Shown: positions 1 to 64,000 of the stretch, piece after piece
How positions within the stretch are numbered: position 1 is the first letter of the stretch
How the letters are laid out: each line of letters begins with the position of its first letter
Source: a virus
DNA: 64,000 nt
Direction: 5' to 3' (one strand)
IMG/VR virus record: IMGVR_UViG_3300030103_002937
Coordinates: 28,967-92,966 of that record
The notes under the pieces: model-generated
What the model saw: only the letters and a program-made list of their open reading frames with translations
Told to the model about the DNA's origin: nothing
Databases searched by the model: none
Made by a program: the position numbers and the translations under genes

Positions 1-3000
1 TTGTCGTTGAATCTTGCAACAATAAAGTCGCATCATTAGCTTTTGCATGCAATACTTGGGAAGGCGAACTTGTGCCAATTCCAACATTTCCAGTCCCGTC
101 GTCAAATCGTATTCTTTCGGTTCCTGAATCCGTGAAAATCAAATCACCGTCAACATTCACACCAAGTCCCCATTGTTCAGCGCCCGACGCTTCTTGAATT
201 ACAATTGCGGTGTTGTTTGATTTTGTTTTTACCGCAATGTTACCGTCGGCAATGTTTCCGCTTGATTCACAATCACCAACTTCAAGTTTTGTGTTTGGCG
301 CAGTTGTTCCGATGCCTAAATTACCTGTATTTCTTAAAGTCATTTTAGTGGCACCATTATGATTACTTCCTATTCCCCAATAAATTGTTCCGTTTGAAGA
401 ACCGTTTGTGATATAAAATGACCCCCTATTTCCAATCATACCGTACCCGCTTATTCTTGTTTGGTTGGTGGGTGGGATTGGGTTGCCAGTATCAAGACCG
501 TCAACAACAACTGCATTGTTAAAACTTGCGGAACCGTTGACATCAAGTTTAGTTGAAGGCAAAGCCGCCCCGATGCCAACGTTACCATTCTGTCTAATTA
601 CAAATAAATTACCGGTCCCATTTAAATCAGAAGTTGTTCCAACTGCAAATTCTTCTCCGCCTCCTAGCCCGAAAAACATACTGCCTTGAGAATTTTTTAA
701 TTCTATTGCTAGGTCTGAAGTTAGTGAAGTCTCAAATTTGCCAACTGTATTGCTTGATGTGAATACATGCAGCTTTTCACCCGGCGAAGTCGTTCCGATT
801 CCTACATTGCCGTTGTCTTTATCAATTAAAAAATAAGTGTCGCCGCTATCTTCTGTAATTTCAAAATGTCCAGTTGAAGTTGACCTTCCTAATTCCCAAT
901 AAGTCGTTGTGCCAGTTGACAATCTTAATTGTTTATCGACGCCGCCCATTACTTCCAATTTAGCATTTGGTGAAGTCGTACCAATTCCAACATTACCTCC
1001 TCCATTAACTAAAAATAAAGCTGGGTCTGAACCTTTTCTTATAATAAAGTCAGGTTCATTTGTTCCAGAATCCATTCTGAAATCAAAACCGCCGAAGCCA
1101 TCAGAAGGTTCGTCTTGTATGCTTTCAAACCTAACATTTTGGTCAGTAACTTTAATCGACAATGCTTCTCCGGTTGTGCCTTGCCTTGTGACATAAAAAG
1201 GTGTTGTACCGGTATTTGTATTAAATATTGCTTCACCATTTACCTCTAATTTTGCGCTTGGCGAACTTGTTCCTATCCCGACGTTACCTCCGCTATGTTG
1301 TAGAGTTAAATTGCCACCAGTATTATGAAATACTTCAAAATTACTTCTTCTTGAAACAGTTGCAAATGTTGACCCTATATTTTGTATTGTCCCTTGAGGC
1401 GTGCCTCCTTCAGAGAATTTAATACCACTAAAACTTGTAGATGTTGGATGAGTAATTTCGATATAAGACGCATCACCTTTTACTGCAAATTTTTCTCCAG
1501 GACTTGTCGTGCCGATACCAACATTAGTGCCATTGTCGAATATTTGAGAATCAGTTAATGTATTTGCATCTGACCATTTAGAAACATAATTAGTAGTTCC
1601 GCTACCGTCTAATATACTGCCGTCTGTTTCAATTACATTGCCAGATGAATCAACCGCTAAGTTTTTAGTTGCGGTACCTGTAAATGTGCCGGAGCCATAG
1701 TTATTAAATTGTAGTTGGCCGGAAGTAGTAATCACCACTCTGTCGTTTCCGCCGTTTGTTTGAAATCTTAATTGACTGCCGGTACTTGACCTTATGTAAC
1801 TATTATTGTTGTCGTGAAATAATTGTAAATGTCTATTGTTTGTTGTGTCTTCAATTCTAATTGTTGGCGTTGTGACGTCTGCAATATGAAGTTTTGTAGC
1901 CGGGGAAGCGGTTCCAATCCCGACGTTGCCGCTTGTGTTTAAAGTCATGACAGTACTTGCGCCATTGACCTGAAGTTTTATGCCATTTCCTGATTGACCT
2001 CTGTATAATGCGTAACCACTATTCCAACTCAATTCGCCATGACCAGCTGACGACCCCCATTTCATTACGCCGTCACCAATTATTTTTAATCTACCATTTG
2101 CGTTTATAGCAACATCACTAGTAGAAGACGTGTTTACCTGAAGTTTAGAATCAGGCGAAGTCGTTCCGATACCAACGTTGCCGGAAGAATCGATTCGCAT
2201 TTTTTCACTTGCGCTTACATTAAAAGCTAAAGAATTTCCGTCATGCCTATAAATAATTTTTCCAACGTCTGAATCAATAGGGTCGCCAAATATAATTTCT
2301 CCAGTGCTTAAATTTCCACCTATTAATTCAATTTTACTTGAATCATAAGCGTTTGCAGTATTCGATTCAATTTTTAAAGTCGCCCCGCCTGAAGAATCAT
2401 AAATATGCAAATTTCTTGCCGGCGAAGTCGTTCCGATTCCGACATATCCATTGCTTTTTTGAATTGTCATTACATCGGTTGAAGTACCGTAAGAAAAGAA
2501 CCCCAATTTGTCGGTTCCCGCGCGGTATCTAATTTGCATGTCATTGGTGTCACTTGTTTGAAAATCAATTCCCGGGTGTTCACCTGAAATACCGTTTAAT
2601 CTTATAATACCTTGACCGCGCAATTCTAATTGACGACCCGGATTTGTCGTTCCGATACCAACGTTACCGCTTGAATTTATTCTTAACCGTTCCGAATAAT
2701 TAGTTGACAATATTAAGTTTCCACTAGTTGAACCAATTCTCACTTGGTCAGCAGTTGAAGCGGTATTTGAAAAACAAATAAAAGAATTTGCTCCTGAAGC
2801 GCTTTCAAAACTTGCAACCATGCTAGACGAGCTTTGCTTTACATGAAATAAGCGCGCTGGTGAAGTTGTTCCGATGCCGACGTTACCGTTTAAATCTAAA
2901 GCAAACGCATCAGCGTCGGTTGACGGTCCCATTAAAAAAGTGCCACTAGCGTTTTTGAACATTCTATGCGAAATAGCATTTGAACTTGTTAAAGCTATAC

Positions 3001-4507
3001 CGTCACTCAAAGTGTCACCGTCTTGTCGCACTATTAAAGTCCCCCCTGATGTAGCTACACCGGTTCCCCCGTTTACTTCCAATTTACCAGCCGGCGAAGT
3101 GGTACCGATTCCTACGTTGTTTGTGTCTTTTTGCAAAAACAACCCGGTTGTCCCGTCAGCCCTTAAATGTAATGAATTCCAACCGTTGCCAGAAACATCA
3201 TGCGCATCTATTCCAAATTCGTCAGCCCCTCGAATATAAAATCGAACACCAGTAGAGGTATTGCCAATTCTTACATTGTCATTGACCTGCAATTTAGCAT
3301 TTGGCGAAATTGTTCCGATGCCGACGTTTCCTGCGTTTGTTAATGTAAGTACATCACCCCCACTAAAAGTACTAAACCTAAAACCATTTCCGTTTTTGCC
3401 TTTAATATAATTCCAAGTGCCGTCAGCACCCATTGTCATTCTATCGCTTTCAGAAAGTTGAAGACCGAATGATTCTGTTCCGCCATTTATAGTAAGCTCT
3501 TGGTCAGGCGAATTCGTTCCTACACCTAGCCGTGTATTTGCTTCGTCTACAAATAATGTAGCTGATTCAATTGTATTACCTGTGGAACCTATAAGAACTT
3601 TTCCCGGCGTTACGTTTGGTAAATCATTTGTTTCTGACTTAACCGAAAATACTAAACTACCTGATGAGTTTACAAAGCCAACCTCCCCTAAATTTTGTAT
3701 AAGATTCCCTTGTATGGGTTTGGTAGTTGTAATTGCTGCACCAGTCGATCCGCTTGGTTTTACATATATAGGTTGCCCTGCGCTTGGGGTAACACTATCT
3801 ATAGATGATGTATTTAACCCTGTTAGATTTCCTACAACGATTGCATGACCAGTAGCATTATTAGCTAAATTTGTTTCTAGTATTCCAACCGCTGGCATTT
3901 TTGCAGCATTAGACGCGTCAGCTAATTGCACCTCTACTGGTTCAGCGGCCGTTGCTCCTGATATAAACACAGGGTCTCCTTTTGTAAGACTTGAGCCTTG
4001 TTTATTTGTAACTTGTATTTTTGTAATTCCAGCACTTCCAATATGCAGAGAACTTAAGTTTGCAAAAGTAAGCTCGCCATTTGCTCCTGAAAGCAGTAAT
4101 TGATTTGCTGCACCTAAGGTATTAGTTGTATCTTTTACAGGCCCGTTTAAATATAATGTACCTGTTTGCGTTATTAAGTCAGTGCTTGCGTCACCTAATG
4201 TAACATTCCCATTTAACGTGCTAACACCCGTAACCGTAAGACTTGTATCAAAAGTTGCAGCTGCATCTACATTTAATTGGCCTGCTACTGTTAATATTGT
4301 AGCTCCGGCGTTTTGCGAAACTATAGAATTAACAACGTTATCACCACCGGCCCCAAACATTGCAATGGTATTTTCTGTACCATTTATAAAGTCATTAAAT
4401 AGGTTATCGACTGTTATGTGTATATTTTGGTTACCGTCGTACCCAACTAAATACATGCCTGACGTGTGGTCGGTTCTTAGATTAAACTGTGAAAACTTTA
4501 TTGCCAT
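1..4507 (-). CDS. Giant fibre/spike protein, N-terminal part (>1500 aa, runs off the window start); many GNVGIGTTSPxxKL repeat modules
   Basis: ATG at 4507 (MAIKFSQFNLRTD...). The same frame still reads sensibly at position 1 (...SPSQVLHAKANDATLLLQDSTT). It is absent from the ORF track, consistent with no stop inside the window. Confidence 0.85.
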   Translation of the reverse strand, partial: MAIKFSQFNLRTDHTSGMYLVGYDGNQNIHITVDNLFNDFINGTENTIAMFGAGGDNVVNSIVSQNAGATILTVAGQLNVDAAATFDTSLTVTGVSTLNGNVTLGDASTDLITQTGTLYLNGPVKDTTNTLGAANQLLLSGANGELTFANLSSLHIGSAGITKIQVTNKQGSSLTKGDPVFISGATAAEPVEVQLADASNAAKMPAVGILETNLANNATGHAIVVGNLTGLNTSSIDSVTPSAGQPIYVKPSGSTGAAITTTKPIQGNLIQNLGEVGFVNSSGSLVFSVKSETNDLPNVTPGKVLIGSTGNTIESATLFVDEANTRLGVGTNSPDQELTINGGTESFGLQLSESDRMTMGADGTWNYIKGKNGNGFRFSTFSGGDVLTLTNAGNVGIGTISPNAKLQVNDNVRIGNTSTGVRFYIRGADEFGIDAHDVSGNGWNSLHLRADGTTGLFLQKDTNNVGIGTTSPAGKLEVNGGTGVATSGGTLIVRQDGDTLSDGIALTSSNAISHRMFKNASGTFLMGPSTDADAFALDLNGNVGIGTTSPARLFHVKQSSSSMVASFESASGANSFICFSNTASTADQVRIGSTSGNLILSTNYSERLRINSSGNVGIGTTNPGRQLELRGQGIIRLNGISGEHPGIDFQTSDTNDMQIRYRAGTDKLGFFSYGTSTDVMTIQKSNGYVGIGTTSPARNLHIYDSSGGATLKIESNTANAYDSSKIELIGGNLSTGEIIFGDPIDSDVGKIIYRHDGNSLAFNVSASEKMRIDSSGNVGIGTTSPDSKLQVNTSSTSDVAINANGRLKIIGDGVMKWGSSAGHGELSWNSGYALYRGQSGNGIKLQVNGASTVMTLNTSGNVGIGTASPATKLHIADVTTPTIRIEDTTNNRHLQLFHDNNNSYIRSSTGSQLRFQTNGGNDRVVITTSGQLQFNNYGSGTFTGTATKNLAVDSSGNVIETDGSILDGSGTTNYVSKWSDANTLTDSQIFDNGTNVGIGTTSPGEKFAVKGDASYIEITHPTSTSFSGIKFSEGGTPQGTIQNIGSTFATVSRRSNFEVFHNTGGNLTLQHSGGNVGIGTSSPSAKLEVNGEAIFNTNTGTTPFYVTRQGTTGEALSIKVTDQNVRFESIQDEPSDGFGGFDFRMDSGTNEPDFIIRKGSDPALFLVNGGGNVGIGTTSPNAKLEVMGGVDKQLRLSTGTTTYWELGRSTSTGHFEITEDSGDTYFLIDKDNGNVGIGTTSPGEKLHVFTSSNTVGKFETSLTSDLAIELKNSQGSMFFGLGGGEEFAVGTTSDLNGTGNLFVIRQNGNVGIGAALPSTKLDVNGSASFNNAVVVDGLDTGNPIPPTNQTRISGYGMIGNRGSFYITNGSSNGTIYWGIGSNHNGATKMTLRNTGNLGIGTTAPNTKLEVGDCESSGNIADGNIAVKTKSNNTAIVIQEASGAEQWGLGVNVDGDLIFTDSGTERIRFDDGTGNVGIGTSSPSQVLHAKANDATLLLQDSTT

Positions 4508-4719
4508 TATTGTCTATTTGTATAATGTGAAGCGTCATTGTAGCCTTCTGTTATCATTGTAGGATAGCGGTCACCAGGAGGCCAAGAACCTTCTTCTGCT
4601 ATAATTTCAATTGGCGGGTCAGCTGTGCCAATCTCAGTAATCATTTCAAGTGAGTTTAAGCTGCCGTGATCATAAAGGTCTTGATCAATAATAATACCTA
4701 ATTGATTGCGAATAGCCAT
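4507..4719 (-). CDS. Small hypothetical virion protein
   Basis: 70-aa ORF tightly coupled to its neighbours in the late operon. Confidence 0.6.
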   Translation of the reverse strand: MAIRNQLGIIIDQDLYDHGSLNSLEMITEIGTADPPIEIIAEEGSWPPGDRYPTMITEGYNDASHYTNRQ

Positions 4720-4720
4720 A

Positions 4721-4975
4721 TTATCTTGAATATGCGTTTATAGGCATTGATACTAAATTTGTAGCGGTGGTACCTGTTGCATAAACACGCTTAACCTGGA
4801 CTGGAACAAATTGCCCGTTGTTCATATTGTAAAATATAACGTCATTGCCTTGACGCGTTTTAACTTTTACGTGCCCTCCGACGCCTACATACAACACGCT
4901 TATTATATCTAAATCTGCCGTATCACTAGGCGTGACTGCCGCTGCATCAATTGCTTGTATCAGTGCTTGACTCAT
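4721..4975 (-). CDS. Head spike base protein (RcGTA Rcc01079-like)
   Basis: AAAVTPSDTADL...LYVGVGG.VKV...PVQVKRVYATGTTATNLV matches the family pattern. Confidence 0.7.
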   Translation of the reverse strand: MSQALIQAIDAAAVTPSDTADLDIISVLYVGVGGHVKVKTRQGNDVIFYNMNNGQFVPVQVKRVYATGTTATNLVSMPINAYSR

Positions 4976-5810
4976 CTTTTTCTTTTATTTGTAATTCTAA
5001 CGTTTTAACTCTTGAAATTAAATCGTCAATTATATTTTGTTTGTCTTCTATTTTAACGACTCTGCCTAGCTGATCAACAGTTACACTGGCAAATTCATAT
5101 GTACCTGCTTTTAAAAACGGTATTTTTCCTGGACGAATAGTTACTTCGCTTCCGTCTTCCGACATACTAGTCAATATAGCTGTTTCGTCTAGTGATATAA
5201 TTTTATTGACCGTTCCGCCGACTTTTCCGAGATACTCAACTGTTAAGTCGGATCCAACCATTTTGGTTGTAATACCGTTGCCACCTTTAATATTTATCGT
5301 GCCTTTAGAGGTAATTACGGATGATGCTCCTAAATCGTCTGCGATAGCCACACTAGTAACCGTGCCTTTGTTATTGGTATACGGAAGCCTTTCAATACCT
5401 AGCTTGTTTACTTTAGTATTTAGCTTATCATGCACCAAAAATTCTACGTTATCCAATAATCCTTTATACTTACCCGCTCCTTCGACTATATTACCCACGC
5501 CTTCGTACTGAAGACCAACTGTAGTTTTTCTGTCTTTAGTAATGCCGTTTATACCGGCGCTACCTGAAACGCTAAGTATTGCATTTTCAATACTAGGCCC
5601 ATCTATAGATAATTTATTTTTTTCCCAGCTAAGCGTATACCCGTTGTTGGTGTTGTCAACAGCAAAATTATCTAGCGTATTGATCGCGCTTTCAGTAAAA
5701 GCAACGACACTAGACATAGTTATTTTTTTGGTTGTTCCTGTTTGAGTAGCACCAATAAAATAATCTCCTGATCCAACAGAACCGGAGGGATAACTATTTA
5801 GTTTTGCCAT
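4947..5810 (-). CDS. Fibre-associated structural protein
   Basis: GTVTSV, GGNGITT and VTVDQLGRV fibre-type motifs; C-terminal coiled coil. Confidence 0.6.
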   Translation of the reverse strand: MAKLNSYPSGSVGSGDYFIGATQTGTTKKITMSSVVAFTESAINTLDNFAVDNTNNGYTLSWEKNKLSIDGPSIENAILSVSGSAGINGITKDRKTTVGLQYEGVGNIVEGAGKYKGLLDNVEFLVHDKLNTKVNKLGIERLPYTNNKGTVTSVAIADDLGASSVITSKGTINIKGGNGITTKMVGSDLTVEYLGKVGGTVNKIISLDETAILTSMSEDGSEVTIRPGKIPFLKAGTYEFASVTVDQLGRVVKIEDKQNIIDDLISRVKTLELQIKEKDESSTDTSN

Positions 5811-6053
5811 TTATTCGTTTTTTGTACCGTTTTTACGAGGGTTCATACCCCCTCTATTCCTATGCGCTGTTACAAAAGTCCCCGTATAGTGATCATAGTC
5901 CTTGCCTTTTAAGCTTTTGCCGGCTTTTTTAGCTGCACGGCGCTTTTTTTGGCTATCTGCTCGCTTTTCTTTGCGGTCATCACTGTTAGCATACCTTAAA
6001 TCACGCTCTTTTTTAGCTTTTGCGGCTGCTGGAGATAACTTTTGCTTACCCAT
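5811..6053 (-). CDS. Small basic protein with degenerate HNH-like C-terminus
   Basis: Lys/Arg-rich; GKDYDH...AHRNRG. Confidence 0.55.
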   Translation of the reverse strand: MGKQKLSPAAAKAKKERDLRYANSDDRKEKRADSQKKRRAAKKAGKSLKGKDYDHYTGTFVTAHRNRGGMNPRKNGTKNE

Positions 6054-6116
6054 TTAATTCTTTTTACGTATATAATAGTAATTTACACACTTTTTACCGT
6101 TTTTACAAACATCGAG

Positions 6117-6162
6117 GTGACAATTGCTACCTATTATATATACCTTAATAGGCTACCGTCAC
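6117..6162. promoter_or_regulatory. Spaced inverted repeat, copy 1 (GTGACAATTGC-N24-GCTACCGTCAC)
   Basis: Similar to the copies at 7282 and 13239. Confidence 0.6.
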
Positions 6163-6296
6163 ATATTTTGTATACCTAGATAATTTAGGAGGTGCTTTTG
6201 TAAGAAAAGTATCAGATATTTAGGGTTTTGGTGTTATATACTATTTTTTAACTACATACAACAATACGGAAACCATTTTATTTACGCCACCTCCCC

Positions 6297-6372
6297 TGCT
6301 TTTTTCTGAATATTCCGGGATTTTTTGGCTTTTCCCAGGGTTTTCCTGCAGATTTCGGGAACTTTCTGGGAT
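6297..6372. repeat. Degenerate 10-11 bp periodic T-tract repeats (TTTTCYNGGR-like)
   Basis: ttttctgaat attccgggat tttttggct tttcccaggg ttttcctgca gatttcggga actttctggg, at the divergence point of the two arms. Confidence 0.55.
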
Positions 6373-6415
6373 AGCTGCTAGCGCAGCGTGTATAGCAAAG
6401 AGCCGCTCGCCGTTT

Positions 6416-6449
6416 CGCAGACTAACCACGATCCTGCACCGATAATATA
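6416..6449 (+). promoter_or_regulatory. Early promoter-like motif, copy 1 (consensus TACARACTAAMCACG-N10-GATAATATA)
   Basis: Eight copies with an invariant 10-nt spacer upstream of early genes. Confidence 0.75.
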
Positions 6450-6470
6450 TTTGAATCTAAATTATACGAT

Positions 6471-6623
6471 ATGAGAGTACGAATTGACACGAAGAATTGG
6501 ATGGGCAACTATAGCAGCCGGGTCCAAACATTCAACGGGGAATCCCATCTGAACAACTACATCCGGTTCATGGGCCACCATGAGATCTATTCCAAGATCA
6601 TTGGGGTTGAGGTTCTGGATTAA
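6471..6623 (+). CDS. Small early protein (50 aa)
   Basis: MRVRIDTKNWMG..., directly after motif copy 1; below the ORF-track cutoff. Confidence 0.6.
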   Translation: MRVRIDTKNWMGNYSSRVQTFNGESHLNNYIRFMGHHEIYSKIIGVEVLD

Positions 6624-6664
6624 CCAGGGCACCGCCTGCGGTGTATAGCAACGCGTATAGCATT

Positions 6665-6698
6665 TACAGACTAACCACGATACTACTTCGATAATATA
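6665..6698 (+). promoter_or_regulatory. Early promoter-like motif, copy 2
   Basis: TACAGACTAACCACG-N10-GATAATATA. Confidence 0.8.
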
Positions 6699-6723
6699 TA
6701 TGTAATGAATTAAAATGTAAATT

Positions 6724-6864
6724 ATGAGTATAAACGATAAACTAAAACAACTGTACCAAAGATACGACTTTCTAATTGACTGTGACAGATGGGTACAAGC
6801 TAAGACAGTTCAAAAAGAAATAAGAGAATTAGAACTATTACGTGAAGAAAGTTATACAAACTAA
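6724..6864 (+). CDS. Small early protein (46 aa)
   Basis: MSINDKLKQL...; its stop codon lies inside motif copy 3. Confidence 0.55.
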   Translation: MSINDKLKQLYQRYDFLIDCDRWVQAKTVQKEIRELELLREESYTN

Positions 6865-6888
6865 ACACGAAGTAAAGTAGATAATATA
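6855..6888 (+). promoter_or_regulatory. Early promoter-like motif, copy 3
   Basis: TACAAACTAAACACG-N10-GATAATATA. Confidence 0.8.
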
Positions 6889-6915
6889 AATGTAAACAAT
6901 TAAAATTAAATAATT

Positions 6916-7167
6916 ATGAGTAAAGTAAATAACACACTAGTAAGTAAAAGATTTATCATTCGCAAATCTTTAATCGGTAAAAATGTCAATGTCTCATTCA
7001 CAGACTATGACGGTAAAACACACAAGTACTCACATGACAAAGTATACGAGTTATGTAAAGAAAGATTCGACAACATGAAATGTTTCCAAAAGTACAAGTA
7101 TTACTCTCAAACATTCGCACTACCGAAGTTTGTACGCGAGTTAGGTGATGAGGTTCTAGTCAAATAG
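6916..7167 (+). CDS. Hypothetical early protein
   Basis: 83-aa ORF after a promoter motif, A-rich start. Confidence 0.75.
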   Translation: MSKVNNTLVSKRFIIRKSLIGKNVNVSFTDYDGKTHKYSHDKVYELCKERFDNMKCFQKYKYYSQTFALPKFVRELGDEVLVK

Positions 7168-7281
7168 AACTTCACCCCTAGCGGGGGCTTCACCGCCCTC
7201 GTGTATAGCATATGTATAGCAAAAGTGAGGTGGAGTGATGAAGTGTAAAGTCAGGTAAACAAATGATCGGTAGCGAAAAGT

Positions 7282-7326
7282 GCGACACTAGCCTGTTATT
7301 AAAGATACTTAACTAGCTAATGTCAC
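7282..7326. promoter_or_regulatory. Spaced inverted repeat, copy 2 (GCGACACTAGC-N23-GCTAATGTCAC)
   Basis: Intergenic; right arm identical to that of copy 3. Confidence 0.65.
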
Positions 7327-7420
7327 ATTTTATTGCTTCACCATTCTATTAGATGACTAGAGAGGTGTTGTTATATATGTAACATACTTTTATATTCCAT
7401 ACTAACTATATATTTTTTTT

Positions 7421-7454
7421 TACAGTTTGAACACGAATCGGTGACGATAATATA
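7421..7454 (+). promoter_or_regulatory. Early promoter-like motif, copy 4
   Basis: TACAGTTTGAACACG-N10-GATAATATA. Confidence 0.75.
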
Positions 7455-7478
7455 TATGAAACTTTAAAACACATTACT

Positions 7479-7682
7479 ATGGCTTATGAACTAATCCTTA
7501 CCGATGTTCAAATGAAAAATTTAATCGGTAATCTAGAAATGCAAATGCACCAGAACGGTACAGATTTTACAGACACTACCGACCCACTGGCAAGTATTTT
7601 CTGCGCCGCAATGTTCGGAAACGAGTATATGAACAGTGACGAGAAAGGCGAACTCGAAGAGTATTACGAAACACATTACTAA
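7479..7682 (+). CDS. Hypothetical acidic early protein
   Basis: ORF track; follows a promoter motif. Confidence 0.7.
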   Translation: MAYELILTDVQMKNLIGNLEMQMHQNGTDFTDTTDPLASIFCAAMFGNEYMNSDEKGELEEYYETHY

Positions 7683-7692
7683 AATAATAATT

Positions 7693-7827
7693 ATGAGAAG
7701 TATAAACCTTACTGAAAACGATTGTACTTTCGTACACTATGTATTACGTCAATATGCTAAGACTACACCGAGCTTAGACAGTGAAGACAGAGAAGCAATA
7801 TATGCGGTAGCAAATAAATTCAAGTAA
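7693..7827 (+). CDS. Hypothetical early protein (likely start MRSINLTEND)
   Basis: ATG preceded by an A-rich leader inside track ORF 7636..7827. Confidence 0.6.
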   Translation: MRSINLTENDCTFVHYVLRQYAKTTPSLDSEDREAIYAVANKFK

Positions 7828-7831
7828 AGTT

Positions 7832-7969
7832 ATGGATATAGATATAGACAAGTATATAGACTGGTACAGTATTACTGACGACTATGAGTTGGCCAGTGGC
7901 GACATTTCACCTGAAGATTACTTTAAACTTCAAGAAATATTAGAACGGTATATTAAAACAAATAAATAA
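7832..7969 (+). CDS. Small early protein (45 aa)
   Basis: MDIDIDKYIDWY...; fills the gap between neighbours. Confidence 0.55.
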   Translation: MDIDIDKYIDWYSITDDYELASGDISPEDYFKLQEILERYIKTNK

Positions 7970-7971
7970 TT

Positions 7972-8169
7972 ATGAACAGTATAAAATTTTTAAAGGAGAA
8001 TAAAATACGATTGAACGGTGTGGTTTATAAACCTTACCTGATCGGTAACCTACCACCGAGCTTTGCATTCAAAGAGGAGTGGAAGACAGAAACTGACGGT
8101 ACAGAATATGTAGTCGAAGGTATTAACGAGTGGTTTAACTTTAAAGGATTTACCTATGTCAGTGAGTAA
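7972..8169 (+). CDS. Hypothetical early protein
   Basis: ORF track; operon packing. Confidence 0.7.
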   Translation: MNSIKFLKENKIRLNGVVYKPYLIGNLPPSFAFKEEWKTETDGTEYVVEGINEWFNFKGFTYVSE

Positions 8170-8365
8170 TATGAGAGAGCTACTAGCCTACAGTGCGGCG
8201 AAAAAAACCGAACGTGCTGAAGAGTGGAATGCGGAACGGTTAGCACACGGATATTGCAGAGGTCTGAATCACCGCGAATATATGCGGTATAGAGTAAACG
8301 GTAAGTCGGTATTCCGCAAAGGTAAAGACTTCTCACACCGCGAAAGGTGGAAATATACAAACTAA
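8156..8365 (+). CDS. Hypothetical basic early protein (start possibly 8171)
   Basis: ORF track; stop lies inside motif copy 5. Confidence 0.65.
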   Translation: MSVSNMRELLAYSAAKKTERAEEWNAERLAHGYCRGLNHREYMRYRVNGKSVFRKGKDFSHRERWKYTN

Positions 8366-8389
8366 ATACGAACACCTAACGATAATATA
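8356..8389 (+). promoter_or_regulatory. Early promoter-like motif, copy 5
   Basis: TACAAACTAAATACG-N10-GATAATATA. Confidence 0.8.
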
Positions 8390-8408
8390 AATATAAAATA
8401 CAAAAGTT

Positions 8409-8609
8409 ATGCCAAATATGAGTTATTGCAGGTACGAAAATACCTCGCTAGATATGCAAGATGTAGTAGATACATTATACGACAGTGATGTCACCGAAGA
8501 CTTAAGTACACACGAGACACGTGGCTTAAGAACCATACTCGAACTAGCTAAAGATATTGTAGATATGGAAGATAAGATAAATAACATACTTGAAAATCAA
8601 GAGCAATGA
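8409..8609 (+). CDS. Small phage protein (MxNMSYCRxENT type)
   Basis: N-terminus MPNMSYCRYENT. Confidence 0.7.
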   Translation: MPNMSYCRYENTSLDMQDVVDTLYDSDVTEDLSTHETRGLRTILELAKDIVDMEDKINNILENQEQ

Positions 8610-8842
8610 GCAGTATTAATACAACCCCACTTACAGTGCGCGACGTATCACTAACGGTAAGTTACTATCACCATGCCGGTGAACCAGCAGTTATGTATTA
8701 CAAAGACGGGTCAGGCCACCCAGGTGAACCACCTTCAATTGAAGTGCAAGCGGTATACGCAGGTGAGATAGATATTTATGAACTGTTAGACGCAGATATG
8801 TTAGATTATATAGAGGGTAAATTAATAGAAATACACTACTAA
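8606..8842 (+). CDS. Hypothetical early protein
   Basis: ATGA overlap with the previous gene. Confidence 0.7.
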   Translation: MSSINTTPLTVRDVSLTVSYYHHAGEPAVMYYKDGSGHPGEPPSIEVQAVYAGEIDIYELLDADMLDYIEGKLIEIHY

Positions 8843-9018
8843 TGAAACAACATTATATAACAGTATTAGATTTTACCGATGGCAGAATATATCAGTATGA
8901 TGCTTGGGAAGGAGCTCTTTCACACGACGACTATGAAGCATTACTAGATTTAAAAGGGCATAAGCTAAACAGTATTGAATGGATGGTTCATGAGAACAGT
9001 GAAATAATTACAAGCTAA
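8842..9018 (+). CDS. Small early protein (58 aa)
   Basis: TAATG coupling; MKQHYITVLDF...; stop lies inside motif copy 6. Confidence 0.65.
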   Translation: MKQHYITVLDFTDGRIYQYDAWEGALSHDDYEALLDLKGHKLNSIEWMVHENSEIITS

Positions 9019-9042
9019 ACACGAACCACATACGATAATATA
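9009..9042 (+). promoter_or_regulatory. Early promoter-like motif, copy 6
   Basis: TACAAGCTAAACACG-N10-GATAATATA; ATG follows 3 nt later. Confidence 0.8.
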
Positions 9043-9045
9043 AGT

Positions 9046-9237
9046 ATGAAAAAATGTAAATGTAACAATATAATACCGGCGGGGCGAGTAAACCTCGGGT
9101 ATAACACATGCACAACTTGTTCAAACGTTGAACAGTATAGCTACGTACCCATTATCGCACATAAGACCGGTAATACTATTCAAATCGTCAGTCAGGCAAC
9201 AAGTGCCGCAGTGCACAGGTCATGGCGACGTAAATAG
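9046..9237 (+). CDS. Small zinc-finger protein (DksA/TraR C4-like)
   Basis: CKC..IPAGR..LGY..CTTC. Confidence 0.6.
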   Translation: MKKCKCNNIIPAGRVNLGYNTCTTCSNVEQYSYVPIIAHKTGNTIQIVSQATSAAVHRSWRRK

Positions 9238-9298
9238 TTGTGTGATTAAAGGCGTAATTCCTTAGCGGGATGCGAGAAACGGCTCGATGAACACAACA
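9237..9298 (+). ncRNA. Putative structured RNA closed by a 7-bp stem (GTTGTGT/ACACAAC + A)
   Basis: Perfect closing stem with two internal hairpins; GC-rich island in an intergenic gap. Confidence 0.45.
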
Positions 9299-9349
9299 GA
9301 GGGGCAAGAGATGCGGGTTACACACCGGTAAATGGCGCGCGGCCCCTCA
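9299..9349 (+). ncRNA. Putative structured RNA closed by a 7-bp stem (GAGGGGC/GCCCCTC + A)
   Basis: Perfect closing stem, abutting both neighbours. Confidence 0.45.
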
Positions 9350-9351
9350 CT

Positions 9352-9431
9352 GGGCGTGAAATGGGTAGACAAGAAATAGGAGGCGAAAGCCACACTAACT
9401 TGTAACGCAGGTTCGATTCCTGCCACGTCCA
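9352..9431 (+). ncRNA. tRNA-like RNA resembling an isolated tmRNA tRNA-like domain (Ala acceptor)
   Basis: Acceptor GGGCGTG/CACGTCC-A with G3-U70; T arm GCAGG-TTCGATT-CCTGC; stemless 10-nt D loop; ACAAG/CTTGT helix capped by GGC-GAAA-GCC; no anticodon loop. Confidence 0.75.
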
Positions 9432-9446
9432 CTAAAATTATAAATT

Positions 9447-9716
9447 ATGAGTGAAATAACTAACCGGCCCTATAATGGGTGGAATAATTACGCAACCTTT
9501 CGTGTTCACAACGATATACTAAACGGATATCAGTGGGATGAAGACGAGGAAATAAACGTAGACTTACTAGAAGCAATAGTAGAAAATGCGGTATTTGAAA
9601 ACAGCGGAGCAGTTGGTTTAATTGTAGACTACGCCAACTTGTTCTTAAATAATGTAGATTGGGAAGAACTAGTAGAAGTATATAACTATGACAGAGAAGC
9701 AGAACAATCAAGCTAA
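9447..9716 (+). CDS. Phage protein (YNGWxNYxT type)
   Basis: PYNGWNNYAT...VDWEEL. Confidence 0.75.
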   Translation: MSEITNRPYNGWNNYATFRVHNDILNGYQWDEDEEINVDLLEAIVENAVFENSGAVGLIVDYANLFLNNVDWEELVEVYNYDREAEQSS

Positions 9717-9948
9717 GAGGTTAGCAGAGCTTAAAGATAAGCACGGTATTGTCTTACACGGCAACTCCGATGCTATACATCTCCTCGACCGTATCGAAAC
9801 GGTAATACGCGACCAAATACTTGAAACGATTACCGAAGAAATGTTTGAAGACGGTATAGTTGAAGAGACCGACGATAAGTATAGTTTACTATTATCTGTA
9901 CTATACTACGAGCTAATTTACAAACTAAACACGGATGCTAAACGATAA
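9688..9948 (+). CDS. Hypothetical early protein
   Basis: ORF track. Confidence 0.65.
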   Translation: MTEKQNNQAKRLAELKDKHGIVLHGNSDAIHLLDRIETVIRDQILETITEEMFEDGIVEETDDKYSLLLSVLYYELIYKLNTDAKR

Positions 9949-9952
9949 TATA
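9919..9952 (+). promoter_or_regulatory. Early promoter-like motif, copy 7
   Basis: TACAAACTAAACACG-N10-GATAATATA; ATG at 9956. Confidence 0.8.
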
Positions 9953-9955
9953 AGT

Positions 9956-10174
9956 ATGAAAGAAAAAGCAACACTATATAACAGACTCAAACCCAACTAC
10001 TTAGGTAAGTTAGTTGAGCAGCGTGAAAAGTTACCAAATATGGTAGCCGCAGCTGAACGAGCAATGAATGAAAACGTGTGGGTAATTAGCCTTACCGTTG
10101 GCGAGATGTGCACAATATGTGACGTACTCGAAATAGACTGGAACAAGTTATTTTTAATTTTTGAATATGAGTAA
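9956..10174 (+). CDS. Hypothetical protein, HTH-like C-terminus
   Basis: Start re-called at MKEKATLY, just after the promoter motif; LTVGEMCTICDVLEI. Confidence 0.6.
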   Translation: MKEKATLYNRLKPNYLGKLVEQREKLPNMVAAAERAMNENVWVISLTVGEMCTICDVLEIDWNKLFLIFEYE

Positions 10175-10637
10175 AAAGAAGTACATTACAGACGAGTTAA
10201 TCGAAGAGCGATTAAAAAAGCGAGGCCTGTCTTCATACGACGGTTATGGAGCAGAAGACGAAGATGCAGACTATAAAAAGCTATGTAAACACTATGACCT
10301 TGAAATAATAGATCGGTGGCATCAAAGAGCGGATTATTTTATGTACACTGAAACAACTGCAGACGGTTACGAAGTATGGGTTGCAACAGAACACCCAAAC
10401 GGTGATGTTAGCATAAATGAAGATGTTCACTACTATGACAGTGACCTTGCTGAAGTTCTTATGGAATGGATTAGGTACGGCGGAGCCACTATATACGTAG
10501 ACGATATAGAAGCGTATTATGTAACCGAAGCACTTGAAACTATGTGGGAAAACATGATTGACAGTATTAAAGACGAAATAATTATTGAATTACAAGATGA
10601 AGGATATGAATACGAAGACGCAGAAGCCACTGCCTAA
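10161..10637 (+). CDS. Hypothetical acidic protein
   Basis: 158-aa ORF (start probably 10167). Confidence 0.75.
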   Translation: MNMSKKKYITDELIEERLKKRGLSSYDGYGAEDEDADYKKLCKHYDLEIIDRWHQRADYFMYTETTADGYEVWVATEHPNGDVSINEDVHYYDSDLAEVLMEWIRYGGATIYVDDIEAYYVTEALETMWENMIDSIKDEIIIELQDEGYEYEDAEATA

Positions 10638-10842
10638 ATGGTTTGACGGAACAGTATATGAAAAGGGTGATACAGTATCAAACCCTTACACCGGCGACAA
10701 AGCCGAACTATCAGCAGAAGAGTTATCAATGTATGACGTAATCAAAGGTGCTGAATTTACACGAAGCTATAAACTTTTGCAGAAAGGTTTGGATTGGTTT
10801 AGACAAGCAAACCCCTCTGCATATATGACATTATTAGATTAA
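10585..10842 (+). CDS. Small phage protein
   Basis: LPKWFDG...GLDWFR..NP.AYM.LLD; start probably 10606. Confidence 0.7.
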   Translation: MNYKMKDMNTKTQKPLPKWFDGTVYEKGDTVSNPYTGDKAELSAEELSMYDVIKGAEFTRSYKLLQKGLDWFRQANPSAYMTLLD

Positions 10843-10844
10843 TT

Positions 10845-11000
10845 ATGAAATATCCAGATGCAGATAAACACTTTTGGGCTAGTATGACAAAGAGTGTTAT
10901 AAGAGTAGGAGGCTATTGTCTCATTTTTATTGACATTGAAGTAGCAGCGGGTATACTTATCGCTAGCGAAGTAATCGGAGTAATAGAAGAATTAGTATGA
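10845..11000 (+). CDS. Small membrane protein (51 aa)
   Basis: MKYPDADKHFW...hydrophobic...GVIEELV; ATGA coupling to the next gene. Confidence 0.6.
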   Translation: MKYPDADKHFWASMTKSVIRVGGYCLIFIDIEVAAGILIASEVIGVIEELV

Positions 11001-11602
11001 ATTTATTAACACAGAACGGGAAACTCAAGAAGACAAGCAAACAATTGGGAGTACGTGTATTCAATTTCGGAATACCAGCTTACAAGTCTGCGTCCGGCAA
11101 ACTTACTTGCCCTATGGCTGACTCCTGCGTAAAATTTTGTTACGCTAAAAAGGGAGCATACATATGGAGCAACGTGCAGCCGGCGTTTGAAAAGCGCTAC
11201 CAGCTCACCAAAACGGATGAGTTTGTAGAGGCAATGAACGTAGAGATTAAACGCAAGCGACCAGACTATGTGCGGGTCCATGATAGCGGAGACTACTACA
11301 GTCCCAAATATCTAAAGAAGTGGATCGAGATTGCTATACACAACCCGTCTGTTAATTTTTACAGTTATACTAATATGGTAGATATGTTTCATAAAACCGA
11401 TCTGCCACCTAACTTCGATATTATATTCAGTGATGCCGGTAAACAGGTGCATATGATTGATTATGAGCAAGATAGGTACACAAAGATATTCAAATCCGAT
11501 CAAGAGTTAGATCGTGCCGGGTTTGTAAATGCAAGCAAGGTAGATTTGTTTGCAACGAAATGGTTCAGTAAGAACAAAAAAATTGGACTAGTATATCACT
11601 AA
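10997..11602 (+). CDS. GP88-like protein (radical-SAM-like Cys cluster)
   Basis: N.KL.K, TCPMADSCVKFCYAKKG, RVHDSGD, FYSYT. Confidence 0.75.
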   Translation: MNLLTQNGKLKKTSKQLGVRVFNFGIPAYKSASGKLTCPMADSCVKFCYAKKGAYIWSNVQPAFEKRYQLTKTDEFVEAMNVEIKRKRPDYVRVHDSGDYYSPKYLKKWIEIAIHNPSVNFYSYTNMVDMFHKTDLPPNFDIIFSDAGKQVHMIDYEQDRYTKIFKSDQELDRAGFVNASKVDLFATKWFSKNKKIGLVYH

Positions 11603-11871
11603 TGAGTAAAACAATATCACAAAAGTATATAAGAGATTATATAACAGAACATTACGGTGAGTTACGCCATGATGTAAAGCGTATGGCTAAAGCATGCAGA
11701 ATTGTAGCTAAACAGTATGGTTATACACCTAAACAAATCTTTCATTTTATGATTGAACAAGAAAGCTTAGGTACTACTCATAGTTATGGTTTCAATACTG
11801 CTTATGGGCGTGAAATACGCGAGGAGTTTGAAGTACAATATCATGAAATGTATAAAGAAATTACAAACTAA
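11602..11871 (+). CDS. Hypothetical protein
   Basis: TAATG coupling; stop lies inside motif copy 8. Confidence 0.7.
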   Translation: MSKTISQKYIRDYITEHYGELRHDVKRMAKACRIVAKQYGYTPKQIFHFMIEQESLGTTHSYGFNTAYGREIREEFEVQYHEMYKEITN

Positions 11872-11895
11872 ACACGGATGGACACTGATAATATA
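11862..11895 (+). promoter_or_regulatory. Early promoter-like motif, copy 8
   Basis: TACAAACTAAACACG-N10-GATAATATA. Confidence 0.8.
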
Positions 11896-12111
11896 AAAGA
11901 TGAAGCACATACAATGATATGGGCACGATTGTCTACTGCTGAGCTAGATTTGCAACGAGCAAAAGACTGGGACGGCAGAGGTCATTTAGATACAGACGAA
12001 AGCTTTGAGGAGACAAAAGAAGCACATATTGAAATGGCAAGAAGACGAGTAAATATTTATCATTACTTGCTAACACAAGTAGAAAAAGATATGGCAGAAG
12101 ATGACGAATAA
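11878..12111 (+). CDS. Hypothetical protein
   Basis: ORF track; start uncertain because it overlaps the promoter motif. Confidence 0.6.
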   Translation: MDTDNIKDEAHTMIWARLSTAELDLQRAKDWDGRGHLDTDESFEETKEAHIEMARRRVNIYHYLLTQVEKDMAEDDE

Positions 12112-12376
12112 AGAAATGGAACGTTTAGCTGATCTTATAGTTACAAAAATAATAGAAAAGCAAAACGAAATTGATGCAGCCTTCTTTGAAGGTATGAATG
12201 AAGCTATTGATAAAGGCGCGGAATTTTCAATTGAAAGTCAGGAAGATATATTGTTAGGTGAGCTTGCAAGACTGCAAACTATTTTAGCAAAGTATGAACA
12301 CGAAGAACATTATGAAAAGGCAGCAATAATAGCGAATAAAATTAAATGGTTAGAAAATAAAATAAGTAAATTATGA
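12101..12376 (+). CDS. Protein with C-terminal UVR (UvrB/C) coiled-coil motif
   Basis: EHEEHYEKAAIIANKIKWLE. Confidence 0.65.
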   Translation: MTNKEMERLADLIVTKIIEKQNEIDAAFFEGMNEAIDKGAEFSIESQEDILLGELARLQTILAKYEHEEHYEKAAIIANKIKWLENKISKL

Positions 12377-12597
12377 GCAAAGTAGGAATTGAAACAGTAA
12401 CAGTAGACTCTAGCTTAGTATCAGTAATGACCTATGCTAGAAAAGCAAAAATGTTGTATGTAACATTTAAAAACGGTACAATATATTTGTACAACAATGT
12501 AGATCATGCAACCTATGAAGACGTACGTAATTCAGAATCTATAGGTAAAGCATTACATAAAGAAGTGTTTGGTGTATTCAAATATGAAAAACTGTAA
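12373..12597 (+). CDS. KTSC-domain protein
   Basis: VDSSLV...Y......LYVTFKNG..Y.Y.NV....Y......SIGK. Confidence 0.8.
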   Translation: MSKVGIETVTVDSSLVSVMTYARKAKMLYVTFKNGTIYLYNNVDHATYEDVRNSESIGKALHKEVFGVFKYEKL

Positions 12598-13100
12598 TGA
12601 ATTTATTTTATCTTGATAGAGACCCTGTTGTTGCCGCGTCTTATCATTACGATAAGCATAAGGTCAAGATGGTCTTAGAAGCAGCGCAAATGCTTTGTAC
12701 AGCTCATCACGCCTTAGGCGAACAGTATGAGTATGACACAAGTTATGTACCCTATCGTAAAGCACATTTGAATCACCCATCAACTATATGGGTACGATCA
12801 AGTGCTGAGCAATATGTGTGGGCATATAATTATATGATGGCTTTAGGTAAAGAATACAATAAACGTTACAACAAAACGCATTTGACTATTGACAAGTGCC
12901 GTGACGTGCTATACACTTTGCCAAAATACATTTCAATGAAACCATTCGAGGAGCCACCTCAGTGTATGCCTGACGAGTACAAAGTACCAGGTGATAGTAT
13001 TATGGCTTACTGGAATTATTATGAACAGGACAAATATAAAATAGCAAATAAAGATGAGCAAGTCATTGTACGACCACTTTATGTCAACGAATGTATTTAA
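12597..13100 (+). CDS. Pyrimidine-dimer DNA glycosylase-like protein (DenV-related)
   Basis: MNLFYLDRDP..AA..H.DKH.VKM.LE.AQML.TAH; H.NHPST.W; PPQCMPD. Confidence 0.8.
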   Translation: MNLFYLDRDPVVAASYHYDKHKVKMVLEAAQMLCTAHHALGEQYEYDTSYVPYRKAHLNHPSTIWVRSSAEQYVWAYNYMMALGKEYNKRYNKTHLTIDKCRDVLYTLPKYISMKPFEEPPQCMPDEYKVPGDSIMAYWNYYEQDKYKIANKDEQVIVRPLYVNECI

Positions 13101-13135
13101 CATTGCAAATAAAGTAAAACAACAACAAAAAAAGA

Positions 13136-13264
13136 ATGGGCAAAGTAAAAGAGCTGTTTCAGCAAATGAGAGAACAAGAACTAGATGATCAGTTCATAAA
13201 TGAACATTTTTTTCTTTGCACTCTTCGCGACGAAGGCAGCGACGATAGCAAGATAAATAAATAG
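13136..13264 (+). CDS. Small protein (42 aa)
   Basis: MGKVKELFQQMRE..., with an A-rich leader. Confidence 0.45.
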   Translation: MGKVKELFQQMREQELDDQFINEHFFLCTLRDEGSDDSKINK

Positions 13265-13283
13265 AATAATAGGCTAATGTCAC
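13239..13283. promoter_or_regulatory. Spaced inverted repeat, copy 3 (GCGACGATAGC-N23-GCTAATGTCAC), overlapping the ATG of the HTH gene
   Basis: Right arm contains the ATG at 13277. Confidence 0.65.
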
Positions 13284-13891
13284 GTAACATGAGGTACTTA
13301 CATAGTAACAAAATTATATACAGGAGAGGTCCAATAAGTGACCAACCTAGCGAAACCTTCGAGTGGGGTGCGTTCTATGAAACAGGTACACATGAGTGTT
13401 ACGAATTGTTTAGGAGTAAGGCTAAGATAACAAGTTATAAATCACTGAAGTGGCATTTACTTGTACTCTGGTACCTTAACCCACAACTCGACCAAGATAA
13501 GTTTGAACAGCTTGCATACTATATAGCGGAAAAGGATAATGGTTTTATAACCTTTTCAATACCTGAAATGTTACTCAAAAAGATTATTTATGATGTGAGC
13601 ATGGAAGATCTTGAATATCCGCCAAAAAATAGGATTAGAAAAGTTATATTTAAAGACAGTACTAATCTTACTAAATCTCAAAAGCTATCGATAGTAGGCA
13701 AGCTGATTGGTCGTAATAGTAAAGCGCAGCCAGAGGATATATACGAAACAATGTTACTTATCCATGATAAAAGCGAAAAGATTACAATAACAAAGATTGC
13801 GCGGATATTAAATGTGTCAACCCGTACTATCTACAGAAACATGACACATGAACTCACGAAAGAAAAAGAACTTTTGAATGAAGAAATATAA
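13277..13891 (+). CDS. DNA-binding protein with C-terminal HTH (possible replication initiator or regulator)
   Basis: KITITKIARILNVSTRTIYRNM. Confidence 0.75.
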   Translation: MSRNMRYLHSNKIIYRRGPISDQPSETFEWGAFYETGTHECYELFRSKAKITSYKSLKWHLLVLWYLNPQLDQDKFEQLAYYIAEKDNGFITFSIPEMLLKKIIYDVSMEDLEYPPKNRIRKVIFKDSTNLTKSQKLSIVGKLIGRNSKAQPEDIYETMLLIHDKSEKITITKIARILNVSTRTIYRNMTHELTKEKELLNEEI

Positions 13892-14639
13892 TGTACAAAA
13901 CTATATTCGGTATAAAGAAGATTTAGAGGTAACAATAAAATTAATACCTAAAAAAGAATTTCACGAATATACGAGAACAGAACTTACAACGGTATTTTTA
14001 CCGCTTGTAGAAAACATAGCGAGAAAGTTTTCAACTACGCAGCAAGCATCAGGTGTAATGACTATTAATGACCTTATACAGGAAGGGGCTATAGGCTTGC
14101 AAGCAGCAGTTGATAGAATTGAATGGCAAACAATACACGAATCGGAAGACAAAGAAAAAACACTTAAGTCTTTCTTTGCAAAGCGTATTCGCGGTGCTAT
14201 TCGTAGAGCTATTGATATAAACAGAGGCGACATGCGCATACCAGAATATAAATTAAATGACATACGCAAAAACTTTGGTAAAGACCGCAAAATAGTGCAG
14301 ACATTTTTTAATCAGGTGTTTATGTCTATTGACGAAAACTTTAACGACGAGGGTGATAATCCTTTGTTTCAAGTGCCAGATAAATCAGAGCCATATAATA
14401 TTGCATTACTAAATGCTTACCTGTTAGGCATAATGAAAGAGTACTTAACAGATAAAGAATATGAAGTGCTCCGTATGAGCTATGGTTTAGATTGTGATAA
14501 ATATCCGGCAAAGAACATTGCTAAAGAGTTAGGCATAGATGGCGTAAGTAATTATGTACGTGTATCTGAGCTTAAAAAGTCAGCAATTGAAAAGCTTATA
14601 GATAATGTTTCACCTGACCAAGTTATTGATTATCTTTAA
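13878..14639 (+). CDS. Phage sigma-70-family RNA polymerase sigma factor
   Basis: Region 2 (LVENIARKF, DLIQEG.IGL..AV, IRGAIRRAI) and region 4 (LTDKEYEVL...YGL...IAKELG...RVSELKKSAIEKL). Confidence 0.85.
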   Translation: MKKYNVQNYIRYKEDLEVTIKLIPKKEFHEYTRTELTTVFLPLVENIARKFSTTQQASGVMTINDLIQEGAIGLQAAVDRIEWQTIHESEDKEKTLKSFFAKRIRGAIRRAIDINRGDMRIPEYKLNDIRKNFGKDRKIVQTFFNQVFMSIDENFNDEGDNPLFQVPDKSEPYNIALLNAYLLGIMKEYLTDKEYEVLRMSYGLDCDKYPAKNIAKELGIDGVSNYVRVSELKKSAIEKLIDNVSPDQVIDYL

Positions 14640-14681
14640 GTTAAGACGTAAAACAAATTGTAAACACGTAATTATATATAT

Positions 14682-15233
14682 ATGACTATCCACGAAAAAT
14701 TAAGTAAAATTCAAAAAGAATTCAAAGCGAAGAAGTCACGCTTTAATTCATTCGGCAAGTATAACTTCAGATCTGCCGAGGACATTCTCGAAGCACTAAA
14801 ACCATTCAATGAGAGGTACAATGTATACTTCAAAGTTGATGAGAACTATTTAGGTGATGCTATTATAGAGTCAACAGCTACTATTGTAGATGCTGATGGC
14901 GCTATGGAAATTACTGCGTCAGCTATAGTTGGAGTAGACTTAAATCAAAAAGGTATGCAAGTGCCTCAGCAGTTTGGTTCTGCTTCGAGTTATGGTAAGA
15001 AGTACGCATTAGGAAACTTACTATTAATTGACGACACTGCAGATGCAGATGCTACAAATACTCACGGTAAAGAGGCTAAAGCAAAAGCAACCCTCGATAT
15101 AAACACCGACGCTTTTACAAAAGCAAAACAATATATAGAATCCGGTGGTACATTAAAAGCCATCAACCAAAAGTACAAGCTAACACAGACAGCGCTAGCT
15201 GAACTGAAAAAGCTTGAGACAGTAGAGGTATGA
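14682..15233 (+). CDS. ERF-family single-strand annealing protein
   Basis: K...NSFGKYNFRSAEDILEA.KP; GSASSY.KKYAL...L.IDD..DAD. Confidence 0.9.
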   Translation: MTIHEKLSKIQKEFKAKKSRFNSFGKYNFRSAEDILEALKPFNERYNVYFKVDENYLGDAIIESTATIVDADGAMEITASAIVGVDLNQKGMQVPQQFGSASSYGKKYALGNLLLIDDTADADATNTHGKEAKAKATLDINTDAFTKAKQYIESGGTLKAINQKYKLTQTALAELKKLETVEV

Positions 15234-15961
15234 CAAAAGCAGAAATTATCGAGAACCTTAGAAACGATGAACTATACTACGGTAAGTTTGGTAAACAGTA
15301 TCTAAGTAATTCTGATATAAGTACCTTACTGGATGATCCTTTAAAGTATGGCACTCCATTGAAAGCATCACCTAATTTAGTTATAGGCAGTTACTTTCAT
15401 ACAGCTATACTAGAGCCGGGAAAGTTGGAGCGTTTTAAAATTATAGACGCTTCAACCCGAGCGGTTAAAAAGTATAAAGAATTATCAGGCGGAGAAATGT
15501 GTATGCTTCAGCATGAAGTAGACAATATAAATTTCATGCGCGATAAACTTATGGAGAATGATGTATGCAGAGGATTAATCCAAGGAGTGAATGTTGAATA
15601 CGAAGTGCCAGGTATCGGCGAGCTAGCAAACAATATGTGGAAAGGCAAAGCTGATATAATTAATCACGACGAAGAGTTAGTAATTGACTTGAAGACTACA
15701 AGTTCAATTAAATCGTTTAGGCAAAGCGCAAGACGGTTTAATTACGATAGCCAAGCTTATATATACAGTAAGCTATTTGGTTATGAAATGGTCTTTATAG
15801 TTATTGACAAATCTTCACACGTGATTGGTGTCTACGATTGTTCGCCAGACTTTTACGAAAGAGGTGAGCGTAAAGTAGAAGAGGCAAGTCACGTATACGA
15901 CCTTTTCTTTAACACAGAAGGCTTCGACCCTTCAAATTATTTAATTAATGAAACCCTTTAA
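15230..15961 (+). CDS. RecE/ExoVIII-like PD-(D/E)XK exonuclease
   Basis: LSNS.I..L, G..FH..ILEP, KGKAD, IDLKTT, Y..QAY.Y. Confidence 0.85.
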   Translation: MTKAEIIENLRNDELYYGKFGKQYLSNSDISTLLDDPLKYGTPLKASPNLVIGSYFHTAILEPGKLERFKIIDASTRAVKKYKELSGGEMCMLQHEVDNINFMRDKLMENDVCRGLIQGVNVEYEVPGIGELANNMWKGKADIINHDEELVIDLKTTSSIKSFRQSARRFNYDSQAYIYSKLFGYEMVFIVIDKSSHVIGVYDCSPDFYERGERKVEEASHVYDLFFNTEGFDPSNYLINETL

Positions 15962-15972
15962 ACCTTAATAAT

Positions 15973-16140
15973 ATGCCACGTAGAAAAATGAAAGTATGTA
16001 CAGTTACAGGAATTGAAACAAGCGAAAAAAACTTTTATGCTAATCAAAACCATGTAAAGGCAGTCGACAATTTACGTCGATCTACTAATGCAACAAAAGA
16101 TCAGTTGCAAAGAATGTTTAATACAGTAAATAGTTATTAA
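15973..16140 (+). CDS. Small protein (55 aa)
   Basis: MPRRKMKVCTVTG...; TAATG-coupled to SSB. Confidence 0.6.
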   Translation: MPRRKMKVCTVTGIETSEKNFYANQNHVKAVDNLRRSTNATKDQLQRMFNTVNSY

Positions 16141-16457
16141 TGGCTAGTATAATTAAAACAAGTATTGACCTTACTAAAATACCGAAAGATAAGATTATTG
16201 ACGGTAAGAAAGGTAAGTATTTACCAATTACTATTACATTAAACGATGAGCTCGATCAATTCGGAAATCAAGGCCCAGTGATTGTATCACAATCTAAAGA
16301 GGAGCGAGAAGGAAAAGTTGATAAAGTTTATTTAGGTAATGTTCAAGTAGTATGGTCAAACGGAGAGAATGTGCCGGCTGCGCCTCGCGATGGTTCGCCT
16401 GCACCTGTGCAACAAGCTGCAACACCAGTAGCAGCAGATGATGATTTGCCATTTTAA
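16140..16457 (+). CDS. Single-stranded DNA-binding protein
   Basis: Acidic C-terminal tail DDDLPF; located upstream of primase-helicase. Confidence 0.75.
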   Translation: MASIIKTSIDLTKIPKDKIIDGKKGKYLPITITLNDELDQFGNQGPVIVSQSKEEREGKVDKVYLGNVQVVWSNGENVPAAPRDGSPAPVQQAATPVAADDDLPF

Positions 16458-16467
16458 AAACAATTAG

Positions 16468-18192
16468 ATGCAAGTAAACAATTCGGAGATCAATGGATTT
16501 TTGATTGACCAGTTTAATCAACATGACCTAGATGTGGGTAAGACGCAGGGGATTTGTCCTCTGTGCTCTCACACAAGGAAACCTGAGAATAAGAAACAAA
16601 AGTGCGCTTCTTACGATTGGGAACGGGGTCTCGGAACTTGCCATAATTGTGATCGCACATTTCAAATGCACACGTATCAGCGTAAAGGGGCGAGCGAAAA
16701 AGTATATGTTCGCCCTGAAACGCCTGATGCTATACACAATGTTTCGACTAATGTTGAAACGTGGTTTGAATCGCGAGGCATATCAAAGCATACACTTAAA
16801 GCGCTCAAAGTAACCGAGGGTCAAGAGTTTATGCCACAAACCGGTAAGACCGAGAATACCATACAGTTTAATTACTATATGGGCGATCAACTCATAAATG
16901 TAAAATACAGAGACGGTCGTAAGAACTTTAAGTTATATAAGGGTGCCGAAAAGGTTTTCTATAATATAAACAGTATCGTAGGATATGAGTATTGTATTAT
17001 TGTAGAAGGTGAAATGGACGCCCTTTCTTTATATGAAGCAGGTATTGAAAACGTAATATCAGTTCCTAACGGTGCAACACTAAATAATAACAATCTTGAT
17101 TACTTAGATAACTGTATTGATTACTTTACAGACAAAGAAAAGATTATTATAGCTGTTGACTCAGACGAGGCTGGACAAGCATTGCAAACAGAGCTTGTTC
17201 GTCGTTTAGGTGCTGAAGTATGTTACCTTGCTGATTTTAATGGTTGCAAAGACGCAAATGAATATTTATTAGAATATGGAAAAGAAGAGCTTGCAAAGCG
17301 TATTACAAAAGCAAGACCGGTACCCCTTGAAAACGTCACAACTTTCAAAGACATTGAGAATGAAGTTACTGACTTCGTTACTAATGGGTTCAAGCCCGGT
17401 TATCAAGTCGGGTTGGAAAATTTTGATGATATCTTTTCAACTTACACTGGTCAATTTATTACTGTTACTGGTATACCTTCTTCCGGTAAGAGTGACTTCG
17501 TCGATCAAATGGTCGTTGGATATAACTCGAACTATGGTTGGAAGACAGCGTTTGCTAGTCCAGAAAATGCGCCAACTTATTTACATGCCCATAAACTAAT
17601 GCGTAAGACGTGGCAAGATATGCCACGTAAATCAGATATCGGTACAGATAAATGGAATCAGGTAGCTGAACATGTAAATGATAATTACTTCTTTATTGAT
17701 ATGGAGCGTTACACTCTTGAAGCCGTACTTCGTAAAGGAGCAGAGCTTGTTAAGCGTAAAGGTATCAAATGTTTAGTAATAGACCCATTTAATAAGATAC
17801 GTGATGTTGATGCGGTTTCTGATGATGTAAATAGATATACAATGGACTATTTACAAAAGATTGAAATCTTTGCTAAGAAATATGATGTATTAGTTTTTAT
17901 TGTCGCTCACCCTACAAAAATGTATAAAGGTTCTGACGGACAAATAGAAGAACCTACAATGTACAATATAAAAGGCGGCGGCGAATGGTATGATGCTTCC
18001 TATCACGGTATATTAGTTCATAGAAATTATGAAGCTAAAACTGTCAAAGCTAAGGTGTTGAAAGTAAAGTTTCAAAACTTAGGTGAAAATGGTGCTGAAG
18101 CACATTTTAAATGGGAACCAAAGTCAGGTTGTTTTATACCTCACAGAGATATGGTCGTTAATGATGACCCGTTACCATGGGAAGCGGGCTAA
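16468..18192 (+). CDS. Primase-helicase (T7 gp4/Twinkle-like)
   Basis: Zn ribbon CPLC...CHNC; TOPRIM VEGEMDAL, DSDEAG, KDANE; Walker A GIPSSGKS; VIDP; VAHP. Confidence 0.95.
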   Translation: MQVNNSEINGFLIDQFNQHDLDVGKTQGICPLCSHTRKPENKKQKCASYDWERGLGTCHNCDRTFQMHTYQRKGASEKVYVRPETPDAIHNVSTNVETWFESRGISKHTLKALKVTEGQEFMPQTGKTENTIQFNYYMGDQLINVKYRDGRKNFKLYKGAEKVFYNINSIVGYEYCIIVEGEMDALSLYEAGIENVISVPNGATLNNNNLDYLDNCIDYFTDKEKIIIAVDSDEAGQALQTELVRRLGAEVCYLADFNGCKDANEYLLEYGKEELAKRITKARPVPLENVTTFKDIENEVTDFVTNGFKPGYQVGLENFDDIFSTYTGQFITVTGIPSSGKSDFVDQMVVGYNSNYGWKTAFASPENAPTYLHAHKLMRKTWQDMPRKSDIGTDKWNQVAEHVNDNYFFIDMERYTLEAVLRKGAELVKRKGIKCLVIDPFNKIRDVDAVSDDVNRYTMDYLQKIEIFAKKYDVLVFIVAHPTKMYKGSDGQIEEPTMYNIKGGGEWYDASYHGILVHRNYEAKTVKAKVLKVKFQNLGENGAEAHFKWEPKSGCFIPHRDMVVNDDPLPWEAG

Positions 18193-18464
18193 GTAAAAAG
18201 AAACAATGGTGGACTCCAATGCCTTCATATGCAAGATCACCTGAAGAAGAAGCTGCATACCAATGGTGTGTAAAGAATAATATAAAAATATCACCGTTTG
18301 CAGCATCAAGTGATAAAGTTAACAATGAATGGTGGATTGATATTGAAACAAACAATCTAAACAAAAGAAGTCCTTATAAGTATAACAGAGACCAAATATG
18401 GTCTAAAATATTTGAATTATATGTTTTCTACTATAAGAAATACGGATTACGAAATACAGTATAG
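18177..18464 (+). CDS. Hypothetical protein
   Basis: ORF track, between helicase and ThyA homologue. Confidence 0.6.
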   Translation: MGSGLSKKKQWWTPMPSYARSPEEEAAYQWCVKNNIKISPFAASSDKVNNEWWIDIETNNLNKRSPYKYNRDQIWSKIFELYVFYYKKYGLRNTV

Positions 18465-19212
18465 AGATATTATACAAAGTTGCTTAAGCAATGAAGCTGT
18501 ATATAGAGAAGACCGAACAGGTATTGGTTGCTATTCAGTATTTAATAAACAAATAGATATTGAAGTTGGTAACAAGTTTCCTGTAATTACCGGTCGTAAA
18601 ATGTTTCCTAAAGTATTCAATACTGAAATGCTTTGGTTTTTAAATGGTGAAACAAATATAAAAAGATTCAAAGATGCAGGCGTAAAGATATGGGACGCTT
18701 GGGCTGACGAAGATGGCGAACTGGGGCCTGTTTATGGTCATCAGCTTAGAAACTTCAGCGGTCGAGGTTATGATCAGCTAGAAAGCGTTATAGATAGCTT
18801 AAAAAGCGACCCAGACAGTCGTCGCCATGTAATATCGCTATGGAATCCGGTGCAACTTGAATATATGGCTTTGCCACCTTGCTATTTATATTTTCAGTTC
18901 TTTGTTGAAAACGGCAAACTTAATATGTTTGTTGTACAAAGATCAGGTGATATGTATTTAGGTGTGCCATACGACATTGCACTATTTACACTAATTATGA
19001 ATTATGTAGGTGAAAAAACAGGATTGTTACCAAACAGATTATCAGTTAATATAGTTGACGCTCATGTATACAAAAATCAATTAGAAGCAGTTAATAAGTA
19101 TTTAGACACAAATATTTTATCAACACCTTCATATAGATTTTGTACAGAACGAGGCGCCCGACTAATTGATTATCAGTCTGGTCCGCATATTCCAGCACCT
19201 GTAGCAGTATAA
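18412..19212 (+). CDS. Thymidylate synthase (ThyA) homologue, probably dCMP-specific
   Basis: DRTGIG, EMLWFLNG, IWDAWAD, LGPVYG, DSRR, LPPC, QRSGD, DAHVY; Asp in place of Asn177 and Tyr in place of His147. Confidence 0.9.
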   Translation: MNYMFSTIRNTDYEIQYRDIIQSCLSNEAVYREDRTGIGCYSVFNKQIDIEVGNKFPVITGRKMFPKVFNTEMLWFLNGETNIKRFKDAGVKIWDAWADEDGELGPVYGHQLRNFSGRGYDQLESVIDSLKSDPDSRRHVISLWNPVQLEYMALPPCYLYFQFFVENGKLNMFVVQRSGDMYLGVPYDIALFTLIMNYVGEKTGLLPNRLSVNIVDAHVYKNQLEAVNKYLDTNILSTPSYRFCTERGARLIDYQSGPHIPAPVAV

Positions 19213-19215
19213 ACT

Positions 19216-19971
19216 ATGTATTATTTATATCACATTCCGGGTAAAAAGATCGGAGTTACACGTAATCTTAATAAACGCGTAACGGAAACCCAGGGCTATA
19301 AGCCTACCGAATATGAAGTTCTTGATCAGAGTGAAGATATTAGTTATATATCATACCGTGAAATAGAACTTCAAAAGTCTTATGGCTACAGAGTAGATCG
19401 GAAACTTTATAAAACTTTATTTAATAAAATGAAAATAAACCCTACAGACCAAACAAGTACATTTCCTGTGCCAGTCAATAAGCTAAAAGGTAGACTTATG
19501 GATTGTCTTGGATTAAAATGGAAAACACCACAAGGTTACGAATTTGAAATAACAACAAAAGCTATCCCGTGGATTGTACGAAACGCTAAGACTTCAATGT
19601 ATAACGAGGATAGAAGCTATATTTATAATAAAGCGTTTTACGAGGCTTTTCAAGCCGAACCCGCTATTCCAGTCAACAACGTATTCGAGCATATACGTGA
19701 GTGGGCACGCGACAGAGGTATATATGATTCTGGCGATGTGAAGACACAACTAATCAAACTATATGAAGAGACGGGAGAACTCGCTCAGGCGGTCCTTAAG
19801 AAAGACGATGACAGTATTATCGACGCTATCGGTGATAGTGTTGTGGTACTCACCAATCTTGCCACACTGGCAGGTTATGATATTGAGCATTGCATTAATA
19901 CCGCCTATGGTGAAATTAGGAGCCGAACTGGATCCATGGTAAACGGAACCTTTGTAAAAGAGCAATTATGA
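19216..19971 (+). CDS. MazG-like NTP pyrophosphohydrolase fused to GIY-YIG-like and unknown N-terminal domains
   Basis: N-terminal YYLY...KIGVTRNL.KR; C-terminal IREWA.DRG...QL.KL.EE.GELA......D..IDAIGD. Confidence 0.85.
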   Translation: MYYLYHIPGKKIGVTRNLNKRVTETQGYKPTEYEVLDQSEDISYISYREIELQKSYGYRVDRKLYKTLFNKMKINPTDQTSTFPVPVNKLKGRLMDCLGLKWKTPQGYEFEITTKAIPWIVRNAKTSMYNEDRSYIYNKAFYEAFQAEPAIPVNNVFEHIREWARDRGIYDSGDVKTQLIKLYEETGELAQAVLKKDDDSIIDAIGDSVVVLTNLATLAGYDIEHCINTAYGEIRSRTGSMVNGTFVKEQL

Positions 19972-20207
19972 ATCCAAGAGAAGACAAAATAATTAAAAGA
20001 GTTGTCGAAAAGATTCTACAACGCTCAGAAGCTGGCTACAAAAAATATGGAGTTGGCTTAGACAAAGATGACCAAACATTGGACACATGGCTAAATCACT
20101 TGCAAGAAGAATTAATGGATGCCGTTAATTATATTGAAAAAGCAAGAATGGTCCTACGCAGTGAAATTGAAGAATGTTATTTAAGAGATGCGAAGGAAAC
20201 CATATAA
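19968..20207 (+). CDS. Small all-alpha protein with an NTP-PPase-like EExxD motif
   Basis: RS..G.KKYG..L......WL.HLQEELMDA..Y. Confidence 0.65.
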   Translation: MNPREDKIIKRVVEKILQRSEAGYKKYGVGLDKDDQTLDTWLNHLQEELMDAVNYIEKARMVLRSEIEECYLRDAKETI

Positions 20208-20643
20208 AAGACGAAAGCGCGGGCCGGTGCAAGCAAAGAAGATATCATATGATGGTATCAACTTTGCTTCCGGTTTAGAGCGATATATGTATATGGCTTT
20301 GAAAAAAGCAAAGATCAAAGCTAAATACGAAGGCGAAACGTTTGTATTGCTGAATGGATTTCATTTCCCAAACAAATGCTATGCACGTCAAGCTAATGGC
20401 AAAGGTGATTTTAAAGATAGAGGTAGCAAACGTATACTTCCTATAAAATATACACCAGACTTCATTGGTGATGACTTTATTATAGAAACAAAAGGTAGAG
20501 CTAATGAATCGTTTCCAATGCGCTGGAAGCTATTTAAAAAGCTCGTAACCCAACAGTTTCCGCAATATACATTGTATAAACCACAAAATCAAGCAGAATG
20601 CGACAGAACAATAGAGCTAATCCTCAACTTGCAAAAAAAGTAG
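20188..20643 (+). CDS. T7 endonuclease I-like Holliday junction resolvase
   Basis: FASGLE, KYE, YTPDF....IIETKG. Confidence 0.85.
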   Translation: MRRKPYKRRKRGPVQAKKISYDGINFASGLERYMYMALKKAKIKAKYEGETFVLLNGFHFPNKCYARQANGKGDFKDRGSKRILPIKYTPDFIGDDFIIETKGRANESFPMRWKLFKKLVTQQFPQYTLYKPQNQAECDRTIELILNLQKK

Positions 20644-20771
20644 CGAGACAAAAATACAAGGAGCGCCAAATTGATAAGTTTGTTAAGTGGGCTGCCGAGC
20701 AAAAAGGATATATAAAGTATAAGGAAATTGTTGAATTACACGAAAAATATAATATAAAAGTGTATGGCTAA
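20598..20771 (+). CDS. Small protein (57 aa)
   Basis: MRQNNRANPQLAKK...; fills the gap. Confidence 0.5.
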   Translation: MRQNNRANPQLAKKVARQKYKERQIDKFVKWAAEQKGYIKYKEIVELHEKYNIKVYG

Positions 20772-20898
20772 ATTAAATTTATTTACTTACAGAAAAAAAG
20801 CAAAAGTGCGTAGACCAGGCGTTCATGCTAAAACAAAACATAGTAATAATAAACAAAGTAAAAATTATGTTAAAAAATACAAAGGGCAGGGCCACTAA
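20764..20898 (+). CDS. Small very basic protein (44 aa)
   Basis: RRPGVHAKTK.S..K.SKNY.K.YKGQG. Confidence 0.6.
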   Translation: MAKLNLFTYRKKAKVRRPGVHAKTKHSNNKQSKNYVKKYKGQGH

Positions 20899-21028
20899 AG
20901 ATTGGTCATTAAGTTTAGGAACATATCCAGGAATATTATTTGGTATGCGTACGTATCATGGTGACACGCATTCTCAAACTGTGTTTTACTTACCGTTTAT
21001 TGATGTTGCTTACGAAGTTGAAAAATAA
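20867..21028 (+). CDS. Small hypothetical protein
   Basis: WSLSLG.YPGILFG.R.Y...YLPFID; TAATG-coupled to nrdB. Confidence 0.6.
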   Translation: MLKNTKGRATKDWSLSLGTYPGILFGMRTYHGDTHSQTVFYLPFIDVAYEVEK

Positions 21029-21987
21029 TGGGATTGTTTGATGAGCGCGTAGCGTACAAACCGTTTGAGTATCCTGATTATTATACAGAGGGCTGGTTAA
21101 AACAGGCTCAGGCATTTTGGTTGCATACTGAAATACCAATGCAAAGTGACATAAAAGATTGGAAAGAAAAATTAACACCTGAAGAAAAAAACTTAGTAGG
21201 CAATATATTATTAGGTTTTGCTCAGACAGAATGTGCAGTATCAGATTACTGGACACAAAAAGTCGTATCATGGTTTCCTAAACATGAAATACAGCAAATG
21301 GCTATGATGTTTGGTTCACAAGAAACAATACATGCTGTAGCTTACAGTTATTTAAATGAAACATTAGGACTTGAAGATTATGAAGCTTTTTTACACGAGC
21401 CGGCGACTGCTGGAAGGTTTGACAATCTGGTTAGTTATAGTGGTACCAATCCTGTCGGGATTGGCCGCTCTCTTGCTATCTTTAGTGCTTTTGCTGAAGG
21501 GGTTAGCTTATATTCTGCATTTGCTGTTCTTTATAGTTTCCAGTTAAGAAATTTACTGAAAGGTATAGGTCAACAAATGAAATGGAGTGTACGAGATGAA
21601 TCACTTCACAGTAAAATGGGTTGTAAGCTTTTCCGCGATATGTGCAAAGAAACACCTGGTTTACTAGAAGATTGTCAAAAAGATATAGCTGAAGCTGCTA
21701 AAACAATGGTAGACTTAGAAGAAAAGTATATTGACAAAATGTTTGAAATGGGTGATATTGAAAACCTAAAAGCATCTGATCTTAAACAATTTATTAGAAA
21801 AAGAGCAAATGAAAAATTACAAGAGCTTGGATATTCAGCCTTCTTCGATGTCGATACTGAAGCGGCTGATAACCTTGATTGGTTTTATCATCTTACCGGT
21901 GGTCATACTCATACAGATTTCTTCGCTATTCGTCCAACTGATTACTCAAAGGCTAACGAAGGAGAAGACTTTGAAGACATTTGGTGA
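21028..21987 (+). CDS. nrdB: Ribonucleotide reductase class I beta subunit
   Basis: FW...E, ETIHAVAY (radical Tyr), EGVSLYSAF, RDESLH, DFF. Confidence 0.95.
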   Translation: MGLFDERVAYKPFEYPDYYTEGWLKQAQAFWLHTEIPMQSDIKDWKEKLTPEEKNLVGNILLGFAQTECAVSDYWTQKVVSWFPKHEIQQMAMMFGSQETIHAVAYSYLNETLGLEDYEAFLHEPATAGRFDNLVSYSGTNPVGIGRSLAIFSAFAEGVSLYSAFAVLYSFQLRNLLKGIGQQMKWSVRDESLHSKMGCKLFRDMCKETPGLLEDCQKDIAEAAKTMVDLEEKYIDKMFEMGDIENLKASDLKQFIRKRANEKLQELGYSAFFDVDTEAADNLDWFYHLTGGHTHTDFFAIRPTDYSKANEGEDFEDIW

Positions 21988-22019
21988 AATAATAAATCAA
22001 GAAGATATAGACGAATTAT

Positions 22020-22259
22020 ATGAAAGGACAAAAACAGAGTAGAATTGATAATGTTGAAAAGCGCTTAGCTGCAATGACAAGAGTATTACAAGAACTTATT
22101 AATGAAGTTCAAAATACTAAAACAATTGCACTAGGTGTACATCAAACAATAAAAGAAATGCCTAACTATGAAGAAGCGATCGAAAAGCTTAAAGAGAAAG
22201 CTGCTGGAGAGCATGGTGAAGGAGAGGAAATTATCTCCGACGGAAAGATTAGCGAATAG
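22020..22259 (+). CDS. Coiled-coil hypothetical protein
   Basis: ORF track. Confidence 0.65.
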   Translation: MKGQKQSRIDNVEKRLAAMTRVLQELINEVQNTKTIALGVHQTIKEMPNYEEAIEKLKEKAAGEHGEGEEIISDGKISE

Positions 22260-22446
22260 GCTGGGTTACATGGGGACTGGTTTTTTTGTAACTGCTCCCC
22301 ATATGCTACCTGACACACCAGGTGTAGTAATATATTTTTTAGCTGGTTTGTTTTGTACACCGCAAGTGTGGGTTGCAAAGCAATGGAACTTAGTAATAGT
22401 AAACTTAAATGTAATGATAGCCTACGCGCTACTATTTTTTAAATGA
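22213..22446 (+). CDS. Small membrane protein with about 3 TM helices and a PQ motif
   Basis: Hydrophobic segments; LFCTPQVWVAKQWNLV; start re-called at MVKERK. Confidence 0.6.
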   Translation: MVKERKLSPTERLANRLGYMGTGFFVTAPHMLPDTPGVVIYFLAGLFCTPQVWVAKQWNLVIVNLNVMIAYALLFFK

Positions 22447-24212
22447 TGTGGAATAATGAATGGAAAAAAGGTGTCGACTACCCATCTTGGGGAGACACGG
22501 AAGTATACAAGAAGACTATATCCGGGGGATATCTACATATGGGAGAGTCTCCAAGAGACGCATACAAAAGAGTCGCAACAACAGTTGCAAGACGATTGTA
22601 CAAACCAGAGCTAGCAGATACATTTTTTGATTACATTTGGAAAGGGTGGTTGTGTTTAGCGTCTCCGGTTTTATCTAATACAGGTACCGATCGTGGTTTA
22701 CCTATATCATGCTTTGGGATTGACGTAGGAGACAGCATACACGATATTGGTACAAAGAATTTAGAAATGATGATGCTTGCCAAACACGGTGGGGGTGTTG
22801 GTATCGGAGTTAACATGATTCGTCCCGCCGGAGCTAAAATCACAGGAAATGGAACATCAGATGGAGTCGTACCCTTCTGCAAAATCTACGATAGCACAAT
22901 TCTTGCAACCAATCAAGGATCAGTTAGACGCGGAGCTGCAAGCGTTAATATCAACATTGACCACGGAGATTTTGAAGAGTGGCTTGAAATACGAGAGCCT
23001 AAAGGAGATGTCAACAGACAATCGCTTAACTTACATCAGTGCGCAGTGGTTGGCGATAAGTTTATGCGAAAGCTTGAACGAGGAGATGCAGAAGCTAGAT
23101 CTAAATGGAGTAAACTTCTTAGAAAAAGGAAAAGCACCGGAGAACCGTATATCCTTTTTAAAGGAAACACTAATAAAGCAAATCCAGCAGCGTACAAAGA
23201 CAACGCTTTAAAAGTGCATATGACTAATATCTGTAGCGAAATAGTATTGCACACAGATGAGTCGCATAGCTTTGTTTGCTGTTTAAGCAGTTTAAATGTC
23301 ACTAAGTATGAAGAATGGAAGAATACAAACCTTATCTACGATGCTATCTGGTTTCTTGATGGAGTCTTGGAAGAGTTTATTCAGAAGGCTAAAGGGCTTA
23401 CAGGTTTTGGAAACTCTGTTAGATCTGCTGAGAAGGGCAGAGCACTTGGCTTGGGAGTCTTGGGTTGGCATACGTACCTGCAACAAAACGGTGTACCCTT
23501 TGAAGGATTACAAGCACAGTTCCAGACAAGACGTATATTTAGCCAAATTAAGATTGAATCTGAACGAGCATCAAGAGCGCTTGCTGAGGTTTATGGTGAA
23601 CCTCTTTGGTGTCGTGGCACTGGCTTTCGCAACACTCATCTTAGGGCTGTTGCTCCTACTGTGTCTAATAGTAAGCTTGCCGGTAATGTTAGTCCTGGTG
23701 TTGAGCCTTGGGCCGCTAATGTTTTCACTGAACAAAGCGCGAAGGGTACGTTCATTAGGAAAAACAGAGAACTAGAAAAAGTACTTCGTAAAGTTGGAAT
23801 CAACGTCAAAGAAACGTGGGATAAAATTATGGCCGACGGCGGGAGTATACAAGATATCGAAGAGTTAGATAACTGGGGATATGTTAATGGTAAGCTTACG
23901 CTTATTGAGGACTCAAAATCGTACGATCTAACGGGCTTTGATAAAGTTAAAGATGTATTTAAAACCTTTAAAGAAATAAATCAATTAGAGCTAGTTAATC
24001 AAGCCGGCATACGTCAGCAGTATATTGACCAATCTGTCAGTTTGAATTTAGCTTTTCCTTCTGAAGCGTCGCCTAAGTGGATTAATCAAGTTCATATGGA
24101 CGCCTGGAAAAAAGGTATTAAAACATTATATTACATGCGGACAGAGTCTGTACTGAGAGGCGATATAGCTGCAAGTGCTATGGACCCAGACTGTGTTGCT
24201 TGTGATGGGTAA
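22443..24212 (+). CDS. nrdA: Ribonucleotide reductase class I alpha subunit (no ATP cone)
   Basis: SPVLSN.G, PISCF, GGGVG, NQGSVRRGA, TNICSEI, VAPT.S, YY, C-terminal CVAC. Confidence 0.95.
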   Translation: MMWNNEWKKGVDYPSWGDTEVYKKTISGGYLHMGESPRDAYKRVATTVARRLYKPELADTFFDYIWKGWLCLASPVLSNTGTDRGLPISCFGIDVGDSIHDIGTKNLEMMMLAKHGGGVGIGVNMIRPAGAKITGNGTSDGVVPFCKIYDSTILATNQGSVRRGAASVNINIDHGDFEEWLEIREPKGDVNRQSLNLHQCAVVGDKFMRKLERGDAEARSKWSKLLRKRKSTGEPYILFKGNTNKANPAAYKDNALKVHMTNICSEIVLHTDESHSFVCCLSSLNVTKYEEWKNTNLIYDAIWFLDGVLEEFIQKAKGLTGFGNSVRSAEKGRALGLGVLGWHTYLQQNGVPFEGLQAQFQTRRIFSQIKIESERASRALAEVYGEPLWCRGTGFRNTHLRAVAPTVSNSKLAGNVSPGVEPWAANVFTEQSAKGTFIRKNRELEKVLRKVGINVKETWDKIMADGGSIQDIEELDNWGYVNGKLTLIEDSKSYDLTGFDKVKDVFKTFKEINQLELVNQAGIRQQYIDQSVSLNLAFPSEASPKWINQVHMDAWKKGIKTLYYMRTESVLRGDIAASAMDPDCVACDG

Positions 24213-24213
24213 T

Positions 24214-24249
24214 AAAAAAAGGGGAAGCTTAACGGCCTCCCCTTCTTTG
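24214..24249. terminator. Bidirectional rho-independent terminator between the converging arms
   Basis: A7-GGGGAAGC-TTAACG-GCCTCCCC-TTCTTT. Confidence 0.8.
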
Positions 24250-24293
24250 TTACAGGATTTTTGGGTATGGTGCCCATTTTTTTTATTCCTGTT

Positions 24294-24590
24294 TTATTTG
24301 AATCTTTTTTCAATTCTATTCATTTTCTTTTCTTTTCTTTTAGCAAGTCTTTCGCTAGCTTTGCCTTTCTTTATAACTTCTCTGTTATTTTTTTGATACG
24401 AAACACTACCATCATTAAGTGCAAATAAAGATATAACTTTCTTACCAGTATCTAAACTTCTAAAGTATTGAGCACTACCGTCTTCAGAAGTTATTACACC
24501 CTTATTTGTGTATAATGCTCTATAACCTTTTCCGTTATCTACTTCTTTATTCGTAGAGGTTGATTGTATATTAAATTTACCGTTTCTCAT
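24294..24590 (-). CDS. Basic hypothetical protein
   Basis: Last gene of the late arm; TAATG coupling. Confidence 0.65.
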   Translation of the reverse strand: MRNGKFNIQSTSTNKEVDNGKGYRALYTNKGVITSEDGSAQYFRSLDTGKKVISLFALNDGSVSYQKNNREVIKKGKASERLAKRKEKKMNRIEKRFK

Positions 24591-24946
24591 TATTTCTTTA
24601 CTTCAAATTTAAAATTCTTACCTGACACAGCAAGCTTATCAATTACTTCAGTTTGCGTATCGCGCAGTAGTCTTTCAAGTTTATCTTTTTCTATAACCAT
24701 ACCGGCTACTTTATCTTCTAGCGCTTCGTTTTTTGCTTTTAGTGATTCTAACTCTTCAGGATTCTTACCTATAAAAGTATATATCACCACACTTAAAGAA
24801 CCAACAAGCATACCGACAATAACTTTAAATATATCATTATTTGTTTCCGGTATTTCTTTAAAGGCTAAAAATAATAATAAACCCATAACCATTGCAAATA
24901 CTGTTGCAGCGCCTATGTAACCCCTCATTTCTTTGTTTCTAAACAT
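24590..24946 (-). CDS. 2-TM membrane protein with coiled coil (holin-like)
   Basis: Two hydrophobic helices; start re-called at MFRNKEM with an A-rich leader. Confidence 0.65.
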   Translation of the reverse strand: MFRNKEMRGYIGAATVFAMVMGLLLFLAFKEIPETNNDIFKVIVGMLVGSLSVVIYTFIGKNPEELESLKAKNEALEDKVAGMVIEKDKLERLLRDTQTEVIDKLAVSGKNFKFEVKK

Positions 24947-24956
24947 TTGTTTTATT

Positions 24957-25001
24957 TTAGCATAAGCCGCAGCCAATGCAGATTGGACATATATTTTCCA
25001 T
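24957..25001 (-). CDS. 14-aa Cys-rich micropeptide MENICPICIGCGLC
   Basis: ATG 2 nt after the upstream stop; TAA followed by the A-rich leader of the next gene; CxxCxxCxxC. Confidence 0.6.
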   Translation of the reverse strand: MENICPICIGCGLC

Positions 25002-25003
25002 AA

Positions 25004-25414
25004 TTAAAAATTTGATGCTAAGTTAATTTCATTTATTGCTTCTTGTATTTCAGCCAACCCCACAGGAAGCGTAAGGTCAAGACCTGCTTTAAATATTTTT
25101 TCCATACTACCAGACTTAAAAATAAGCACAGTAGGTACCATTCGAACCCTATACTTTTTTTTAGCTTGTGGTGCCGTAGATATATCAACTCTATAATATG
25201 ATGCATTTTCTATTTTATCCCATTCGTTAAAACAATTTGCTTCATTAAATTTAGCCCAGAATTCAACAACTATTGTGCCATCATTATCATCACCAAAAGC
25301 ATTATCGTTACTTATTGTTTGGTCAAAGTTGCTATCATCAATCCAGTATTTTGCCGGCACGTCGGATTGTGCGTGTGCTAAAGCACTTATAAGCAGTAGT
25401 ATTAAAGTTCTCAT
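25004..25414 (-). CDS. Secreted thioredoxin-fold protein lacking CxxC
   Basis: Signal peptide ending AHA-Q; IDDSNFD, IVVEFWAKFN, YRVDI, YRVRMVPTVLIFK. Confidence 0.75.
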   Translation of the reverse strand: MRTLILLLISALAHAQSDVPAKYWIDDSNFDQTISNDNAFGDDNDGTIVVEFWAKFNEANCFNEWDKIENASYYRVDISTAPQAKKKYRVRMVPTVLIFKSGSMEKIFKAGLDLTLPVGLAEIQEAINEINLASNF

Positions 25415-25695
25415 TGATTTTTTCTTATTTCGTATAAACGCCCGTCTATTTTTTCTAACTCTTCTAGTATTTTGTCAACATCTTCTTGTGTGTCCATGAT
25501 TGTTTGACGAACTAATTCGTCTTTTAAATCATATTCCGTTCTTGAGATAACCGGCTCTGGAAGTTCTTTAGCGAGAGCTATATCGGATTTTAAAGTAAAA
25601 TACATAGTAGCTAAAGATACTGCGCCACCTATAATTATACCTATTGTCTTCAGATCAAGAGTTACTTTTGTGTTTTCCCCTATTTGCTGTGCCAT
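25411..25695 (-). CDS. Single-TM protein with coiled-coil tail
   Basis: TIGIIIGGAVSLATMYF followed by a heptad pattern. Confidence 0.7.
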   Translation of the reverse strand: MAQQIGENTKVTLDLKTIGIIIGGAVSLATMYFTLKSDIALAKELPEPVISRTEYDLKDELVRQTIMDTQEDVDKILEELEKIDGRLYEIRKNQ

Positions 25696-26888
25696 TATCT
25701 AAATGTTATATTGATTCCAAAATTAGAATTAAATATTTCTGAGTCCCAAAATTTAGTATATTCACCTTCTACAAATATACCTATTGACTTAGTTACTTTC
25801 CAACCAAACATTAAGCCAGCCTGGTAGTCGTCCCATTGTTCACCACTTATCAAATCATTGTGACCCCCTTTGCCCCAACTGTTACGATGCAAATAGCTAA
25901 AGTCCTCGTTGCCCTCCACATAACTGTGATGAGGCATAATCCAGTTGCCATAAGCATGCAGCCAAAAATTATTTTTGTAATGATAAAAATCAAATCCAAC
26001 AATCGGCGCGATCTCAGCAAACGAGTCTAGCTCAGCCCATGCTTCCTGGTTAAACCTATTCATTAAGCCACCAAATATACGATCTCTAAAATCTTCATCT
26101 GTATACGCAACTATATCACCTCTATCGTTTGTCCATAAATAATTATATATTTGTGATGTGCTACCATCAGGATTATAAACTTCTGAAGAATAAAATGCGT
26201 CTTGAAACCCATATTCATAGCCTAAAGAATACCAAGGGTTAACAGGTATTTCTTGACCGGAGTACTCGTCTACCATTGTTTCATTAAGCCATATTTCAAT
26301 AGGGTTATAACCGTATGCTTTTTGATGTGTACGATATATAATACCCGCAGATATGCTTAGTTTGTTACCTATAGGCAATCTAGCTCTTACTTCGCCAGAC
26401 ATATATTCAAATCCAACATTACCTGATTCTCTAGATTCAAACTTACCTATATGGTATTTACCTGTGTGTCTTACAAATAAACGTCTGTTATCAAACTCGT
26501 TGCCGTCTACTCTTTGTTTTTCCAAGTGCAATAAATATTCTAAACCTTTTACTGCAGCGGTTGGTGCAGATAAACCTACGTTGTTTTCTGTACCATTGTA
26601 AAAATTTGGTTTACTTTCATAACCAAACCTTGCTAGCTTACGAAGTCCAACGCCAATACGATAGTTATTCGGATGGTAAGTAGTTTGATCTACAACACGA
26701 GGTATACCATATAAATCGTTAGGATCTGTTCTAACAAAATACTTTGTTTGCTCTAATTTAGCATTACCCACATTTCCTGCAGCATATACGGTACCATATT
26801 TTAAAAAGTCATCGTATAAACCTTTAAGAAACTGCGATTGCACATTAAAGGACAGTAGCACTACTATAAGCAGAATTAATTTTTTCAT
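25695..26888 (-). CDS. Predicted outer-membrane beta-barrel protein
   Basis: Sec signal MKKLILLIVVLLSFNVQS-Q; aromatic/Gly-rich alternating strands; C-terminal beta-signal-like FGINITFR. Confidence 0.7.
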   Translation of the reverse strand: MKKLILLIVVLLSFNVQSQFLKGLYDDFLKYGTVYAAGNVGNAKLEQTKYFVRTDPNDLYGIPRVVDQTTYHPNNYRIGVGLRKLARFGYESKPNFYNGTENNVGLSAPTAAVKGLEYLLHLEKQRVDGNEFDNRRLFVRHTGKYHIGKFESRESGNVGFEYMSGEVRARLPIGNKLSISAGIIYRTHQKAYGYNPIEIWLNETMVDEYSGQEIPVNPWYSLGYEYGFQDAFYSSEVYNPDGSTSQIYNYLWTNDRGDIVAYTDEDFRDRIFGGLMNRFNQEAWAELDSFAEIAPIVGFDFYHYKNNFWLHAYGNWIMPHHSYVEGNEDFSYLHRNSWGKGGHNDLISGEQWDDYQAGLMFGWKVTKSIGIFVEGEYTKFWDSEIFNSNFGINITFR

Positions 26889-27343
26889 ATTACTTCGTAT
26901 TTTGTTTTATTGTTGGAATCTCTATAAGCTTTTAAGCATCTGTTTCTATTAGAGTCAGGAGATACATAACTAACATGTACCCAATCAGGGTTGTTATCTG
27001 TTCCAAACTCCCATATGAGCTGATCAAAATCAAGATTGTTTTTTATGTAGTTATACATTTCCGCGTTTGTTTTGTGACCATATGTGTCATCAATATCAAT
27101 TGCACGGCCTTCACAATGTTGTGATTTTGAACTACCTCCGATTGCTTTATTAAGCTCAATCGAACGAAAAAATGAATTAATTTTTATGGGGCCACCTACC
27201 CATTTGCGTAGCGGTTCAAATATATTTTCTGCAATAACCTGCATATTAGTCTTTTCATATTCGTTAGGTATATTGTTTATACCTTTTCTTTTTGCAGTGT
27301 ATGAAAGTGTTCCTTCTTTATAGCTAATATGGTTACTTATCAT
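26885..27343 (-). CDS. Endolysin, peptidase M15A family
   Basis: INSFFRS..LN.AIGGS..SQH..G.A.D; FDQLIWEF; WVHVSY. Confidence 0.9.
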   Translation of the reverse strand: MISNHISYKEGTLSYTAKRKGINNIPNEYEKTNMQVIAENIFEPLRKWVGGPIKINSFFRSIELNKAIGGSSKSQHCEGRAIDIDDTYGHKTNAEMYNYIKNNLDFDQLIWEFGTDNNPDWVHVSYVSPDSNRNRCLKAYRDSNNKTKYEVI

Positions 27344-27711
27344 GTTCTTCTTTTTACAGACTTAACACGGCGAGGTTTGCCCGCTGGTTGTCCAAGCCTT
27401 TTCTTTTCTGATATTTTCTTTTTCTTTTCAGCTGAAGACATTTCTGATGCTGTCTTAGGGGTTTTGCTTGATATACGTTTTTTAGGTCTGCAATATGGCA
27501 CTCCTCTTCCGTCGCCTTTGGTGCGGCCGCATGGTTTACCTGTGCGCACATCAATCCATTCCTCTTTAAACCAGCGTTTAAGTGAAGCGCCTTTTTCTGT
27601 CTTACGTACTTTTTTTAAAGGAGACATCATCATTTTTACTGCAGATCCTTCTCCGCGTTCATTTTTACTAGCCCATACAGCTTTTCTTTGGGCGTCACTT
27701 ACATATGGCAT
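27340..27711 (-). CDS. Small basic protein (DUF5872-like)
   Basis: LKRWFKEEW.D..TGKPCGR......PYCRP.KR.S.KTPKT. Confidence 0.7.
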   Translation of the reverse strand: MPYVSDAQRKAVWASKNERGEGSAVKMMMSPLKKVRKTEKGASLKRWFKEEWIDVRTGKPCGRTKGDGRGVPYCRPKKRISSKTPKTASEMSSAEKKKKISEKKRLGQPAGKPRRVKSVKRRT

Positions 27712-27713
27712 AG

Positions 27714-28232
27714 TTATTTATTATTTATAAAATTATACATTGCTAAGCCTAATTCTTTTCCAAAATCAGAATCTGACTTATAATGAGCTCTAGCTACATT
27801 TCTACTATAAGATATATCTTCTGCTTTTTTATTTAATTCTTTAGATTTTTCAGGATATTTATTTTTTAAATACTCTGATATTAAATACGCTTGAGCTGAA
27901 TGCCCAGAGGGGTAAGAAGGAGTTTTCATTGAATTTAATTCAACATTTTTTAAATTTAACCCAAAATTTTTAGCCGCTTCTTTTGGTCGGGGTCTATTAA
28001 AATATTTTTTTAAATTTAATATTAAATCATGAGAGCTTCTTACTAACTCATTTATTCCTTCGTCTTTTACTATAGAATTAAACTCTTTAACTATATTATC
28101 ATTTTTTTTAATAAAACTTTTATTAATAGGTATTTTGTCTAACTCTTGTATTTCTGAAAAAGTTTTTAAAGAATTATCAGCAGGAGGCTTTTTATTTTTA
28201 AAAGAATTTATATTAAATTCACTTAAATTCAT
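27714..28232 (-). CDS. Soluble PAP2-superfamily phosphatase/haloperoxidase
   Basis: All three motifs: KKYFNRPRP, PSYPSGHS, SRNVARAHYKSD. Confidence 0.85.
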   Translation of the reverse strand: MNLSEFNINSFKNKKPPADNSLKTFSEIQELDKIPINKSFIKKNDNIVKEFNSIVKDEGINELVRSSHDLILNLKKYFNRPRPKEAAKNFGLNLKNVELNSMKTPSYPSGHSAQAYLISEYLKNKYPEKSKELNKKAEDISYSRNVARAHYKSDSDFGKELGLAMYNFINNK

Positions 28233-28384
28233 TACTTTTTACTTTTAGTACCCCAATTAGCAGCACCAACTTTACGGCATTTAGCTATCGCTCCGCTTGC
28301 ATAAGCAGACGGAAACACTTTATATCTTGCTTTTACTTTACGATAGCAAGCATCTTTTTTTTCAAATGGTGAGTTTGATTTCAT
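28232..28384 (-). CDS. Small basic protein (50 aa)
   Basis: MKSNSPFEKKDACYRKVKARYKVFPSAYASGAIAKCRK...; coupled on both sides. Confidence 0.7.
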   Translation of the reverse strand: MKSNSPFEKKDACYRKVKARYKVFPSAYASGAIAKCRKVGAANWGTKSKK

Positions 28385-31300
28385 AATTCTCTTTTTTTAA
28401 ATCTTTTACTTCTTTGACCTTTTTTAAATCCATCAGCAGGCGTTAATGGTTTTGGCGGTTTGGGTTTTTTAGCACTTTTTTCAATAAGCCCTACATCCCA
28501 TTTACTATAACCTAACGCAAGTGATATTGCTTGCCAGGTTTCAACATCTTGCCTTACAGGTGTTGTAAGGTTGTCAAGCTTCCTAACAACTCTATCTGCT
28601 GGTAAGTTTGTAGTTGCTGCTATAATTTGGCCAACTGCTTCGAAAGCGGGGTTGTCTAAACTTATACCTTCAGTTCTCATTTTTTCGCGAGGCTGTCGAT
28701 ATGTAAATGATCTACCAGCTGAAGCTAGCTTGCTTATTTTAGAATCAATTGGAGGTGATAGACTTAAAGCTTCTAAAGCAACCTTTTCATAATTTGGTCT
28801 ACCACTTTTGTATTGCCTTATTACTTCAAGAACCATATTCTTGCCTGCAGCCACGGACGCACCTGCAAATCCAATACCACGGAGTATAGAATCAACGGTA
28901 CTATTAGCAATTCTATAATATCTTTTTTCAGTTTCTTCGTCTTCTTCATCGGTAAACATTAAAGCAAACATTGCGGATTGCAAACTAGAAAATATAATGT
29001 TTTGTACGACACTATAATACATTAATTTGCTAAGGTTTGTTTTCCAATCGCCTCTACGATTAGCTAAATCTAAGACAGCTTTTTTGCTTAAGCGAGCGTA
29101 TTGCATAGGTGTGTTAGCAAAAGCCAATATAACGCGCCCTAAACCGCTTGCTTGTTGCATTGAAATACGGTCTGGCCTTGACGATTGCTGCGTTTCTTCA
29201 GCAACTTCTTGAAAATCTAAAAACGCTTTATCGGCTGCCTCTTGTTCTGTCATACCTTCTTTTATATACCGCTTTAATCTGTTGCGATAAAACGAAGCGC
29301 CACCCATAGCGATTGCATGCGAGTCCGCAAGCTGTGTTGGTAAAAATCCTTTTTTAAGTATTGATGCTATCACAGATCTTACAGGGTTTGTGCCTGACTC
29401 CGCTGCTTTAGCAATTTCATCTGCATTTACATCTGTTTTTAATCCTGACCGTCTTTGTTTAAGAAAGTCAGAGTTGAATAAGAATGTGTAATCTTTCCAA
29501 AACTGCGGTTGGTTTGCAAATGCAGCCCCAGCAGACAGCGGATTATTATCGCTAAAGTTTATAAAGTTGACCATTGATAACTGCTGCAACAATGCTGATC
29601 TAGAGTTAAAGAACATAATAGCACCAACAGAATCATTAACCCAGTTTATTACAGAATTAGTAAGTTTATTCGCTCCAGCTGGTCTTCTTCTGCCAGTTTC
29701 CATTCTATAAAGAATATCTTCTAATGCTTCAGTATAACTTTCCCCAAATGCAGCCTTTAGCTTATTCATTGTTTTGTCAGTAAAGAAAGCGTCTTTAGCT
29801 GCCTGCCACGGTTTTAAGTATTCAGATCTTTCGGTTTTGTTTACGTATGTTAAAAGATCGGTAGTCATTGAGCCGGCATCCCAACCATTATCAGGTTCAG
29901 GATAGCCCATAATAGATATACCTTGTACATTTTGAGCAAATGCTAATAAATCTTCATTACCTTTAACAAGTTTTACATGAGATGCAATATCTTTCTTTTG
30001 CAATCCAGGAATAGTATAGCCTAAGCTATTCCATATGTATATTCTTACCGAATCCTCGTTCGTAAATCCTGTTTCGTTTTTCTTTGAAAGACGGCTAGGT
30101 GTTCTACGTATTAACTTTTTAAGTTCTCTAAAGTCCGCTAAGCGTTTTTGTTTTGCTGCGTCAAACTTTCTTATTGCTTTACCAAATGGATCAAATAAGT
30201 TTTCTTTTAAAAACTTTAAATCATTATTACCCTGCTTGCCTTTTCCAATCATATAGTACATAAGACCCGCAAAGTCATCGGCTGAAGGTGGTATAAAAAA
30301 TCTAAATCGCCCTTTGTTTTTACCAAGCATTGTGGCAACCTTGTCGGATATTTGTTCGCGTGTACCAAATCCAGTTGCCCGTGCAATCATTTTATTGAAC
30401 TCAGGGGCTGCGCTTTTACTAAGCTTTTGAGTTATTTCTTTTGGCTCTAATGGTGTTAACCTTTCTTTTATACCTGTCTTATCATATCGAGTTGATTCCT
30501 CACCAACTTCTTTATAGCCTAAATCGGTTAGCTCATTATCTGTTTGCTTTGAAACTAATGCTACCTTGCTGTTCTCTAGCTTTTCAAAAAGTAAGTCTCT
30601 GCTTATTAGTTTATCACTAATTAAATATGACATGGCCATACGAGCAAGCAAAGAAGATGGGGTCATGTGCTCGTATACTAAATTATCAAAATTACCTTTT
30701 TCAATATAAGAAACAGTACCCAGTAATTTTAAAGCTGTTCGCATATCGCCGGTTTCTAGCTGTAGATATGTTCTCGCCATATCAATATCACCTATGCTTT
30801 TAAGATAATCAATTCTAGATTTAAAATACTCTAATGCTTTTTTAGATTGAATATCAAACTCTGGTTTGAACTCTTCAACACCCATTCTAAATGCTTTATT
30901 AGTAGGGTCTTTTATAGCTGTTATTTGACCTTCACCTATATATATTCTGCCGTTTTCTATTTTAAATATGCCTTCAAATTCAGGTGTTTTTTCAATTACT
31001 TTGCTATACACATTATCCCAAGCCTGTTGGTTTGTTGTAAAATACATAGAGCCTTGACGTATATTTCTACCCTCAAATGTTATAAAATCTACAAATCTTT
31101 GGAATTGTTCACCTTCTGGGGCGTTTTGTATATAATTTAACGCAAAATCAACTTGTTGATCAACATATTTTTGACCGTTTGGTGTTAAGCCGCCGTTTTT
31201 ATCTATTAAGTTTAATGTTAACCCACCAGAAACTGTAGCAATACCGTTTATTACAGAAATTAAATTAAACTGATTATCGTTTATATATTCTATTTGATCT

Positions 31301-34300
31301 TGACCATATTGTTTATTACCATTTGCAGGAAACTTACTTTTTAACCTGTCAACCATTGCTTCAACATAGCTTTCAGGTACTGCTAACTTCGATGCAATTT
31401 CAGAATTAGGAAGCCCATCTTTTATATATCCAACAAGTTCAGCGCTATCTATTGCTCTTACATTTTTTCCTGATAAAGAAAACTTTTGTCGTAAATCTCT
31501 ATTTACTTTTAAAGCTATTTTAGCAACCTCTTGTTCTGTATAAGGTTTTGTTTGAATTACACCAGGTGTTGCGTCCGACGCTGTTTGTAATCCTATATTA
31601 GCACCCAACTCTGACTTTCTAGCAGCAAGTGTAGAAGGTGAAACAGTGTAGCCAAGGATGTCTGACATTGACTGATCACCCACCGGCCCAGTAAAAAACG
31701 CTTGTATCTGTGCATCAGTAGGATTTAATAACTGATAAAGCTCAGGCCCATCAGCATCATTTTCTGTATATACTCTGCCAAGAGCGGTATATTTATCTAT
31801 TTCTGCTTGCGTAGTTAGCCTTTTAACATACTTAGTAAAAATTTTTTGTGTATCAGGTAATAATCTTTCAATCTGCACCCAATAAGAAATAGGTAAGCCT
31901 TCTAATAAGTCCTGTTTATTTTCTAGAACAAAATCCGCTAACTTCTTTTTATTACCTAATGCCTTTTTAATTATAGGCATAAGTTTTTTCTTGTATGAAT
32001 CAGTAACAAACTTTCTAAAGTCACGACTGTCTATAGGTGGTAAATTGCCTTCAAAAGTTTCATAAGCCGCTGTTCTAATTTCTTGCGCAAGCTCAGATGT
32101 AATAAATGGTTGACCGCCAACAGTAAGCGTAGACTTTAGCTGTGATTCAAAAGTTTGCTGCTCTTCTGTTAAGCTTCTGTCTACAATTTCTTCTATTTGC
32201 GCAGACTCTGTGTCTACTGCTTCAAACCCTCTGCCTTCCGTTTCAACATCTGTAGATACAGTTTTAACTTGTTTAGCATATTTCTTTTTAACATCACGAA
32301 GCGCAAAATCAACTATAGGTTTTGCCCCAAACAAATAACCAAATAAACTTTCGTTTTTAGCTGGATCAAAGTTCTTTAAAAATCTTTCAGTTATAACTTC
32401 TCTAATGTTACTTATAACTTCACTTTTTATATTTTCGTCAAGCGAACCAAGATTTTTGTCAGCATTAACAAGGCCTCTTACATATTTACCTATAGCGTCG
32501 CCTTCCGCAACTTCATTATATGCATCAAAATAATCTTCAGATTTTTTAAAAGAATCTAAGGTTTTATATTTTGTTTTGCCTTCTGGAGTTTGTACAAACT
32601 TATCAAATATACCTTTAAGATCTTTTTTATCAGGGGATATACTTCTACTAAACTTAGGTTTTAATCCGCCTTTATCAAGCAAGTCTTCAATTAACTCTAG
32701 CTTTTGATCTGCCGACAATGCTTCGTATGTACTAAATTGCCCGGACTTTACATTATCTTGTGCCGCGACATCTGGAAACATTGCGTTAGCTGCGACTTGT
32801 ACAAAATCATATTGATCAAATGGTGATAGGTCACTTGCAAATATAGGCTTTGCACTTTTAAGTATTTTTTGAGCTTCTTTGCTAAATTTAGAAACTTGAG
32901 CAGGGTCTGCATCTTTTAATACTTTACTTTTTAAATTAACAAGTAAACCTCTTCTTTGTAATATTTTATTTTTAGAATTTATATTTTTATTATAATTTCT
33001 AATAAAATTAAATACATCTTCACCTGTATTTAGTTCAATGTTGCCAAAGCCCAAACCATTGTAAAATCTTTTAAGTGAATTTTTTGCTTTAGTAATTAAG
33101 CTTTCATTTACAGATATTTTCTTTTTATCAATCAAATCTGAAAAAACATTTATATACTCTTCCAGAGCGCCTTCTTTTATTCTACCGGTTTTTTTGTCAG
33201 AATAAACTTTATCAATTCTAGTCTGAACAGACTTATATATTTCAGGATGGCTTTCTTGTAAATATTTTTTGAAATCTTCAACAAGAGGTTTCATTGAGGC
33301 ATTATCTGTTTTAAAAGCTCTAGACATTAAATAGTGCAATATTTCATGTCCTATAACATTCGTTTGCCCTGCAGCAGCGGCAACTTCTGTATTAATATAA
33401 ATTATATCTTTACCATCTGCACCACCTTCTTTTAAAAATACCGCGTCAGCTTCAGGGTCCATACCCTCAATTTCTTGCGCTTGTTTAGTTGTTATTTTTT
33501 GAATATCAACGTCGTCTGGCAAAATACCTTTAGCTCTTTCAAATCTTTCTTCAATTAAAGAGCTAGCGTCTAAAACTTCTTTAATAGCATTTTCAACAGT
33601 AGGATCGTAAAAATCTGTATCACCTATTGTGTCATCATTTGCTTTAAAAGCATTTAATACTTTTTCTTTTGCGCTTTGTTGTTGTTCTTCGCTGTATCTG
33701 CCATCGTTTACAATACTAATATTATTATCAATAGTATTTAGATTGTCAGCATAATTGCGAAGTTCTTGCTTGCTTAAAGAATCAAATTTTTCGTTTATAG
33801 CTTTCTTTTTGTTTGAAACATCCTGCTGTAGATTATCTACTAGTACCTGCTGAGCTTCTTTTTTAGGCCCGTCTGGTAAGTTTTCAAGCGTTTGCTTAGC
33901 GTTAGCAAGATTTATATTAAGATTTGCTATTTCTTGCTTAGCTTTATTAGGAGCTATATATTGATATATTGCATCTTTTTCTTGTTTTGTTTTAGCCATT
34001 TGAGCAGTACCTGTAGCTCCGGATACACCTCCACCTAATAAACCGCCTACAACAAAACTATTTATAAACCCTCTAAAAAAATCAGTTTGATCTTTTTCGT
34101 CTCCGTATACTAGCTGATCAGTTTTTTGTTGCAAAAAATCAGTTGCTCCTTCTGTAAAACCCTCGCCCATAAACCCAAGCCCGGCTTTTGTTAAAAATTC
34201 TTTTACATAATTACCTGTAAATTTTTTAACAGCTTTTTTACCAACACCTGTTTTATCTAAGCCATTTAAAACTCTAAAAAGTTTAGCTCCAGCCCATTCA

Positions 34301-35127
34301 GTTCCAAATTCAGCAAAGCCTTTGGAGGTTGCAGCTTTATATATATCGCTAAGCGTTGCGTCAGGTCTTTCTTTTAATGCTGTTTCAAATTCATTTCCAG
34401 CAGTTGACATACCTAAAGCGGCACTGCCTATTAGTGGAAAAGCATATGTTATTGCAAGAGATGGAGCTGACCCAACGGCTTGATCCACTGCAAGTTTAGC
34501 AGCATCACTATATCTACCTTTAGAAAAAAGCTGGTCAAACTCTAATTGCTGACCGTCATCATCGTAGTACTTTAGCTGAAGTTCACTAAGTTTATCGCTT
34601 AGCTCGTACATTGGAGTAAAGTCTATTCCTTCGCCTGCTTTACTAAATTGCTCTTGAAACTCAATTAATTTTTTAGGATCTTTTTGAGCCAACCCGCCAA
34701 TAAGACGAGCAGCATTAGGTAAATCTAGCCCAGCGGTATATCTTTCAAGACCATCTATAAGACCAGGCACGTTTTCTGTAAAAAACTTTGTAATACCAGC
34801 AAGTTTTGAAACTCCTGATTCACCTATAGGTAACAATCCCCCGGTTAAGCCTGTTAATACTTTACCCGTTGCTTGTCTTTTAACTAAGTCTTGTTGTGCT
34901 AATTGTTTACCCGGCGTTAAATCCAATGAAGTATTTTCCGAATCTAAGTCCGTATTCACGGGTTCGGGTGCTGCAGTTTCCTCCACAACCGCACCCGGCG
35001 CTGTGGGAGTTGTCTTTCCCGGCTCAATTTCCTTTAGCTGAGCATTAGGATATTTTGCAAGAAATTGATCTTTTCTAGACGAGTGGACTTTAAATTCTCT
35101 ACCGTCTACAATATATATTTCAATCAT
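28381..35127 (-). CDS. Large ejection/polyvalent virion protein with zincin (HExxH) domain
   Basis: 2248 aa; Gly-rich hydrophobic segments; GHEILHY; located after the tail genes. Confidence 0.8.
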   Translation of the reverse strand: MIEIYIVDGREFKVHSSRKDQFLAKYPNAQLKEIEPGKTTPTAPGAVVEETAAPEPVNTDLDSENTSLDLTPGKQLAQQDLVKRQATGKVLTGLTGGLLPIGESGVSKLAGITKFFTENVPGLIDGLERYTAGLDLPNAARLIGGLAQKDPKKLIEFQEQFSKAGEGIDFTPMYELSDKLSELQLKYYDDDGQQLEFDQLFSKGRYSDAAKLAVDQAVGSAPSLAITYAFPLIGSAALGMSTAGNEFETALKERPDATLSDIYKAATSKGFAEFGTEWAGAKLFRVLNGLDKTGVGKKAVKKFTGNYVKEFLTKAGLGFMGEGFTEGATDFLQQKTDQLVYGDEKDQTDFFRGFINSFVVGGLLGGGVSGATGTAQMAKTKQEKDAIYQYIAPNKAKQEIANLNINLANAKQTLENLPDGPKKEAQQVLVDNLQQDVSNKKKAINEKFDSLSKQELRNYADNLNTIDNNISIVNDGRYSEEQQQSAKEKVLNAFKANDDTIGDTDFYDPTVENAIKEVLDASSLIEERFERAKGILPDDVDIQKITTKQAQEIEGMDPEADAVFLKEGGADGKDIIYINTEVAAAAGQTNVIGHEILHYLMSRAFKTDNASMKPLVEDFKKYLQESHPEIYKSVQTRIDKVYSDKKTGRIKEGALEEYINVFSDLIDKKKISVNESLITKAKNSLKRFYNGLGFGNIELNTGEDVFNFIRNYNKNINSKNKILQRRGLLVNLKSKVLKDADPAQVSKFSKEAQKILKSAKPIFASDLSPFDQYDFVQVAANAMFPDVAAQDNVKSGQFSTYEALSADQKLELIEDLLDKGGLKPKFSRSISPDKKDLKGIFDKFVQTPEGKTKYKTLDSFKKSEDYFDAYNEVAEGDAIGKYVRGLVNADKNLGSLDENIKSEVISNIREVITERFLKNFDPAKNESLFGYLFGAKPIVDFALRDVKKKYAKQVKTVSTDVETEGRGFEAVDTESAQIEEIVDRSLTEEQQTFESQLKSTLTVGGQPFITSELAQEIRTAAYETFEGNLPPIDSRDFRKFVTDSYKKKLMPIIKKALGNKKKLADFVLENKQDLLEGLPISYWVQIERLLPDTQKIFTKYVKRLTTQAEIDKYTALGRVYTENDADGPELYQLLNPTDAQIQAFFTGPVGDQSMSDILGYTVSPSTLAARKSELGANIGLQTASDATPGVIQTKPYTEQEVAKIALKVNRDLRQKFSLSGKNVRAIDSAELVGYIKDGLPNSEIASKLAVPESYVEAMVDRLKSKFPANGNKQYGQDQIEYINDNQFNLISVINGIATVSGGLTLNLIDKNGGLTPNGQKYVDQQVDFALNYIQNAPEGEQFQRFVDFITFEGRNIRQGSMYFTTNQQAWDNVYSKVIEKTPEFEGIFKIENGRIYIGEGQITAIKDPTNKAFRMGVEEFKPEFDIQSKKALEYFKSRIDYLKSIGDIDMARTYLQLETGDMRTALKLLGTVSYIEKGNFDNLVYEHMTPSSLLARMAMSYLISDKLISRDLLFEKLENSKVALVSKQTDNELTDLGYKEVGEESTRYDKTGIKERLTPLEPKEITQKLSKSAAPEFNKMIARATGFGTREQISDKVATMLGKNKGRFRFFIPPSADDFAGLMYYMIGKGKQGNNDLKFLKENLFDPFGKAIRKFDAAKQKRLADFRELKKLIRRTPSRLSKKNETGFTNEDSVRIYIWNSLGYTIPGLQKKDIASHVKLVKGNEDLLAFAQNVQGISIMGYPEPDNGWDAGSMTTDLLTYVNKTERSEYLKPWQAAKDAFFTDKTMNKLKAAFGESYTEALEDILYRMETGRRRPAGANKLTNSVINWVNDSVGAIMFFNSRSALLQQLSMVNFINFSDNNPLSAGAAFANQPQFWKDYTFLFNSDFLKQRRSGLKTDVNADEIAKAAESGTNPVRSVIASILKKGFLPTQLADSHAIAMGGASFYRNRLKRYIKEGMTEQEAADKAFLDFQEVAEETQQSSRPDRISMQQASGLGRVILAFANTPMQYARLSKKAVLDLANRRGDWKTNLSKLMYYSVVQNIIFSSLQSAMFALMFTDEEDEETEKRYYRIANSTVDSILRGIGFAGASVAAGKNMVLEVIRQYKSGRPNYEKVALEALSLSPPIDSKISKLASAGRSFTYRQPREKMRTEGISLDNPAFEAVGQIIAATTNLPADRVVRKLDNLTTPVRQDVETWQAISLALGYSKWDVGLIEKSAKKPKPPKPLTPADGFKKGQRSKRFKKREL

Positions 35128-35141
35128 TATTAAATATTTGT

Positions 35142-36728
35142 TTATCTTTTTGGTGGCGTAATAAGATTTCTATATTCTCCTGGTACAGTTGCTGTACCAT
35201 CATTAAATGAAAATGCTGGTTGTGCTGGAGTGGCAAATTCATTTTCCTCCTGCCTTTCTTTTAAAAACTTTTCAACAAGCTTTTTCATTTCTTGTGATTG
35301 TCTAGCTCCTGATTGTCCGCCTAAATAACCCGGATTTGCCTCTAGTATTGAATTATACAAAAACTCAACCATACCCGGATTGTTCAAATCATATACAACC
35401 GGCACTGGTATATTTGTATTTGTATCTTTATCGTATTCGTATTTTATTGTTGTTAGCTTATCAGAAGCTGGGTCATACGATGCGTCTTTGCCTGTTACGG
35501 CAGTGTAGGCTGTAGCGGGATCTTCTTGTATATCTGCAAAAATTTCACCAGCAAATGTATCTGGAGCTTTAACCTCTGACTCTTTAGGCGCTTCAGTCAT
35601 AACTCTTTTATAACTATCTTTTGTTGCGGCTTCAACTTTCATTCGAGCCATATCACCAAGATAGGAGCCTACACCGGCGTTAAATATGGCTGCTTGCTCT
35701 TTTGTAAATTCACCTGTTTCAGAATCATACGCTAAATCTTCAGGTTCGTAATCTTTTAATGCTGGAGCGATAGTATTTTTCCATATAGATACTTTTTGAG
35801 CATGTGTCATATCTTGCATGGCATTCATCCCGGCATCCGTATATTGTTGTATTATGCCTTCTGTATTTACAACCTGGTTTTGAGTAGTTATTTTTTTACC
35901 ATCAACTATTTCAGTTGTTATTTCTAGTTTAGGCTGATTATTGTCATCTAATGGCGCATATGAAGGATTTATTGATCCGTCTTCATTAAATATACCTGTA
36001 TTTGCTATAGTACCATCAACCTTACTATTGTAGTCGGGTACCTGAAGTACATTGTCTAAATCCAGCTCTGCTGTGTTTAAATCAAAAGTTTCTGACTTAC
36101 CAGCATCATTTACAAATGTATAACGCATTACAGAATCGCCTTTATCATTTATAATAACTTCTCTGCTTTCGCCTTCTGTAATTCCGCCGGTTTCAATATT
36201 AGCAGCTTTCATTAAATTATTATTACCCGCATAATACAAATCTACCGTATTTGGAACGCCTGGTCCGTCTGTCTGAATTTGATCAATAAATGTAGCCATT
36301 TTAATTGAGTAATCATTAGCGTTTTGTATTTGATCACCGCTTACAGCTTTAAAATGATTAAATCTTTTTAGCTGCGGCTGTAAACTTTCTATTTCGTTTA
36401 AATCAGTAGATGTTTGAGCTCTTGTGTAAACTTGCCAACCTTGATTAAATTCTTTTATATATGCTTGCTTAAACTCTTCGTCTAATCCTTTCATTTTTTC
36501 AAGATTAGCCTTGAGTTTTTCTGCGCCCTGAGCAGTAAGAGCATTTCTTTGCCTAGTAAGCTGAAGCATTTCTTTGTTTTCTTTTTCTAGCTTTGCATCA
36601 AGATACTTTCTTCTTTCTATTATAGCGTTGCCAATATTTTTACCAATACCAGCAGCCGCGTTAGCCCATGCTTGACCTGCTCCTGTAGTTTGGAACTGTA
36701 TTGGTGGTGGATTTTCGTATGCTCCCAT
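35142..36728 (-). CDS. Internal virion/ejection protein
   Basis: 528 aa; AAAGIG amphipathic N-terminus; position between pilot and large ejection protein. Confidence 0.65.
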   Translation of the reverse strand: MGAYENPPPIQFQTTGAGQAWANAAAGIGKNIGNAIIERRKYLDAKLEKENKEMLQLTRQRNALTAQGAEKLKANLEKMKGLDEEFKQAYIKEFNQGWQVYTRAQTSTDLNEIESLQPQLKRFNHFKAVSGDQIQNANDYSIKMATFIDQIQTDGPGVPNTVDLYYAGNNNLMKAANIETGGITEGESREVIINDKGDSVMRYTFVNDAGKSETFDLNTAELDLDNVLQVPDYNSKVDGTIANTGIFNEDGSINPSYAPLDDNNQPKLEITTEIVDGKKITTQNQVVNTEGIIQQYTDAGMNAMQDMTHAQKVSIWKNTIAPALKDYEPEDLAYDSETGEFTKEQAAIFNAGVGSYLGDMARMKVEAATKDSYKRVMTEAPKESEVKAPDTFAGEIFADIQEDPATAYTAVTGKDASYDPASDKLTTIKYEYDKDTNTNIPVPVVYDLNNPGMVEFLYNSILEANPGYLGGQSGARQSQEMKKLVEKFLKERQEENEFATPAQPAFSFNDGTATVPGEYRNLITPPKR

Positions 36729-36863
36729 TTATTTATTATTTTAATTAAGGATTACCTGTAAAAACAGGTGCAGATATTAGTGATGTTGCTTTAGGAATGC
36801 TAACAGATTGAGTTGTTAGATTTGAGACAGGACTTACACTAGGAGTTGCCTCTACTTTCCCCC

Positions 36864-37577
36864 TCACGCTCCTATACCGGCTGTTAAAGCACTTCCAACG
36901 CCGCTGAAAGCTCCTGCCCATGCAGCAGACGAATCGGCCTGCGCTTGCGCTTTTTGTTGTTCAGCATTGGCTAATTGACCAGCTACTCTATTAATTTGTG
37001 CATTTTGTCTTGATTCTCTTGCATTAAATTCGAATGATTTGCCTTGTGCATCAGCAGCCTGAACTCTTTGCTCTTCTGATATTGCTATGCCTTGAAGTCT
37101 TTGTTGCTCTGCAATTTTTTGTGATTGCAAATTTGCTTCGCCTTGGGCTCTGGCTTTTTCATTCGCAGCTTCTTGAGATTCAATGCTAGCAGCAACACCC
37201 TGTTTAGATTTTAAAGCTGCTCTAGCAAGAGCAGTGGCGCCTCCAGCTCCAGAACCTGTTGCTCTTAAAGTGTCTAATGTGTTAGCAAGAGCAATATCGC
37301 TTTCTTCTATTTGTATTTCAGCTGCTTTTGTAGCTACACCTAAATTTGCAAAAGGATTGCTCATTTGACCAGATAAATCTTTAGCCATGTCAGCTACACT
37401 TGTTGTGCCCTCGTATGGATTTATAACAGATTGCCTAGTCTTTTCTAAATGATTAAGCTGTTTTTCTTTTTCTCTGCGTTTCTTTTCCGCTGCTCTTCTT
37501 CTTTTTTTAGCGCCGCTGCTTCCTATAAAACCTCCAATGAGACTTGCCGCAGCGCCCCCGGCTATTAAAAAACTCAT
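36864..37577 (-). CDS. Ejection (pilot-like) protein; possible C-terminal extension to 36745 in the -1 frame
   Basis: Gly/Ala hydrophobic N-terminus followed by a basic stretch; Ala/Gln coiled coil. Confidence 0.7.
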   Translation of the reverse strand: MSFLIAGGAAASLIGGFIGSSGAKKRRRAAEKKRREKEKQLNHLEKTRQSVINPYEGTTSVADMAKDLSGQMSNPFANLGVATKAAEIQIEESDIALANTLDTLRATGSGAGGATALARAALKSKQGVAASIESQEAANEKARAQGEANLQSQKIAEQQRLQGIAISEEQRVQAADAQGKSFEFNARESRQNAQINRVAGQLANAEQQKAQAQADSSAAWAGAFSGVGSALTAGIGA

Positions 37578-38017
37578 ATGCTATTTTTTTTATTATAATC
37601 TTTTATTGTTATAGAAACTATTTCTTTTTCTAATTCTTTTATATTTTCGGTATTTGTTGGGTTTTTATGTACATTCACAAATATAGAATCTTCTAAAGCA
37701 TATATTAGCCTTTGTGATCCGGGTTTTGATACAGTATAACAAGGCGCAATATGTTCTATGATTTTGCCGTTATTATTTATTATAACATTTCCAGTTAGTA
37801 AAAACCATGCATGCAAATGATTATGCACTGCGCCAACAATTATATGCCCTTTTTTTAAATTCATTTGCCTGATATAAATTTGATCTGCAAATGAATGCTT
37901 TATAGGTACTTCTGAAGTTTCGCAAATATCATTACCATTCCCAAAGCTACCTTCAATTAAACCTGAAGATAGAATGTTTTTAATGTAATCTATTTCATTA
38001 TTAGTTTTTAATTCCAT
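37574..38017 (-). CDS. Cupin-fold protein
   Basis: KHSFA..IY.R.M....G..IVG.VH...H..FLL.G. Confidence 0.7.
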   Translation of the reverse strand: MELKTNNEIDYIKNILSSGLIEGSFGNGNDICETSEVPIKHSFADQIYIRQMNLKKGHIIVGAVHNHLHAWFLLTGNVIINNNGKIIEHIAPCYTVSKPGSQRLIYALEDSIFVNVHKNPTNTENIKELEKEIVSITIKDYNKKNSI

Positions 38018-38022
38018 TTAAT

Positions 38023-39657
38023 TTAATATGATGATTCTACATATTCAGAAGAAACAGCAAACAATTCTTGAGCCGCTGTAGAGGAGGTTTTTATTTTGCA
38101 TGTAGCAAAAAATCCCTTAATCCCTGTTACTTGTTTACCAAAAACAACTTCACCTGCTCTTACAGTACTATTATTTACAATATTTGCAAAATATTTATTT
38201 TCTTTTTTATTAAACCCTGCGTATTTTGGGTATTTAGTATTATCATTAACTCCCATTGCAGAAATACCTCCTTGAAAATCTCCGGCTAATAACTTTAATT
38301 GGTCACCCATTTTATATCCTGTGCCTCCATCTACCAAAGTAAGGCTATTAAGAGAGCCTCCGGAGCCAATACTAGCAACCTGAAATTTTGCACCACTTCC
38401 TGAACCTCCTGAAGTTTCATATATAGTTGATCCAGCAACATAACTAGTACCCCCAAATGAGGAAAATGCAAATATTTTTTGTAAGTAATATAATCCTTCT
38501 GATAAGCTTTTTATAGGTTTTGCTACATCAAATTCTTGTTCTAAAAAACCTTCACCGGTATCTTGTGTTGATAAAGACTCTACTTCCCAATTGCTAGATC
38601 CTTCGTAGTTTATAGTTTTAAATACCTTTTGAGCACTAATTTTTGGATTAAATGTGAATGTTATACTCGAAGGCTGGAATAAACCATAAAATTTGTTTCT
38701 ATCTATGCTAACTCCCGCACTTGTCGTTGATTGGTAATGCTTGTATAAAGCTCCTTTATTAAAGCTAAAAAATACATTTCCAATACTACCTGTTAGTGTA
38801 GGTTTATAAGTAGCAAAACTTGGCCAACCTTTAACAGATTCGTCATAATATAATGTTTTAAAAGATGTTAAATACGGAGTATTGTTTGCGCCCGCTGATA
38901 AATTAATAGGTGTATTCCACGTAGGTGTGTTTTGCAATGAAAGCACATATGTTTTATTATGCACATCATAGCCCCCTTTAATTTTTCCAGTTGGAGGGAG
39001 AGTATTAAATTCATCTCTAAAGTAATCTTTCATACCATAATTAGAAATTTCAGTAATACCATCTCTTGATAATCTTAATACAGCATTTCTTTTTCTATCA
39101 GTAAAATACTTTTGATAGCCATACACTGCGAAACTTTCTGGATCTTTACTAATTCCAAATTCTCCAGCATATGGTACTATTTGGCCAATTACTAAATTAG
39201 TTGAAGTAACTGTTCCACCTCCTTCTGCTGAATATATTGCATCTTTATCTATTAAAGCTCTGCTTACCTTTTTTTCTTGAAATATAGTTAAATTAGTATC
39301 TTCTGCATATAGCTTTTGAATACTGCCGTACCTAGGATCTACGCTTTTTGTTATACTTTCGCCTACTGAAAATACATTTGTTTCATTAAAACCTGTTCTT
39401 GAATTAAATATTCCTGAATAAATTAACCCATTAGACAATACTTGAGACGAGGGCTCGTCCTCTACTATGTAAGCTTTAACGCCGTAATCTGTTTTGGTAT
39501 TATTAAACCCTCCCCTAATTCTAGCTTCTTCTACAAACCATCTATCTGTCGTTGTAACAGGACTACCTGTTCTTAGCCAGTTTGGAAAAGAATTTGCACT
39601 TGAATAATAGAGCCTTCTTGCGATGTAAGAATTAAAATAACCTATTTCAATACTCAT
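38023..39657 (-). CDS. Tail muzzle/stabilisation protein, C-terminal portion
   Basis: YGSIQKLYA.DTNL..FQE.KVSR.L..KDAIY; GIS..PESFA.YG...YFTD. Confidence 0.75.
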   Translation of the reverse strand: MSIEIGYFNSYIARRLYYSSANSFPNWLRTGSPVTTTDRWFVEEARIRGGFNNTKTDYGVKAYIVEDEPSSQVLSNGLIYSGIFNSRTGFNETNVFSVGESITKSVDPRYGSIQKLYAEDTNLTIFQEKKVSRALIDKDAIYSAEGGGTVTSTNLVIGQIVPYAGEFGISKDPESFAVYGYQKYFTDRKRNAVLRLSRDGITEISNYGMKDYFRDEFNTLPPTGKIKGGYDVHNKTYVLSLQNTPTWNTPINLSAGANNTPYLTSFKTLYYDESVKGWPSFATYKPTLTGSIGNVFFSFNKGALYKHYQSTTSAGVSIDRNKFYGLFQPSSITFTFNPKISAQKVFKTINYEGSSNWEVESLSTQDTGEGFLEQEFDVAKPIKSLSEGLYYLQKIFAFSSFGGTSYVAGSTIYETSGGSGSGAKFQVASIGSGGSLNSLTLVDGGTGYKMGDQLKLLAGDFQGGISAMGVNDNTKYPKYAGFNKKENKYFANIVNNSTVRAGEVVFGKQVTGIKGFFATCKIKTSSTAAQELFAVSSEYVESSY

Positions 39658-39658
39658 T

Positions 39659-39674
39659 GTTTATTATTACGTGT
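39659..39674 (-). promoter_or_regulatory. Candidate late/middle promoter ACACGTAATAATA
   Basis: Similar to ACACGTAATTATA at about 14664 (+) and to GTAATATTA/GTAATATATA upstream of genes at about 45545 and 60365 (-). Confidence 0.4.
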
Positions 39675-39686
39675 TTTTTAAAAATT

Positions 39687-42600
39687 TTAAGGTAGCGGAT
39701 TTGGATCTGATATAGTAAGTGTAAAATTATTAGTATTACACTGACATTGTGCTCCTTTGTATTCAATTAATACCCTATATTCTCCTAGAGCAGCATAATC
39801 TCTAAATACACTTGTTGTCCCGCTTCCTAATATTAAATTAATCGAACCGTTACCTGTGCCATTAAGGTTTCCGCCACTAATTGCAGCGGCAGTAGTAAAG
39901 TTGCCTGAATTTCCAGATCTATATTGTACCCAGCATCTTAATTGCATTTGCCCTATAGAACTATTGCAGGAGTTAGAAGGCGAGTTTAGCGCAAGTGTGA
40001 ATCTTACATGCCCTCTAGTTAAACCGGTGCTACCGTATGGAATTCTAAAACAATTTGTATTAGATGGGTTGGAAGCAACAATAGCACTAGGAAATGCAGT
40101 GCCTTGAATTGTGTTGGTAGGTAATACAGCTGGATTACCACCGCTTCCAATAGGGGACGATATATATAAAGCAAAAAATCTTGATTGAGTATTATCACAA
40201 AACCCAGATGAACTTTGAAAAGTAAAAGAAGAACCTAAATTATTAGGAGGAGTCCCAAATGATATGTTATGAGTTTGCTGAGGAGAAGTATTTCCAATAC
40301 CATTAGCGTCAGTTGCTGTTGTTATTAACGTTAATTCAGCAGGAACTATGCCGTTTTTTGTAACTTCACCAGTTATTGGATTAACACTTAAATGGGTTGT
40401 TGCTGCAGAGGTAATAGTATCAACTTCACTAATCTCATTATAAATAAGCTGTAATTTTGTTTCACCTGCTTTGGCTGTACCATTATTTACAAAATCAGAT
40501 AAATTAAGTATACTCGTGGCAGATTGATTGCTTGTAGTAGCAACTGTAGCAGCGGTAAGAGCAGGTGTAGCGTTACTTAAAACTCCTGTAGAGGTTATAG
40601 TACTTGATACAGCAGAGGAAAGAGTGCTATCGTTATAAGTAACATTGTATGTAAAAGTAAATGTTCTACTATTTACGTCTTGTAAAAAAGTACGCGATTC
40701 TTTTGCTCGCAATGTAAATGAATGTTGTGGATTTTGAGTTCCAGCAACTAAGTCAAAAGCTGTAGCAGGCAATGTATTGCCATCCCCATCTTCAACACTA
40801 ACTAAAGTTGCTGTTACCGTAGGGTTGTTAGGGCTACTTGATACTACAGGACCTGCTGCGTTCCTTAAAAGAAATCCAGTAGCAGGAGTTATATTAACCG
40901 GAGAGCCTGAACTTGCTGCTTGGTTTTCATTAAATGAAAAAGTATAAGTAATAGGATCAACACCTGTTATACCTAAAAATAAGTTTCTTGCATTTTGATT
41001 CAAATCGCTCAATAACCCTGACGTAGATGTTTCATAATATATATCTAGTAGCGATATAGTTGGATTTGTTTCGTATATGCATAAATTTTGAGGCGGAACA
41101 TTACCGATGTTTGGTAGTCTTCCAAAAGATTGAGATGTACCTGATTCTGCTAAAGAAGATATAGTTGCTATTAAGGGATTTGATTCGGCTTTATACATTC
41201 CAGCAATAGCATTGCCAGTATTATATCCTGAATCTGTAGCACTAGCAATTGTAGAAACTTGATCTGAACTAATATTTGGAAAGTATTGTTCATTCTGAGT
41301 TGCGGTATTTGCTCTAGCAGGTGCGACTCTTCCAAATAAACGCACGCTACTACCGTATTGTTTTTGATCAGGACCAACCTCTTCTAAATCTCTTGGTACT
41401 TTATTTATATTGTCATTTATAAGCACAGCTTGTGCTAAAGAATCAATATCTCCACCTGAAGACGCAGCTCCGTATGCTCCATTTATAACTAAAGGCAAAT
41501 ATACATTATAATACTCTTGCTCTTGTTGCTTAACAACAATTTTATATGAGTACCAACCTAATTTATTTAATGTATATGCAAATCTTAAATCTGAAGTAGT
41601 GTTATTGCTATCAGCTTGCACATATGCGTCAGCAACTTCTTCGTCTACTGTGACTATTGTATTACCAGAATTAAATATAGCGGCAATTACCTTTACATAA
41701 TCATTATATTTACCTCTTAAATAATCTCCAGCTTGAACAGAAGATGTAATGTTTGCATTAATAGTATATGTAAAAGTTGGAGAAGTGGTTTTAGAAACTG
41801 TTTTTCCGTTTATGTCCCAGCTTTTACTTCCGTCATTTGAATTAGCATAAAACCCAGGATAAGATATAGAATCATTAGGAACTTCGCTTATAGGTTCTCC
41901 TAAATTAAAATACATAGCGTCTCCATTCCAATCTTCAACATTTAACGTGGATGATTGGTAAGGGTGGAATATAGTTGAACCAGCTCCACCAGTGCTATCA
42001 TCTATTTTTGATAATAAAACAGATGTACTTCTTCCGTATCTATCTGATAAAATAATTCCAACTTGATATGTTCTATTTTGTTTTAAAGTGTGCGTTGGGT
42101 ACTCTGAAGCGTAATTGTTAGTTGGTAATTTTATTCCTGACGTTACAAAATAATTTGGTAACTGTGAAGGGGGACTTTTTTTGTCCACATAATTTCCATA
42201 AACAACTCTATTACTTATTATTTCTTGAGATTGAGCTTTTACAGGTACTTTATCAAAAACCCTTACAATTTCTTTTTCTGCTAAAGTTTTGTATGGTTTT
42301 TTCGATGTGTAATTAAACTCATAATGCGAACCTCTGTCATCAATTTGTTTACCAGATGTTATTGTTGCAGAAGATATGGTGGACATTACTTTTACAGTAA
42401 GAGCATCTGATTCTTTGTAAAGTATATCTATTTCTTTTATTTTAAAATCACTTACAGGATTTCTTGAAGGAAGTGGGATTCTAAGAGTAGCTTCTTGTAC
42501 AAAATTTTCAAAAAAGTTTACTACAGATGTTTTAAAAGTTTGGTTTTCATCATCGCCCATAAAATATCCAAATTGCTTTGGAATAAATATTGGTTGAGTA

Positions 42601-43568
42601 AATGGAGCTAATATAGAATATTCGTTATTTTCAAATCTAAATCTATAACTAAATCTTATAAATTTATCTTCTAAAAAATCAGAATCTCCTGTCCAGTTTG
42701 GATCATAATATGGATTATCAATACTCCCAGTTGAACTTTTATTAAACTCGTCTAAATGCTCTTGCGTCTTATTAACCATTGATGTTCTTTTAAAAGTAAG
42801 AACAGAGTTTTGCGCAATTGACGCGATTCTATCTAATGTAACAGTAAAAGGGCTGGTTGATGAATTATAACTTCTAACTTTGCCAATAAACACTCCGTCG
42901 TCTAATACTATATCGCCTGTTTTAATATTAAGACTAGCGGACATATTAAAAGTATTCGCATTTGTAGTGTTAGCCCCTGTATATGTAAATGTACTATCAT
43001 TATAAAAGCTAATAGCTTCATATGGCGCAAATTTAGCAACAGAAATATTATCTTCTGTTGTATAATGCGTAATAGAATTTTTTGCTTTTTCAATATTAAT
43101 TACTCTAGGCTGATTACGGTTGTCTGTAAAAAATAATAAGTCTTCTAAAATGTGAGCAGCAGTTATAAGACTACCTTTATCAAAATCTAAAAACGCGCCT
43201 TGTACTAATTTAGTTAAAAGACCATTTCCTGAAAAATCATATTCATATATAAAGTTGTCGTCGTGAAAGCTTCCTGTTTCACCTGCGTTTATGTTTTGAT
43301 TTGTACAAAATATATATATTTTATTAGCAGCTTCATTAAGACAATAGCCTATAATATCTAATCCGGAGTTAGGGTTAACGCCAGAGGCGGTAATTAAATT
43401 TGCTATTTCTTCTGTGCCAAGAATGTTTTCTACAGCCCCAACATCAGCTCCTTCAGATTTACTTATGCTTATATTTACAGCGTCTCTATATTCTCCAGAC
43501 GGCATTAATCGCGCATCTAGGTCTTTATTCATCTTCGACTTTATGAAGGCGTTTTTAACTTCAGGCAT
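39687..43568 (-). CDS. Tail muzzle/stabilisation protein, N-terminal portion with extra beta-rich domains
   Basis: MNKDLD.RL...GEYRDA.N, LFFTDN.NQPR.IN, RFSYRF, NRVVYGNY, KQNRTYQVGI.L.DRYGR. Confidence 0.8.
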   Translation of the reverse strand: MPEVKNAFIKSKMNKDLDARLMPSGEYRDAVNISISKSEGADVGAVENILGTEEIANLITASGVNPNSGLDIIGYCLNEAANKIYIFCTNQNINAGETGSFHDDNFIYEYDFSGNGLLTKLVQGAFLDFDKGSLITAAHILEDLLFFTDNRNQPRVINIEKAKNSITHYTTEDNISVAKFAPYEAISFYNDSTFTYTGANTTNANTFNMSASLNIKTGDIVLDDGVFIGKVRSYNSSTSPFTVTLDRIASIAQNSVLTFKRTSMVNKTQEHLDEFNKSSTGSIDNPYYDPNWTGDSDFLEDKFIRFSYRFRFENNEYSILAPFTQPIFIPKQFGYFMGDDENQTFKTSVVNFFENFVQEATLRIPLPSRNPVSDFKIKEIDILYKESDALTVKVMSTISSATITSGKQIDDRGSHYEFNYTSKKPYKTLAEKEIVRVFDKVPVKAQSQEIISNRVVYGNYVDKKSPPSQLPNYFVTSGIKLPTNNYASEYPTHTLKQNRTYQVGIILSDRYGRSTSVLLSKIDDSTGGAGSTIFHPYQSSTLNVEDWNGDAMYFNLGEPISEVPNDSISYPGFYANSNDGSKSWDINGKTVSKTTSPTFTYTINANITSSVQAGDYLRGKYNDYVKVIAAIFNSGNTIVTVDEEVADAYVQADSNNTTSDLRFAYTLNKLGWYSYKIVVKQQEQEYYNVYLPLVINGAYGAASSGGDIDSLAQAVLINDNINKVPRDLEEVGPDQKQYGSSVRLFGRVAPARANTATQNEQYFPNISSDQVSTIASATDSGYNTGNAIAGMYKAESNPLIATISSLAESGTSQSFGRLPNIGNVPPQNLCIYETNPTISLLDIYYETSTSGLLSDLNQNARNLFLGITGVDPITYTFSFNENQAASSGSPVNITPATGFLLRNAAGPVVSSSPNNPTVTATLVSVEDGDGNTLPATAFDLVAGTQNPQHSFTLRAKESRTFLQDVNSRTFTFTYNVTYNDSTLSSAVSSTITSTGVLSNATPALTAATVATTSNQSATSILNLSDFVNNGTAKAGETKLQLIYNEISEVDTITSAATTHLSVNPITGEVTKNGIVPAELTLITTATDANGIGNTSPQQTHNISFGTPPNNLGSSFTFQSSSGFCDNTQSRFFALYISSPIGSGGNPAVLPTNTIQGTAFPSAIVASNPSNTNCFRIPYGSTGLTRGHVRFTLALNSPSNSCNSSIGQMQLRCWVQYRSGNSGNFTTAAAISGGNLNGTGNGSINLILGSGTTSVFRDYAALGEYRVLIEYKGAQCQCNTNNFTLTISDPNPLP

Positions 43569-44737
43569 TAGTGTTTAATTATTTTAGATTTATTTCTAAA
43601 TACTTGTGAAATTTCCTCAAGTTTAATATTTGATAATCGCAGCTTTGCATTCCGCATTTTTGCGCGCTTTTCTTTTTTAAATCTTTGTACAACGTATTCA
43701 GGTATATTAGATCTTGTTGAAAATACAGCGTTAGCAATGTATGAATAAAAAGCTTCTTCAGCAAGTTTAGGCACTCTTGTATCTTCAGTATAAGCTAGCC
43801 CATCAGATATATATTCTAATATTATTATTTTATCTACTAAGTCGCTTGAAAAAGAAAATGTACCCTCTCTTTGATTTATTGTAAAAAATCCGTTAATTTG
43901 CGTGGTTTCTGGATTTAATCCGTATCTTTCACCGGTGCCCATTTTATGATAAGTAAAATTATCAATACTGGCATTTTCAAATCTTTCATCGTAACCACCG
44001 GTAATTTTTTTCATATCAGCAGCTTCCCATCTAGACTCAGTTGTAGAGTTAGCTTCTATGTTATTACCATAAGAATCTTGAGTAGGTACACCAGATGCAT
44101 CTTGAACAGGAATTTCTGTAGGGTTACTTGTTAATCTAGTTGGTAATATAATATGCTTAACACCAAGGTCATCTATCCATGATGCCTTAACATAATTAAC
44201 GTAATCTTGCGGAATTGGAACAGTTAAATTATTAGGTATAGTAAGCTCTTGCTGTTTAATACTTTTTAATATATCGTAGCTAAACTCCTGCATAGCGCGC
44301 TTAGCATGAAAAACAACATCTGTTCTTTTTAAAGAAGGTAACAACTTTCCGTTTCCTACATAGCTAATTATAAAATTATTTACTATATTTTTCATAGAAA
44401 CATAAGAGTAACTTCCGTAATTTTTTTCTTTTAAAAGAACTTGATAATATCCAGCTGCAAAAGGTCCACTTCTTGTAAAAGTATTATTAGCTAATGTATA
44501 ATTTGTTACAGGGATATTAAACCCTGCCCCAGGGCCACCAGTATTAAAGTTTATTGTAAAATTATTTTGAGAAAAATTAGGATCAGTTGTAGAAGCTGAC
44601 GATGGGCTATATAATTTTAATTCAGTCTCAAAAGTAAAAACAATTGTATCTGCAGCATTAGGCAAATGTACTATTTGCTCGCCGGCGTAATATTGCTCAT
44701 TAGTTTCGGTTATTAAACCGCCATTTGGTGCTGCCAT
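43568..44737 (-). CDS. Tail ring/adaptor protein
   Basis: FHAKRA.QE.SYD, P.DYVNYV, LEYISDG. Confidence 0.7.
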   Translation of the reverse strand: MAAPNGGLITETNEQYYAGEQIVHLPNAADTIVFTFETELKLYSPSSASTTDPNFSQNNFTINFNTGGPGAGFNIPVTNYTLANNTFTRSGPFAAGYYQVLLKEKNYGSYSYVSMKNIVNNFIISYVGNGKLLPSLKRTDVVFHAKRAMQEFSYDILKSIKQQELTIPNNLTVPIPQDYVNYVKASWIDDLGVKHIILPTRLTSNPTEIPVQDASGVPTQDSYGNNIEANSTTESRWEAADMKKITGGYDERFENASIDNFTYHKMGTGERYGLNPETTQINGFFTINQREGTFSFSSDLVDKIIILEYISDGLAYTEDTRVPKLAEEAFYSYIANAVFSTRSNIPEYVVQRFKKEKRAKMRNAKLRLSNIKLEEISQVFRNKSKIIKH

Positions 44738-44740
44738 ATA

Positions 44741-45493
44741 TTAACTTTTTTCTTGTATTTCTTCTTTTTGTACTTTTGAAGCTGCTGTTTGAACTATTTG
44801 TGGATCTCTTATTACAACTCCAGCGTATAAAAGAACTTTTAAAACTACAGCTGTAAACTCGCTATTAACAAGAGTAAACTGAGTTGATGTAGTAGAAGAA
44901 TGTAAATATTCTCCATCACCCCCTATTGTAAAATCCCAAACTATATTTGGCGGATTTACAAAATAAAATATTTTAAAATTAGCAGCAGCAGCCGCCAGCG
45001 ATTTAGGCAAAACTGCAATTTTTGTAAAGTTTGTGGGGTTGCCTGAGTTTGACTCAAAGGCGAATATTGGAAAATCTTCAGTAGGAGTTGTTAGTAGTGA
45101 AGAGTTTAAATTAAATAGCTCACTAAAAGTAACCGGCTGCATTTCAGTTTCATTTGGTTTATTAAAATTAGCAACTATTCTATCTAATCTATATAAATTG
45201 GAAGGTAAATTAACAATACCGTATTTTGAGTCTGTTGGCTGTGAAGGTGAAATGCCAACGCTAGACGACCTAAACGGAGCTAATTTTACTTCTAAGTCTT
45301 GTACTCTATCAGCAGTGCCTGTATCTGGCTGTGGCTGTCTTATTAGCTGATTATAGTCTTCAAATGTTTTATTGTATATTTCAAGCTGCACCTGAGAACC
45401 AATTCGATTAAATTCTTCTGGTGTTAAATACCCTCTCTGTTCTTTATTTAAAATAAGAAGAACTGTTTGATATACATCATTTACGTTTACCAT
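44741..45493 (-). CDS. Tail ring/adaptor protein
   Basis: VY.TVL..LNKEQRGY.TP.EFN. Confidence 0.7.
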   Translation of the reverse strand: MVNVNDVYQTVLLILNKEQRGYLTPEEFNRIGSQVQLEIYNKTFEDYNQLIRQPQPDTGTADRVQDLEVKLAPFRSSSVGISPSQPTDSKYGIVNLPSNLYRLDRIVANFNKPNETEMQPVTFSELFNLNSSLLTTPTEDFPIFAFESNSGNPTNFTKIAVLPKSLAAAAANFKIFYFVNPPNIVWDFTIGGDGEYLHSSTTSTQFTLVNSEFTAVVLKVLLYAGVVIRDPQIVQTAASKVQKEEIQEKS

Positions 45494-45509
45494 ATTTATA
45501 TTTTAATAA

Positions 45510-45536
45510 GGAGCAGCAACATAACGCTACTGCTCC
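45510..45536 (-). terminator. Stem-loop (terminator/attenuator)
   Basis: GGAGCAGTAGC-GTTAT-GTTGCTGCTCC followed by TTATT on the minus strand. Confidence 0.6.
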
Positions 45537-45552
45537 ATATTAATATTACACG

Positions 45553-46314
45553 TTATGCAAACTTTTTTTCTATTGATTTAAAAACTTCTACGCCTTCATC
45601 TGTTTGCAAGAAAGCAGCAAAAGCTGAATATGGGTTTTCATCAAAAGGCACGGTCATAAGTTTTTTGCCGTTTGATACCCAAGTAAACGTTCTTTGATCT
45701 TGCGAAAGATCAATAATATTTGCCTCTTTTGCTTTAATTGCAAAATTACGAAGCTGAACATTTTCGTCATTTGCTAAATCCAAAAATAATACAGGATTTC
45801 TTTTAGCAAATAAAAGTAAATCTCTTTTTATTTCTTTTGAGCTCATATTAGATACCGCGGAGCCTGTTTCAACTCTAACTATAGCTTCCGCTTGGTCTAT
45901 GTCCATAGACATTGCAATATTTAAAGCCTCTACTTCTAGCTCTATATTATCAAGCTCGCCTTCAGCTTCTATTAAAGCATCATGCTCTTTATATTTAAGA
46001 TTTAAAAAAGGATGATATAAAGAAAGCAACTTTTGTAAAGATTGGAATTCTTTGGGTACATGCAAATGCCCATTTTTAAACATGATATGCCCTAATGTAG
46101 CTTCTCCTTTTTGTTCATCAACAAAAACGCTAGGCATGTTAGTAGCATATCTAATTTCTCTTTGTTCTTTTTTATCAGGATCAAACCAAAGAAGAGGTCT
46201 TCTTATGCTGTGACGTGATGGTATTGTATAGGTTAAAGGAGACGTGTCAATTAAATAATAATGTCTATCCTTAATTTCCCAATTGTTTTTTGGAAGGTTT
46301 TTATCTTTTCCCAT
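45553..46314 (-). CDS. Head-associated protein downstream of the major capsid gene
   Basis: 253-aa ORF in the head module. Confidence 0.65.
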   Translation of the reverse strand: MGKDKNLPKNNWEIKDRHYYLIDTSPLTYTIPSRHSIRRPLLWFDPDKKEQREIRYATNMPSVFVDEQKGEATLGHIMFKNGHLHVPKEFQSLQKLLSLYHPFLNLKYKEHDALIEAEGELDNIELEVEALNIAMSMDIDQAEAIVRVETGSAVSNMSSKEIKRDLLLFAKRNPVLFLDLANDENVQLRNFAIKAKEANIIDLSQDQRTFTWVSNGKKLMTVPFDENPYSAFAAFLQTDEGVEVFKSIEKKFA

Positions 46315-46339
46315 GATATAATATAATTAAATAGTTTTA

Positions 46340-46378
46340 AAAAAAAATATAAACCCAGAGCCGAATTAACAGCTCTGG
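46340..46378 (-). terminator. Terminator after the major capsid gene
   Basis: CCAGAGC/GCTCTGG stem followed by a T-rich tract on the minus strand. Confidence 0.65.
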
Positions 46379-46393
46379 ATTTAAAAAATAGTA

Positions 46394-47824
46394 TTAGGCT
46401 TTTAACAATACAAAGTTGTTAGCTCCTTGAACACACAAGCATCTTTCAGATAAGAAGTGAATGTTCATTTCGTCAACATCAGTTGTAAATGCTCCCCCTA
46501 CAGAACCTGTAATCCAAGTTTTCATTCTTCGATCATCAGCTTCTGATGCACGATAACGTACGTGAAGGAATGGTCGTCGAATGTTAGTTCCAAGAATTTG
46601 GTCATATACAGTAGAAGTACCAGCTGGAATAAGAACTCCGTCGATAGCATCAACTTCGCTTCCAGTATACTGGTCATCATTACCACGAGTAGAAGCGTCA
46701 TTCAAGTATTTCCAGTCAGTCTTATAGAAATCATAAGAACCTCTGCGGAAACCAGTAAATCCAAGATTTAAAGCCATTTCCTGAGAGTTTTCAAATAACC
46801 CATAAGCTGTACCGCCTTGCGCGCCAGATGAAAGACCCGCAAGCATATCATCAAAAGCTAGATTAGTAGCACGGTCTAAGAAAAGCATGTTTTCTTCGAT
46901 AGCGCCTTGACCATCTAAATTTTTAAGAATACTGTCAAAGTCAGCAAGTGATGCAGTAAATGAAGAAAATACATTACCTCTGGTAGTAATAGCAGAGAAA
47001 AGTCCTTCTGTTCCTTTAGCACCGCCTGCTGTAGATCCAGCTGCAATACCAGTTGTAACAGTTGCTTTTTCAGATTCTACCATTGCCATTTCAAGATAAT
47101 CTTGGTAACGTAGCCTTGTTTCAGACTCTGCTTTTAAGTACCATAGATAGCCAGAAGTTCCGTCTTCAGTGGCAACTTCTACCCAACCGATCTGAGCTGT
47201 GTCAGAACCGTTAATTCCATATTTATCTTTAATGATAATAGGTGAATTATTAAATTGAGTAAAAGAGGGCTCAACTGAACCGTCCATTCCAGCAGTTCCT
47301 TTCTTAAATTCAGAACCATAAACAAATACTTTCAAATGTGCAGCAGATACAAGTGCAGCCGCCCAAGTAGCAGACCCAAATGGGTGAGCTGTAATTTGAG
47401 TTGCAGTTGCAGCTGAAACAATTGCTTTTTGCTCAGTAGATGTAGCAGGGTCAATAATCACTATTAAACTTTGTACGCGGATAGCGTGAGGTTTGCCAGC
47501 AGCAACGCTGTTATCGTGATCTTGAATTACTACAGTACCATTGTTATTAGCGCCAATTGTACATTTGTCATAAGAAATATGCAAGCGATTTTGCTCGCTC
47601 CAAATAACTTGGTCAGAAGTCATTGGCATCTCAGCACCTACCATTTGAAGGAAGCCAGAAAGCGTACGATTTCCGTATCTTTCTACTTCAGCTTCATAAA
47701 TTTCAGGTAAATACTGCTGAGAGAAGTCATTACCAGCGCCACTAGTAAAATCAAGGTAGCTCTGGTTACTTAGTTGTTTTTGTGCAGTTGGGGTAATTTC
47801 CCCAAACAAAGGTGATAATGCCAT
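46394..47824 (-). CDS. Major capsid protein
   Basis: QQYLPE.YE.E.ERYGNR, WSEQ.RLH, LGF.GFRRGSYDFYK; follows the scaffold gene. Confidence 0.85.
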   Translation of the reverse strand: MALSPLFGEITPTAQKQLSNQSYLDFTSGAGNDFSQQYLPEIYEAEVERYGNRTLSGFLQMVGAEMPMTSDQVIWSEQNRLHISYDKCTIGANNNGTVVIQDHDNSVAAGKPHAIRVQSLIVIIDPATSTEQKAIVSAATATQITAHPFGSATWAAALVSAAHLKVFVYGSEFKKGTAGMDGSVEPSFTQFNNSPIIIKDKYGINGSDTAQIGWVEVATEDGTSGYLWYLKAESETRLRYQDYLEMAMVESEKATVTTGIAAGSTAGGAKGTEGLFSAITTRGNVFSSFTASLADFDSILKNLDGQGAIEENMLFLDRATNLAFDDMLAGLSSGAQGGTAYGLFENSQEMALNLGFTGFRRGSYDFYKTDWKYLNDASTRGNDDQYTGSEVDAIDGVLIPAGTSTVYDQILGTNIRRPFLHVRYRASEADDRRMKTWITGSVGGAFTTDVDEMNIHFLSERCLCVQGANNFVLLKA

Positions 47825-47843
47825 TTGTTATTAATTTTAAATT

Positions 47844-49046
47844 TTAACGTTTTGTTTTAATTTTAAGTTTTGAAGAGTCTGCACCGCTAACAGACTTGAC
47901 TTTTAAACCATTAATAAACACATCCCCGCTTTGAGTTGCACGTGGTTCATTGCTAATATTTTTAGATTTAGCTGTTAAATCACGCACTGCATCCGCGCGC
48001 CCCTGTTCATAAAAATGATTTATTACTTTGTCAGGATTGTTAGCTACGTATAAAGCTTTATGATATCCACTTAAATCTGACACTTCACCTTTGTCATTCA
48101 AGAACTTCTTGATAAAGTTACTTATATCTGATTGTTGATTTGCAACCGAAGAATTATCTTTTAATCCGTACCTAAATTGTTTTTCACCGAGTTTAAAATC
48201 AAAACCTTTGAAATCTTCGTTAAAATAATTTTTTGTACGTCCTTGAAAATCTTCAGTTCGCTGCTTTATAGTTTGCTGCTCTTCGCTGTATCGATTGAAA
48301 AAGTCAACTGCTTTTTGTTGTTCTTGAGTTACGCCGGGTCTCAACTTGATTTCGTCGTAATATTTATCTTTCAGTCCCTCTAAAAAGCCTTTAGCTTTTG
48401 CAACTTCTTCTTTATACGCAATTTTTTTCTTACGTATATCTTTTTGATCATCTAGTTCTTCGTCCCATGTAAAATCTTCTAAAAGAATGCTTACATCTTC
48501 AGAATCTAAATGAGGTTTACTTTGGCGATAATATTCACGCAAAAGTGTATCGTTATCTACATTAGAATAGTCCGCGTTTAATCTTACATAGTCTTCTAAT
48601 GTTCCACCGGTTTCATTCATAAAGTCTACAGCTTTTTGAATATTTTCCGGTAAAGGTTCTGCAGTGTCTTGCGATTCCTGCACGGCTTCCTCAACTTGTT
48701 CTTGCAAAGCTTCAGATTGCTCTTGAACCTCTTGTTCGTTTATTTCTTGTATTACAGGCTCTTCTACTTCTTCTTCGGAGGCCCGTACTTCTTCAACCAC
48801 TTCTTCGCCGCTTTGCGGGTCTTCGGATTCTCCGACAGTAGCATTGCTCTCATCTGTTGTATTGATTTGAACGGCATCTTCTTCTTTTTTTTCAGTAAGA
48901 TCTACCTTAATGGTATCACCTGTTTCTTGAATTTCTTCCGGCTTTTTAGACAAATCTACTTTAATAGTTTTAGGTGTCTCAGAAAGCTTTTTTATTTTTC
49001 GAGGCTTTACTTTAAATTCCCCTTCTTGTGCGACTGTTTCTGTCAT
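47844..49046 (-). CDS. Capsid scaffolding protein
   Basis: Very acidic N-terminal half; lies between portal and major capsid genes. Confidence 0.75.
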   Translation of the reverse strand: MTETVAQEGEFKVKPRKIKKLSETPKTIKVDLSKKPEEIQETGDTIKVDLTEKKEEDAVQINTTDESNATVGESEDPQSGEEVVEEVRASEEEVEEPVIQEINEQEVQEQSEALQEQVEEAVQESQDTAEPLPENIQKAVDFMNETGGTLEDYVRLNADYSNVDNDTLLREYYRQSKPHLDSEDVSILLEDFTWDEELDDQKDIRKKKIAYKEEVAKAKGFLEGLKDKYYDEIKLRPGVTQEQQKAVDFFNRYSEEQQTIKQRTEDFQGRTKNYFNEDFKGFDFKLGEKQFRYGLKDNSSVANQQSDISNFIKKFLNDKGEVSDLSGYHKALYVANNPDKVINHFYEQGRADAVRDLTAKSKNISNEPRATQSGDVFINGLKVKSVSGADSSKLKIKTKR

Positions 49047-49073
49047 AATAAAATATTATAAAATTAATAAAAA

Positions 49074-51479
49074 TTACTTAGGATCAAATTGACCTAAGTC
49101 AAAACCACCTAATACATCAAATCCTGCAGATTCAAAGTTTTTTGGTAGCGTATCATTTTTACGCTGGTCAATTAATTCTGACTGTTGCGTTGCTTGTATT
49201 TTAGTGCGCTCATCTTTTCTATCTTCTTTATAAGCGTCTTTATTTTTTAAAGCTTCAGCTTGAGCTTGAGCTAATTGTTTGTTAAATTGAAATTCAAGTT
49301 CCATTAAGCGCATTTTTATTGCGGCTTCACGCTCAAGTTTTTGTATTTCAAACTGTGATTTACCTTGCTCTAGCTGCAACTTACTTTCAGTTAAAGCTTG
49401 TTGTTTTTGAAGTTCTGCCAATGCTGCCGCCTCAGAAGCCTGTGCATTAGCCTGCCCTTGAGCCTGTATAGTTTGTTGCTGCGCCGCTTGATCCGCTTCT
49501 TGCTTTTTTTGGCGTTTAATACGTAAATATTTATTTGCTAAATCAATATTATTAATATTACGTATTTCAATAGCGTCATCTAAATAAATAGAGCCAGATT
49601 GCAATGCTGCCTGAATATTACTTTCTAAAGATTGTTTTTCTTCAACATCAGGCTCAAGTTGTAAATAAATACCAAAGTCATGCAAATGCAAATTAGATAT
49701 TTCTTTCAATGTTGATACATTAAAATCATTTATACTTTGTTCTAAACTTTCTTCTGTTAATGCAAATTCAAATATATCCTTTGCTTTTAAAGATATATTT
49801 TCGCATAGCCTAAGAGTAATATAAGATGCAGCTTGTAATATATGGCGTGTTGCCGTGTTTGAATTAGCTGCCGCTAATTTCTGTAAACCAACAAGTGCGT
49901 TTTTATCGGGCTGACTGCCATCTCTAGCTTCATTAAGACCGGTCACATCCCGAATCATCTGTAAATAATACTGATACGTATTAATAAGAGAGCCTATCTT
50001 GCCTTGCCCAGATGATGTTTGTAATTCTTGAATAGGAACTTTACCGGGGTTCATATCGCCCTCTTGTGTAAATGATCTTCCAACAATGCTACCAGTTTGG
50101 AAGTACATGTTTAAAGCCTCCGCTGGATTATAATTAGTTCCATTACCTAAATCAACTTCAGCTAATCCATCAACATCTACATAAACGCCATCCGGCACCA
50201 TTCGGGACATCACTTGTTGGAGCTTAAGATGTGTAAGTTGAATCATATCAGCAAAGCCAGTTATACGACTAACTAAAGATTCAACCCTGCCTCTGTACAT
50301 TCTAGGAGCTACTAAAGTATAATTCATTTCAACCTTAGGCGAATCAGCATACGGTCTAGTCATGTTTTCGGCCATATTCCACGACAACATTTTTTCATGA
50401 CCTAATATTTTAGCACCTGTGTAAAGAACTTCAATAGTTCTTTCTACTCTTTCAAAATTATCATTAGTTGGAGGGTTAAATGTATCTGGCTTTTCTAAAG
50501 CTTTTTGCAAACCCTGTTCTGTTTCTTTAATTTTAAATACTTGCTTTTCAAAAGTTTTATATTCAAAAAACATAACACTTATTGTGTTATTATCATTCTG
50601 CCCATAATAATTTCTTACATAATCATTATTGCCTGGGTACTTTTGTATTTCTATAAGATCTTCTGGCGTAAGATAAGGAAACAATTTTGCAATTTCACTT
50701 AATGAAACTTGTTTTACTTCTCCTATGTAATACAGATCATCAAAATTAGGATCTTCAGTATAAGAATACACAAGATTTGCTGGATCAACATATTTAACTC
50801 GTAGGCCATTTGACTTATTATATTCTGTTTTAGCAGCGCCTATACCACATACGACTAAATCATAAATAAATCTTTTTCTAACCTCGTCATATTTATTTTT
50901 ATCTAAAGAATTATTTATAAGTTCTTCTAATGCTATTTCAACAGCTTCTTTATAATTAAGCTGCATATATACTTCAAACTCATCCTGGTCTTTAGGTAAA
51001 TTTTCTGGGTCTGGAACTGAAAAGAAATTAATACCTGTTTCTTGCGTAAGCTGCGTTAATGATTGCCGATTAAACATATCAGACATAACTGTTTCAGCGT
51101 ATCTTGTTTTTTTCTGTTTAGCTATAGGATCTTGTGCGTACGCTTTTATTTCATAATTGCGCTGAGACATACCGTTCACAACAATATCTACAAACTTAGG
51201 TATCACTGGTACTGGTTTCCAATCTAAATTAAGATAAGATAAATCACCATTAATAGATAATTCATCTTTATATTTTTGAATTGACTGTTCACCGCGAGCA
51301 TATAGTCTTCGTCTATGATATTCTTGAAAATTAGAAGTAAATCGATCTCCTCCACGGTTATTTCTAAACCACTCGTTTTCAATAGCTCTCGCTACTTGTA
51401 AGCCGTAATCTAATGTTTGCTTTTCCTCATTAGGTACCACCTGATCGGGAAACGAGCTTTTATAATTAGTATTAACCAT
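49074..51479 (-). CDS. Portal protein
   Basis: LSYLNLDW.PVP.IPKFVDIVVNG, IRDVTGLNEARDG; Gln-rich C-terminal barrel. Confidence 0.9.
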   Translation of the reverse strand: MVNTNYKSSFPDQVVPNEEKQTLDYGLQVARAIENEWFRNNRGGDRFTSNFQEYHRRRLYARGEQSIQKYKDELSINGDLSYLNLDWKPVPVIPKFVDIVVNGMSQRNYEIKAYAQDPIAKQKKTRYAETVMSDMFNRQSLTQLTQETGINFFSVPDPENLPKDQDEFEVYMQLNYKEAVEIALEELINNSLDKNKYDEVRKRFIYDLVVCGIGAAKTEYNKSNGLRVKYVDPANLVYSYTEDPNFDDLYYIGEVKQVSLSEIAKLFPYLTPEDLIEIQKYPGNNDYVRNYYGQNDNNTISVMFFEYKTFEKQVFKIKETEQGLQKALEKPDTFNPPTNDNFERVERTIEVLYTGAKILGHEKMLSWNMAENMTRPYADSPKVEMNYTLVAPRMYRGRVESLVSRITGFADMIQLTHLKLQQVMSRMVPDGVYVDVDGLAEVDLGNGTNYNPAEALNMYFQTGSIVGRSFTQEGDMNPGKVPIQELQTSSGQGKIGSLINTYQYYLQMIRDVTGLNEARDGSQPDKNALVGLQKLAAANSNTATRHILQAASYITLRLCENISLKAKDIFEFALTEESLEQSINDFNVSTLKEISNLHLHDFGIYLQLEPDVEEKQSLESNIQAALQSGSIYLDDAIEIRNINNIDLANKYLRIKRQKKQEADQAAQQQTIQAQGQANAQASEAAALAELQKQQALTESKLQLEQGKSQFEIQKLEREAAIKMRLMELEFQFNKQLAQAQAEALKNKDAYKEDRKDERTKIQATQQSELIDQRKNDTLPKNFESAGFDVLGGFDLGQFDPK

Positions 51480-51482
51480 TTA

Positions 51483-53696
51483 TTATATTATTTTTGAACT
51501 ATATCCTTTATTGTTATATTTTTTAAACCCAAGCGGAACAGATTTTATAATTTTTTCCGCAGACGGTCTATATCTGTTTTTGTTGCAGGCCATAATAGCT
51601 AAACCAGAACTAATTGTTGCGTCAAATTTTGTTCTGTTATTTATATTAAAGCCAGACCAATCTTCTAAAGTTTTTTGAAAGTACATATCGCCATACATGC
51701 CTTCTGTAACTTGTCCTATATAATTTTCTATATAACTTTCAATTGCAGCAGCGTGAGCTTGCTTAATATCCTCAGAAGTATTAGGAATTCCACCTATATC
51801 TTTTTCTGTAACAGAAAGCTTATTCCAAAGCTTGTCTGGCCTATTCATCGAAAAACCTCTATAACCTCTACGTTTTAAATAGTATAATAACCGAGGCTTA
51901 TTATTTTCCGCAAGTATTGGCATACCATAAAAGACTAAAGCCATCAGAACATCTTCAAAAAATATTTCTGCTGTTTGTGGTCTTGCCACATACTCTAGAA
52001 AAAACATATTAGGAGGCGCATCCTCCATACTAAACTTTGTTAAACCATGCAAAGAACCTTTGGAGCCTCTTTTGTCAACTGTACCTGATATATCATATGA
52101 GTCACATCCAAATGCACCAACGTGCTCATTGCCTGGGTATTTAATACCATTTTTTACTATTACATGATTTTGTAAACTTTTAGGAGGTACCCAGCTAATT
52201 TTAAATCTTCCATTTTTATTTGGCGCAAATATTACATTACTATCTTGCTCACCATTTTGCCATTGGAAGCTGCCCTGCGTAACTTGCATGCTATTTTGTA
52301 CTTCTTCGTTATAATCTATTTGCTCATAAATCTTAGTTAGATTAAATAAAGATTCTTTTGCCTCATCTCTAAAAGCGTGTTGTTCTGTACGAGGAAACTG
52401 CCGGTAGTACTCATTTAAACCCTCTTGATCATTTTTAAGACCATCAACCTCATTTTGCCAATGCTCTATAACCCCTTGGTCAATAATATCTCCATGTGGT
52501 CCTCTAACTTCTTTTTTCGGTGTATCGAAGACAGGGTGTCCATAAGAATCAATGAATCCTTCGTAGTTCCATTCCATAGGTATGAACAAAGAATATAGTC
52601 CCGAGCTAGTCTGTCCATTGCGGTTCCGTTTAGTAACGTTTGAATCTTCGTATAATTTTTTGAAATTTGCTCCACCTTTATCTAATGCATTTGAAGTTGA
52701 GCCCATCATACACTTACCAACGATTCTAGATCCTAATCTAAGTGTTGTTTTTGTAACTCGCCAGTTATTTAATATGTTATCCGGTCTTTCCCACTTTCCA
52801 CTTTCGTCGTGTGCTAGCAGCTTTAATTTTTCTCCGTCGTACGAGTTGTCTCCCGTGTTCTTCCAGTCGATTGTAGTGTCGAGCCCTTCGAGTTCCTCCG
52901 GCCCTTGGCCCTGATCAAGTTTGCGCCTTGTGAGTTTTGACGCGGGTACTCTATACGCCAGTTCGGTTTTTGGCCGGTCCATTCCGTCTTGTATCGGTTT
53001 GAAAAAAAACGGATAGTTGACGGATATTGGTACAACTTTATCTGTGAACATTTTTTTAGCATCGGCTCCAGATTTGGACAATATCCCAAACCGTGAATCG
53101 GAAGATATTGTCGCTTGATTAACCAGCTCTCCTGATGCCATGAAAGAAAAACCAGAGCGTCTGTTTTTGAGATAGCACATTCCATAACTGCGTGAATCGG
53201 CTTTACATGCTTCCCAGAAAATAAAAAATAATCTGTTTGATTCTCTGAATTCTGCTTCGCCCACGTCAATTTTAGCCCACTGCAAGTACATGTAATGAGT
53301 GCCAGTGATATAAGTAGGAATATCTTTATTAACGAACGAAAAACCCTCATCACGGCGTTTGAATTCTTCGTCAATATAATCATAGTATTTTTCTTTAAAG
53401 TATTCAGGCATTTGATTCCACTCAAATACGCTTTTTATTTTTTTAAGCTCTTTAGGGTAGTCTATTCGATTCCACGTATTTTTTTTAAATTTATGCGGTT
53501 CAAATATTTTTGGTAAAGCTATCTTAAGATTTTGTATGCTATACACATCGCCAATCTCACCCGTTTTACTTATTACTACAACATCACTTTCTTTGTCGTA
53601 GCCGTACTTCCATTGCTTATACCTATTCTTTTTATTAAGAACTTTCTTGCTTATATAATCAGGCAGAACTTCAAACAATGTCTGTGTATAATTCAT
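51483..53696 (-). CDS. terL: Terminase large subunit
   Basis: LKNRRSGFS (Walker A-like), HDESGKW (Walker B), GSTSN, nuclease GCDSYD, AENNK. Confidence 0.92.
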   Translation of the reverse strand: MNYTQTLFEVLPDYISKKVLNKKNRYKQWKYGYDKESDVVVISKTGEIGDVYSIQNLKIALPKIFEPHKFKKNTWNRIDYPKELKKIKSVFEWNQMPEYFKEKYYDYIDEEFKRRDEGFSFVNKDIPTYITGTHYMYLQWAKIDVGEAEFRESNRLFFIFWEACKADSRSYGMCYLKNRRSGFSFMASGELVNQATISSDSRFGILSKSGADAKKMFTDKVVPISVNYPFFFKPIQDGMDRPKTELAYRVPASKLTRRKLDQGQGPEELEGLDTTIDWKNTGDNSYDGEKLKLLAHDESGKWERPDNILNNWRVTKTTLRLGSRIVGKCMMGSTSNALDKGGANFKKLYEDSNVTKRNRNGQTSSGLYSLFIPMEWNYEGFIDSYGHPVFDTPKKEVRGPHGDIIDQGVIEHWQNEVDGLKNDQEGLNEYYRQFPRTEQHAFRDEAKESLFNLTKIYEQIDYNEEVQNSMQVTQGSFQWQNGEQDSNVIFAPNKNGRFKISWVPPKSLQNHVIVKNGIKYPGNEHVGAFGCDSYDISGTVDKRGSKGSLHGLTKFSMEDAPPNMFFLEYVARPQTAEIFFEDVLMALVFYGMPILAENNKPRLLYYLKRRGYRGFSMNRPDKLWNKLSVTEKDIGGIPNTSEDIKQAHAAAIESYIENYIGQVTEGMYGDMYFQKTLEDWSGFNINNRTKFDATISSGLAIMACNKNRYRPSAEKIIKSVPLGFKKYNNKGYSSKII

Positions 53697-53968
53697 TTTG
53701 ATCTACCCTCTGCAAAGCCTTTAAATGATTTAGCTTTAGCTGCTTCGTTTTCTCCTTCTAATAATGATCTTTCTTCGTCTATGCGTGTTAATATTTCAAA
53801 CGCATCAAAGATTGCTAACTTTTTAGTAGCCGCAGCATTTTTAAGCCTATCCGCTGAAAGGTCGTCTTCAGTATCTGTTATAATCTGCTCTTCAGCAACG
53901 CGAATTAATTCATTAACTGCTTTTTGCCCAGCTCGGATTATATTCCTCTTCGTGTCCTTTACGTTCAT
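53693..53968 (-). CDS. Putative terminase small subunit
   Basis: Helical 91-aa ORF with ATGA overlap on terL. Confidence 0.5.
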   Translation of the reverse strand: MNVKDTKRNIIRAGQKAVNELIRVAEEQIITDTEDDLSADRLKNAAATKKLAIFDAFEILTRIDEERSLLEGENEAAKAKSFKGFAEGRSK

Positions 53969-54518
53969 ACTTAATAGCTATATCATTTGATTTCATACAA
54001 TAAAGACGTTCATCGTCTATAATAAATTCCCATTCGCTACTAGGCGTAAAGCCTACCAGGTCTCCTGGGTTAATTTGAAGCGCTTCTAGCGCATTATTAC
54101 CATACTTTAGTATACCAATATGCTTTTGCTCTTTTTCGTTTGAATATGAGCTTGTTTCTTTAATTGGCTTTATAAAGCATCTATTATTAACCATGACCCA
54201 ATTTTTATTTTTTTTATAGCCGTACACTTGGTCTGGATTAACAAAATACATATGATCTTTAAAATATGTACTACCATTTTTTTCTTTACCTTTGATATCA
54301 TAATATCTTCTAAAGATATTGTGGTGTATTAATATGATATCGCCAGCTTTTATACCTGTATTAAAAGCAGCAGGGGTAGAAATTACTATAGCTTCTTTAT
54401 TTATATGACGAAAGCTTTCTATACTTGTATTTAGTAGCAGGCTAGTGTCGCCTACTTTTTTAGTATTATTATATCGTTCGCCTTTGGGTTTAACTATAAA
54501 TTGGTATAATGATTTCAT
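53913..54518 (-). CDS. Tandem GroES-like (co-chaperonin fold) protein
   Basis: FIVKP...GIKAGD.I..HHN and FIKPI...INPGD.VGF...E...IDDERLY.M...DI. Confidence 0.65.
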   Translation of the reverse strand: MKSLYQFIVKPKGERYNNTKKVGDTSLLLNTSIESFRHINKEAIVISTPAAFNTGIKAGDIILIHHNIFRRYYDIKGKEKNGSTYFKDHMYFVNPDQVYGYKKNKNWVMVNNRCFIKPIKETSSYSNEKEQKHIGILKYGNNALEALQINPGDLVGFTPSSEWEFIIDDERLYCMKSNDIAIKYERKGHEEEYNPSWAKSS

Positions 54519-54751
54519 TAGTACTCAAGATCATACTCAACAGATATTGCCATGTTAGAATTAAATTTCTTCCACGGCAACAAATCTGACTTTTTCTTAA
54601 TATAAATATTGTAAGAAGAATCTTTATCTTCAAATAATATAGCGGATATTTCATGACCACCATATACTTGCTGACCTACTGAATAATGCATTGCGTCATT
54701 TTTATAGTCTGACCCAATGCTAATCTTCCTTATTAGATTCATCTTTTTCAA
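54518..54751 (-). CDS. Small phage protein
   Basis: IRKISIG.DYKNDAMHY.VGQ.VYGGH. Confidence 0.7.
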   Translation of the reverse strand: MKKMNLIRKISIGSDYKNDAMHYSVGQQVYGGHEISAILFEDKDSSYNIYIKKKSDLLPWKKFNSNMAISVEYDLEY

Positions 54752-54968
54752 TTTTAGAATACTCGCCAGTTTCTAGATTGATGCTAATAGAACCATATTC
54801 TTCTTCAAGTTCTAATTTAAATTCTTCAACATCTTTATTTAAACCGGCTAAGTCGTGCAGTAAAGCGTGTTTATTAGACTCTACTATGCCTATTTTATTT
54901 AATAATGAATTTAAAGCAGTTTGCTGCTTATGTAACTTTTCTAATTGCTCGTCTGTAATTTTTGACAT
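54720..54968 (-). CDS. Coiled-coil protein
   Basis: Start re-called at MSKITDEQL; LEEEYG...INL.TGEY. Confidence 0.7.
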   Translation of the reverse strand: MSKITDEQLEKLHKQQTALNSLLNKIGIVESNKHALLHDLAGLNKDVEEFKLELEEEYGSISINLETGEYSKIEKDESNKED

Positions 54969-54978
54969 TTGATTTAAT

Positions 54979-55377
54979 TTAATTATTATTGTTGGATTTT
55001 TTTGATTTTTCCCACGTGCGTCCAACAAAATACGCGCCGTAGACTGTTATTAATAATGATTGAAAAATTGGAATATATTCTTGTGCAACTTCAAAACCAC
55101 CTACATTACCATCAGCAAATGCTAGAATAGTAAATATAGATGTAAGATACACTAACACAAGCGGCCGAATGTTTTTTGATAAAAATGAATCTGATTGCAT
55201 ATCCATTTTCCATCTTTCAGTCACTTGCGTTTGCGCGTCTTGATCTGCTTTTTCTAATAGCTCTTGTATTTTTTGTTTAGCGGCTAATCTTTCTTCGTCT
55301 GTAGTTGTAAGTTTATCAATTACATTACCTACGTCTTTAATTATACCACCAGATAAAATACTTAAAAGCTTTTTCAT
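54979..55377 (-). CDS. Holin (GTA-type 3TM holin family)
   Basis: VIDKL.TTDEE.L.AK; RW..DM.SDS.LSKNIRP; GAYF.GR..EK. Confidence 0.8.
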   Translation of the reverse strand: MKKLLSILSGGIIKDVGNVIDKLTTTDEERLAAKQKIQELLEKADQDAQTQVTERWKMDMQSDSFLSKNIRPLVLVYLTSIFTILAFADGNVGGFEVAQEYIPIFQSLLITVYGAYFVGRTWEKSKKSNNNN

Positions 55378-55577
55378 TAAATAATTTTTTTAGTAAACAA
55401 TTTTGAAGCCAGCTTATAACTCCAGCCAAAAAATAAAAAAATAGTACTAAAACCTAAAACATAAGCCATCATATCATGGTGAAATTGTTCCATATAAAAT
55501 AGCCTCCCGTTAAATAGATTTAAAATAGCACTACATGTAATAAATATAAATAAAATTAAAATGGTTATTTTTTTCAT
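55377..55577 (-). CDS. Small 2-TM membrane protein
   Basis: Start re-called at MKKITILILF. Confidence 0.6.
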   Translation of the reverse strand: MKKITILILFIFITCSAILNLFNGRLFYMEQFHHDMMAYVLGFSTIFLFFGWSYKLASKLFTKKII

Positions 55578-55593
55578 TGTTTTAATATTAATT

Positions 55594-56052
55594 TTAAAAT
55601 GATGCTTTTCGAACTCCTTTGCCGTCAAAAGATCCTTTATCTTTTCTTTTAGCCTTTTTACCAAGCCCTGTAAAACTACCGTAACCAGAGTCATCAAAAG
55701 CATCAGCTACACTAAAATATGTTTCGCCTTTTTTTACTCTAGCTCTGGAAGTATCATAATTTTTTTGCTCCTGATTTTTTAATATCTGCATATTAAGGTT
55801 ATCCTTTCTACTTACCGATGCAGGCATTCTTTTAGGGTCAGGTGTAATTAAATCTCTTGCTTGATAGCCTACGTCTTTTATAAACTGTCCTGCAGTATTA
55901 AGGATTTTTCTACCAGTACTAATTTCAGGCTTTTTCTTTGTTTTTGCACCCATCATCATTAAGCCAGATTCGCTATCTTTAAGCATAAGTCCGGCTGCTT
56001 TGTTTTTCATTTGCCCCTTTAGTACATTAGCGGGCGATTGTTTATATGCCAT
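55594..56052 (-). CDS. Basic low-complexity protein (starts MAYKQSP)
   Basis: ORF track. Confidence 0.7.
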   Translation of the reverse strand: MAYKQSPANVLKGQMKNKAAGLMLKDSESGLMMMGAKTKKKPEISTGRKILNTAGQFIKDVGYQARDLITPDPKRMPASVSRKDNLNMQILKNQEQKNYDTSRARVKKGETYFSVADAFDDSGYGSFTGLGKKAKRKDKGSFDGKGVRKASF

Positions 56053-56090
56053 TTTGTTTGTTTTTAATTATTATTATTATTACCTATTTT

Positions 56091-56405
56091 TTACTTTTTT
56101 GACTTATTATAAGCTTCTTTTTCCCAAGGTAAATTTTTATCACCTTCTTTTATACTAGATCTAGGTATTATTCTACCCATCCAATATATATTTTTATCAT
56201 CATAATCAAGATCACCTCTACGCATTTGGTTTATATGCACTTGCTCATGTTTAATGACATCTTTAGCTTCTAATGGTGATAAGTCTTGATCGATTATTAT
56301 TGTGCCATTATTATTAGCTTTACCTAAAACGCCTTCTTCCATGTCTACAGAGTACACAGGAGTTTCATCCATTTTAAACGGCGCGGGTTTCATTTTAAAA
56401 GCCAT
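56091..56405 (-). CDS. Small zincin metallopeptidase
   Basis: LGKA...GTI.I......VIKHEQVHINQ; PWEKEAY. Confidence 0.75.
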   Translation of the reverse strand: MAFKMKPAPFKMDETPVYSVDMEEGVLGKANNNGTIIIDQDLSPLEAKDVIKHEQVHINQMRRGDLDYDDKNIYWMGRIIPRSSIKEGDKNLPWEKEAYNKSKK

Positions 56406-56408
56406 AGT

Positions 56409-56573
56409 TTATTTTTTACCGTATGGTACAACTTTGTTAAGATATGCTTGGCGCTCTTTACAACCACAACCACCTGGTATATTTAAACCATTAGCAACTT
56501 GCTCTGCAAACTTATCTATACCTGTAGCTTTAGTAGCACGCGCTATAGTATCGCCTAAGCCTCTATCTTTCAT
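56409..56573 (-). CDS. Small protein (54 aa, GLGDT...CGC type)
   Basis: MKDRGLGDTIA..TKATGI...CGCKERQAYLN. Confidence 0.7.
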   Translation of the reverse strand: MKDRGLGDTIARATKATGIDKFAEQVANGLNIPGGCGCKERQAYLNKVVPYGKK

Positions 56574-56905
56574 TACTTAAGATCTTCTACTGACCTAATT
56601 ATTTTAGCGTCTGGATTATCTTTTTGGTATTGCTCCATTGCATAATCCATTTTACTTTTACCCCCGGCATAAGCCTTTTGCGAACTTAACAACGATCCAG
56701 CAACACCAAAAGCACCGGCTAAAACTTTTTTGCCTGCTGATTTTAATCCTTGCTTTATAGCTTGTTTTCCTAAAAACTTTGACGCGTCTTTTATTCTTTG
56801 TTTTTCAACTGCATCATTTGTTGAAGAACCAGAGCCAGATAATTTTAAAGGGCTTGTAAACCTTGAAGGCGTACAGTGTTTTGATGTAAACGGTTTATAT
56901 TTCAT
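56573..56905 (-). CDS. Basic protein (start re-called at MKYKPF)
   Basis: Inside track ORF 56573..56971; ATG immediately after the upstream stop. Confidence 0.65.
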   Translation of the reverse strand: MKYKPFTSKHCTPSRFTSPLKLSGSGSSTNDAVEKQRIKDASKFLGKQAIKQGLKSAGKKVLAGAFGVAGSLLSSQKAYAGGKSKMDYAMEQYQKDNPDAKIIRSVEDLK

Positions 56906-56906
56906 A

Positions 56907-57221
56907 TTAACAATTCCATTTTCTTCGTGCAGCTCTACCTCTTTCAGACTTCCAGCCTTTAGATCGTGCACAAAATGATTTTCTACGTTTATATGCTTTA
57001 CTTCCTTTTTTAAGCTTTGATGGTGGTGTAGTTACAGCAGTTGATAGTTTACTACCTGGATTATCTTTACGATATTTCTTAACGCCTTTTTCGGTCATAC
57101 CCCCACCAGCTTTACTACCAGTGCCACTGCCTTTTTTTACTTCAGCATAATAACCTTTAGATTTCTTCCTAGATGGAGCATCGCCTTTTTTAGTAAACGG
57201 TGAGTTGTGCTGAACGTACAT
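56907..57221 (-). CDS. Basic protein (DUF6321-like)
   Basis: GGMTEKGV..YR..NPGSKL..AVT; RRKSFCAR; RRKWNC. Confidence 0.7.
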   Translation of the reverse strand: MYVQHNSPFTKKGDAPSRKKSKGYYAEVKKGSGTGSKAGGGMTEKGVKKYRKDNPGSKLSTAVTTPPSKLKKGSKAYKRRKSFCARSKGWKSERGRAARRKWNC

Positions 57222-57223
57222 AA

Positions 57224-57403
57224 TTATTGTTTTGCTCGTTGAGTAATAGGACCAGCTTTATAATCAGTAGGATATTTTTTAATTTCCATACCGTTTATGC
57301 CTGAGCTGCTACCTTTTCCCATAGGAAAACCTGATGTATCAATAGGCCCATCCCACACGTGAGACTCTCCTACTATTCCGCCTTTTAATGGTTGTTTTTT
57401 CAT
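57224..57403 (-). CDS. Small protein (59 aa)
   Basis: MKKQPLKGGIVGESHVWDGP...GPITQRAKQ. Confidence 0.6.
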   Translation of the reverse strand: MKKQPLKGGIVGESHVWDGPIDTSGFPMGKGSSSGINGMEIKKYPTDYKAGPITQRAKQ

Positions 57404-57408
57404 AATTA

Positions 57409-57729
57409 TTATTTTACGTTATAAGTTTTTCCGCCAACTTCAAATGTGCTTTTACCCTCCGCTTTTGCATCTTGTACAGCTTTAGAGAATGCATTACCAT
57501 TTAAAGGTGAATCTTTCATAAACAAGGGTGCGTTCATGCCGCCGGCACCATACTGACGCATCTCAGGTGACCCAGTCATACCTTGTATATTTTGCTGAAC
57601 CTGTGGCGTAAAACCACCGCCCATTGGCGCCATTTGAGGAGGCACCATTGTTGTTTGCATTGGCTGTCCCGTCATAGGATCTATTTGAGGATTACCCAAA
57701 CGCATTATTGGATTTTTTGTATAAGCCAT
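57409..57729 (-). CDS. Met/Pro/Gln-rich protein
   Basis: MAYTKNP...; C-terminal AF..A...AK..G...FEVGGK.Y.V. Confidence 0.7.
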   Translation of the reverse strand: MAYTKNPIMRLGNPQIDPMTGQPMQTTMVPPQMAPMGGGFTPQVQQNIQGMTGSPEMRQYGAGGMNAPLFMKDSPLNGNAFSKAVQDAKAEGKSTFEVGGKTYNVK

Positions 57730-57731
57730 AG

Positions 57732-58175
57732 CTATCTTTCTTTATCGTTATTTATTCTTTTGATTGCAACCTGAAGCATCCTATCTGTATACGCTTTACT
57801 TTTAATTACACTTTGTGTTGCGCTGCTGGGAATATCTTCTTCACCTGTAAGTATTCTATAAACACGGGCTAATAGCTGTGTTGTTTTTAAAGATACTTTA
57901 TATAGACTGCCTTTGCTATCTGATTTGTTACCTCTTCGCCATAATACTATCCAGCCTTCTTTTAGAAGTCGTGAAAACCTATTATTGTCCCAGCTGTATG
58001 CATATGTATCAAGTTTAAAATCTGTTTTACTAAAAAAACCTTGACAGTCTAAAAATAAAAGAAGCTCCAGATCTGCATCTTTTATACCGTAATTTCTGCA
58101 CGCCCATCTTCTAACTATACGGTAGTGCTTTAATACGTTTGAGTCACGCAAATCTGAAGCCTTTATTGTTCTCAT
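57732..58175 (-). CDS. Winged-helix-like protein
   Basis: DLELLLFL...FS...F....RLLKEGWI..W......LYKVS. Confidence 0.6.
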   Translation of the reverse strand: MRTIKASDLRDSNVLKHYRIVRRWACRNYGIKDADLELLLFLDCQGFFSKTDFKLDTYAYSWDNNRFSRLLKEGWIVLWRRGNKSDSKGSLYKVSLKTTQLLARVYRILTGEEDIPSSATQSVIKSKAYTDRMLQVAIKRINNDKER

Positions 58176-58432
58176 AATATAACGACTACATCCTGCGCTT
58201 TGATTACATTGTACACTTTATTTTCTAACTCAATGGAATGGCCGGCGTGCCTATCATAATAAATAGCATCGCCAGCCTTTATTCCCACTATATCGGCGCC
58301 CGCTGATATTACGCTTGCTTTTGCGTATCTTATATCTTCACGGGCATTTTCTGCAATTAGCAGACCGCCTTCTGTTTTTTGTGAACCTTGTTTTTCTTTT
58401 TCTACTATTAAGTAATATCCGATCGCTTTCAT
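58172..58432 (-). CDS. groES: Co-chaperonin GroES
   Basis: KTEGGLLI mobile loop; GIKAGD.IYY; DV. Confidence 0.85.
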   Translation of the reverse strand: MKAIGYYLIVEKEKQGSQKTEGGLLIAENAREDIRYAKASVISAGADIVGIKAGDAIYYDRHAGHSIELENKVYNVIKAQDVVVIL

Positions 58433-59979
58433 AACTGTTCTATTCTAACGTTATTAATTACACAATCGGTTGATATAATTGTTGTGGCTACTGAAGCCGC
58501 GTTCCGAAGAGCGCTTTTAGTAACAAGTAGCGGGTCGATAATTCCAGATTTAATCATATTCACCATACCCCCTGTAACAACATTTAACCCTCTGCCTTTA
58601 ATAGTAGGCTCTTCAAATTCTTCAATACCTGCATTACTAAGTATCGTATAAAAAGGCGCTTTAATTGACTTATAAAGTAGTTCTTCGCCTTTGCCGTCAG
58701 CTTTTATTTTCTGAGCAGCATTTAAAAGGGCTATTCCACCACCTGGTACTATACCTTCTTTAATCGCGGCTTTTGTAGCACATATAGCGTCTTCAACTCT
58801 ATCACGCTTTTCTTTTAATTCAACTTCTGAATTAGCGCCGACTTTTACAACGGCAACTTTTGCAGATAACCTTGCCAATCTTTTTTCATACCTAATTTTA
58901 TGGCCAGGCAACATTGGCTTTTCAAGTTCTTCTTGTATTGTTTTAATTTTTTCTTCTACCTCGTTAGATTTACCCTCAACTTGTAGAACAGTTTCTTCTG
59001 AATTAGTAACAGCTTTAACACAGGTGCCGAGCATTTCAATGTCTATGAGATCCATATCGTCTCCAAGATCCTCATTAATAACCTTAGCTCCTGTAAGCAT
59101 ACAAAGGTCCTGCATGACTTCCTTTCGCGTTACACCATAAGTTGGTAAATCAATTACATTAACCTTTATATTGCCTTTCATTTTATTCATTGCAAGAGTG
59201 TTCAGCACTTGAGGCTCAACATCTGCAATAACTAATAATGCTTTATTCTTTTTTATAACATGTTCCAACACCGACTGAATTCTACGTATATTTGGTATTG
59301 GCGATTCCGATATCAATATATAAGGGTTATCCAGCTCTGCAGCATTTATATTTTCGTTTGTTATAAAGTGATTAGATTTAAGCGGCTGATCGTATTGTAC
59401 ACCATCAACAACCTCTATTGTTGTATCGGGCTCATCTGTTGTTTGCATAATAACCACACCTGTATTTCCTACAGATTTAAATGCATCGCTTATAAGCTTA
59501 CCAAGTTCTTTATCATTGTTTGCAGATATAGTAGCTACTTGGTCAATCATATCACCGTCAACCGGTATTGCAATCTTTTCTAAATATGCAATTACTTTTT
59601 CAACACCACTTGCAATCCCTTCTTTTAATGTTCGCGAGCTATCTTGATCTAATGCTTTATATGCATTTTTAAGAATTGAATGCGCAAGTACAGTTGCAGT
59701 TGTTGTACCGTCGCCGGCTTCTTGTACGGTTTTACGAGCAGCATCTTTTAAAAGTGTTGCGCCCATATTTTCAACAGGATCACGCAAAAATATATTATTT
59801 GCCACTGTTACACCGTCTTTTGTAATTACCGGATTTCCTTTATCGTTTTCAAGTATTACGCTAAGACCGCTAGCCCCGAGTGTGGAGCTAACGGCTTTTG
59901 TTAGCTTTTCAATACCATTGTAAACCTTAGAGCGAGCGTCGCTACCAAAGTTTAAGTTCTTAACTATTGCGTCAGACAT
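58429..59979 (-). CDS. groEL: Chaperonin GroEL
   Basis: ITKDGVTVA, AGDGTTTATVLA, ATISAN, RLARL, GIVPGGG, IIDP..V..SAL.NA.S.A; no GGM tail. Confidence 0.95.
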   Translation of the reverse strand: MSDAIVKNLNFGSDARSKVYNGIEKLTKAVSSTLGASGLSVILENDKGNPVITKDGVTVANNIFLRDPVENMGATLLKDAARKTVQEAGDGTTTATVLAHSILKNAYKALDQDSSRTLKEGIASGVEKVIAYLEKIAIPVDGDMIDQVATISANNDKELGKLISDAFKSVGNTGVVIMQTTDEPDTTIEVVDGVQYDQPLKSNHFITNENINAAELDNPYILISESPIPNIRRIQSVLEHVIKKNKALLVIADVEPQVLNTLAMNKMKGNIKVNVIDLPTYGVTRKEVMQDLCMLTGAKVINEDLGDDMDLIDIEMLGTCVKAVTNSEETVLQVEGKSNEVEEKIKTIQEELEKPMLPGHKIRYEKRLARLSAKVAVVKVGANSEVELKEKRDRVEDAICATKAAIKEGIVPGGGIALLNAAQKIKADGKGEELLYKSIKAPFYTILSNAGIEEFEEPTIKGRGLNVVTGGMVNMIKSGIIDPLLVTKSALRNAASVATTIISTDCVINNVRIEQL

Positions 59980-60013
59980 ATTAAATTAAATTAGATTATA
60001 TTAGACAAATGTC

Positions 60014-60307
60014 TTATTCGAAAGTTTTTACAACTACAGGTCCTTTTGCGAATTCAAGCTTTTTGCTATAGTGCTCAACTGAAGCGTCAATTGCTGCTTC
60101 TGCGCCTTCAATAGTTTCTCTTCGCGTTACGTCAACCCAATCGTTATTTTTGCCTGGATTAAGGTATTCGGTTTGAAAATATCCATTTGGTAGTTGTACA
60201 ATTCGCCAATTTTTTTTATCAACTAAATGATTTAAAAACTGGACTTCTTCTTCGGTTATTTTTGGAGAAGTTGTTCCCCAAGAATAGGTTCTATAATACA
60301 GTGTCAT
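60014..60307 (-). CDS. Hypothetical protein
   Basis: NWRIVQLPNGYFQTE...TRRETIEGAEAAID. Confidence 0.7.
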   Translation of the reverse strand: MTLYYRTYSWGTTSPKITEEEVQFLNHLVDKKNWRIVQLPNGYFQTEYLNPGKNNDWVDVTRRETIEGAEAAIDASVEHYSKKLEFAKGPVVVKTFE

Positions 60308-60387
60308 AGGTTTTGGTTTTAATTAATAGTTGGTTTACTCTATCCCGAGTAGGGTATATGTTATATATTACTGGTTTTTAGCAATTT

Positions 60388-60726
60388 TTACCAAGGCACA
60401 TCTTTAGCAACCGATGTAGGGTTTATCAATTCAGCAATCTGCGAGTCTAAACCAGCCTTTAATTGGTTAACGTCTAAATCGCTAGCTTCTAGCCAACCTA
60501 CAACATCTGATTCCTTTAAACTGTCAAAAGCTATATAGCTATTAGGGTCCGGCGCGCCCACGTCTTGAGTACCAATTGAGGTTGCTAAATATGCATTGCC
60601 TTCTTTATCTTTTTGATCTGAGGTAGCTGTATAGCTCCAGTGTACATTATAAACAACGTCAGAAAGGCTTTCTTCAGTTGGGTGTACATCAAGTTTATTT
60701 ATTGTCCAATTATATGTATTTGCCAT
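60388..60726 (-). CDS. Fibre-associated small protein (assembly chaperone-like)
   Basis: YNWTI..L......DVV..VHW...C-terminal PW; directly after the fibre gene. Confidence 0.65.
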   Translation of the reverse strand: MANTYNWTINKLDVHPTEESLSDVVYNVHWSYTATSDQKDKEGNAYLATSIGTQDVGAPDPNSYIAFDSLKESDVVGWLEASDLDVNQLKAGLDSQIAELINPTSVAKDVPW

Positions 60727-60737
60727 TTTTTATTAAT

Positions 60738-63700
60738 TTATTTGTCTTCTAAGGTTTGTATTTTTTTTTCTAAATTTTTTATTTTATTATTTAACTCTTT
60801 TACAGAATTTATTAAAGCGAAAGTTAATGCATGGCTATCAAAGTTGTAAAGCTCTGTATTTTCTTCATCTTCTTCATTTAGCTTGGCATTATATTTTTTA
60901 ACCGTTTCGGGTATAATATCTTTTACTTCCTGGGCTATAACACCAATATTATTTTTATCATTAGTATCAAATCCTGCTTTTCCATTGTAATCAAAAAGCT
61001 TTGGTTCAATTTGCAACAGCTCTTGAAGCCCTGTTGTATAAGGCCGTATATTTGTTTTTACTCTTTTATCAGATACGATAGTCCACGCACTAGATGACGG
61101 TTTGGCTGCTGAGTCGGTTCCTAGCTGCAGCTTGAATGACGGGCTAGAAGTACCAATACCACAATTCCCATCGAGAATTAATATATCTGAATAAGTACCT
61201 TTTATTTTAGCTCCGTCACCAATTTGCTCTATATCTCCAAGTTCAAAAACAGTGCTACTATTTGGTGTTATTTCAAACCAGCTATCACCTTGGCCTTGAA
61301 CCTTAAACGCAGCAGTACTTTGGGAGCTATGATCAACATGAAGCCTTGCTGATGGGGATGTTTCATTAATTCCAAAGTTGCCACTCGAATTCAATACAGC
61401 TGCTGTTGACCCTGAAGCTTTAAAAGTTATTCCACCACTTGTAGGGTTTAATTCTATATTTCCAGATCCTTGTAATGTGAACGTTGCTCCTGATAAACCG
61501 TTTTGTATTGCTAGTCTGTTGGAAGCGCTACCTCCCCATTCTAACAGATTATATTGCCCTAATCGAATGTTTCCTGACACATCAAGTTTAGCACCCGGCG
61601 AAGTTGTTCCAATACCTAAATCACCCGTATTTCGTAAAGTCATTTTGGTGTTAGCATTATGCGTACCTCCAATTCCCCAATAAATTGTTCCGGTTGAAGA
61701 AGCGTTTGTGATATAATATGAACCTCTATTTCCTATTATACCATATCCGCTAATCCTTGTTTGTTCCCCCGCTGGGGTTGGGTTGCCAGTATCAAGACCG
61801 TCAATAATAGCTGCATTGTTGAAACTTGCTGAACCGTTGACATCAAGTTTAGTTGAAGGCGAAGATGTGCCAATGCCGACGTTGCCCTCTGAAATGTGAT
61901 TGCTAGTTCCGTCAGTATAGAATGCAATTTTTTCAACACCGGCATTGTACATATGCAACCTTGCTTTACCGCCCGCTTTTTCAGCTAATTTTATTAAAGG
62001 ATTCGTGTTTGCATTTGCTTGAATTGTTATTCCTGAATCAGCAGCGCTTGTTGAATTTGATTTAACTGTTAAAGGTGAAGTGGGCGAAGTTGTTCCGATA
62101 CCAACGTTGCCCCCGTTAAAATATGAATTACCGTTTGCCCGAATAACAGTTTTAATTGTGTTTGTGTTGTCATACACTCCAAAATAATAACTATCCCTGT
62201 GGAATATAAATCTATTTGAAGTTCCGTCCGTCCCTCTTGTAATAAATAAATTTGAAGACGTTCCACTTGTTGCGTTATCTCCGCTTGAAAGAAACCAGCT
62301 GCCTCCAGCAGTTGCAAAATTCACAGCAGCGTATCTTGTTGTACTGCTTGAATCATGTATTCTAACAATTGGATTGTCAGAGCTAATAGTTAATTTTTCA
62401 GAGGGTGAAGCCGTGCCGATCCCTACGTTGTCACCACTGCTGCCGTTTAAAATTAAATCGTAACCATTATTTGCCCTTAGTTCAACGTCGGCGTTGTTGA
62501 TTGCCCTAAATCTATTTGAATAAATTATATTTGTACTATTATCAACTCTTATATGTCCAGCAACGTGAAGTTTTTGACCCGGTGAGGTCGTTCCTATTCC
62601 TACGTTGCCGCCATTAAAATAGCTATCTCCATAGGTTCTTACAAGAGTTGTAACTACTCCGCCGTCTGTGCCTTTTAAAACCCCGCCAGAAGAATTTCCT
62701 TCGATTCTCATATAATGATTTGCATCATAAAGTGCGGCAACATGCCTTGTTCCAGTAGCTTGTATATTTCCGTCAACTGTCAGTCTTTGGCTTGGAGAAC
62801 TTGTTCCTATTCCAAAATTGCTTCCTGTATTTATATAACTGTCGCCGTTACCTCTTATCTGAACAGTTTGTGTTCCTGAACTAAATATTTGCAGATACCC
62901 TTCATCAGCGTCCCTTGTTAGTGTAAGTGCAGTATTTCCTAAGTCACTTTCTTTGAGAAATATTCTACCACCACTGATTGTCATGTCACCGCCCGAATCA
63001 ATTTGCATTCGTTCTGTTGCATTTGTATAAAAGCGAATAGGTTTTGCCCCTTGTGTATAAAGAAACATGTCGTCACTCGTTCCAGTTGTTCCAACATATC
63101 CGGTCCTTGTGCCGGTTGAATCTCTAAAATCAATAAAAGTACCGTTTGCGTCAGAATTGTTGTTTTGTAACCTAATAATGCTGCCGTCGCCTTCAGCATG
63201 TAGCTTTGCGCTTGGTGAGGTCGTCCCGATACCAACGTTGCCACCACTAGTGATACGCATTTTTTCTGTGTCATTAGTATCAAACGCCATAGAATCGTCA
63301 GCATGCCTATACACTATTTGACCTACATTATTATCCCCTCCAGCATCCGCAAAATCTACAGAACTAATAGCACTTGCTGCAGCTTTTATTTGAACGCTAG
63401 CGCTACCCGATGGGTTATAAGCTCTAATTAAATCAGGCCCTTCAATATCTAGTCTATAGCTTGGGCTAGTTTTTCCAATACCGATGTTGCCGGAGGTGTT
63501 TAATGTTACTCTAGTTGCACCATTTGTTACATCTCTAATTTGAAATTTTTCACCATCAGACTGGTCAATTCTTAAAACATATTCTTGCGCAGATGTTTTT
63601 AATTTTAAGAACGGGTCGCCTGTAGAATTATCAATTATTATGTCGCCTCTAGATGTTAAATCTCCATTAATATCCAGCTTAGACGCAGGCGTAGTAGTTC

Positions 63701-64000
63701 CGATACCAACATCTCCGGCGTTAGTAACTACCATTCTAACATTGCTATTAGTTGAAAAAACTAAATTAGTAGCATTAGCGGTTACATGCTGATTTCCGTA
63801 CCTTAGCCTAGACCCGACTGTTCCATCTAAATTTATATAAGCAGACGAATTAGCCCCTTTTATTAAACCAGTTGAGGTTTTAATAGTTCCGTTTACTTCC
63901 AATTTTTCACCCGGTGAAGTCGTACCAATTCCAACATTACCTCCTCCATTAACTAAAAATAAAGCTGGGTCTGAACCTTTTCTTATAATAAAGTCAGGTT
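60738..64000 (-). CDS. Giant fibre/spike protein, C-terminal part with peptidase S74 intramolecular chaperone (open to the window end)
   Basis: About ten GNVGIGTTSP repeats; SDKRVKTNI...IGVIAQEV...A..EL coiled coil; frame open from 63998. Confidence 0.9.
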   Translation of the reverse strand, partial: PDFIIRKGSDPALFLVNGGGNVGIGTTSPGEKLEVNGTIKTSTGLIKGANSSAYINLDGTVGSRLRYGNQHVTANATNLVFSTNSNVRMVVTNAGDVGIGTTTPASKLDINGDLTSRGDIIIDNSTGDPFLKLKTSAQEYVLRIDQSDGEKFQIRDVTNGATRVTLNTSGNIGIGKTSPSYRLDIEGPDLIRAYNPSGSASVQIKAAASAISSVDFADAGGDNNVGQIVYRHADDSMAFDTNDTEKMRITSGGNVGIGTTSPSAKLHAEGDGSIIRLQNNNSDANGTFIDFRDSTGTRTGYVGTTGTSDDMFLYTQGAKPIRFYTNATERMQIDSGGDMTISGGRIFLKESDLGNTALTLTRDADEGYLQIFSSGTQTVQIRGNGDSYINTGSNFGIGTSSPSQRLTVDGNIQATGTRHVAALYDANHYMRIEGNSSGGVLKGTDGGVVTTLVRTYGDSYFNGGNVGIGTTSPGQKLHVAGHIRVDNSTNIIYSNRFRAINNADVELRANNGYDLILNGSSGDNVGIGTASPSEKLTISSDNPIVRIHDSSSTTRYAAVNFATAGGSWFLSSGDNATSGTSSNLFITRGTDGTSNRFIFHRDSYYFGVYDNTNTIKTVIRANGNSYFNGGNVGIGTTSPTSPLTVKSNSTSAADSGITIQANANTNPLIKLAEKAGGKARLHMYNAGVEKIAFYTDGTSNHISEGNVGIGTSSPSTKLDVNGSASFNNAAIIDGLDTGNPTPAGEQTRISGYGIIGNRGSYYITNASSTGTIYWGIGGTHNANTKMTLRNTGDLGIGTTSPGAKLDVSGNIRLGQYNLLEWGGSASNRLAIQNGLSGATFTLQGSGNIELNPTSGGITFKASGSTAAVLNSSGNFGINETSPSARLHVDHSSQSTAAFKVQGQGDSWFEITPNSSTVFELGDIEQIGDGAKIKGTYSDILILDGNCGIGTSSPSFKLQLGTDSAAKPSSSAWTIVSDKRVKTNIRPYTTGLQELLQIEPKLFDYNGKAGFDTNDKNNIGVIAQEVKDIIPETVKKYNAKLNEEDEENTELYNFDSHALTFALINSVKELNNKIKNLEKKIQTLEDK
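63913..64000. repeat. 88-bp exact copy of 969..1056 inside the fibre gene
   Basis: Direct comparison by eye. Confidence 0.9.

Follow-up and report, generated by a model that had tools for sequence, protein, structure and literature searches.

Natural ThyA homologues that carry Asp at position 177 (E. coli numbering throughout) and make 5-methyl-dCMP have already been published, and residues 177 and 147 were named as discriminating sites. When contigs of C-modified and unmodified phages were compared, these were the two most discriminating positions (PMC8670742). According to the published rules, Asp177 denotes dCMP as the substrate, Leu143 a methyl product, Asp or Glu143 a hydroxymethyl product, and the D169N change a 5-hydroxy product (PMC13326640). 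Leu at position -3 of the catalytic Cys corresponds to the thymidylate-synthase (methyl) state (PMC6400193, PMC13326640), and the dCMP hydroxymethylase signature consists of Asp or Glu at this position, a Ser/Thr-x-Tyr motif and the absence of the C-terminal tail (PMC6400193). Five of the seven metavirome Asp177 homologues assayed, as well as the enzyme of phage Xp12, produced 5-methyl-dC in vivo, and Xp12 was reported to derive thymidylate from 5-methyl-dC nucleotides (bioRxiv 10.1101/2024.12.05.627091). The Leu143 rule is inexact, as our alignment shows Asn143, Pro147 and a differing C-terminus in the validated Xp12 enzyme. Enzymes of this class, the residues that diagnose them and their association with a pyrophosphatase are already in the literature; what is new here is the lineage in which they occur and their genomic context.

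The window analysed, a stretch of 64,000 nucleotides of a marine phage (virus record IMGVR_UViG_3300030103_002937), contains a ThyA homologue followed by a MazG-type gene, a short conserved open reading frame and the genes for ribonucleotide reductase (Table 1). The ThyA homologue matches PF00303 (thymidylate synthase) over the whole length (E 8.7e-75), its best PDB matches are thymidylate synthases (E 1e-60), and it is 40% identical to E. coli ThyA. The first in-frame start of the reading frame is TTG 18412; however, ATG 18421 is probably the true one, since close homologues are 263 aa long and open with MFSTI.

Table 1. Features of the ThyA-MazG locus and of the downstream genes (positions are those of the window)
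Feature	Position	Strand	Remarks
ThyA-family enzyme, predicted dCMP C5-methyltransferase	18421..19212	+	263 aa from ATG 18421
Leu143-Pro-Pro-Cys146-Tyr147 codons	18871..18885	+	Leu143 and catalytic Cys retained; substitution H147Y
Asp169 to Asp177 codons (DMYLGVPYD)	18949..18975	+	Asp169 retained; substitutions F176Y and N177D
C-terminal tail HIPAPVAV	19186..19209	+	aligns with E. coli Ile258, Ala260, Val262, Ala263
Two-domain protein, 251 aa	19216..19971	+	N-terminal domain and C-terminal MazG-type NTP pyrophosphohydrolase
79-aa conserved helical-hairpin protein	19968..20207	+	only in nearer relatives
Class I ribonucleotide reductase small subunit	21028-21987	+	PF00268 5.9e-60
Class I ribonucleotide reductase large subunit	22443-24212	+	PF02867 4.9e-88

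Two motifs of the protein, LPPCY and QRSGDMYLGVPYD, set it apart from canonical ThyA. Alignment to the E. coli enzyme confirmed both substitutions on which the original prediction was built, Asn177 to Asp (GAC 18973) and His147 to Tyr (TAT 18883, next to TGC 18880 of Cys146). Apart from these, the PF00303 domain is complete and the catalytic residue set is that of a canonical ThyA: Glu58, Trp80, Trp83, Tyr94, Arg126/127, Leu143, Cys146, Arg166, Ser167 and Asp169 (QRSGD), His207 and the C-terminal tail are all kept. The IWDAW motif and the ...APVAV terminus, earlier said to be retained, are indeed present. The protein thus combines the Asp177 of dCMP methyltransferases (EC 2.1.1.54) with the features assigned to hydride transfer, namely a non-acidic residue (Leu) at 143, Asp169, Trp80/83 and the tail IPAPVAV (rules of PMC13326640 and PMC6400193). 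The tail residues matching E. coli Ile258, Ala260, Val262 and Ala263 seal the folate site for this transfer (PMC6400193). Leu143, Pro-Val-Tyr94 and the full tail depart from hydroxymethylases of the T4 gp42 type (EC 2.1.2.8), and the retained Asp169 departs from the D169N state of 5-hydroxy-dCMP synthases of the RB69 gp48 type. Taken together, the residues predict a dCMP C5-methyltransferase and misfit a hydroxymethylase, a 5-hydroxy-dCMP synthase and an ordinary thymidylate synthase. The preference for methylation over hydroxymethylation proposed at the outset agrees with the published dCMP methylase rules, as judged from the thymidylate-synthase-type folate and tail apparatus.

Among the described systems, the validated EC 2.1.1.54 enzymes of the Xanthomonas and Pseudomonas phages Xp12 and PaMx74 share with the window protein the Pro-Tyr-Asp motif (Tyr176, Asp177) and the replacement of His147, and their modules also include an adjacent nucleotide hydrolase gene (in PaMx74 gp53, a pyrophosphohydrolase), with ribonucleotide reductase also present in the genome. 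The Xp12 enzyme is, however, only 27% identical to the window protein, and both differ from it in Asn143, Pro147, Phe83, Leu165, a loop insertion and another C-terminus. Moreover, Xp12 and PaMx74 carry a deaminase and DHFR, and PaMx74 its own DNA polymerase, whereas all of these are missing from the window phage. For the Asp177 homologues of the MetaGPA studies the diagnostic positions are likewise 177 and 147, and a MazG/PRA-PH-type pyrophosphohydrolase co-occurs with them (PMC8670742; bioRxiv 10.1101/2024.12.05.627091). The motifs LPPCY and PYD do not occur in the MetaGPA supplements searched. Those homologues were picked for linkage to a gene of the dCMP-deaminase family; here such a gene occurs only with a distant clade member (L021/G023), where Pol A is present too, an arrangement known from the published clusters. 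Engineered E. coli ThyA N177D and L. casei thymidylate synthase N229D have a canonical scaffold with a single Asp specificity switch, and the window enzyme is nearer to them than to Xp12, because Leu143, Trp83, Gln165 and the tail are kept. It differs in being natural and in having two further conserved changes, H147Y and F176Y, which may tune dCMP catalysis. The logic of T4 gp42 and the gp56 dCTPase is similar: dCTP is removed and turned into dCMP by a pyrophosphatase, and C5 is modified ahead of replication by a ThyA homologue with the Asp. T4 gp42 is, on the other hand, 25% identical to the window protein, has Asp145, Ser94 and Val85, lacks the tail and uses water, not hydride, and T4 encodes its own kinase, polymerase and glucosyltransferases.

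Conservation of the unusual residues is strict. PPCY and PYD were found in all 120 closest homologues from a set of 5.8 billion proteins, wherever the respective regions were present, and in 18 of 18 IMG/VR relatives; hence Asp177 and Tyr147 are not a sequencing slip. The two residues occur together in these sequences, which answers the check proposed at the outset, and Asn at codon 177, which had been named as evidence to the contrary, gives way to an invariant Asp in the close homologues examined. The close homologues examined, all with this signature, derive without exception from viral contigs or metagenomic data. Among 185,579 species genomes, the best 80 cellular matches were at most 47% identical and had Leu, His, Phe and Asn at positions 143, 147, 176 and 177 without exception, none of them bearing the signature. 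The window protein belongs to a clade of 14 sequences, all with Leu143, Tyr147, Tyr176 and Asp177 (SH-aLRT support 99). Unconstrained trees set the Xp12 and PaMx74 enzymes apart from it on a long branch; nevertheless, the AU test does not reject a joint clade (p 0.75), and we do not claim an origin independent of the Xp12-type enzymes.

A MazG-type gene next to the ThyA homologue was part of the original prediction, and it has been substantiated by a Pfam MazG match above the cut-off (27.6 bits, cut-off 22), by PHROG (1e-32) and by PDB 1vmg (8e-7). The C-terminal domain (about 19663-19968) is of MazG type, with the motifs EETGE and DAIGD, both invariant, and the N-terminal domain gives weak GIY-YIG/T5orf172-like matches. 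In 17 of 18 viral contigs of relatives, the ThyA homologue is immediately followed by this gene, and the pairing spans at least three genome backbones, which provides the adjacent nucleotide hydrolase characteristic of such modules. Kinship of this protein with PaMx74 gp53, the Xp12 HAD hydrolase or the elemo-phage PRA-PH was considered and set aside after BLASTP returned nothing significant. The family of this MazG domain is widespread in phages of Staphylococcus, Paenibacillus and Streptococcus, so a specificity for dCTP would be pure conjecture.

The explanation that we favour, with moderate confidence, is that the ThyA homologue is a folate-dependent deoxycytidylate C5-methyltransferase (5-methyl-dCMP synthase) which, fed by MazG, leads 5-methylcytosine into the phage DNA; judging from the active-site signature, the phage probably makes 5-methylcytosine nucleotides. 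The function would have arisen inside the ThyA family, with Asp177 reading and protonating cytosine in place of uracil, and Tyr147 standing where His contacts uracil O4. A methyl product and release of dihydrofolate would be expected, because every residue of the folate hydride-transfer apparatus is kept. The adjacent pyrophosphatase would most likely convert dCTP (or other dNTPs) to the monophosphate, and could thereby both supply the methylase and shrink the competing dCTP pool. Ribonucleotide reductase, syntenic in relatives, constitutes the rest of the phage deoxynucleotide supply module. No gene for a DNA polymerase (A or B), for thymidylate kinase or another dNMP kinase, for DHFR or for a deaminase turned up anywhere in the 92,966-bp record, which extends to this record the earlier statement that the phage has no polymerase, kinase or DHFR of its own. 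The partners of an Xp12-type module are thus absent from it; in particular, PF00383, PF14437 and PF00186 had no match in the record, and G010, G012 and G016, relatives with complete genomes, likewise showed no 5-methyl-dCTP deaminase or DHFR. The remaining steps would fall to kinases, DHFR and the replisome of the host, so that 5-methylcytosine would be incorporated during phage replication. As a separate observation, the record of 92,966 bp appears to be chimeric, with two phages joined in it.

A bolder proposal, which we make only tentatively and consider rather doubtful, is that two genes, the Asp177/Tyr147 ThyA homologue and MazG, form a cassette sufficient for 5-methylcytosine to take the place of cytosine in phages of about 63 kb; as these lack their own polymerase, kinase, DHFR and deaminase, they would hijack host Cmk, Ndk, FolA and the replisome. 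The window-type clade is abundant in marine metagenomes, the 90% cluster alone comprising 333 sequences. If the cassette reading is true, a sizeable part of the DNA of marine Flavobacteriia phages would therefore be fully C5-methylated. Should the prediction of a dCMP methylase hold, the lineage would have the smallest gene set yet linked to pre-replicative cytosine methylation, and the DNA of this abundant group of marine phages would be resistant to many restriction enzymes and would give altered results when viromes are analysed by bisulfite, enzymatic conversion or nanopore. As foreseen, sources that name the homologues call them thymidylate synthase, an automated label which hides a probable base-modification system.

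Avoidance of restriction sites, as a proxy for modified cytosine, is informative but mixed. GATC occurs about as often as expected in this phage (137 sites against 144 expected) and in G010, a relative with a complete genome (136/150), and a DNA methyltransferase gene was not found; relatives without the ThyA homologue are nearly devoid of GATC (0/202, 28/93 and 0/46). CATG, GGCC and ACGT are moderately depleted in this phage. In G016, from a 34-kb lineage with the same gene pair, observed and expected counts were 1/63 for GATC, 0/58 for CATG, 8/76 for CTAG and 0/20 for GCGC, and L017 has GATC at 0/25. Such very strong avoidance of C-containing palindromes is unexpected if all cytosines are methylated; the statistics fit C-modified DNA in the window's own lineage and argue against it in the G016-type lineage.

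The very strong avoidance of C-containing palindromes in lineages with the same gene pair is one of the points in favour of a different fate of the product, in which host dCMP deaminase would turn 5-methyl-dCMP into dTMP and the DNA would stay essentially unmodified. MazG would then serve to channel surplus dCTP into dTTP for a genome of 64% A+T. Indeed, the ThyA homologue is the sole thymidylate-synthase-type gene in the record, the close relative MW202828 (circular, 60,850 bp) has ThyX in its replication module instead, and a ComEB-like dCMP deaminase was present in all five Flavobacteriales genomes tested (about E 1e-26). Xp12, with thymidylate obtained from 5-methyl-dC nucleotides, gives a precedent (bioRxiv 10.1101/2024.12.05.627091). 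Yet the published pathway employs a phage 5-methyl-dCTP deaminase, which is absent here, and acceptance of 5-methyl-dCMP by the flavobacterial enzyme is an assumption. The tolerance of GATC in this lineage, without a methyltransferase gene, is better accounted for by modification, and we regard the thymidylate route as unlikely.

It is still less probable that the protein is an ordinary or dual-specificity thymidylate synthase, in which Asp177 and Tyr147 are tolerated and dTMP is still made from dUMP. Such an enzyme would be in keeping with the identity of about 40% to canonical ThyA, with the retention of all catalytic residues and with the location in a dNTP supply module beside ribonucleotide reductase; Tyr176 alone is also found in 18 canonical Asn177 enzymes. 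However, Asp177 is invariant over a large clade and goes with C-modified contigs (PMC8670742), whereas the best 80 cellular enzymes all have Asn and His. Most improbable is a role in hypermodification, either as a dCMP hydroxymethylase or through another reaction at C5 (giving 5-hydroxymethyl or 5-hydroxy): Asp177 is common to T4 gp42 and RB69 gp48 (PMC13326640) and 5-methyl-dC was not obtained with two of the seven Asp177 homologues assayed (bioRxiv 10.1101/2024.12.05.627091), but Leu instead of Asp or Glu at -3 of Cys, Pro-Val-Tyr instead of Ser-x-Tyr and the retention of Trp83, Asp169 and the full tail speak against it, and the scanned window ORFs yielded no glycosyl-, carbamoyl- or other transferase.

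A separate matter is the 79-aa protein encoded downstream of MazG, in which an EExxD motif had been taken as a sign of a second NTP pyrophosphatase. This assignment has to be rejected: there was no Pfam match, hhalign against the MazG family gave a probability of 1.8%, Foldseek returned no match to the AF2 model, and profile comparison with the PDB brought up nothing relevant. In the protein atlas it matched only viral clusters without names. The protein is helical with a conserved HLQEELMDA motif, and its AF2 model consists of two helices (pLDDT 72).

Assignment of the ThyA homologue to the thymidylate synthase family follows from its matches to PF00303 (E 8.7e-75, profile positions 2-266) and PHROG 160 (2.9e-84), and its nearest solved structures are thymidylate synthases (E about 1e-60). 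Translation probably begins at ATG 18421, since close homologues have 263 amino acids and open with MFSTI. All the motifs from which a dCMP-specific enzyme was originally predicted are present, namely LPPCY (TGC at 18880, TAT at 18883), QRSGDMYLGVPYD (GAC at 18973), IWDAW and the terminus ...HIPAPVAV.

Positions of the features discussed (window coordinates unless another sequence is named)
Feature	Position	Strand	Remark
ThyA homologue	18412 (TTG)-19212	+	full-length thymidylate synthase family member
MazG gene	19216-19971	+	C-terminal MazG domain
N-terminal 145 aa of MazG protein	19216-19650	+	separate conserved domain
79-aa ORF	19968-20207	+	conserved in nearer relatives
HTH gene and gene with weak sigma-70 similarity	13277-14639	+	
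GroES-like co-chaperonin	53913-54518	-	
GroEL-like chaperonin	58429-59979	-	PHROG 2.2e-135
Chimera junction	near -560 to 3,750		record 28.4-32.7 kb
ThyX of MW202828.1	8958-9632 of L107		
L021 locus (G023)	6010-12558 of L021		47%-identical clade member

In the MetaGPA study, positions 177 and 147 (E. coli ThyA numbering throughout) were the two best discriminators between ThyA homologues on phage contigs with modified and unmodified cytosine, Asp177 being found on the modified ones (PMC8670742). When seven metavirome Asp177 homologues were co-expressed with T4 dNMP kinase, 5-methyl-dC appeared in plasmid DNA with five of them, as it did with the enzyme of Xanthomonas phage Xp12 (bioRxiv 10.1101/2024.12.05.627091). 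According to a 2026 NAR paper, N177D makes dCMP the substrate, Leu143 specifies methyl and Asp or Glu143 hydroxymethyl transfer, and D169N gives a 5-hydroxy-dCMP synthase (PMC13326640). The hydroxymethylase signature taken from the T4 dCH ternary complex comprises Asp or Glu at -3 of the Cys, Ser-x-Tyr, Val in place of Trp83, and absence of the C-terminal tail (PMC6400193). Aligned with E. coli ThyA, T4 gp42 and the TS proteins of Xp12 and Pseudomonas phage PaMx74, the window protein has Leu143, Pro-Val-Tyr94, Trp80, Trp83, Gln165, Asp169 and His207, and its tail agrees with E. coli ThyA at Ile258, Ala260, Val262 and Ala263. Because Leu143, Pro-Val-Tyr94, Trp83 and the tail speak against a hydroxymethylase, Asp169 against a 5-hydroxy-dCMP synthase, and residue tests also against a canonical dUMP enzyme, the protein fits a predicted dCMP methyltransferase.

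The signature of PPCY and PYD is no accident of one sequence. Co-occurrence of Asp177 and Tyr147 across relatives, proposed earlier as a check, was found in close homologues and in all 18 IMG/VR loci detected (identity down to 47%). Among the best 120 matches in a collection of 5.8 billion proteins, 108 conformed to a strict motif pattern; PYD was read in 108 and the PPCY pattern in 107, and the remaining homologue (P0105) also has LPPCY. The other 12 are off-pattern for other reasons, those inspected having LPPCY and PYD with the adjacent Leu-Gly changed to Ala-Gly. The 90% cluster holding the window protein contains 333 member sequences (NCBI, JGI, ENA, Logan, Tara). In a wider sample, the 150 nearest 50%-identity representatives out of 1.84 billion proteins, Asp177 occurs in about 40, with Tyr, Pro or His at position 147, and the rest read Leu143/His147/Phe or Tyr176/Asn177. 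Trees computed without the trait columns placed the window protein in a clade of 14 rows, every one Leu143/Tyr147/Tyr176/Asp177 (FastTree local support 96; IQ-TREE SH-aLRT 99). Prokaryotic genomes, one for each of 185,579 species, gave no match above 47% identity, and the best 80 loci all read Leu/His/Phe/Asn. Within this sampling, the Tyr147/Asp177 type is viral.

The validated enzymes of Xp12 and PaMx74 also have the Pro-Tyr-Asp of the window protein, yet identity to Xp12 TS is only 27%; the validated enzymes have Asn143, Pro147, Phe83 and a different C-terminus, whereas the window protein has Leu143, Tyr147 and Trp83. Since the validated enzymes carry Asn143, the Leu143 rule is inexact; the window enzyme resembles canonical thymidylate synthase more closely than these enzymes do. 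A single clade uniting the window type and Xp12/PaMx74 was not rejected by the AU test (p 0.75), for which reason we claim neither independent nor common origin. Natural ThyA-family dCMP methylases, the signature of Asp177 and position 147, and pyrophosphohydrolase linkage are already published, and the gain from the window case is modest. The gain lies in a large and conserved lineage with Tyr147/Tyr176/Asp177 on an almost canonical thymidylate synthase scaffold, its confinement to the viral sequences among those sampled, and a minimal two-gene context (ThyA homologue and MazG) in polymerase-less phages.

The MazG call on the next gene was upheld by Pfam (27.6 bits, cut-off 22) and PHROGs (1e-32); the family profile of its product matches PDB 1vmg (8e-7), and the EETGE and DAIGD motifs are invariant in the MazG domain. 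The N-terminal domain has only weak T5orf172/MUG113 (GIY-YIG-like) matches, and in the L017 phage type a 100-aa protein consists of MazG alone, so the fusion is optional. In 17 of the 18 viral loci MazG lies directly 3' of the ThyA homologue. These loci represent at least three backbones: phages of about 63 kb that resemble the window phage, a phage type of 34 kb, and the L017 type. In one locus, L008, the contig end cuts the gene, which the complete relative G010 has there. This pairing supports a putative functional link such as that of T4 gp56/gp42 or PaMx74 gp53/gp52. A preference of the MazG protein for dCTP is something we can only infer, because its domain family is also frequent in Staphylococcus, Paenibacillus and Streptococcus phages and BLAST shows no similarity between the protein and the hydrolases of PaMx74, Xp12 or the elemo phages. 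The 79-aa product, earlier taken for a second NTP pyrophosphatase, is a predicted two-helix hairpin, and searches gave it no link to such enzymes. In the eighteenth locus, L021, MazG is replaced by a dUTPase/dCTP-deaminase-superfamily gene; close to it are genes for a 5'-3' exonuclease, a dCMP-deaminase-family protein and Pol A, as in published 5-methylcytosine clusters.

The supposed absence of polymerase, kinase and DHFR held for the whole 92,966-bp record, in which Pol A, Pol B, thymidylate kinase and DHFR gave no match, nor did deaminases (dCMP, MafB19), ThyX or DNA methyltransferases (C5, Dam, N6/N4). Among well-placed Walker A motifs only those of terminase and two primase-helicases stand out, the remaining pattern matches lying late in small or structural ORFs. 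The complete relatives G010 (62,928 bp; circular, as its ends overlap by 127 bp), G012 (63,624 bp) and G016 (L113+L114; 34,002 bp) likewise have no deaminase and no Pol A. If 5-methylcytosine is made for DNA, the remaining steps would fall to host kinases, host DHFR and the host replisome, since the phage lacks these genes.

As a proxy for cytosine modification, we compared observed and expected palindrome counts.

Palindromes in phages with and without the ThyA homologue (observed/expected)
Phage	ThyA homologue	GATC	Other
Window phage	yes	137/144	CATG 104/152, GGCC 45/73
G010	yes	136/150	CATG 69/145
L015 + L018	yes	71/71	
MW202828	no (ThyX instead)	0/202	
Flavobacterium phage elemoE (32 kb)	no	28/93	
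Co-assembled phage B	no	0/46	
G016 (34-kb type)	yes (ThyA + MazG)	1/63	CATG 0/58, CTAG 8/76, GCGC 0/20
L017	yes	0/25	

GATC is about as frequent as expected in the window phage and its near relatives, with no methyltransferase gene to account for it, and is nearly or wholly missing from three relatives or neighbours devoid of the ThyA homologue, a pattern that fits protective cytosine modification. CATG and GGCC are moderately depleted in the window phage. The G016 type and L017 avoid sites strongly, so the ThyA-MazG pair is not always accompanied by relaxed avoidance, and their avoidance of C-containing palindromes is difficult to reconcile with complete cytosine methylation. Hosts differ, and palindrome counts are weak and mixed evidence on cytosine modification. 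The L014 locus, near-identical to the G016 type, contains an N6/N4 DNA methylase gene.

A route that converts dCTP to dCMP, then to 5-methyl-dCMP and finally, by means of a host deaminase, to dTMP is possible, because thymidylate is reported to be made from 5-methyl-dC nucleotides in Xp12 (bioRxiv 10.1101/2024.12.05.627091), a ComEB-like dCMP deaminase is present in all five Flavobacteriales genomes tested, and the close relative MW202828 has ThyX in its replication module instead of the ThyA homologue. It would also account for the lineages still avoiding restriction sites; however, the window phage has no deaminase of its own.

The host of the phage encoding the predicted dCMP methyltransferase is likely a marine member of Flavobacteriia, judging by the terminase. 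The terminase is 63% identical to that of MW202828.1 (L107), an uncultured circular podovirus of 60.85 kb (60,850 bp) and the closest sequenced relative, and about 45% identical to those of Flavobacterium elemo phages; Cellulophaga phage matches were weaker, and Tenacibaculum and Maribacter phages were also returned. The record itself appears to combine two phages, as a chimera or scaffold: terminase, portal, capsid set and primase-helicase each occur twice, a 10-N gap interrupts the sequence at record position 1495, no GATC lies in record positions 1-32,712 and 138 lie beyond, and homology to G010 is limited to record 35,815-90,084. Tail-fibre-like repeat segments, 82-97% identical, occur at the junction and at either end of the record. 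The ThyA homologue is deep inside the G010-matching part, with synteny unchanged in seven close relatives. The replication genes (Erf, exonuclease, primase-helicase) are immediately preceded by a gene for an HTH protein and, after it, one whose product weakly (below threshold) resembles sigma-70 regions 2 and 4. The GroEL/GroES-like genes are shared with MW202828 and Flavobacterium elemo phages.

Follow-up and report, generated by a model that had tools for sequence, protein, structure and literature searches.

Gene content of the cassette and its host

The window analysed here comprises 64,000 nucleotides (positions 28,967 to 92,966) of the viral record IMGVR_UViG_3300030103_002937. The genes at 24294–27343 are all located on the minus strand, and their junctions, as read from the sequence, are coupled or overlapping (Table 1). 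The barrel gene stop and the TMcc gene start have one base in common, and the Trx-like gene start overlaps the TMcc gene stop by 4 nt (ATGA). All of the closely coupled envelope genes that the original prediction had placed beside an endolysin are present. The GC-rich hairpin closing the late operon faces the terminator of a convergent RNR operon (24262–24286); the terminator scanner called only the plus-strand site, and the minus-strand hairpin was read from the sequence. Small cationic proteins flank the cassette at 28232–28384 and 27340–27711.

Table 1. Features of the cassette and the separate holin gene, with the basis of each assignment
Feature	Position in the window	Strand	Basis
Endolysin, Peptidase_M15_3 (LAS-type zinc peptidase)	26885..27343	-	Pfam PF08291 58 bits; PHROG 894 'endolysin' 1.2e-27
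397-aa outer-membrane beta-barrel	25695..26888	-	AlphaFold2, Foldseek, VIA-align
TMcc, 94-aa protein with N-terminal TM and coiled coil	25411..25695	-	Hydrophobicity, heptad pattern
Trx-like, exported thioredoxin-fold protein of 136 aa without CxxC	25004..25414	-	Pfam Thioredoxin, structure profile
Putative 14-codon Cys ORF, MENICPICIGCGLC	24957..25001	-	Sequence read
2-TM protein with charged coiled-coil C-terminus	24590..24946	-	Hydrophobicity; weak Pfam 2TM, PHROG 9990
98-aa basic protein (24 K+R), final gene of the operon	24294..24590	-	Sequence read
GC-rich hairpin followed by T-run, closing the late operon	24214..24244	-	Sequence read
Holin, GTA_holin_3TM type	54979..55377	-	PHROG 3427 1.8e-28; Pfam PF11351 28.1 bits

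The endolysin contains an H-x6-D motif (SQHCEGRAID) and, further on, WVH, which we take to be the zinc ligands from what is known of LAS enzymes. It has no signal peptide, TM, or hydrophobic segment, and its export should therefore depend on a holin. The separate holin was confirmed as GTA-type; its gene is separated from the cassette by 27 kb here and adjoins the cassette in many relatives. The 2-TM protein, with segments at residues 19–43 and 48–70 in the numbering of its 128-aa form, more likely starts at ATG 24946 (118 aa) than at the alternative TTG 24976. It has the class II holin-like shape of two TMDs and a charged tail, its matches to Pfam 2TM and PHROG 9990 are sub-threshold, and it is probably a holin-like accessory. 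The 2-TM gene is present in 7 of 81 loci and adjoins the endolysin in L002, L005, L026, and L053, while the 98-aa gene was detected in none of the 81.

The terminase is nearest to those of phages infecting Flavobacterium, Cellulophaga, and Tenacibaculum. The genes described here form the distal portion of a lysis cassette, in a phage that infects marine Flavobacteriia and is apparently virulent.

The three envelope proteins

The 397-aa protein begins with a Sec/SPI signal that ends in VQS and leaves the Bacteroidota Gln at position +1. The AlphaFold2 model (mean pLDDT 76.4) has 12–14 strands, probably 12 because the hairpin at 229–253 is poorly conserved. Foldseek matched the model to the NanC, EspP, and OmpG barrels (E 5e-7), and VIA-align to Tsx (Z 14.2, 196 residues aligned), EstA (Z 12.5), and KdgM (Z 12.2), with LpxR (Z 10.5), OMPLA (Z 8.9), and PagL (Z 8.2) ranking lower. 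In the last strand, G391 and N393 vary little or not at all, and the C-terminus reads NITFR in the window protein and NYLIF in distant members. The protein thus combines the Sec signal, closed antiparallel barrel, and conserved C-terminal strand generic to outer-membrane proteins, and its original assignment as an outer-membrane barrel holds. Large extra loops are present, including a 22-residue helix; the outward loops are variable and hold most of the indels. The most conserved region is a predicted periplasmic turn of 30 residues (85–114), which is gapless and poorly modelled.

The barrel family comprises 2281 homologue clusters at 90% identity, and the homologous sequences of both the barrel and TMcc are largely marine, TARA samples included. 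None of 27 diverse members matched the Pfam outer-membrane protein models (OMP_b-brl, Tsx, KdgM, PorP_SprF, and others) at E up to 0.1, the family had no match in PHROG, and the barrel alignment, used as a profile against solved structures, returned no match. All neighbours in the ESM Atlas are hypothetical clusters of viral origin, and matches in species genomes were limited to 12 MAG contigs, whose taxonomy is inconsistent. Judging from these searches, the barrel appears to represent a new family, so far known from viral contigs alone apart from those 12.

There is a slim chance that the barrel alone acts on the outer membrane, either as a lipid A or phospholipid hydrolase of the LpxR, PagL, or OMPLA type or as a destabilising pore. 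These enzymes are among the structural matches, polar residues are conserved in the barrel (E117, H311, E374, and several Arg), and the barrel tracks the endolysin in evolution (distance correlation, r 0.81). However, Tsx and KdgM outrank the enzyme matches, which reflect a similarity generic to barrels, the conserved charges may merely fill the barrel lumen, and neither a Ser/His/Asn triad nor another conserved catalytic signature was identified in the protein, which also has no Pfam match.

TMcc contains one hydrophobic segment (17–35), a Pro-containing linker (ELPEP), and a helical, heptad-patterned C-terminal domain of ~45 residues. We infer an N-in/C-out orientation, which would place ~58 residues in the periplasm; in some relatives, P0271 among them, this part is lengthened by an internal duplication. 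The N-terminal 16 residues are conserved. At least 8000 homologue clusters were found, and the PHROG match is a weak one to 6664, to which no function is assigned there. The JGI name 'copper chaperone CopZ' carried by TMcc homologues has no Pfam support, and the N-terminal extensions of two long forms (L096 and L097) resembled a cytoplasmic MshEN/T2SSE_N motif by eye, a likeness that would have settled the topology but that Pfam did not confirm.

The Trx-like protein matches Pfam Thioredoxin (PF00085, 28.5 bits against a cut-off of 23.5), and its family profile matches the solved structures of thioredoxins at 4.5e-15. The cis-Pro 'PT' is kept and P94 is invariant. Where thioredoxin has WCGPC, the protein has FWAKFN (FWAKFNEAN), with FWAxFN as the family pattern, and CxxC was found at the active-site position in none of 67 family members. 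As the CxxC is replaced, no redox chemistry is expected. The mature part has 0–2 Cys across the family, and the single Cys of the window protein is substituted in relatives. The signal peptide and the WAKFN noted originally in place of WCxxC are both confirmed. A cleavage site of A, G, or S followed by Q after the h-region occurs in 187/190 barrel and 180/185 Trx-like homologues, in agreement with the Q-rule that holds for Bacteroidota substrates of signal peptidase I (PMC5837995); neither protein has a lipobox in its signal.

The thioredoxin fold and the adjacent Cys-rich micro-ORF, together with the channel architecture of a Tsx/KdgM-like 12-strand barrel, are the features that would suit a solute or metal uptake system expressed late, as the original prediction had also proposed, or a late redox system. 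This explanation is extremely improbable, and nothing pointing to it was found. The Trx-like protein has neither CxxC nor a conserved Cys, there is no transporter, binding protein, or TonB-type component, and the conserved context consists of lysis genes. The Cys ORF is kept in just one relative (L004), where all four Cys are retained, and is missing from a paralogous module outside the window.

Conservation and co-evolution among relatives

TMcc and the Trx-like protein are encoded by abutting genes in 172 of 183 loci. The barrel is accompanied by TMcc in 77/81 and 79/90 of the loci picked by the barrel and is present in 61/75 of those picked by TMcc. The core genes therefore co-occur in relatives, but the six genes of the original prediction do not form one conserved unit; the core consists of the barrel, TMcc, and Trx-like genes, often with the endolysin. 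With O for the barrel, T for TMcc, X for Trx-like, E for M15, and H for the holin, the gene orders among 190 distinct TMcc loci include OTXE (54), OTXEH (18), TXOEH (13), and TXE (7), and contiguous O-T-X-E-H cassettes also surround barrels just 30–40% identical to that of the window. The endolysin slot near the core is occupied by M15_3, Amidase_2 (L043), or PG_binding+Amidase_2 (L219); swapping of endolysins is usual for mosaic lysis cassettes. The predicted link to lysis is strengthened in that, in ~190 distinct relatives, the trio stays beside endolysin and holin genes despite rearrangements and swapped endolysins.

A tblastn search of 50,697 GenBank phage records with the barrel, TMcc, and Trx-like proteins yielded no match, and a DNA search returned trivial matches only. 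In the freshwater relative MW202828, whose terminase is 63% identical, no gene of barrel size is annotated less than 5 kb away from the M15 gene.

The other half of the prediction, a single trans-envelope complex, is weakened by the same comparison. With the endolysin controlled for, the distance matrices of TMcc and Trx-like remain correlated (partial r 0.60), whereas the correlation vanishes for barrel and TMcc (0.10) and for barrel and Trx-like (0.09). Five related genomes (82–100% estimated completeness) carry TMcc and Trx-like, mostly beside the endolysin, and no barrel homologue, so the barrel is not obligatory for the TMcc/Trx-like pair; three of the five also lack any lipoprotein. A paralogous TMcc/Trx-like/2-TM set located outside the window, between the portal and head-morphogenesis genes, likewise has no barrel.

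This pattern bears on two further explanations. The barrel may serve superinfection exclusion or receptor masking, blocking or altering the receptor of related phages, with TMcc and Trx-like being unrelated or assembly helpers. The outer-membrane barrel Lom of phage lambda is a reported precedent for receptor masking and exclusion. Phage barrels are common and have been discussed in terms of receptor-level interference (bioRxiv 10.64898/2026.10.24.761521). The barrel here is dispensable in some relatives, like accessory genes, does not co-evolve specifically with TMcc or Trx-like, and concentrates its indels in the outward loops, as a surface under diversifying pressure would. However, it stays translationally coupled to TMcc and Trx-like beside the endolysin and holin in highly diverged lineages and in several gene orders, and its best-conserved part is predicted to face the periplasm rather than the cell surface. 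The phage is also apparently virulent and encodes the barrel in its late operon, so that the protein would be made when exclusion is least beneficial. Exclusion is thus considered unlikely.

Alternatively, TMcc and the secreted Trx-like protein may control the timing of lysis as an antiholin or lysis-inhibition sensor that tunes the holin, with the barrel acting separately. They form a tight, co-evolving pair abutting the endolysin and holin even without the barrel, and their layout matches that of T4 holin T and periplasmic RI, a single-TM protein with a secreted periplasmic partner; moreover, the conserved N-terminus of TMcc would be unusual for a mere anchor. On the other hand, Pfam and PHROG show no similarity of either protein to T, to RI, or to any family of holins or antiholins, the phage already has a GTA-type holin and a holin-like 2-TM protein, and the outer-membrane step would stay unexplained in a genome without a lipoprotein. 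Control of lysis timing accordingly seems rather improbable.

The outer-membrane step and comparison with known systems

No convincing lipobox or lipoprotein ORF was found in the whole 92,966-bp record, nor was any embedded in TMcc, and TMcc, Trx-like, and the barrel had no match to the spanin families of Pfam and PHROG. The absence of a lipobox o-spanin noted at first within the window thus extends to canonical spanins in the entire record. To our knowledge, the phiKT peptide is the only known route by which spanin-less phages breach the outer membrane. Spanins could not be identified in about 13% of the phages that infect Gram-negative hosts, and those listed as spanin-less include Croceibacter and Bacteroides phages (PMC6139136); nor is a spanin annotated in most of the cultured phages of flavobacteria (PMC8776804). 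The possibility of an OMP serving as o-spanin has been stated explicitly and never exemplified (PMC6139136). Substitution of a missing barrel by a lipoprotein is no more than suggested: a cassette lipoprotein occurs in 4/10 barrel-less and 22/143 barrel-bearing loci (Fisher p = 0.067), and some loci carry both.

We tentatively favour the explanation that, in Bacteroidota phages, the barrel, TMcc, and Trx-like proteins act as a spanin-equivalent that disrupts the outer membrane. The M15 endolysin and the three co-transcribed envelope proteins would be expressed late and accumulate in the envelope, where TMcc would reside in the inner membrane and its periplasmic helix would pair with Trx-like. 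The barrel may tie this pair to the outer membrane, with the turn at 85–114 as a candidate docking site. Once the peptidoglycan has been removed by the holin and endolysin, the assembly could destabilise the outer membrane or fuse both membranes, taking over the role of Rz/Rz1-type spanins, with the lipoprotein o-spanin replaced by an integral barrel. A more specific version, in which a three-part 'barrel spanin' of TMcc, a redox-dead thioredoxin adaptor, and the barrel replacing the o-spanin constitutes the main outer-membrane route of abundant ocean phages, is possible and more doubtful.

The barrel-less relatives, the barrel-less paralogous set, and the vanished barrel correlations argue against the spanin-equivalent, and the periplasmic part of TMcc is short for crossing the periplasm, even with the thioredoxin domain added. 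Complex prediction for the barrel, Trx-like, and the periplasmic part of TMcc (score 0.25, mark 0.32) speaks neither for nor against binding.

The trio is a concrete and very abundant candidate for the outer-membrane step in the largely spanin-less flavobacterial phages. If the spanin-equivalent is true, it would realise the 'OMP as o-spanin' possibility (PMC6139136), extend spanin function to a beta-barrel anchor with a thioredoxin-fold adaptor, introduce a new kind of membrane-active module in the Bacteroidota envelope, and improve lysis annotation for a major group of ocean phages. If the barrel masks receptors instead, it would still represent a large new viral OMP family tied to lysis genes.

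The two-component spanins (lambda Rz/Rz1, T4 PseT.3/PseT.2, and P2 LysB/LysC) are likewise encoded in the lysis cassette by the endolysin and holin, synthesised late, and include a second part targeted to the outer membrane. In shape, TMcc matches an i-spanin, with an N-terminal TM, Pro linker, and coiled coil, given the orientation that we infer, and its length of 92–122 aa among relatives compares with 117 aa for T4 PseT.3. In contrast, the o-spanin is a short lipobox lipoprotein, whereas the counterpart here is a 397-aa barrel with an SPI signal and no lipobox, and the trio always has a third, soluble part of thioredoxin fold. It also differs from spanins in that it lacks both the embedded or overlapped gene architecture and any sequence similarity, and in the absence of the barrel from some relatives. 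Spanins near-universally form intermolecular disulfides, whereas TMcc and the barrel have no Cys and Trx-like has one that is not conserved; only ~4% of known spanins have no periplasmic cysteines for such disulfides (PMC6139136).

The likeness of the barrel to Tsx, KdgM, NanC, autotransporter beta-domains, LpxR, and OMPLA is structural, with a sequence identity of just 7–10%, and the large loops with their helix and the long periplasmic turn set it apart from these channels and enzymes. The Trx-like protein shares the fold, the FWA motif, and the cis-Pro loop with the thioredoxin family, but has FN-x-x-N in place of CxxC, is secreted, and is paired with a membrane-anchored coiled coil. Lambda Lom (Ail/Lom family) and the barrels of huge phages (bioRxiv 10.64898/2026.10.24.761521) are also Sec-exported phage barrels for the host outer membrane. 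The window barrel, however, has 12–14 strands compared with eight in Lom, belongs to no Pfam family, and is translationally coupled to inner-membrane and periplasmic proteins in the lysis cassette of 60–90 kb phages. The closest functional parallels outside the spanins are the phiKT gp28 'disruptin' (bioRxiv 10.1101/515445) and membrane-active endolysins, which are likewise found in spanin-less genomes, in or beside the lysis genes; the disruptin is a single small cationic amphipathic peptide, whereas the cassette described here encodes three structured envelope proteins.

Organization of the cassette

The cassette genes stand at the end of a late operon within the window, which represents bases 28967-92966 of a 92,966-bp IMG/VR virus record. 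The close coupling described in the original prediction was borne out, as the endolysin gene shares 4 nt with the barrel gene, the latter shares 1 nt with the gene of a transmembrane coiled-coil protein (TMcc), and the genes of TMcc and the thioredoxin-like protein (Trx-like) have 4 nt in common, while a 14-codon Cys ORF starts 2 nt past the Trx-like stop. The large terminase of the window shares 45% identity with the terminases of podophages of Flavobacterium, Cellulophaga, Tenacibaculum, and Maribacter. Besides the podovirus-like terminase and portal of the window, the record encodes a second packaging and head set outside it (terminase of HK97-like type, portal, protease, and capsid protein), along with a tape measure protein, several major tail proteins, and another holin. 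Two flavobacterial phages may have been joined in this record as a chimera of assembly.

Features of the cassette, its surroundings, and related loci (L, related loci; G000, the whole record; other coordinates refer to the window)
Feature	Position	Strand	Remark
Late operon	about 64000 down to 24294	-	GroEL/GroES, holin, terminase, portal, virion proteins, 2248-aa protein; cassette genes at end
Hairpin and T-run	about 24214-24244		closes late operon; opposite convergent ribonucleotide reductase operon
Endolysin	26885-27343	-	
Barrel	25695-26888	-	397 aa
TMcc	25411-25695	-	
Trx-like	25004-25414	-	
14-codon ORF	24957-25001	-	
Its counterpart	L004 5656-5700		
2-TM protein	24590-24946	-	
Holin	54979-55377	-	GTA_holin_3TM type
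66-aa ORF	55377-55577	-	abuts holin start
Terminase-internal ORF	52823-53350	-	175 aa, alternative frame
PAP2 phosphatase	27714-28232	-	172 aa
Cationic Cys-containing proteins	28232-28384; 27340-27711	-	50-aa protein; DUF5872
Paralogous TMcc/Trx-like/2-TM set	G000 9014-9990 (L082)	-	92, 109, and 121 aa
Second packaging/head set	G000 6229-13445; 23655-26135 (L082, L083)		
Tandem TMcc paralogues	L002 7194-7508; 7511-7795		
Cassette lipoproteins	L246 9629-10000; L251 2200-2589; L243 10590-10853; L221 11475-11738; L193 11109-11666		
Post-barrel signal-peptide protein	L112 8062-8781; L120 8293-8973; L131 6447-7109		220-239 aa

The 152-aa Peptidase_M15_3 endolysin has no export signal. TMcc (94 aa) combines a single hydrophobic segment with a linker that contains Pro and an acidic heptad-patterned helix, and in the 2-TM protein two clear TM segments are accompanied by a charged coiled-coil tail. 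TMcc variants in relatives (proteins P0271 and P0272 among them) include tandem paralogues, an internally duplicated periplasmic motif, and a fused double TM-coiled-coil protein; many homologues carry the JGI name "copper chaperone CopZ", probably an annotation artefact, since Pfam gives no support. The predicted CxxC-less periplasmic thioredoxin was recovered in the 136-aa protein, whose fold is recognized by Pfam (28.5 bits) and by a solved-structure profile (4.5e-15), with FWAKFNEAN in place of WCGPC and retention of the cis-Pro; none of 67 family members carries a CxxC there. An uptake or redox system is a very remote reading of such a module. The 14-codon ORF (MENICPICIGCGLC) has a counterpart (MEDICPICMGCVLC) in the one relative sharing the Trx-like to 2-TM junction, in which each of the four Cys is kept, with two of the codon changes being synonymous.

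Structure and distribution of the barrel protein

Neither Pfam nor PHROG gave a match to the 397-aa protein. Its AlphaFold2 model, built on a 27-sequence alignment, is an all-beta barrel (mean pLDDT 76.4), for which Foldseek returned outer-membrane barrels only (top NanC, E 5e-7) and VIA-align matched Tsx (Z 14.2), EstA (12.5), KdgM (12.2), and NanC (11.9), in agreement with the outer-membrane barrel originally proposed. That the barrel acts alone as an enzyme or pore seems improbable. DSSP assigns 14 long strands to the model; however, 12 strands and a single, very large outward loop are more likely for the predicted barrel, because the hairpin 229-253 is the least conserved and gappiest part of the family, and this agrees with the 12-strand top structural matches. 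Indels of the family lie in outward loops, and its most conserved, gap-free stretch is segment 75-114 (strand 2 and a 30-residue predicted periplasmic turn), modelled at pLDDT <50. Outer-membrane proteins seldom have long periplasmic turns that are conserved, and the predicted turn suggests a partner.

[A/G/S]|Q comes after the signal h-region in 187 of 190 homologues of the barrel and in 180 of 185 homologues of Trx-like. This is the "Q-rule" of Bacteroidota signal peptidase I substrates (PMC5837995, PMC10653852), and the motif supports a Bacteroidota host and the putative export of both proteins. Barrel homologues form 2281 clusters at 90% identity (248 representatives at 50%), many from marine metagenomes including TARA, and the ESM Atlas neighbours are all viral. 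A pattern-seeded scan of prokaryote genomes (one per species, 185,579 species) found 12 barrel loci, all on MAG contigs whose labels (Pelagibacter, Woesearchaeota, Nitrosopelagicus, Flavobacteriales) disagree with one another; these are best read as mis-binned viral contigs. TMcc homologues comprise at least 8000 clusters, every listed one below E = 0.001, and no match to any of the three proteins was found among 50,697 GenBank phage records.

Gene order and association with lysis genes

Related loci were fetched by the barrel alignment, by a distant subfamily of barrels 30-40% identical to that of the window, and by TMcc, 80 each, and scored with purpose-built HMMs. TMcc is present in 77 of 81 barrel-picked loci (including the window's own) and 79 of 90 distant-subfamily-picked loci (including those on MAG contigs), and Trx-like immediately follows it in 172 of 183 loci with a visible downstream side; the short 104-117-aa signal-peptide proteins of some arrangements are also Trx-like members. 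The expected co-occurrence thus held for the three genes in these sets, but the barrel is lacking in 14 of 75 TMcc-picked loci. Among 190 distinct loci (O, barrel; T, TMcc; X, Trx-like; E, M15 endolysin; H, holin), the orders include O-T-X-E (54), O-T-X (45), O-T-X-E-H (18), T-X-O (15), T-X-O-E-H (13), and T-X-E (7), the E-O-T-X of the window being rare. The endolysin slot holds M15_3, a 135-aa Amidase_2 protein (L043), or a PG_binding_1+Amidase_2 protein (L219). Because the module is kept beside interchangeable endolysins and the holin despite rearrangement, it looks like a lysis cassette, and its lysis linkage is well supported by genome comparison.

A signal-peptide protein with a Cys-rich N-terminus and a C-terminus (..GKIKYKL) resembling M15 endolysin ends is encoded after the barrel gene in one lineage; it has no Pfam match and may be a secreted endolysin. 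A PAP2-superfamily phosphatase, in which no TM segment is visible by eye, is repeatedly encoded near the cassette in relatives (L015, L120) and could conceivably take part in the chemistry of lipid A or undecaprenyl phosphate during lysis. The TMcc, Trx-like, and endolysin genes are repeatedly flanked by those of small Cys-containing proteins of strongly cationic character (L200, L221, L224, L242), which are conceivable membrane-active peptides.

The outer-membrane step and comparison with spanins

A trans-envelope complex is favoured by the i-spanin shape of TMcc, the translational coupling of TMcc and Trx-like, the correlation of their pairwise distances with the endolysin controlled (partial r 0.60, 86 loci), and, on the side of the barrel, the conserved segment 75-114 with its predicted turn. 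However, five barrel-less records of 82-100% estimated completeness contain no barrel homologue anywhere, and three of them no lipoprotein either. The barrel-TMcc and barrel-Trx-like correlations vanish with the endolysin controlled (0.10 and 0.09), which is weak evidence since distances from short proteins are noisy. In addition, TMcc is short for spanning a periplasm, the candidate complex has no cysteines for linkage, and, outside the window, paralogues of TMcc, Trx-like, and the 2-TM protein (identities 35%, 30%, and 65%) are encoded between portal and head-morphogenesis genes without a barrel. As judged from these loci, the module is a tight TMcc/Trx-like pair with a frequently associated barrel. 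That the pair serves as a lysis-timing sensor is rather doubtful, and barrel-mediated exclusion or receptor masking is unlikely, if somewhat less so.

The whole record was scanned for lipobox or signal-like N-termini, all ORFs and all their internal starts included, and two matches were obtained. The terminase-internal ORF has a signal and lipobox-like start (..LISLALITCTCSG), and its frame is also open in two related genomes (G002, G003; 193-203 aa); an overprinted gene or a side effect of terminase conservation could account for it. The 66-aa ORF (start MKKITILILFIFITC) resembles a TM protein more than a lipoprotein, its "FITC" lying inside a 19-residue hydrophobic stretch; this ORF may give the holin locus another small membrane protein, in an antiholin-like position. 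No minus-strand ORF is embedded in TMcc. As these searches gave no convincing lipoprotein, the outer-membrane step has no conventional candidate, consistent with the original remark that no lipobox o-spanin is evident. Lipoproteins of at least three families (of 123-147 aa, 87 aa, and about 185 aa) occur inside the cassette of some relatives, with or without the barrel, and could be o-spanin-like partners or exclusion lipoproteins.

Spanins are annotated in only a few cultured flavobacterial phages (PMC8776804). Croceibacter and Bacteroides phages are among those listed as spanin-less, and it was suggested that "an OMP could act as an o-spanin" (PMC6139136). A spanin-equivalent system for outer-membrane disruption is the best explanation of the module, albeit a tentative one. 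In contrast to spanins, the module has no lipoprotein o-spanin, no membership of a spanin sequence family, and no disulfide linkage, and so would work like spanins rather than be a member of them; by this likeness of working, it may be regarded as a variant of spanins and lysis accessory proteins.
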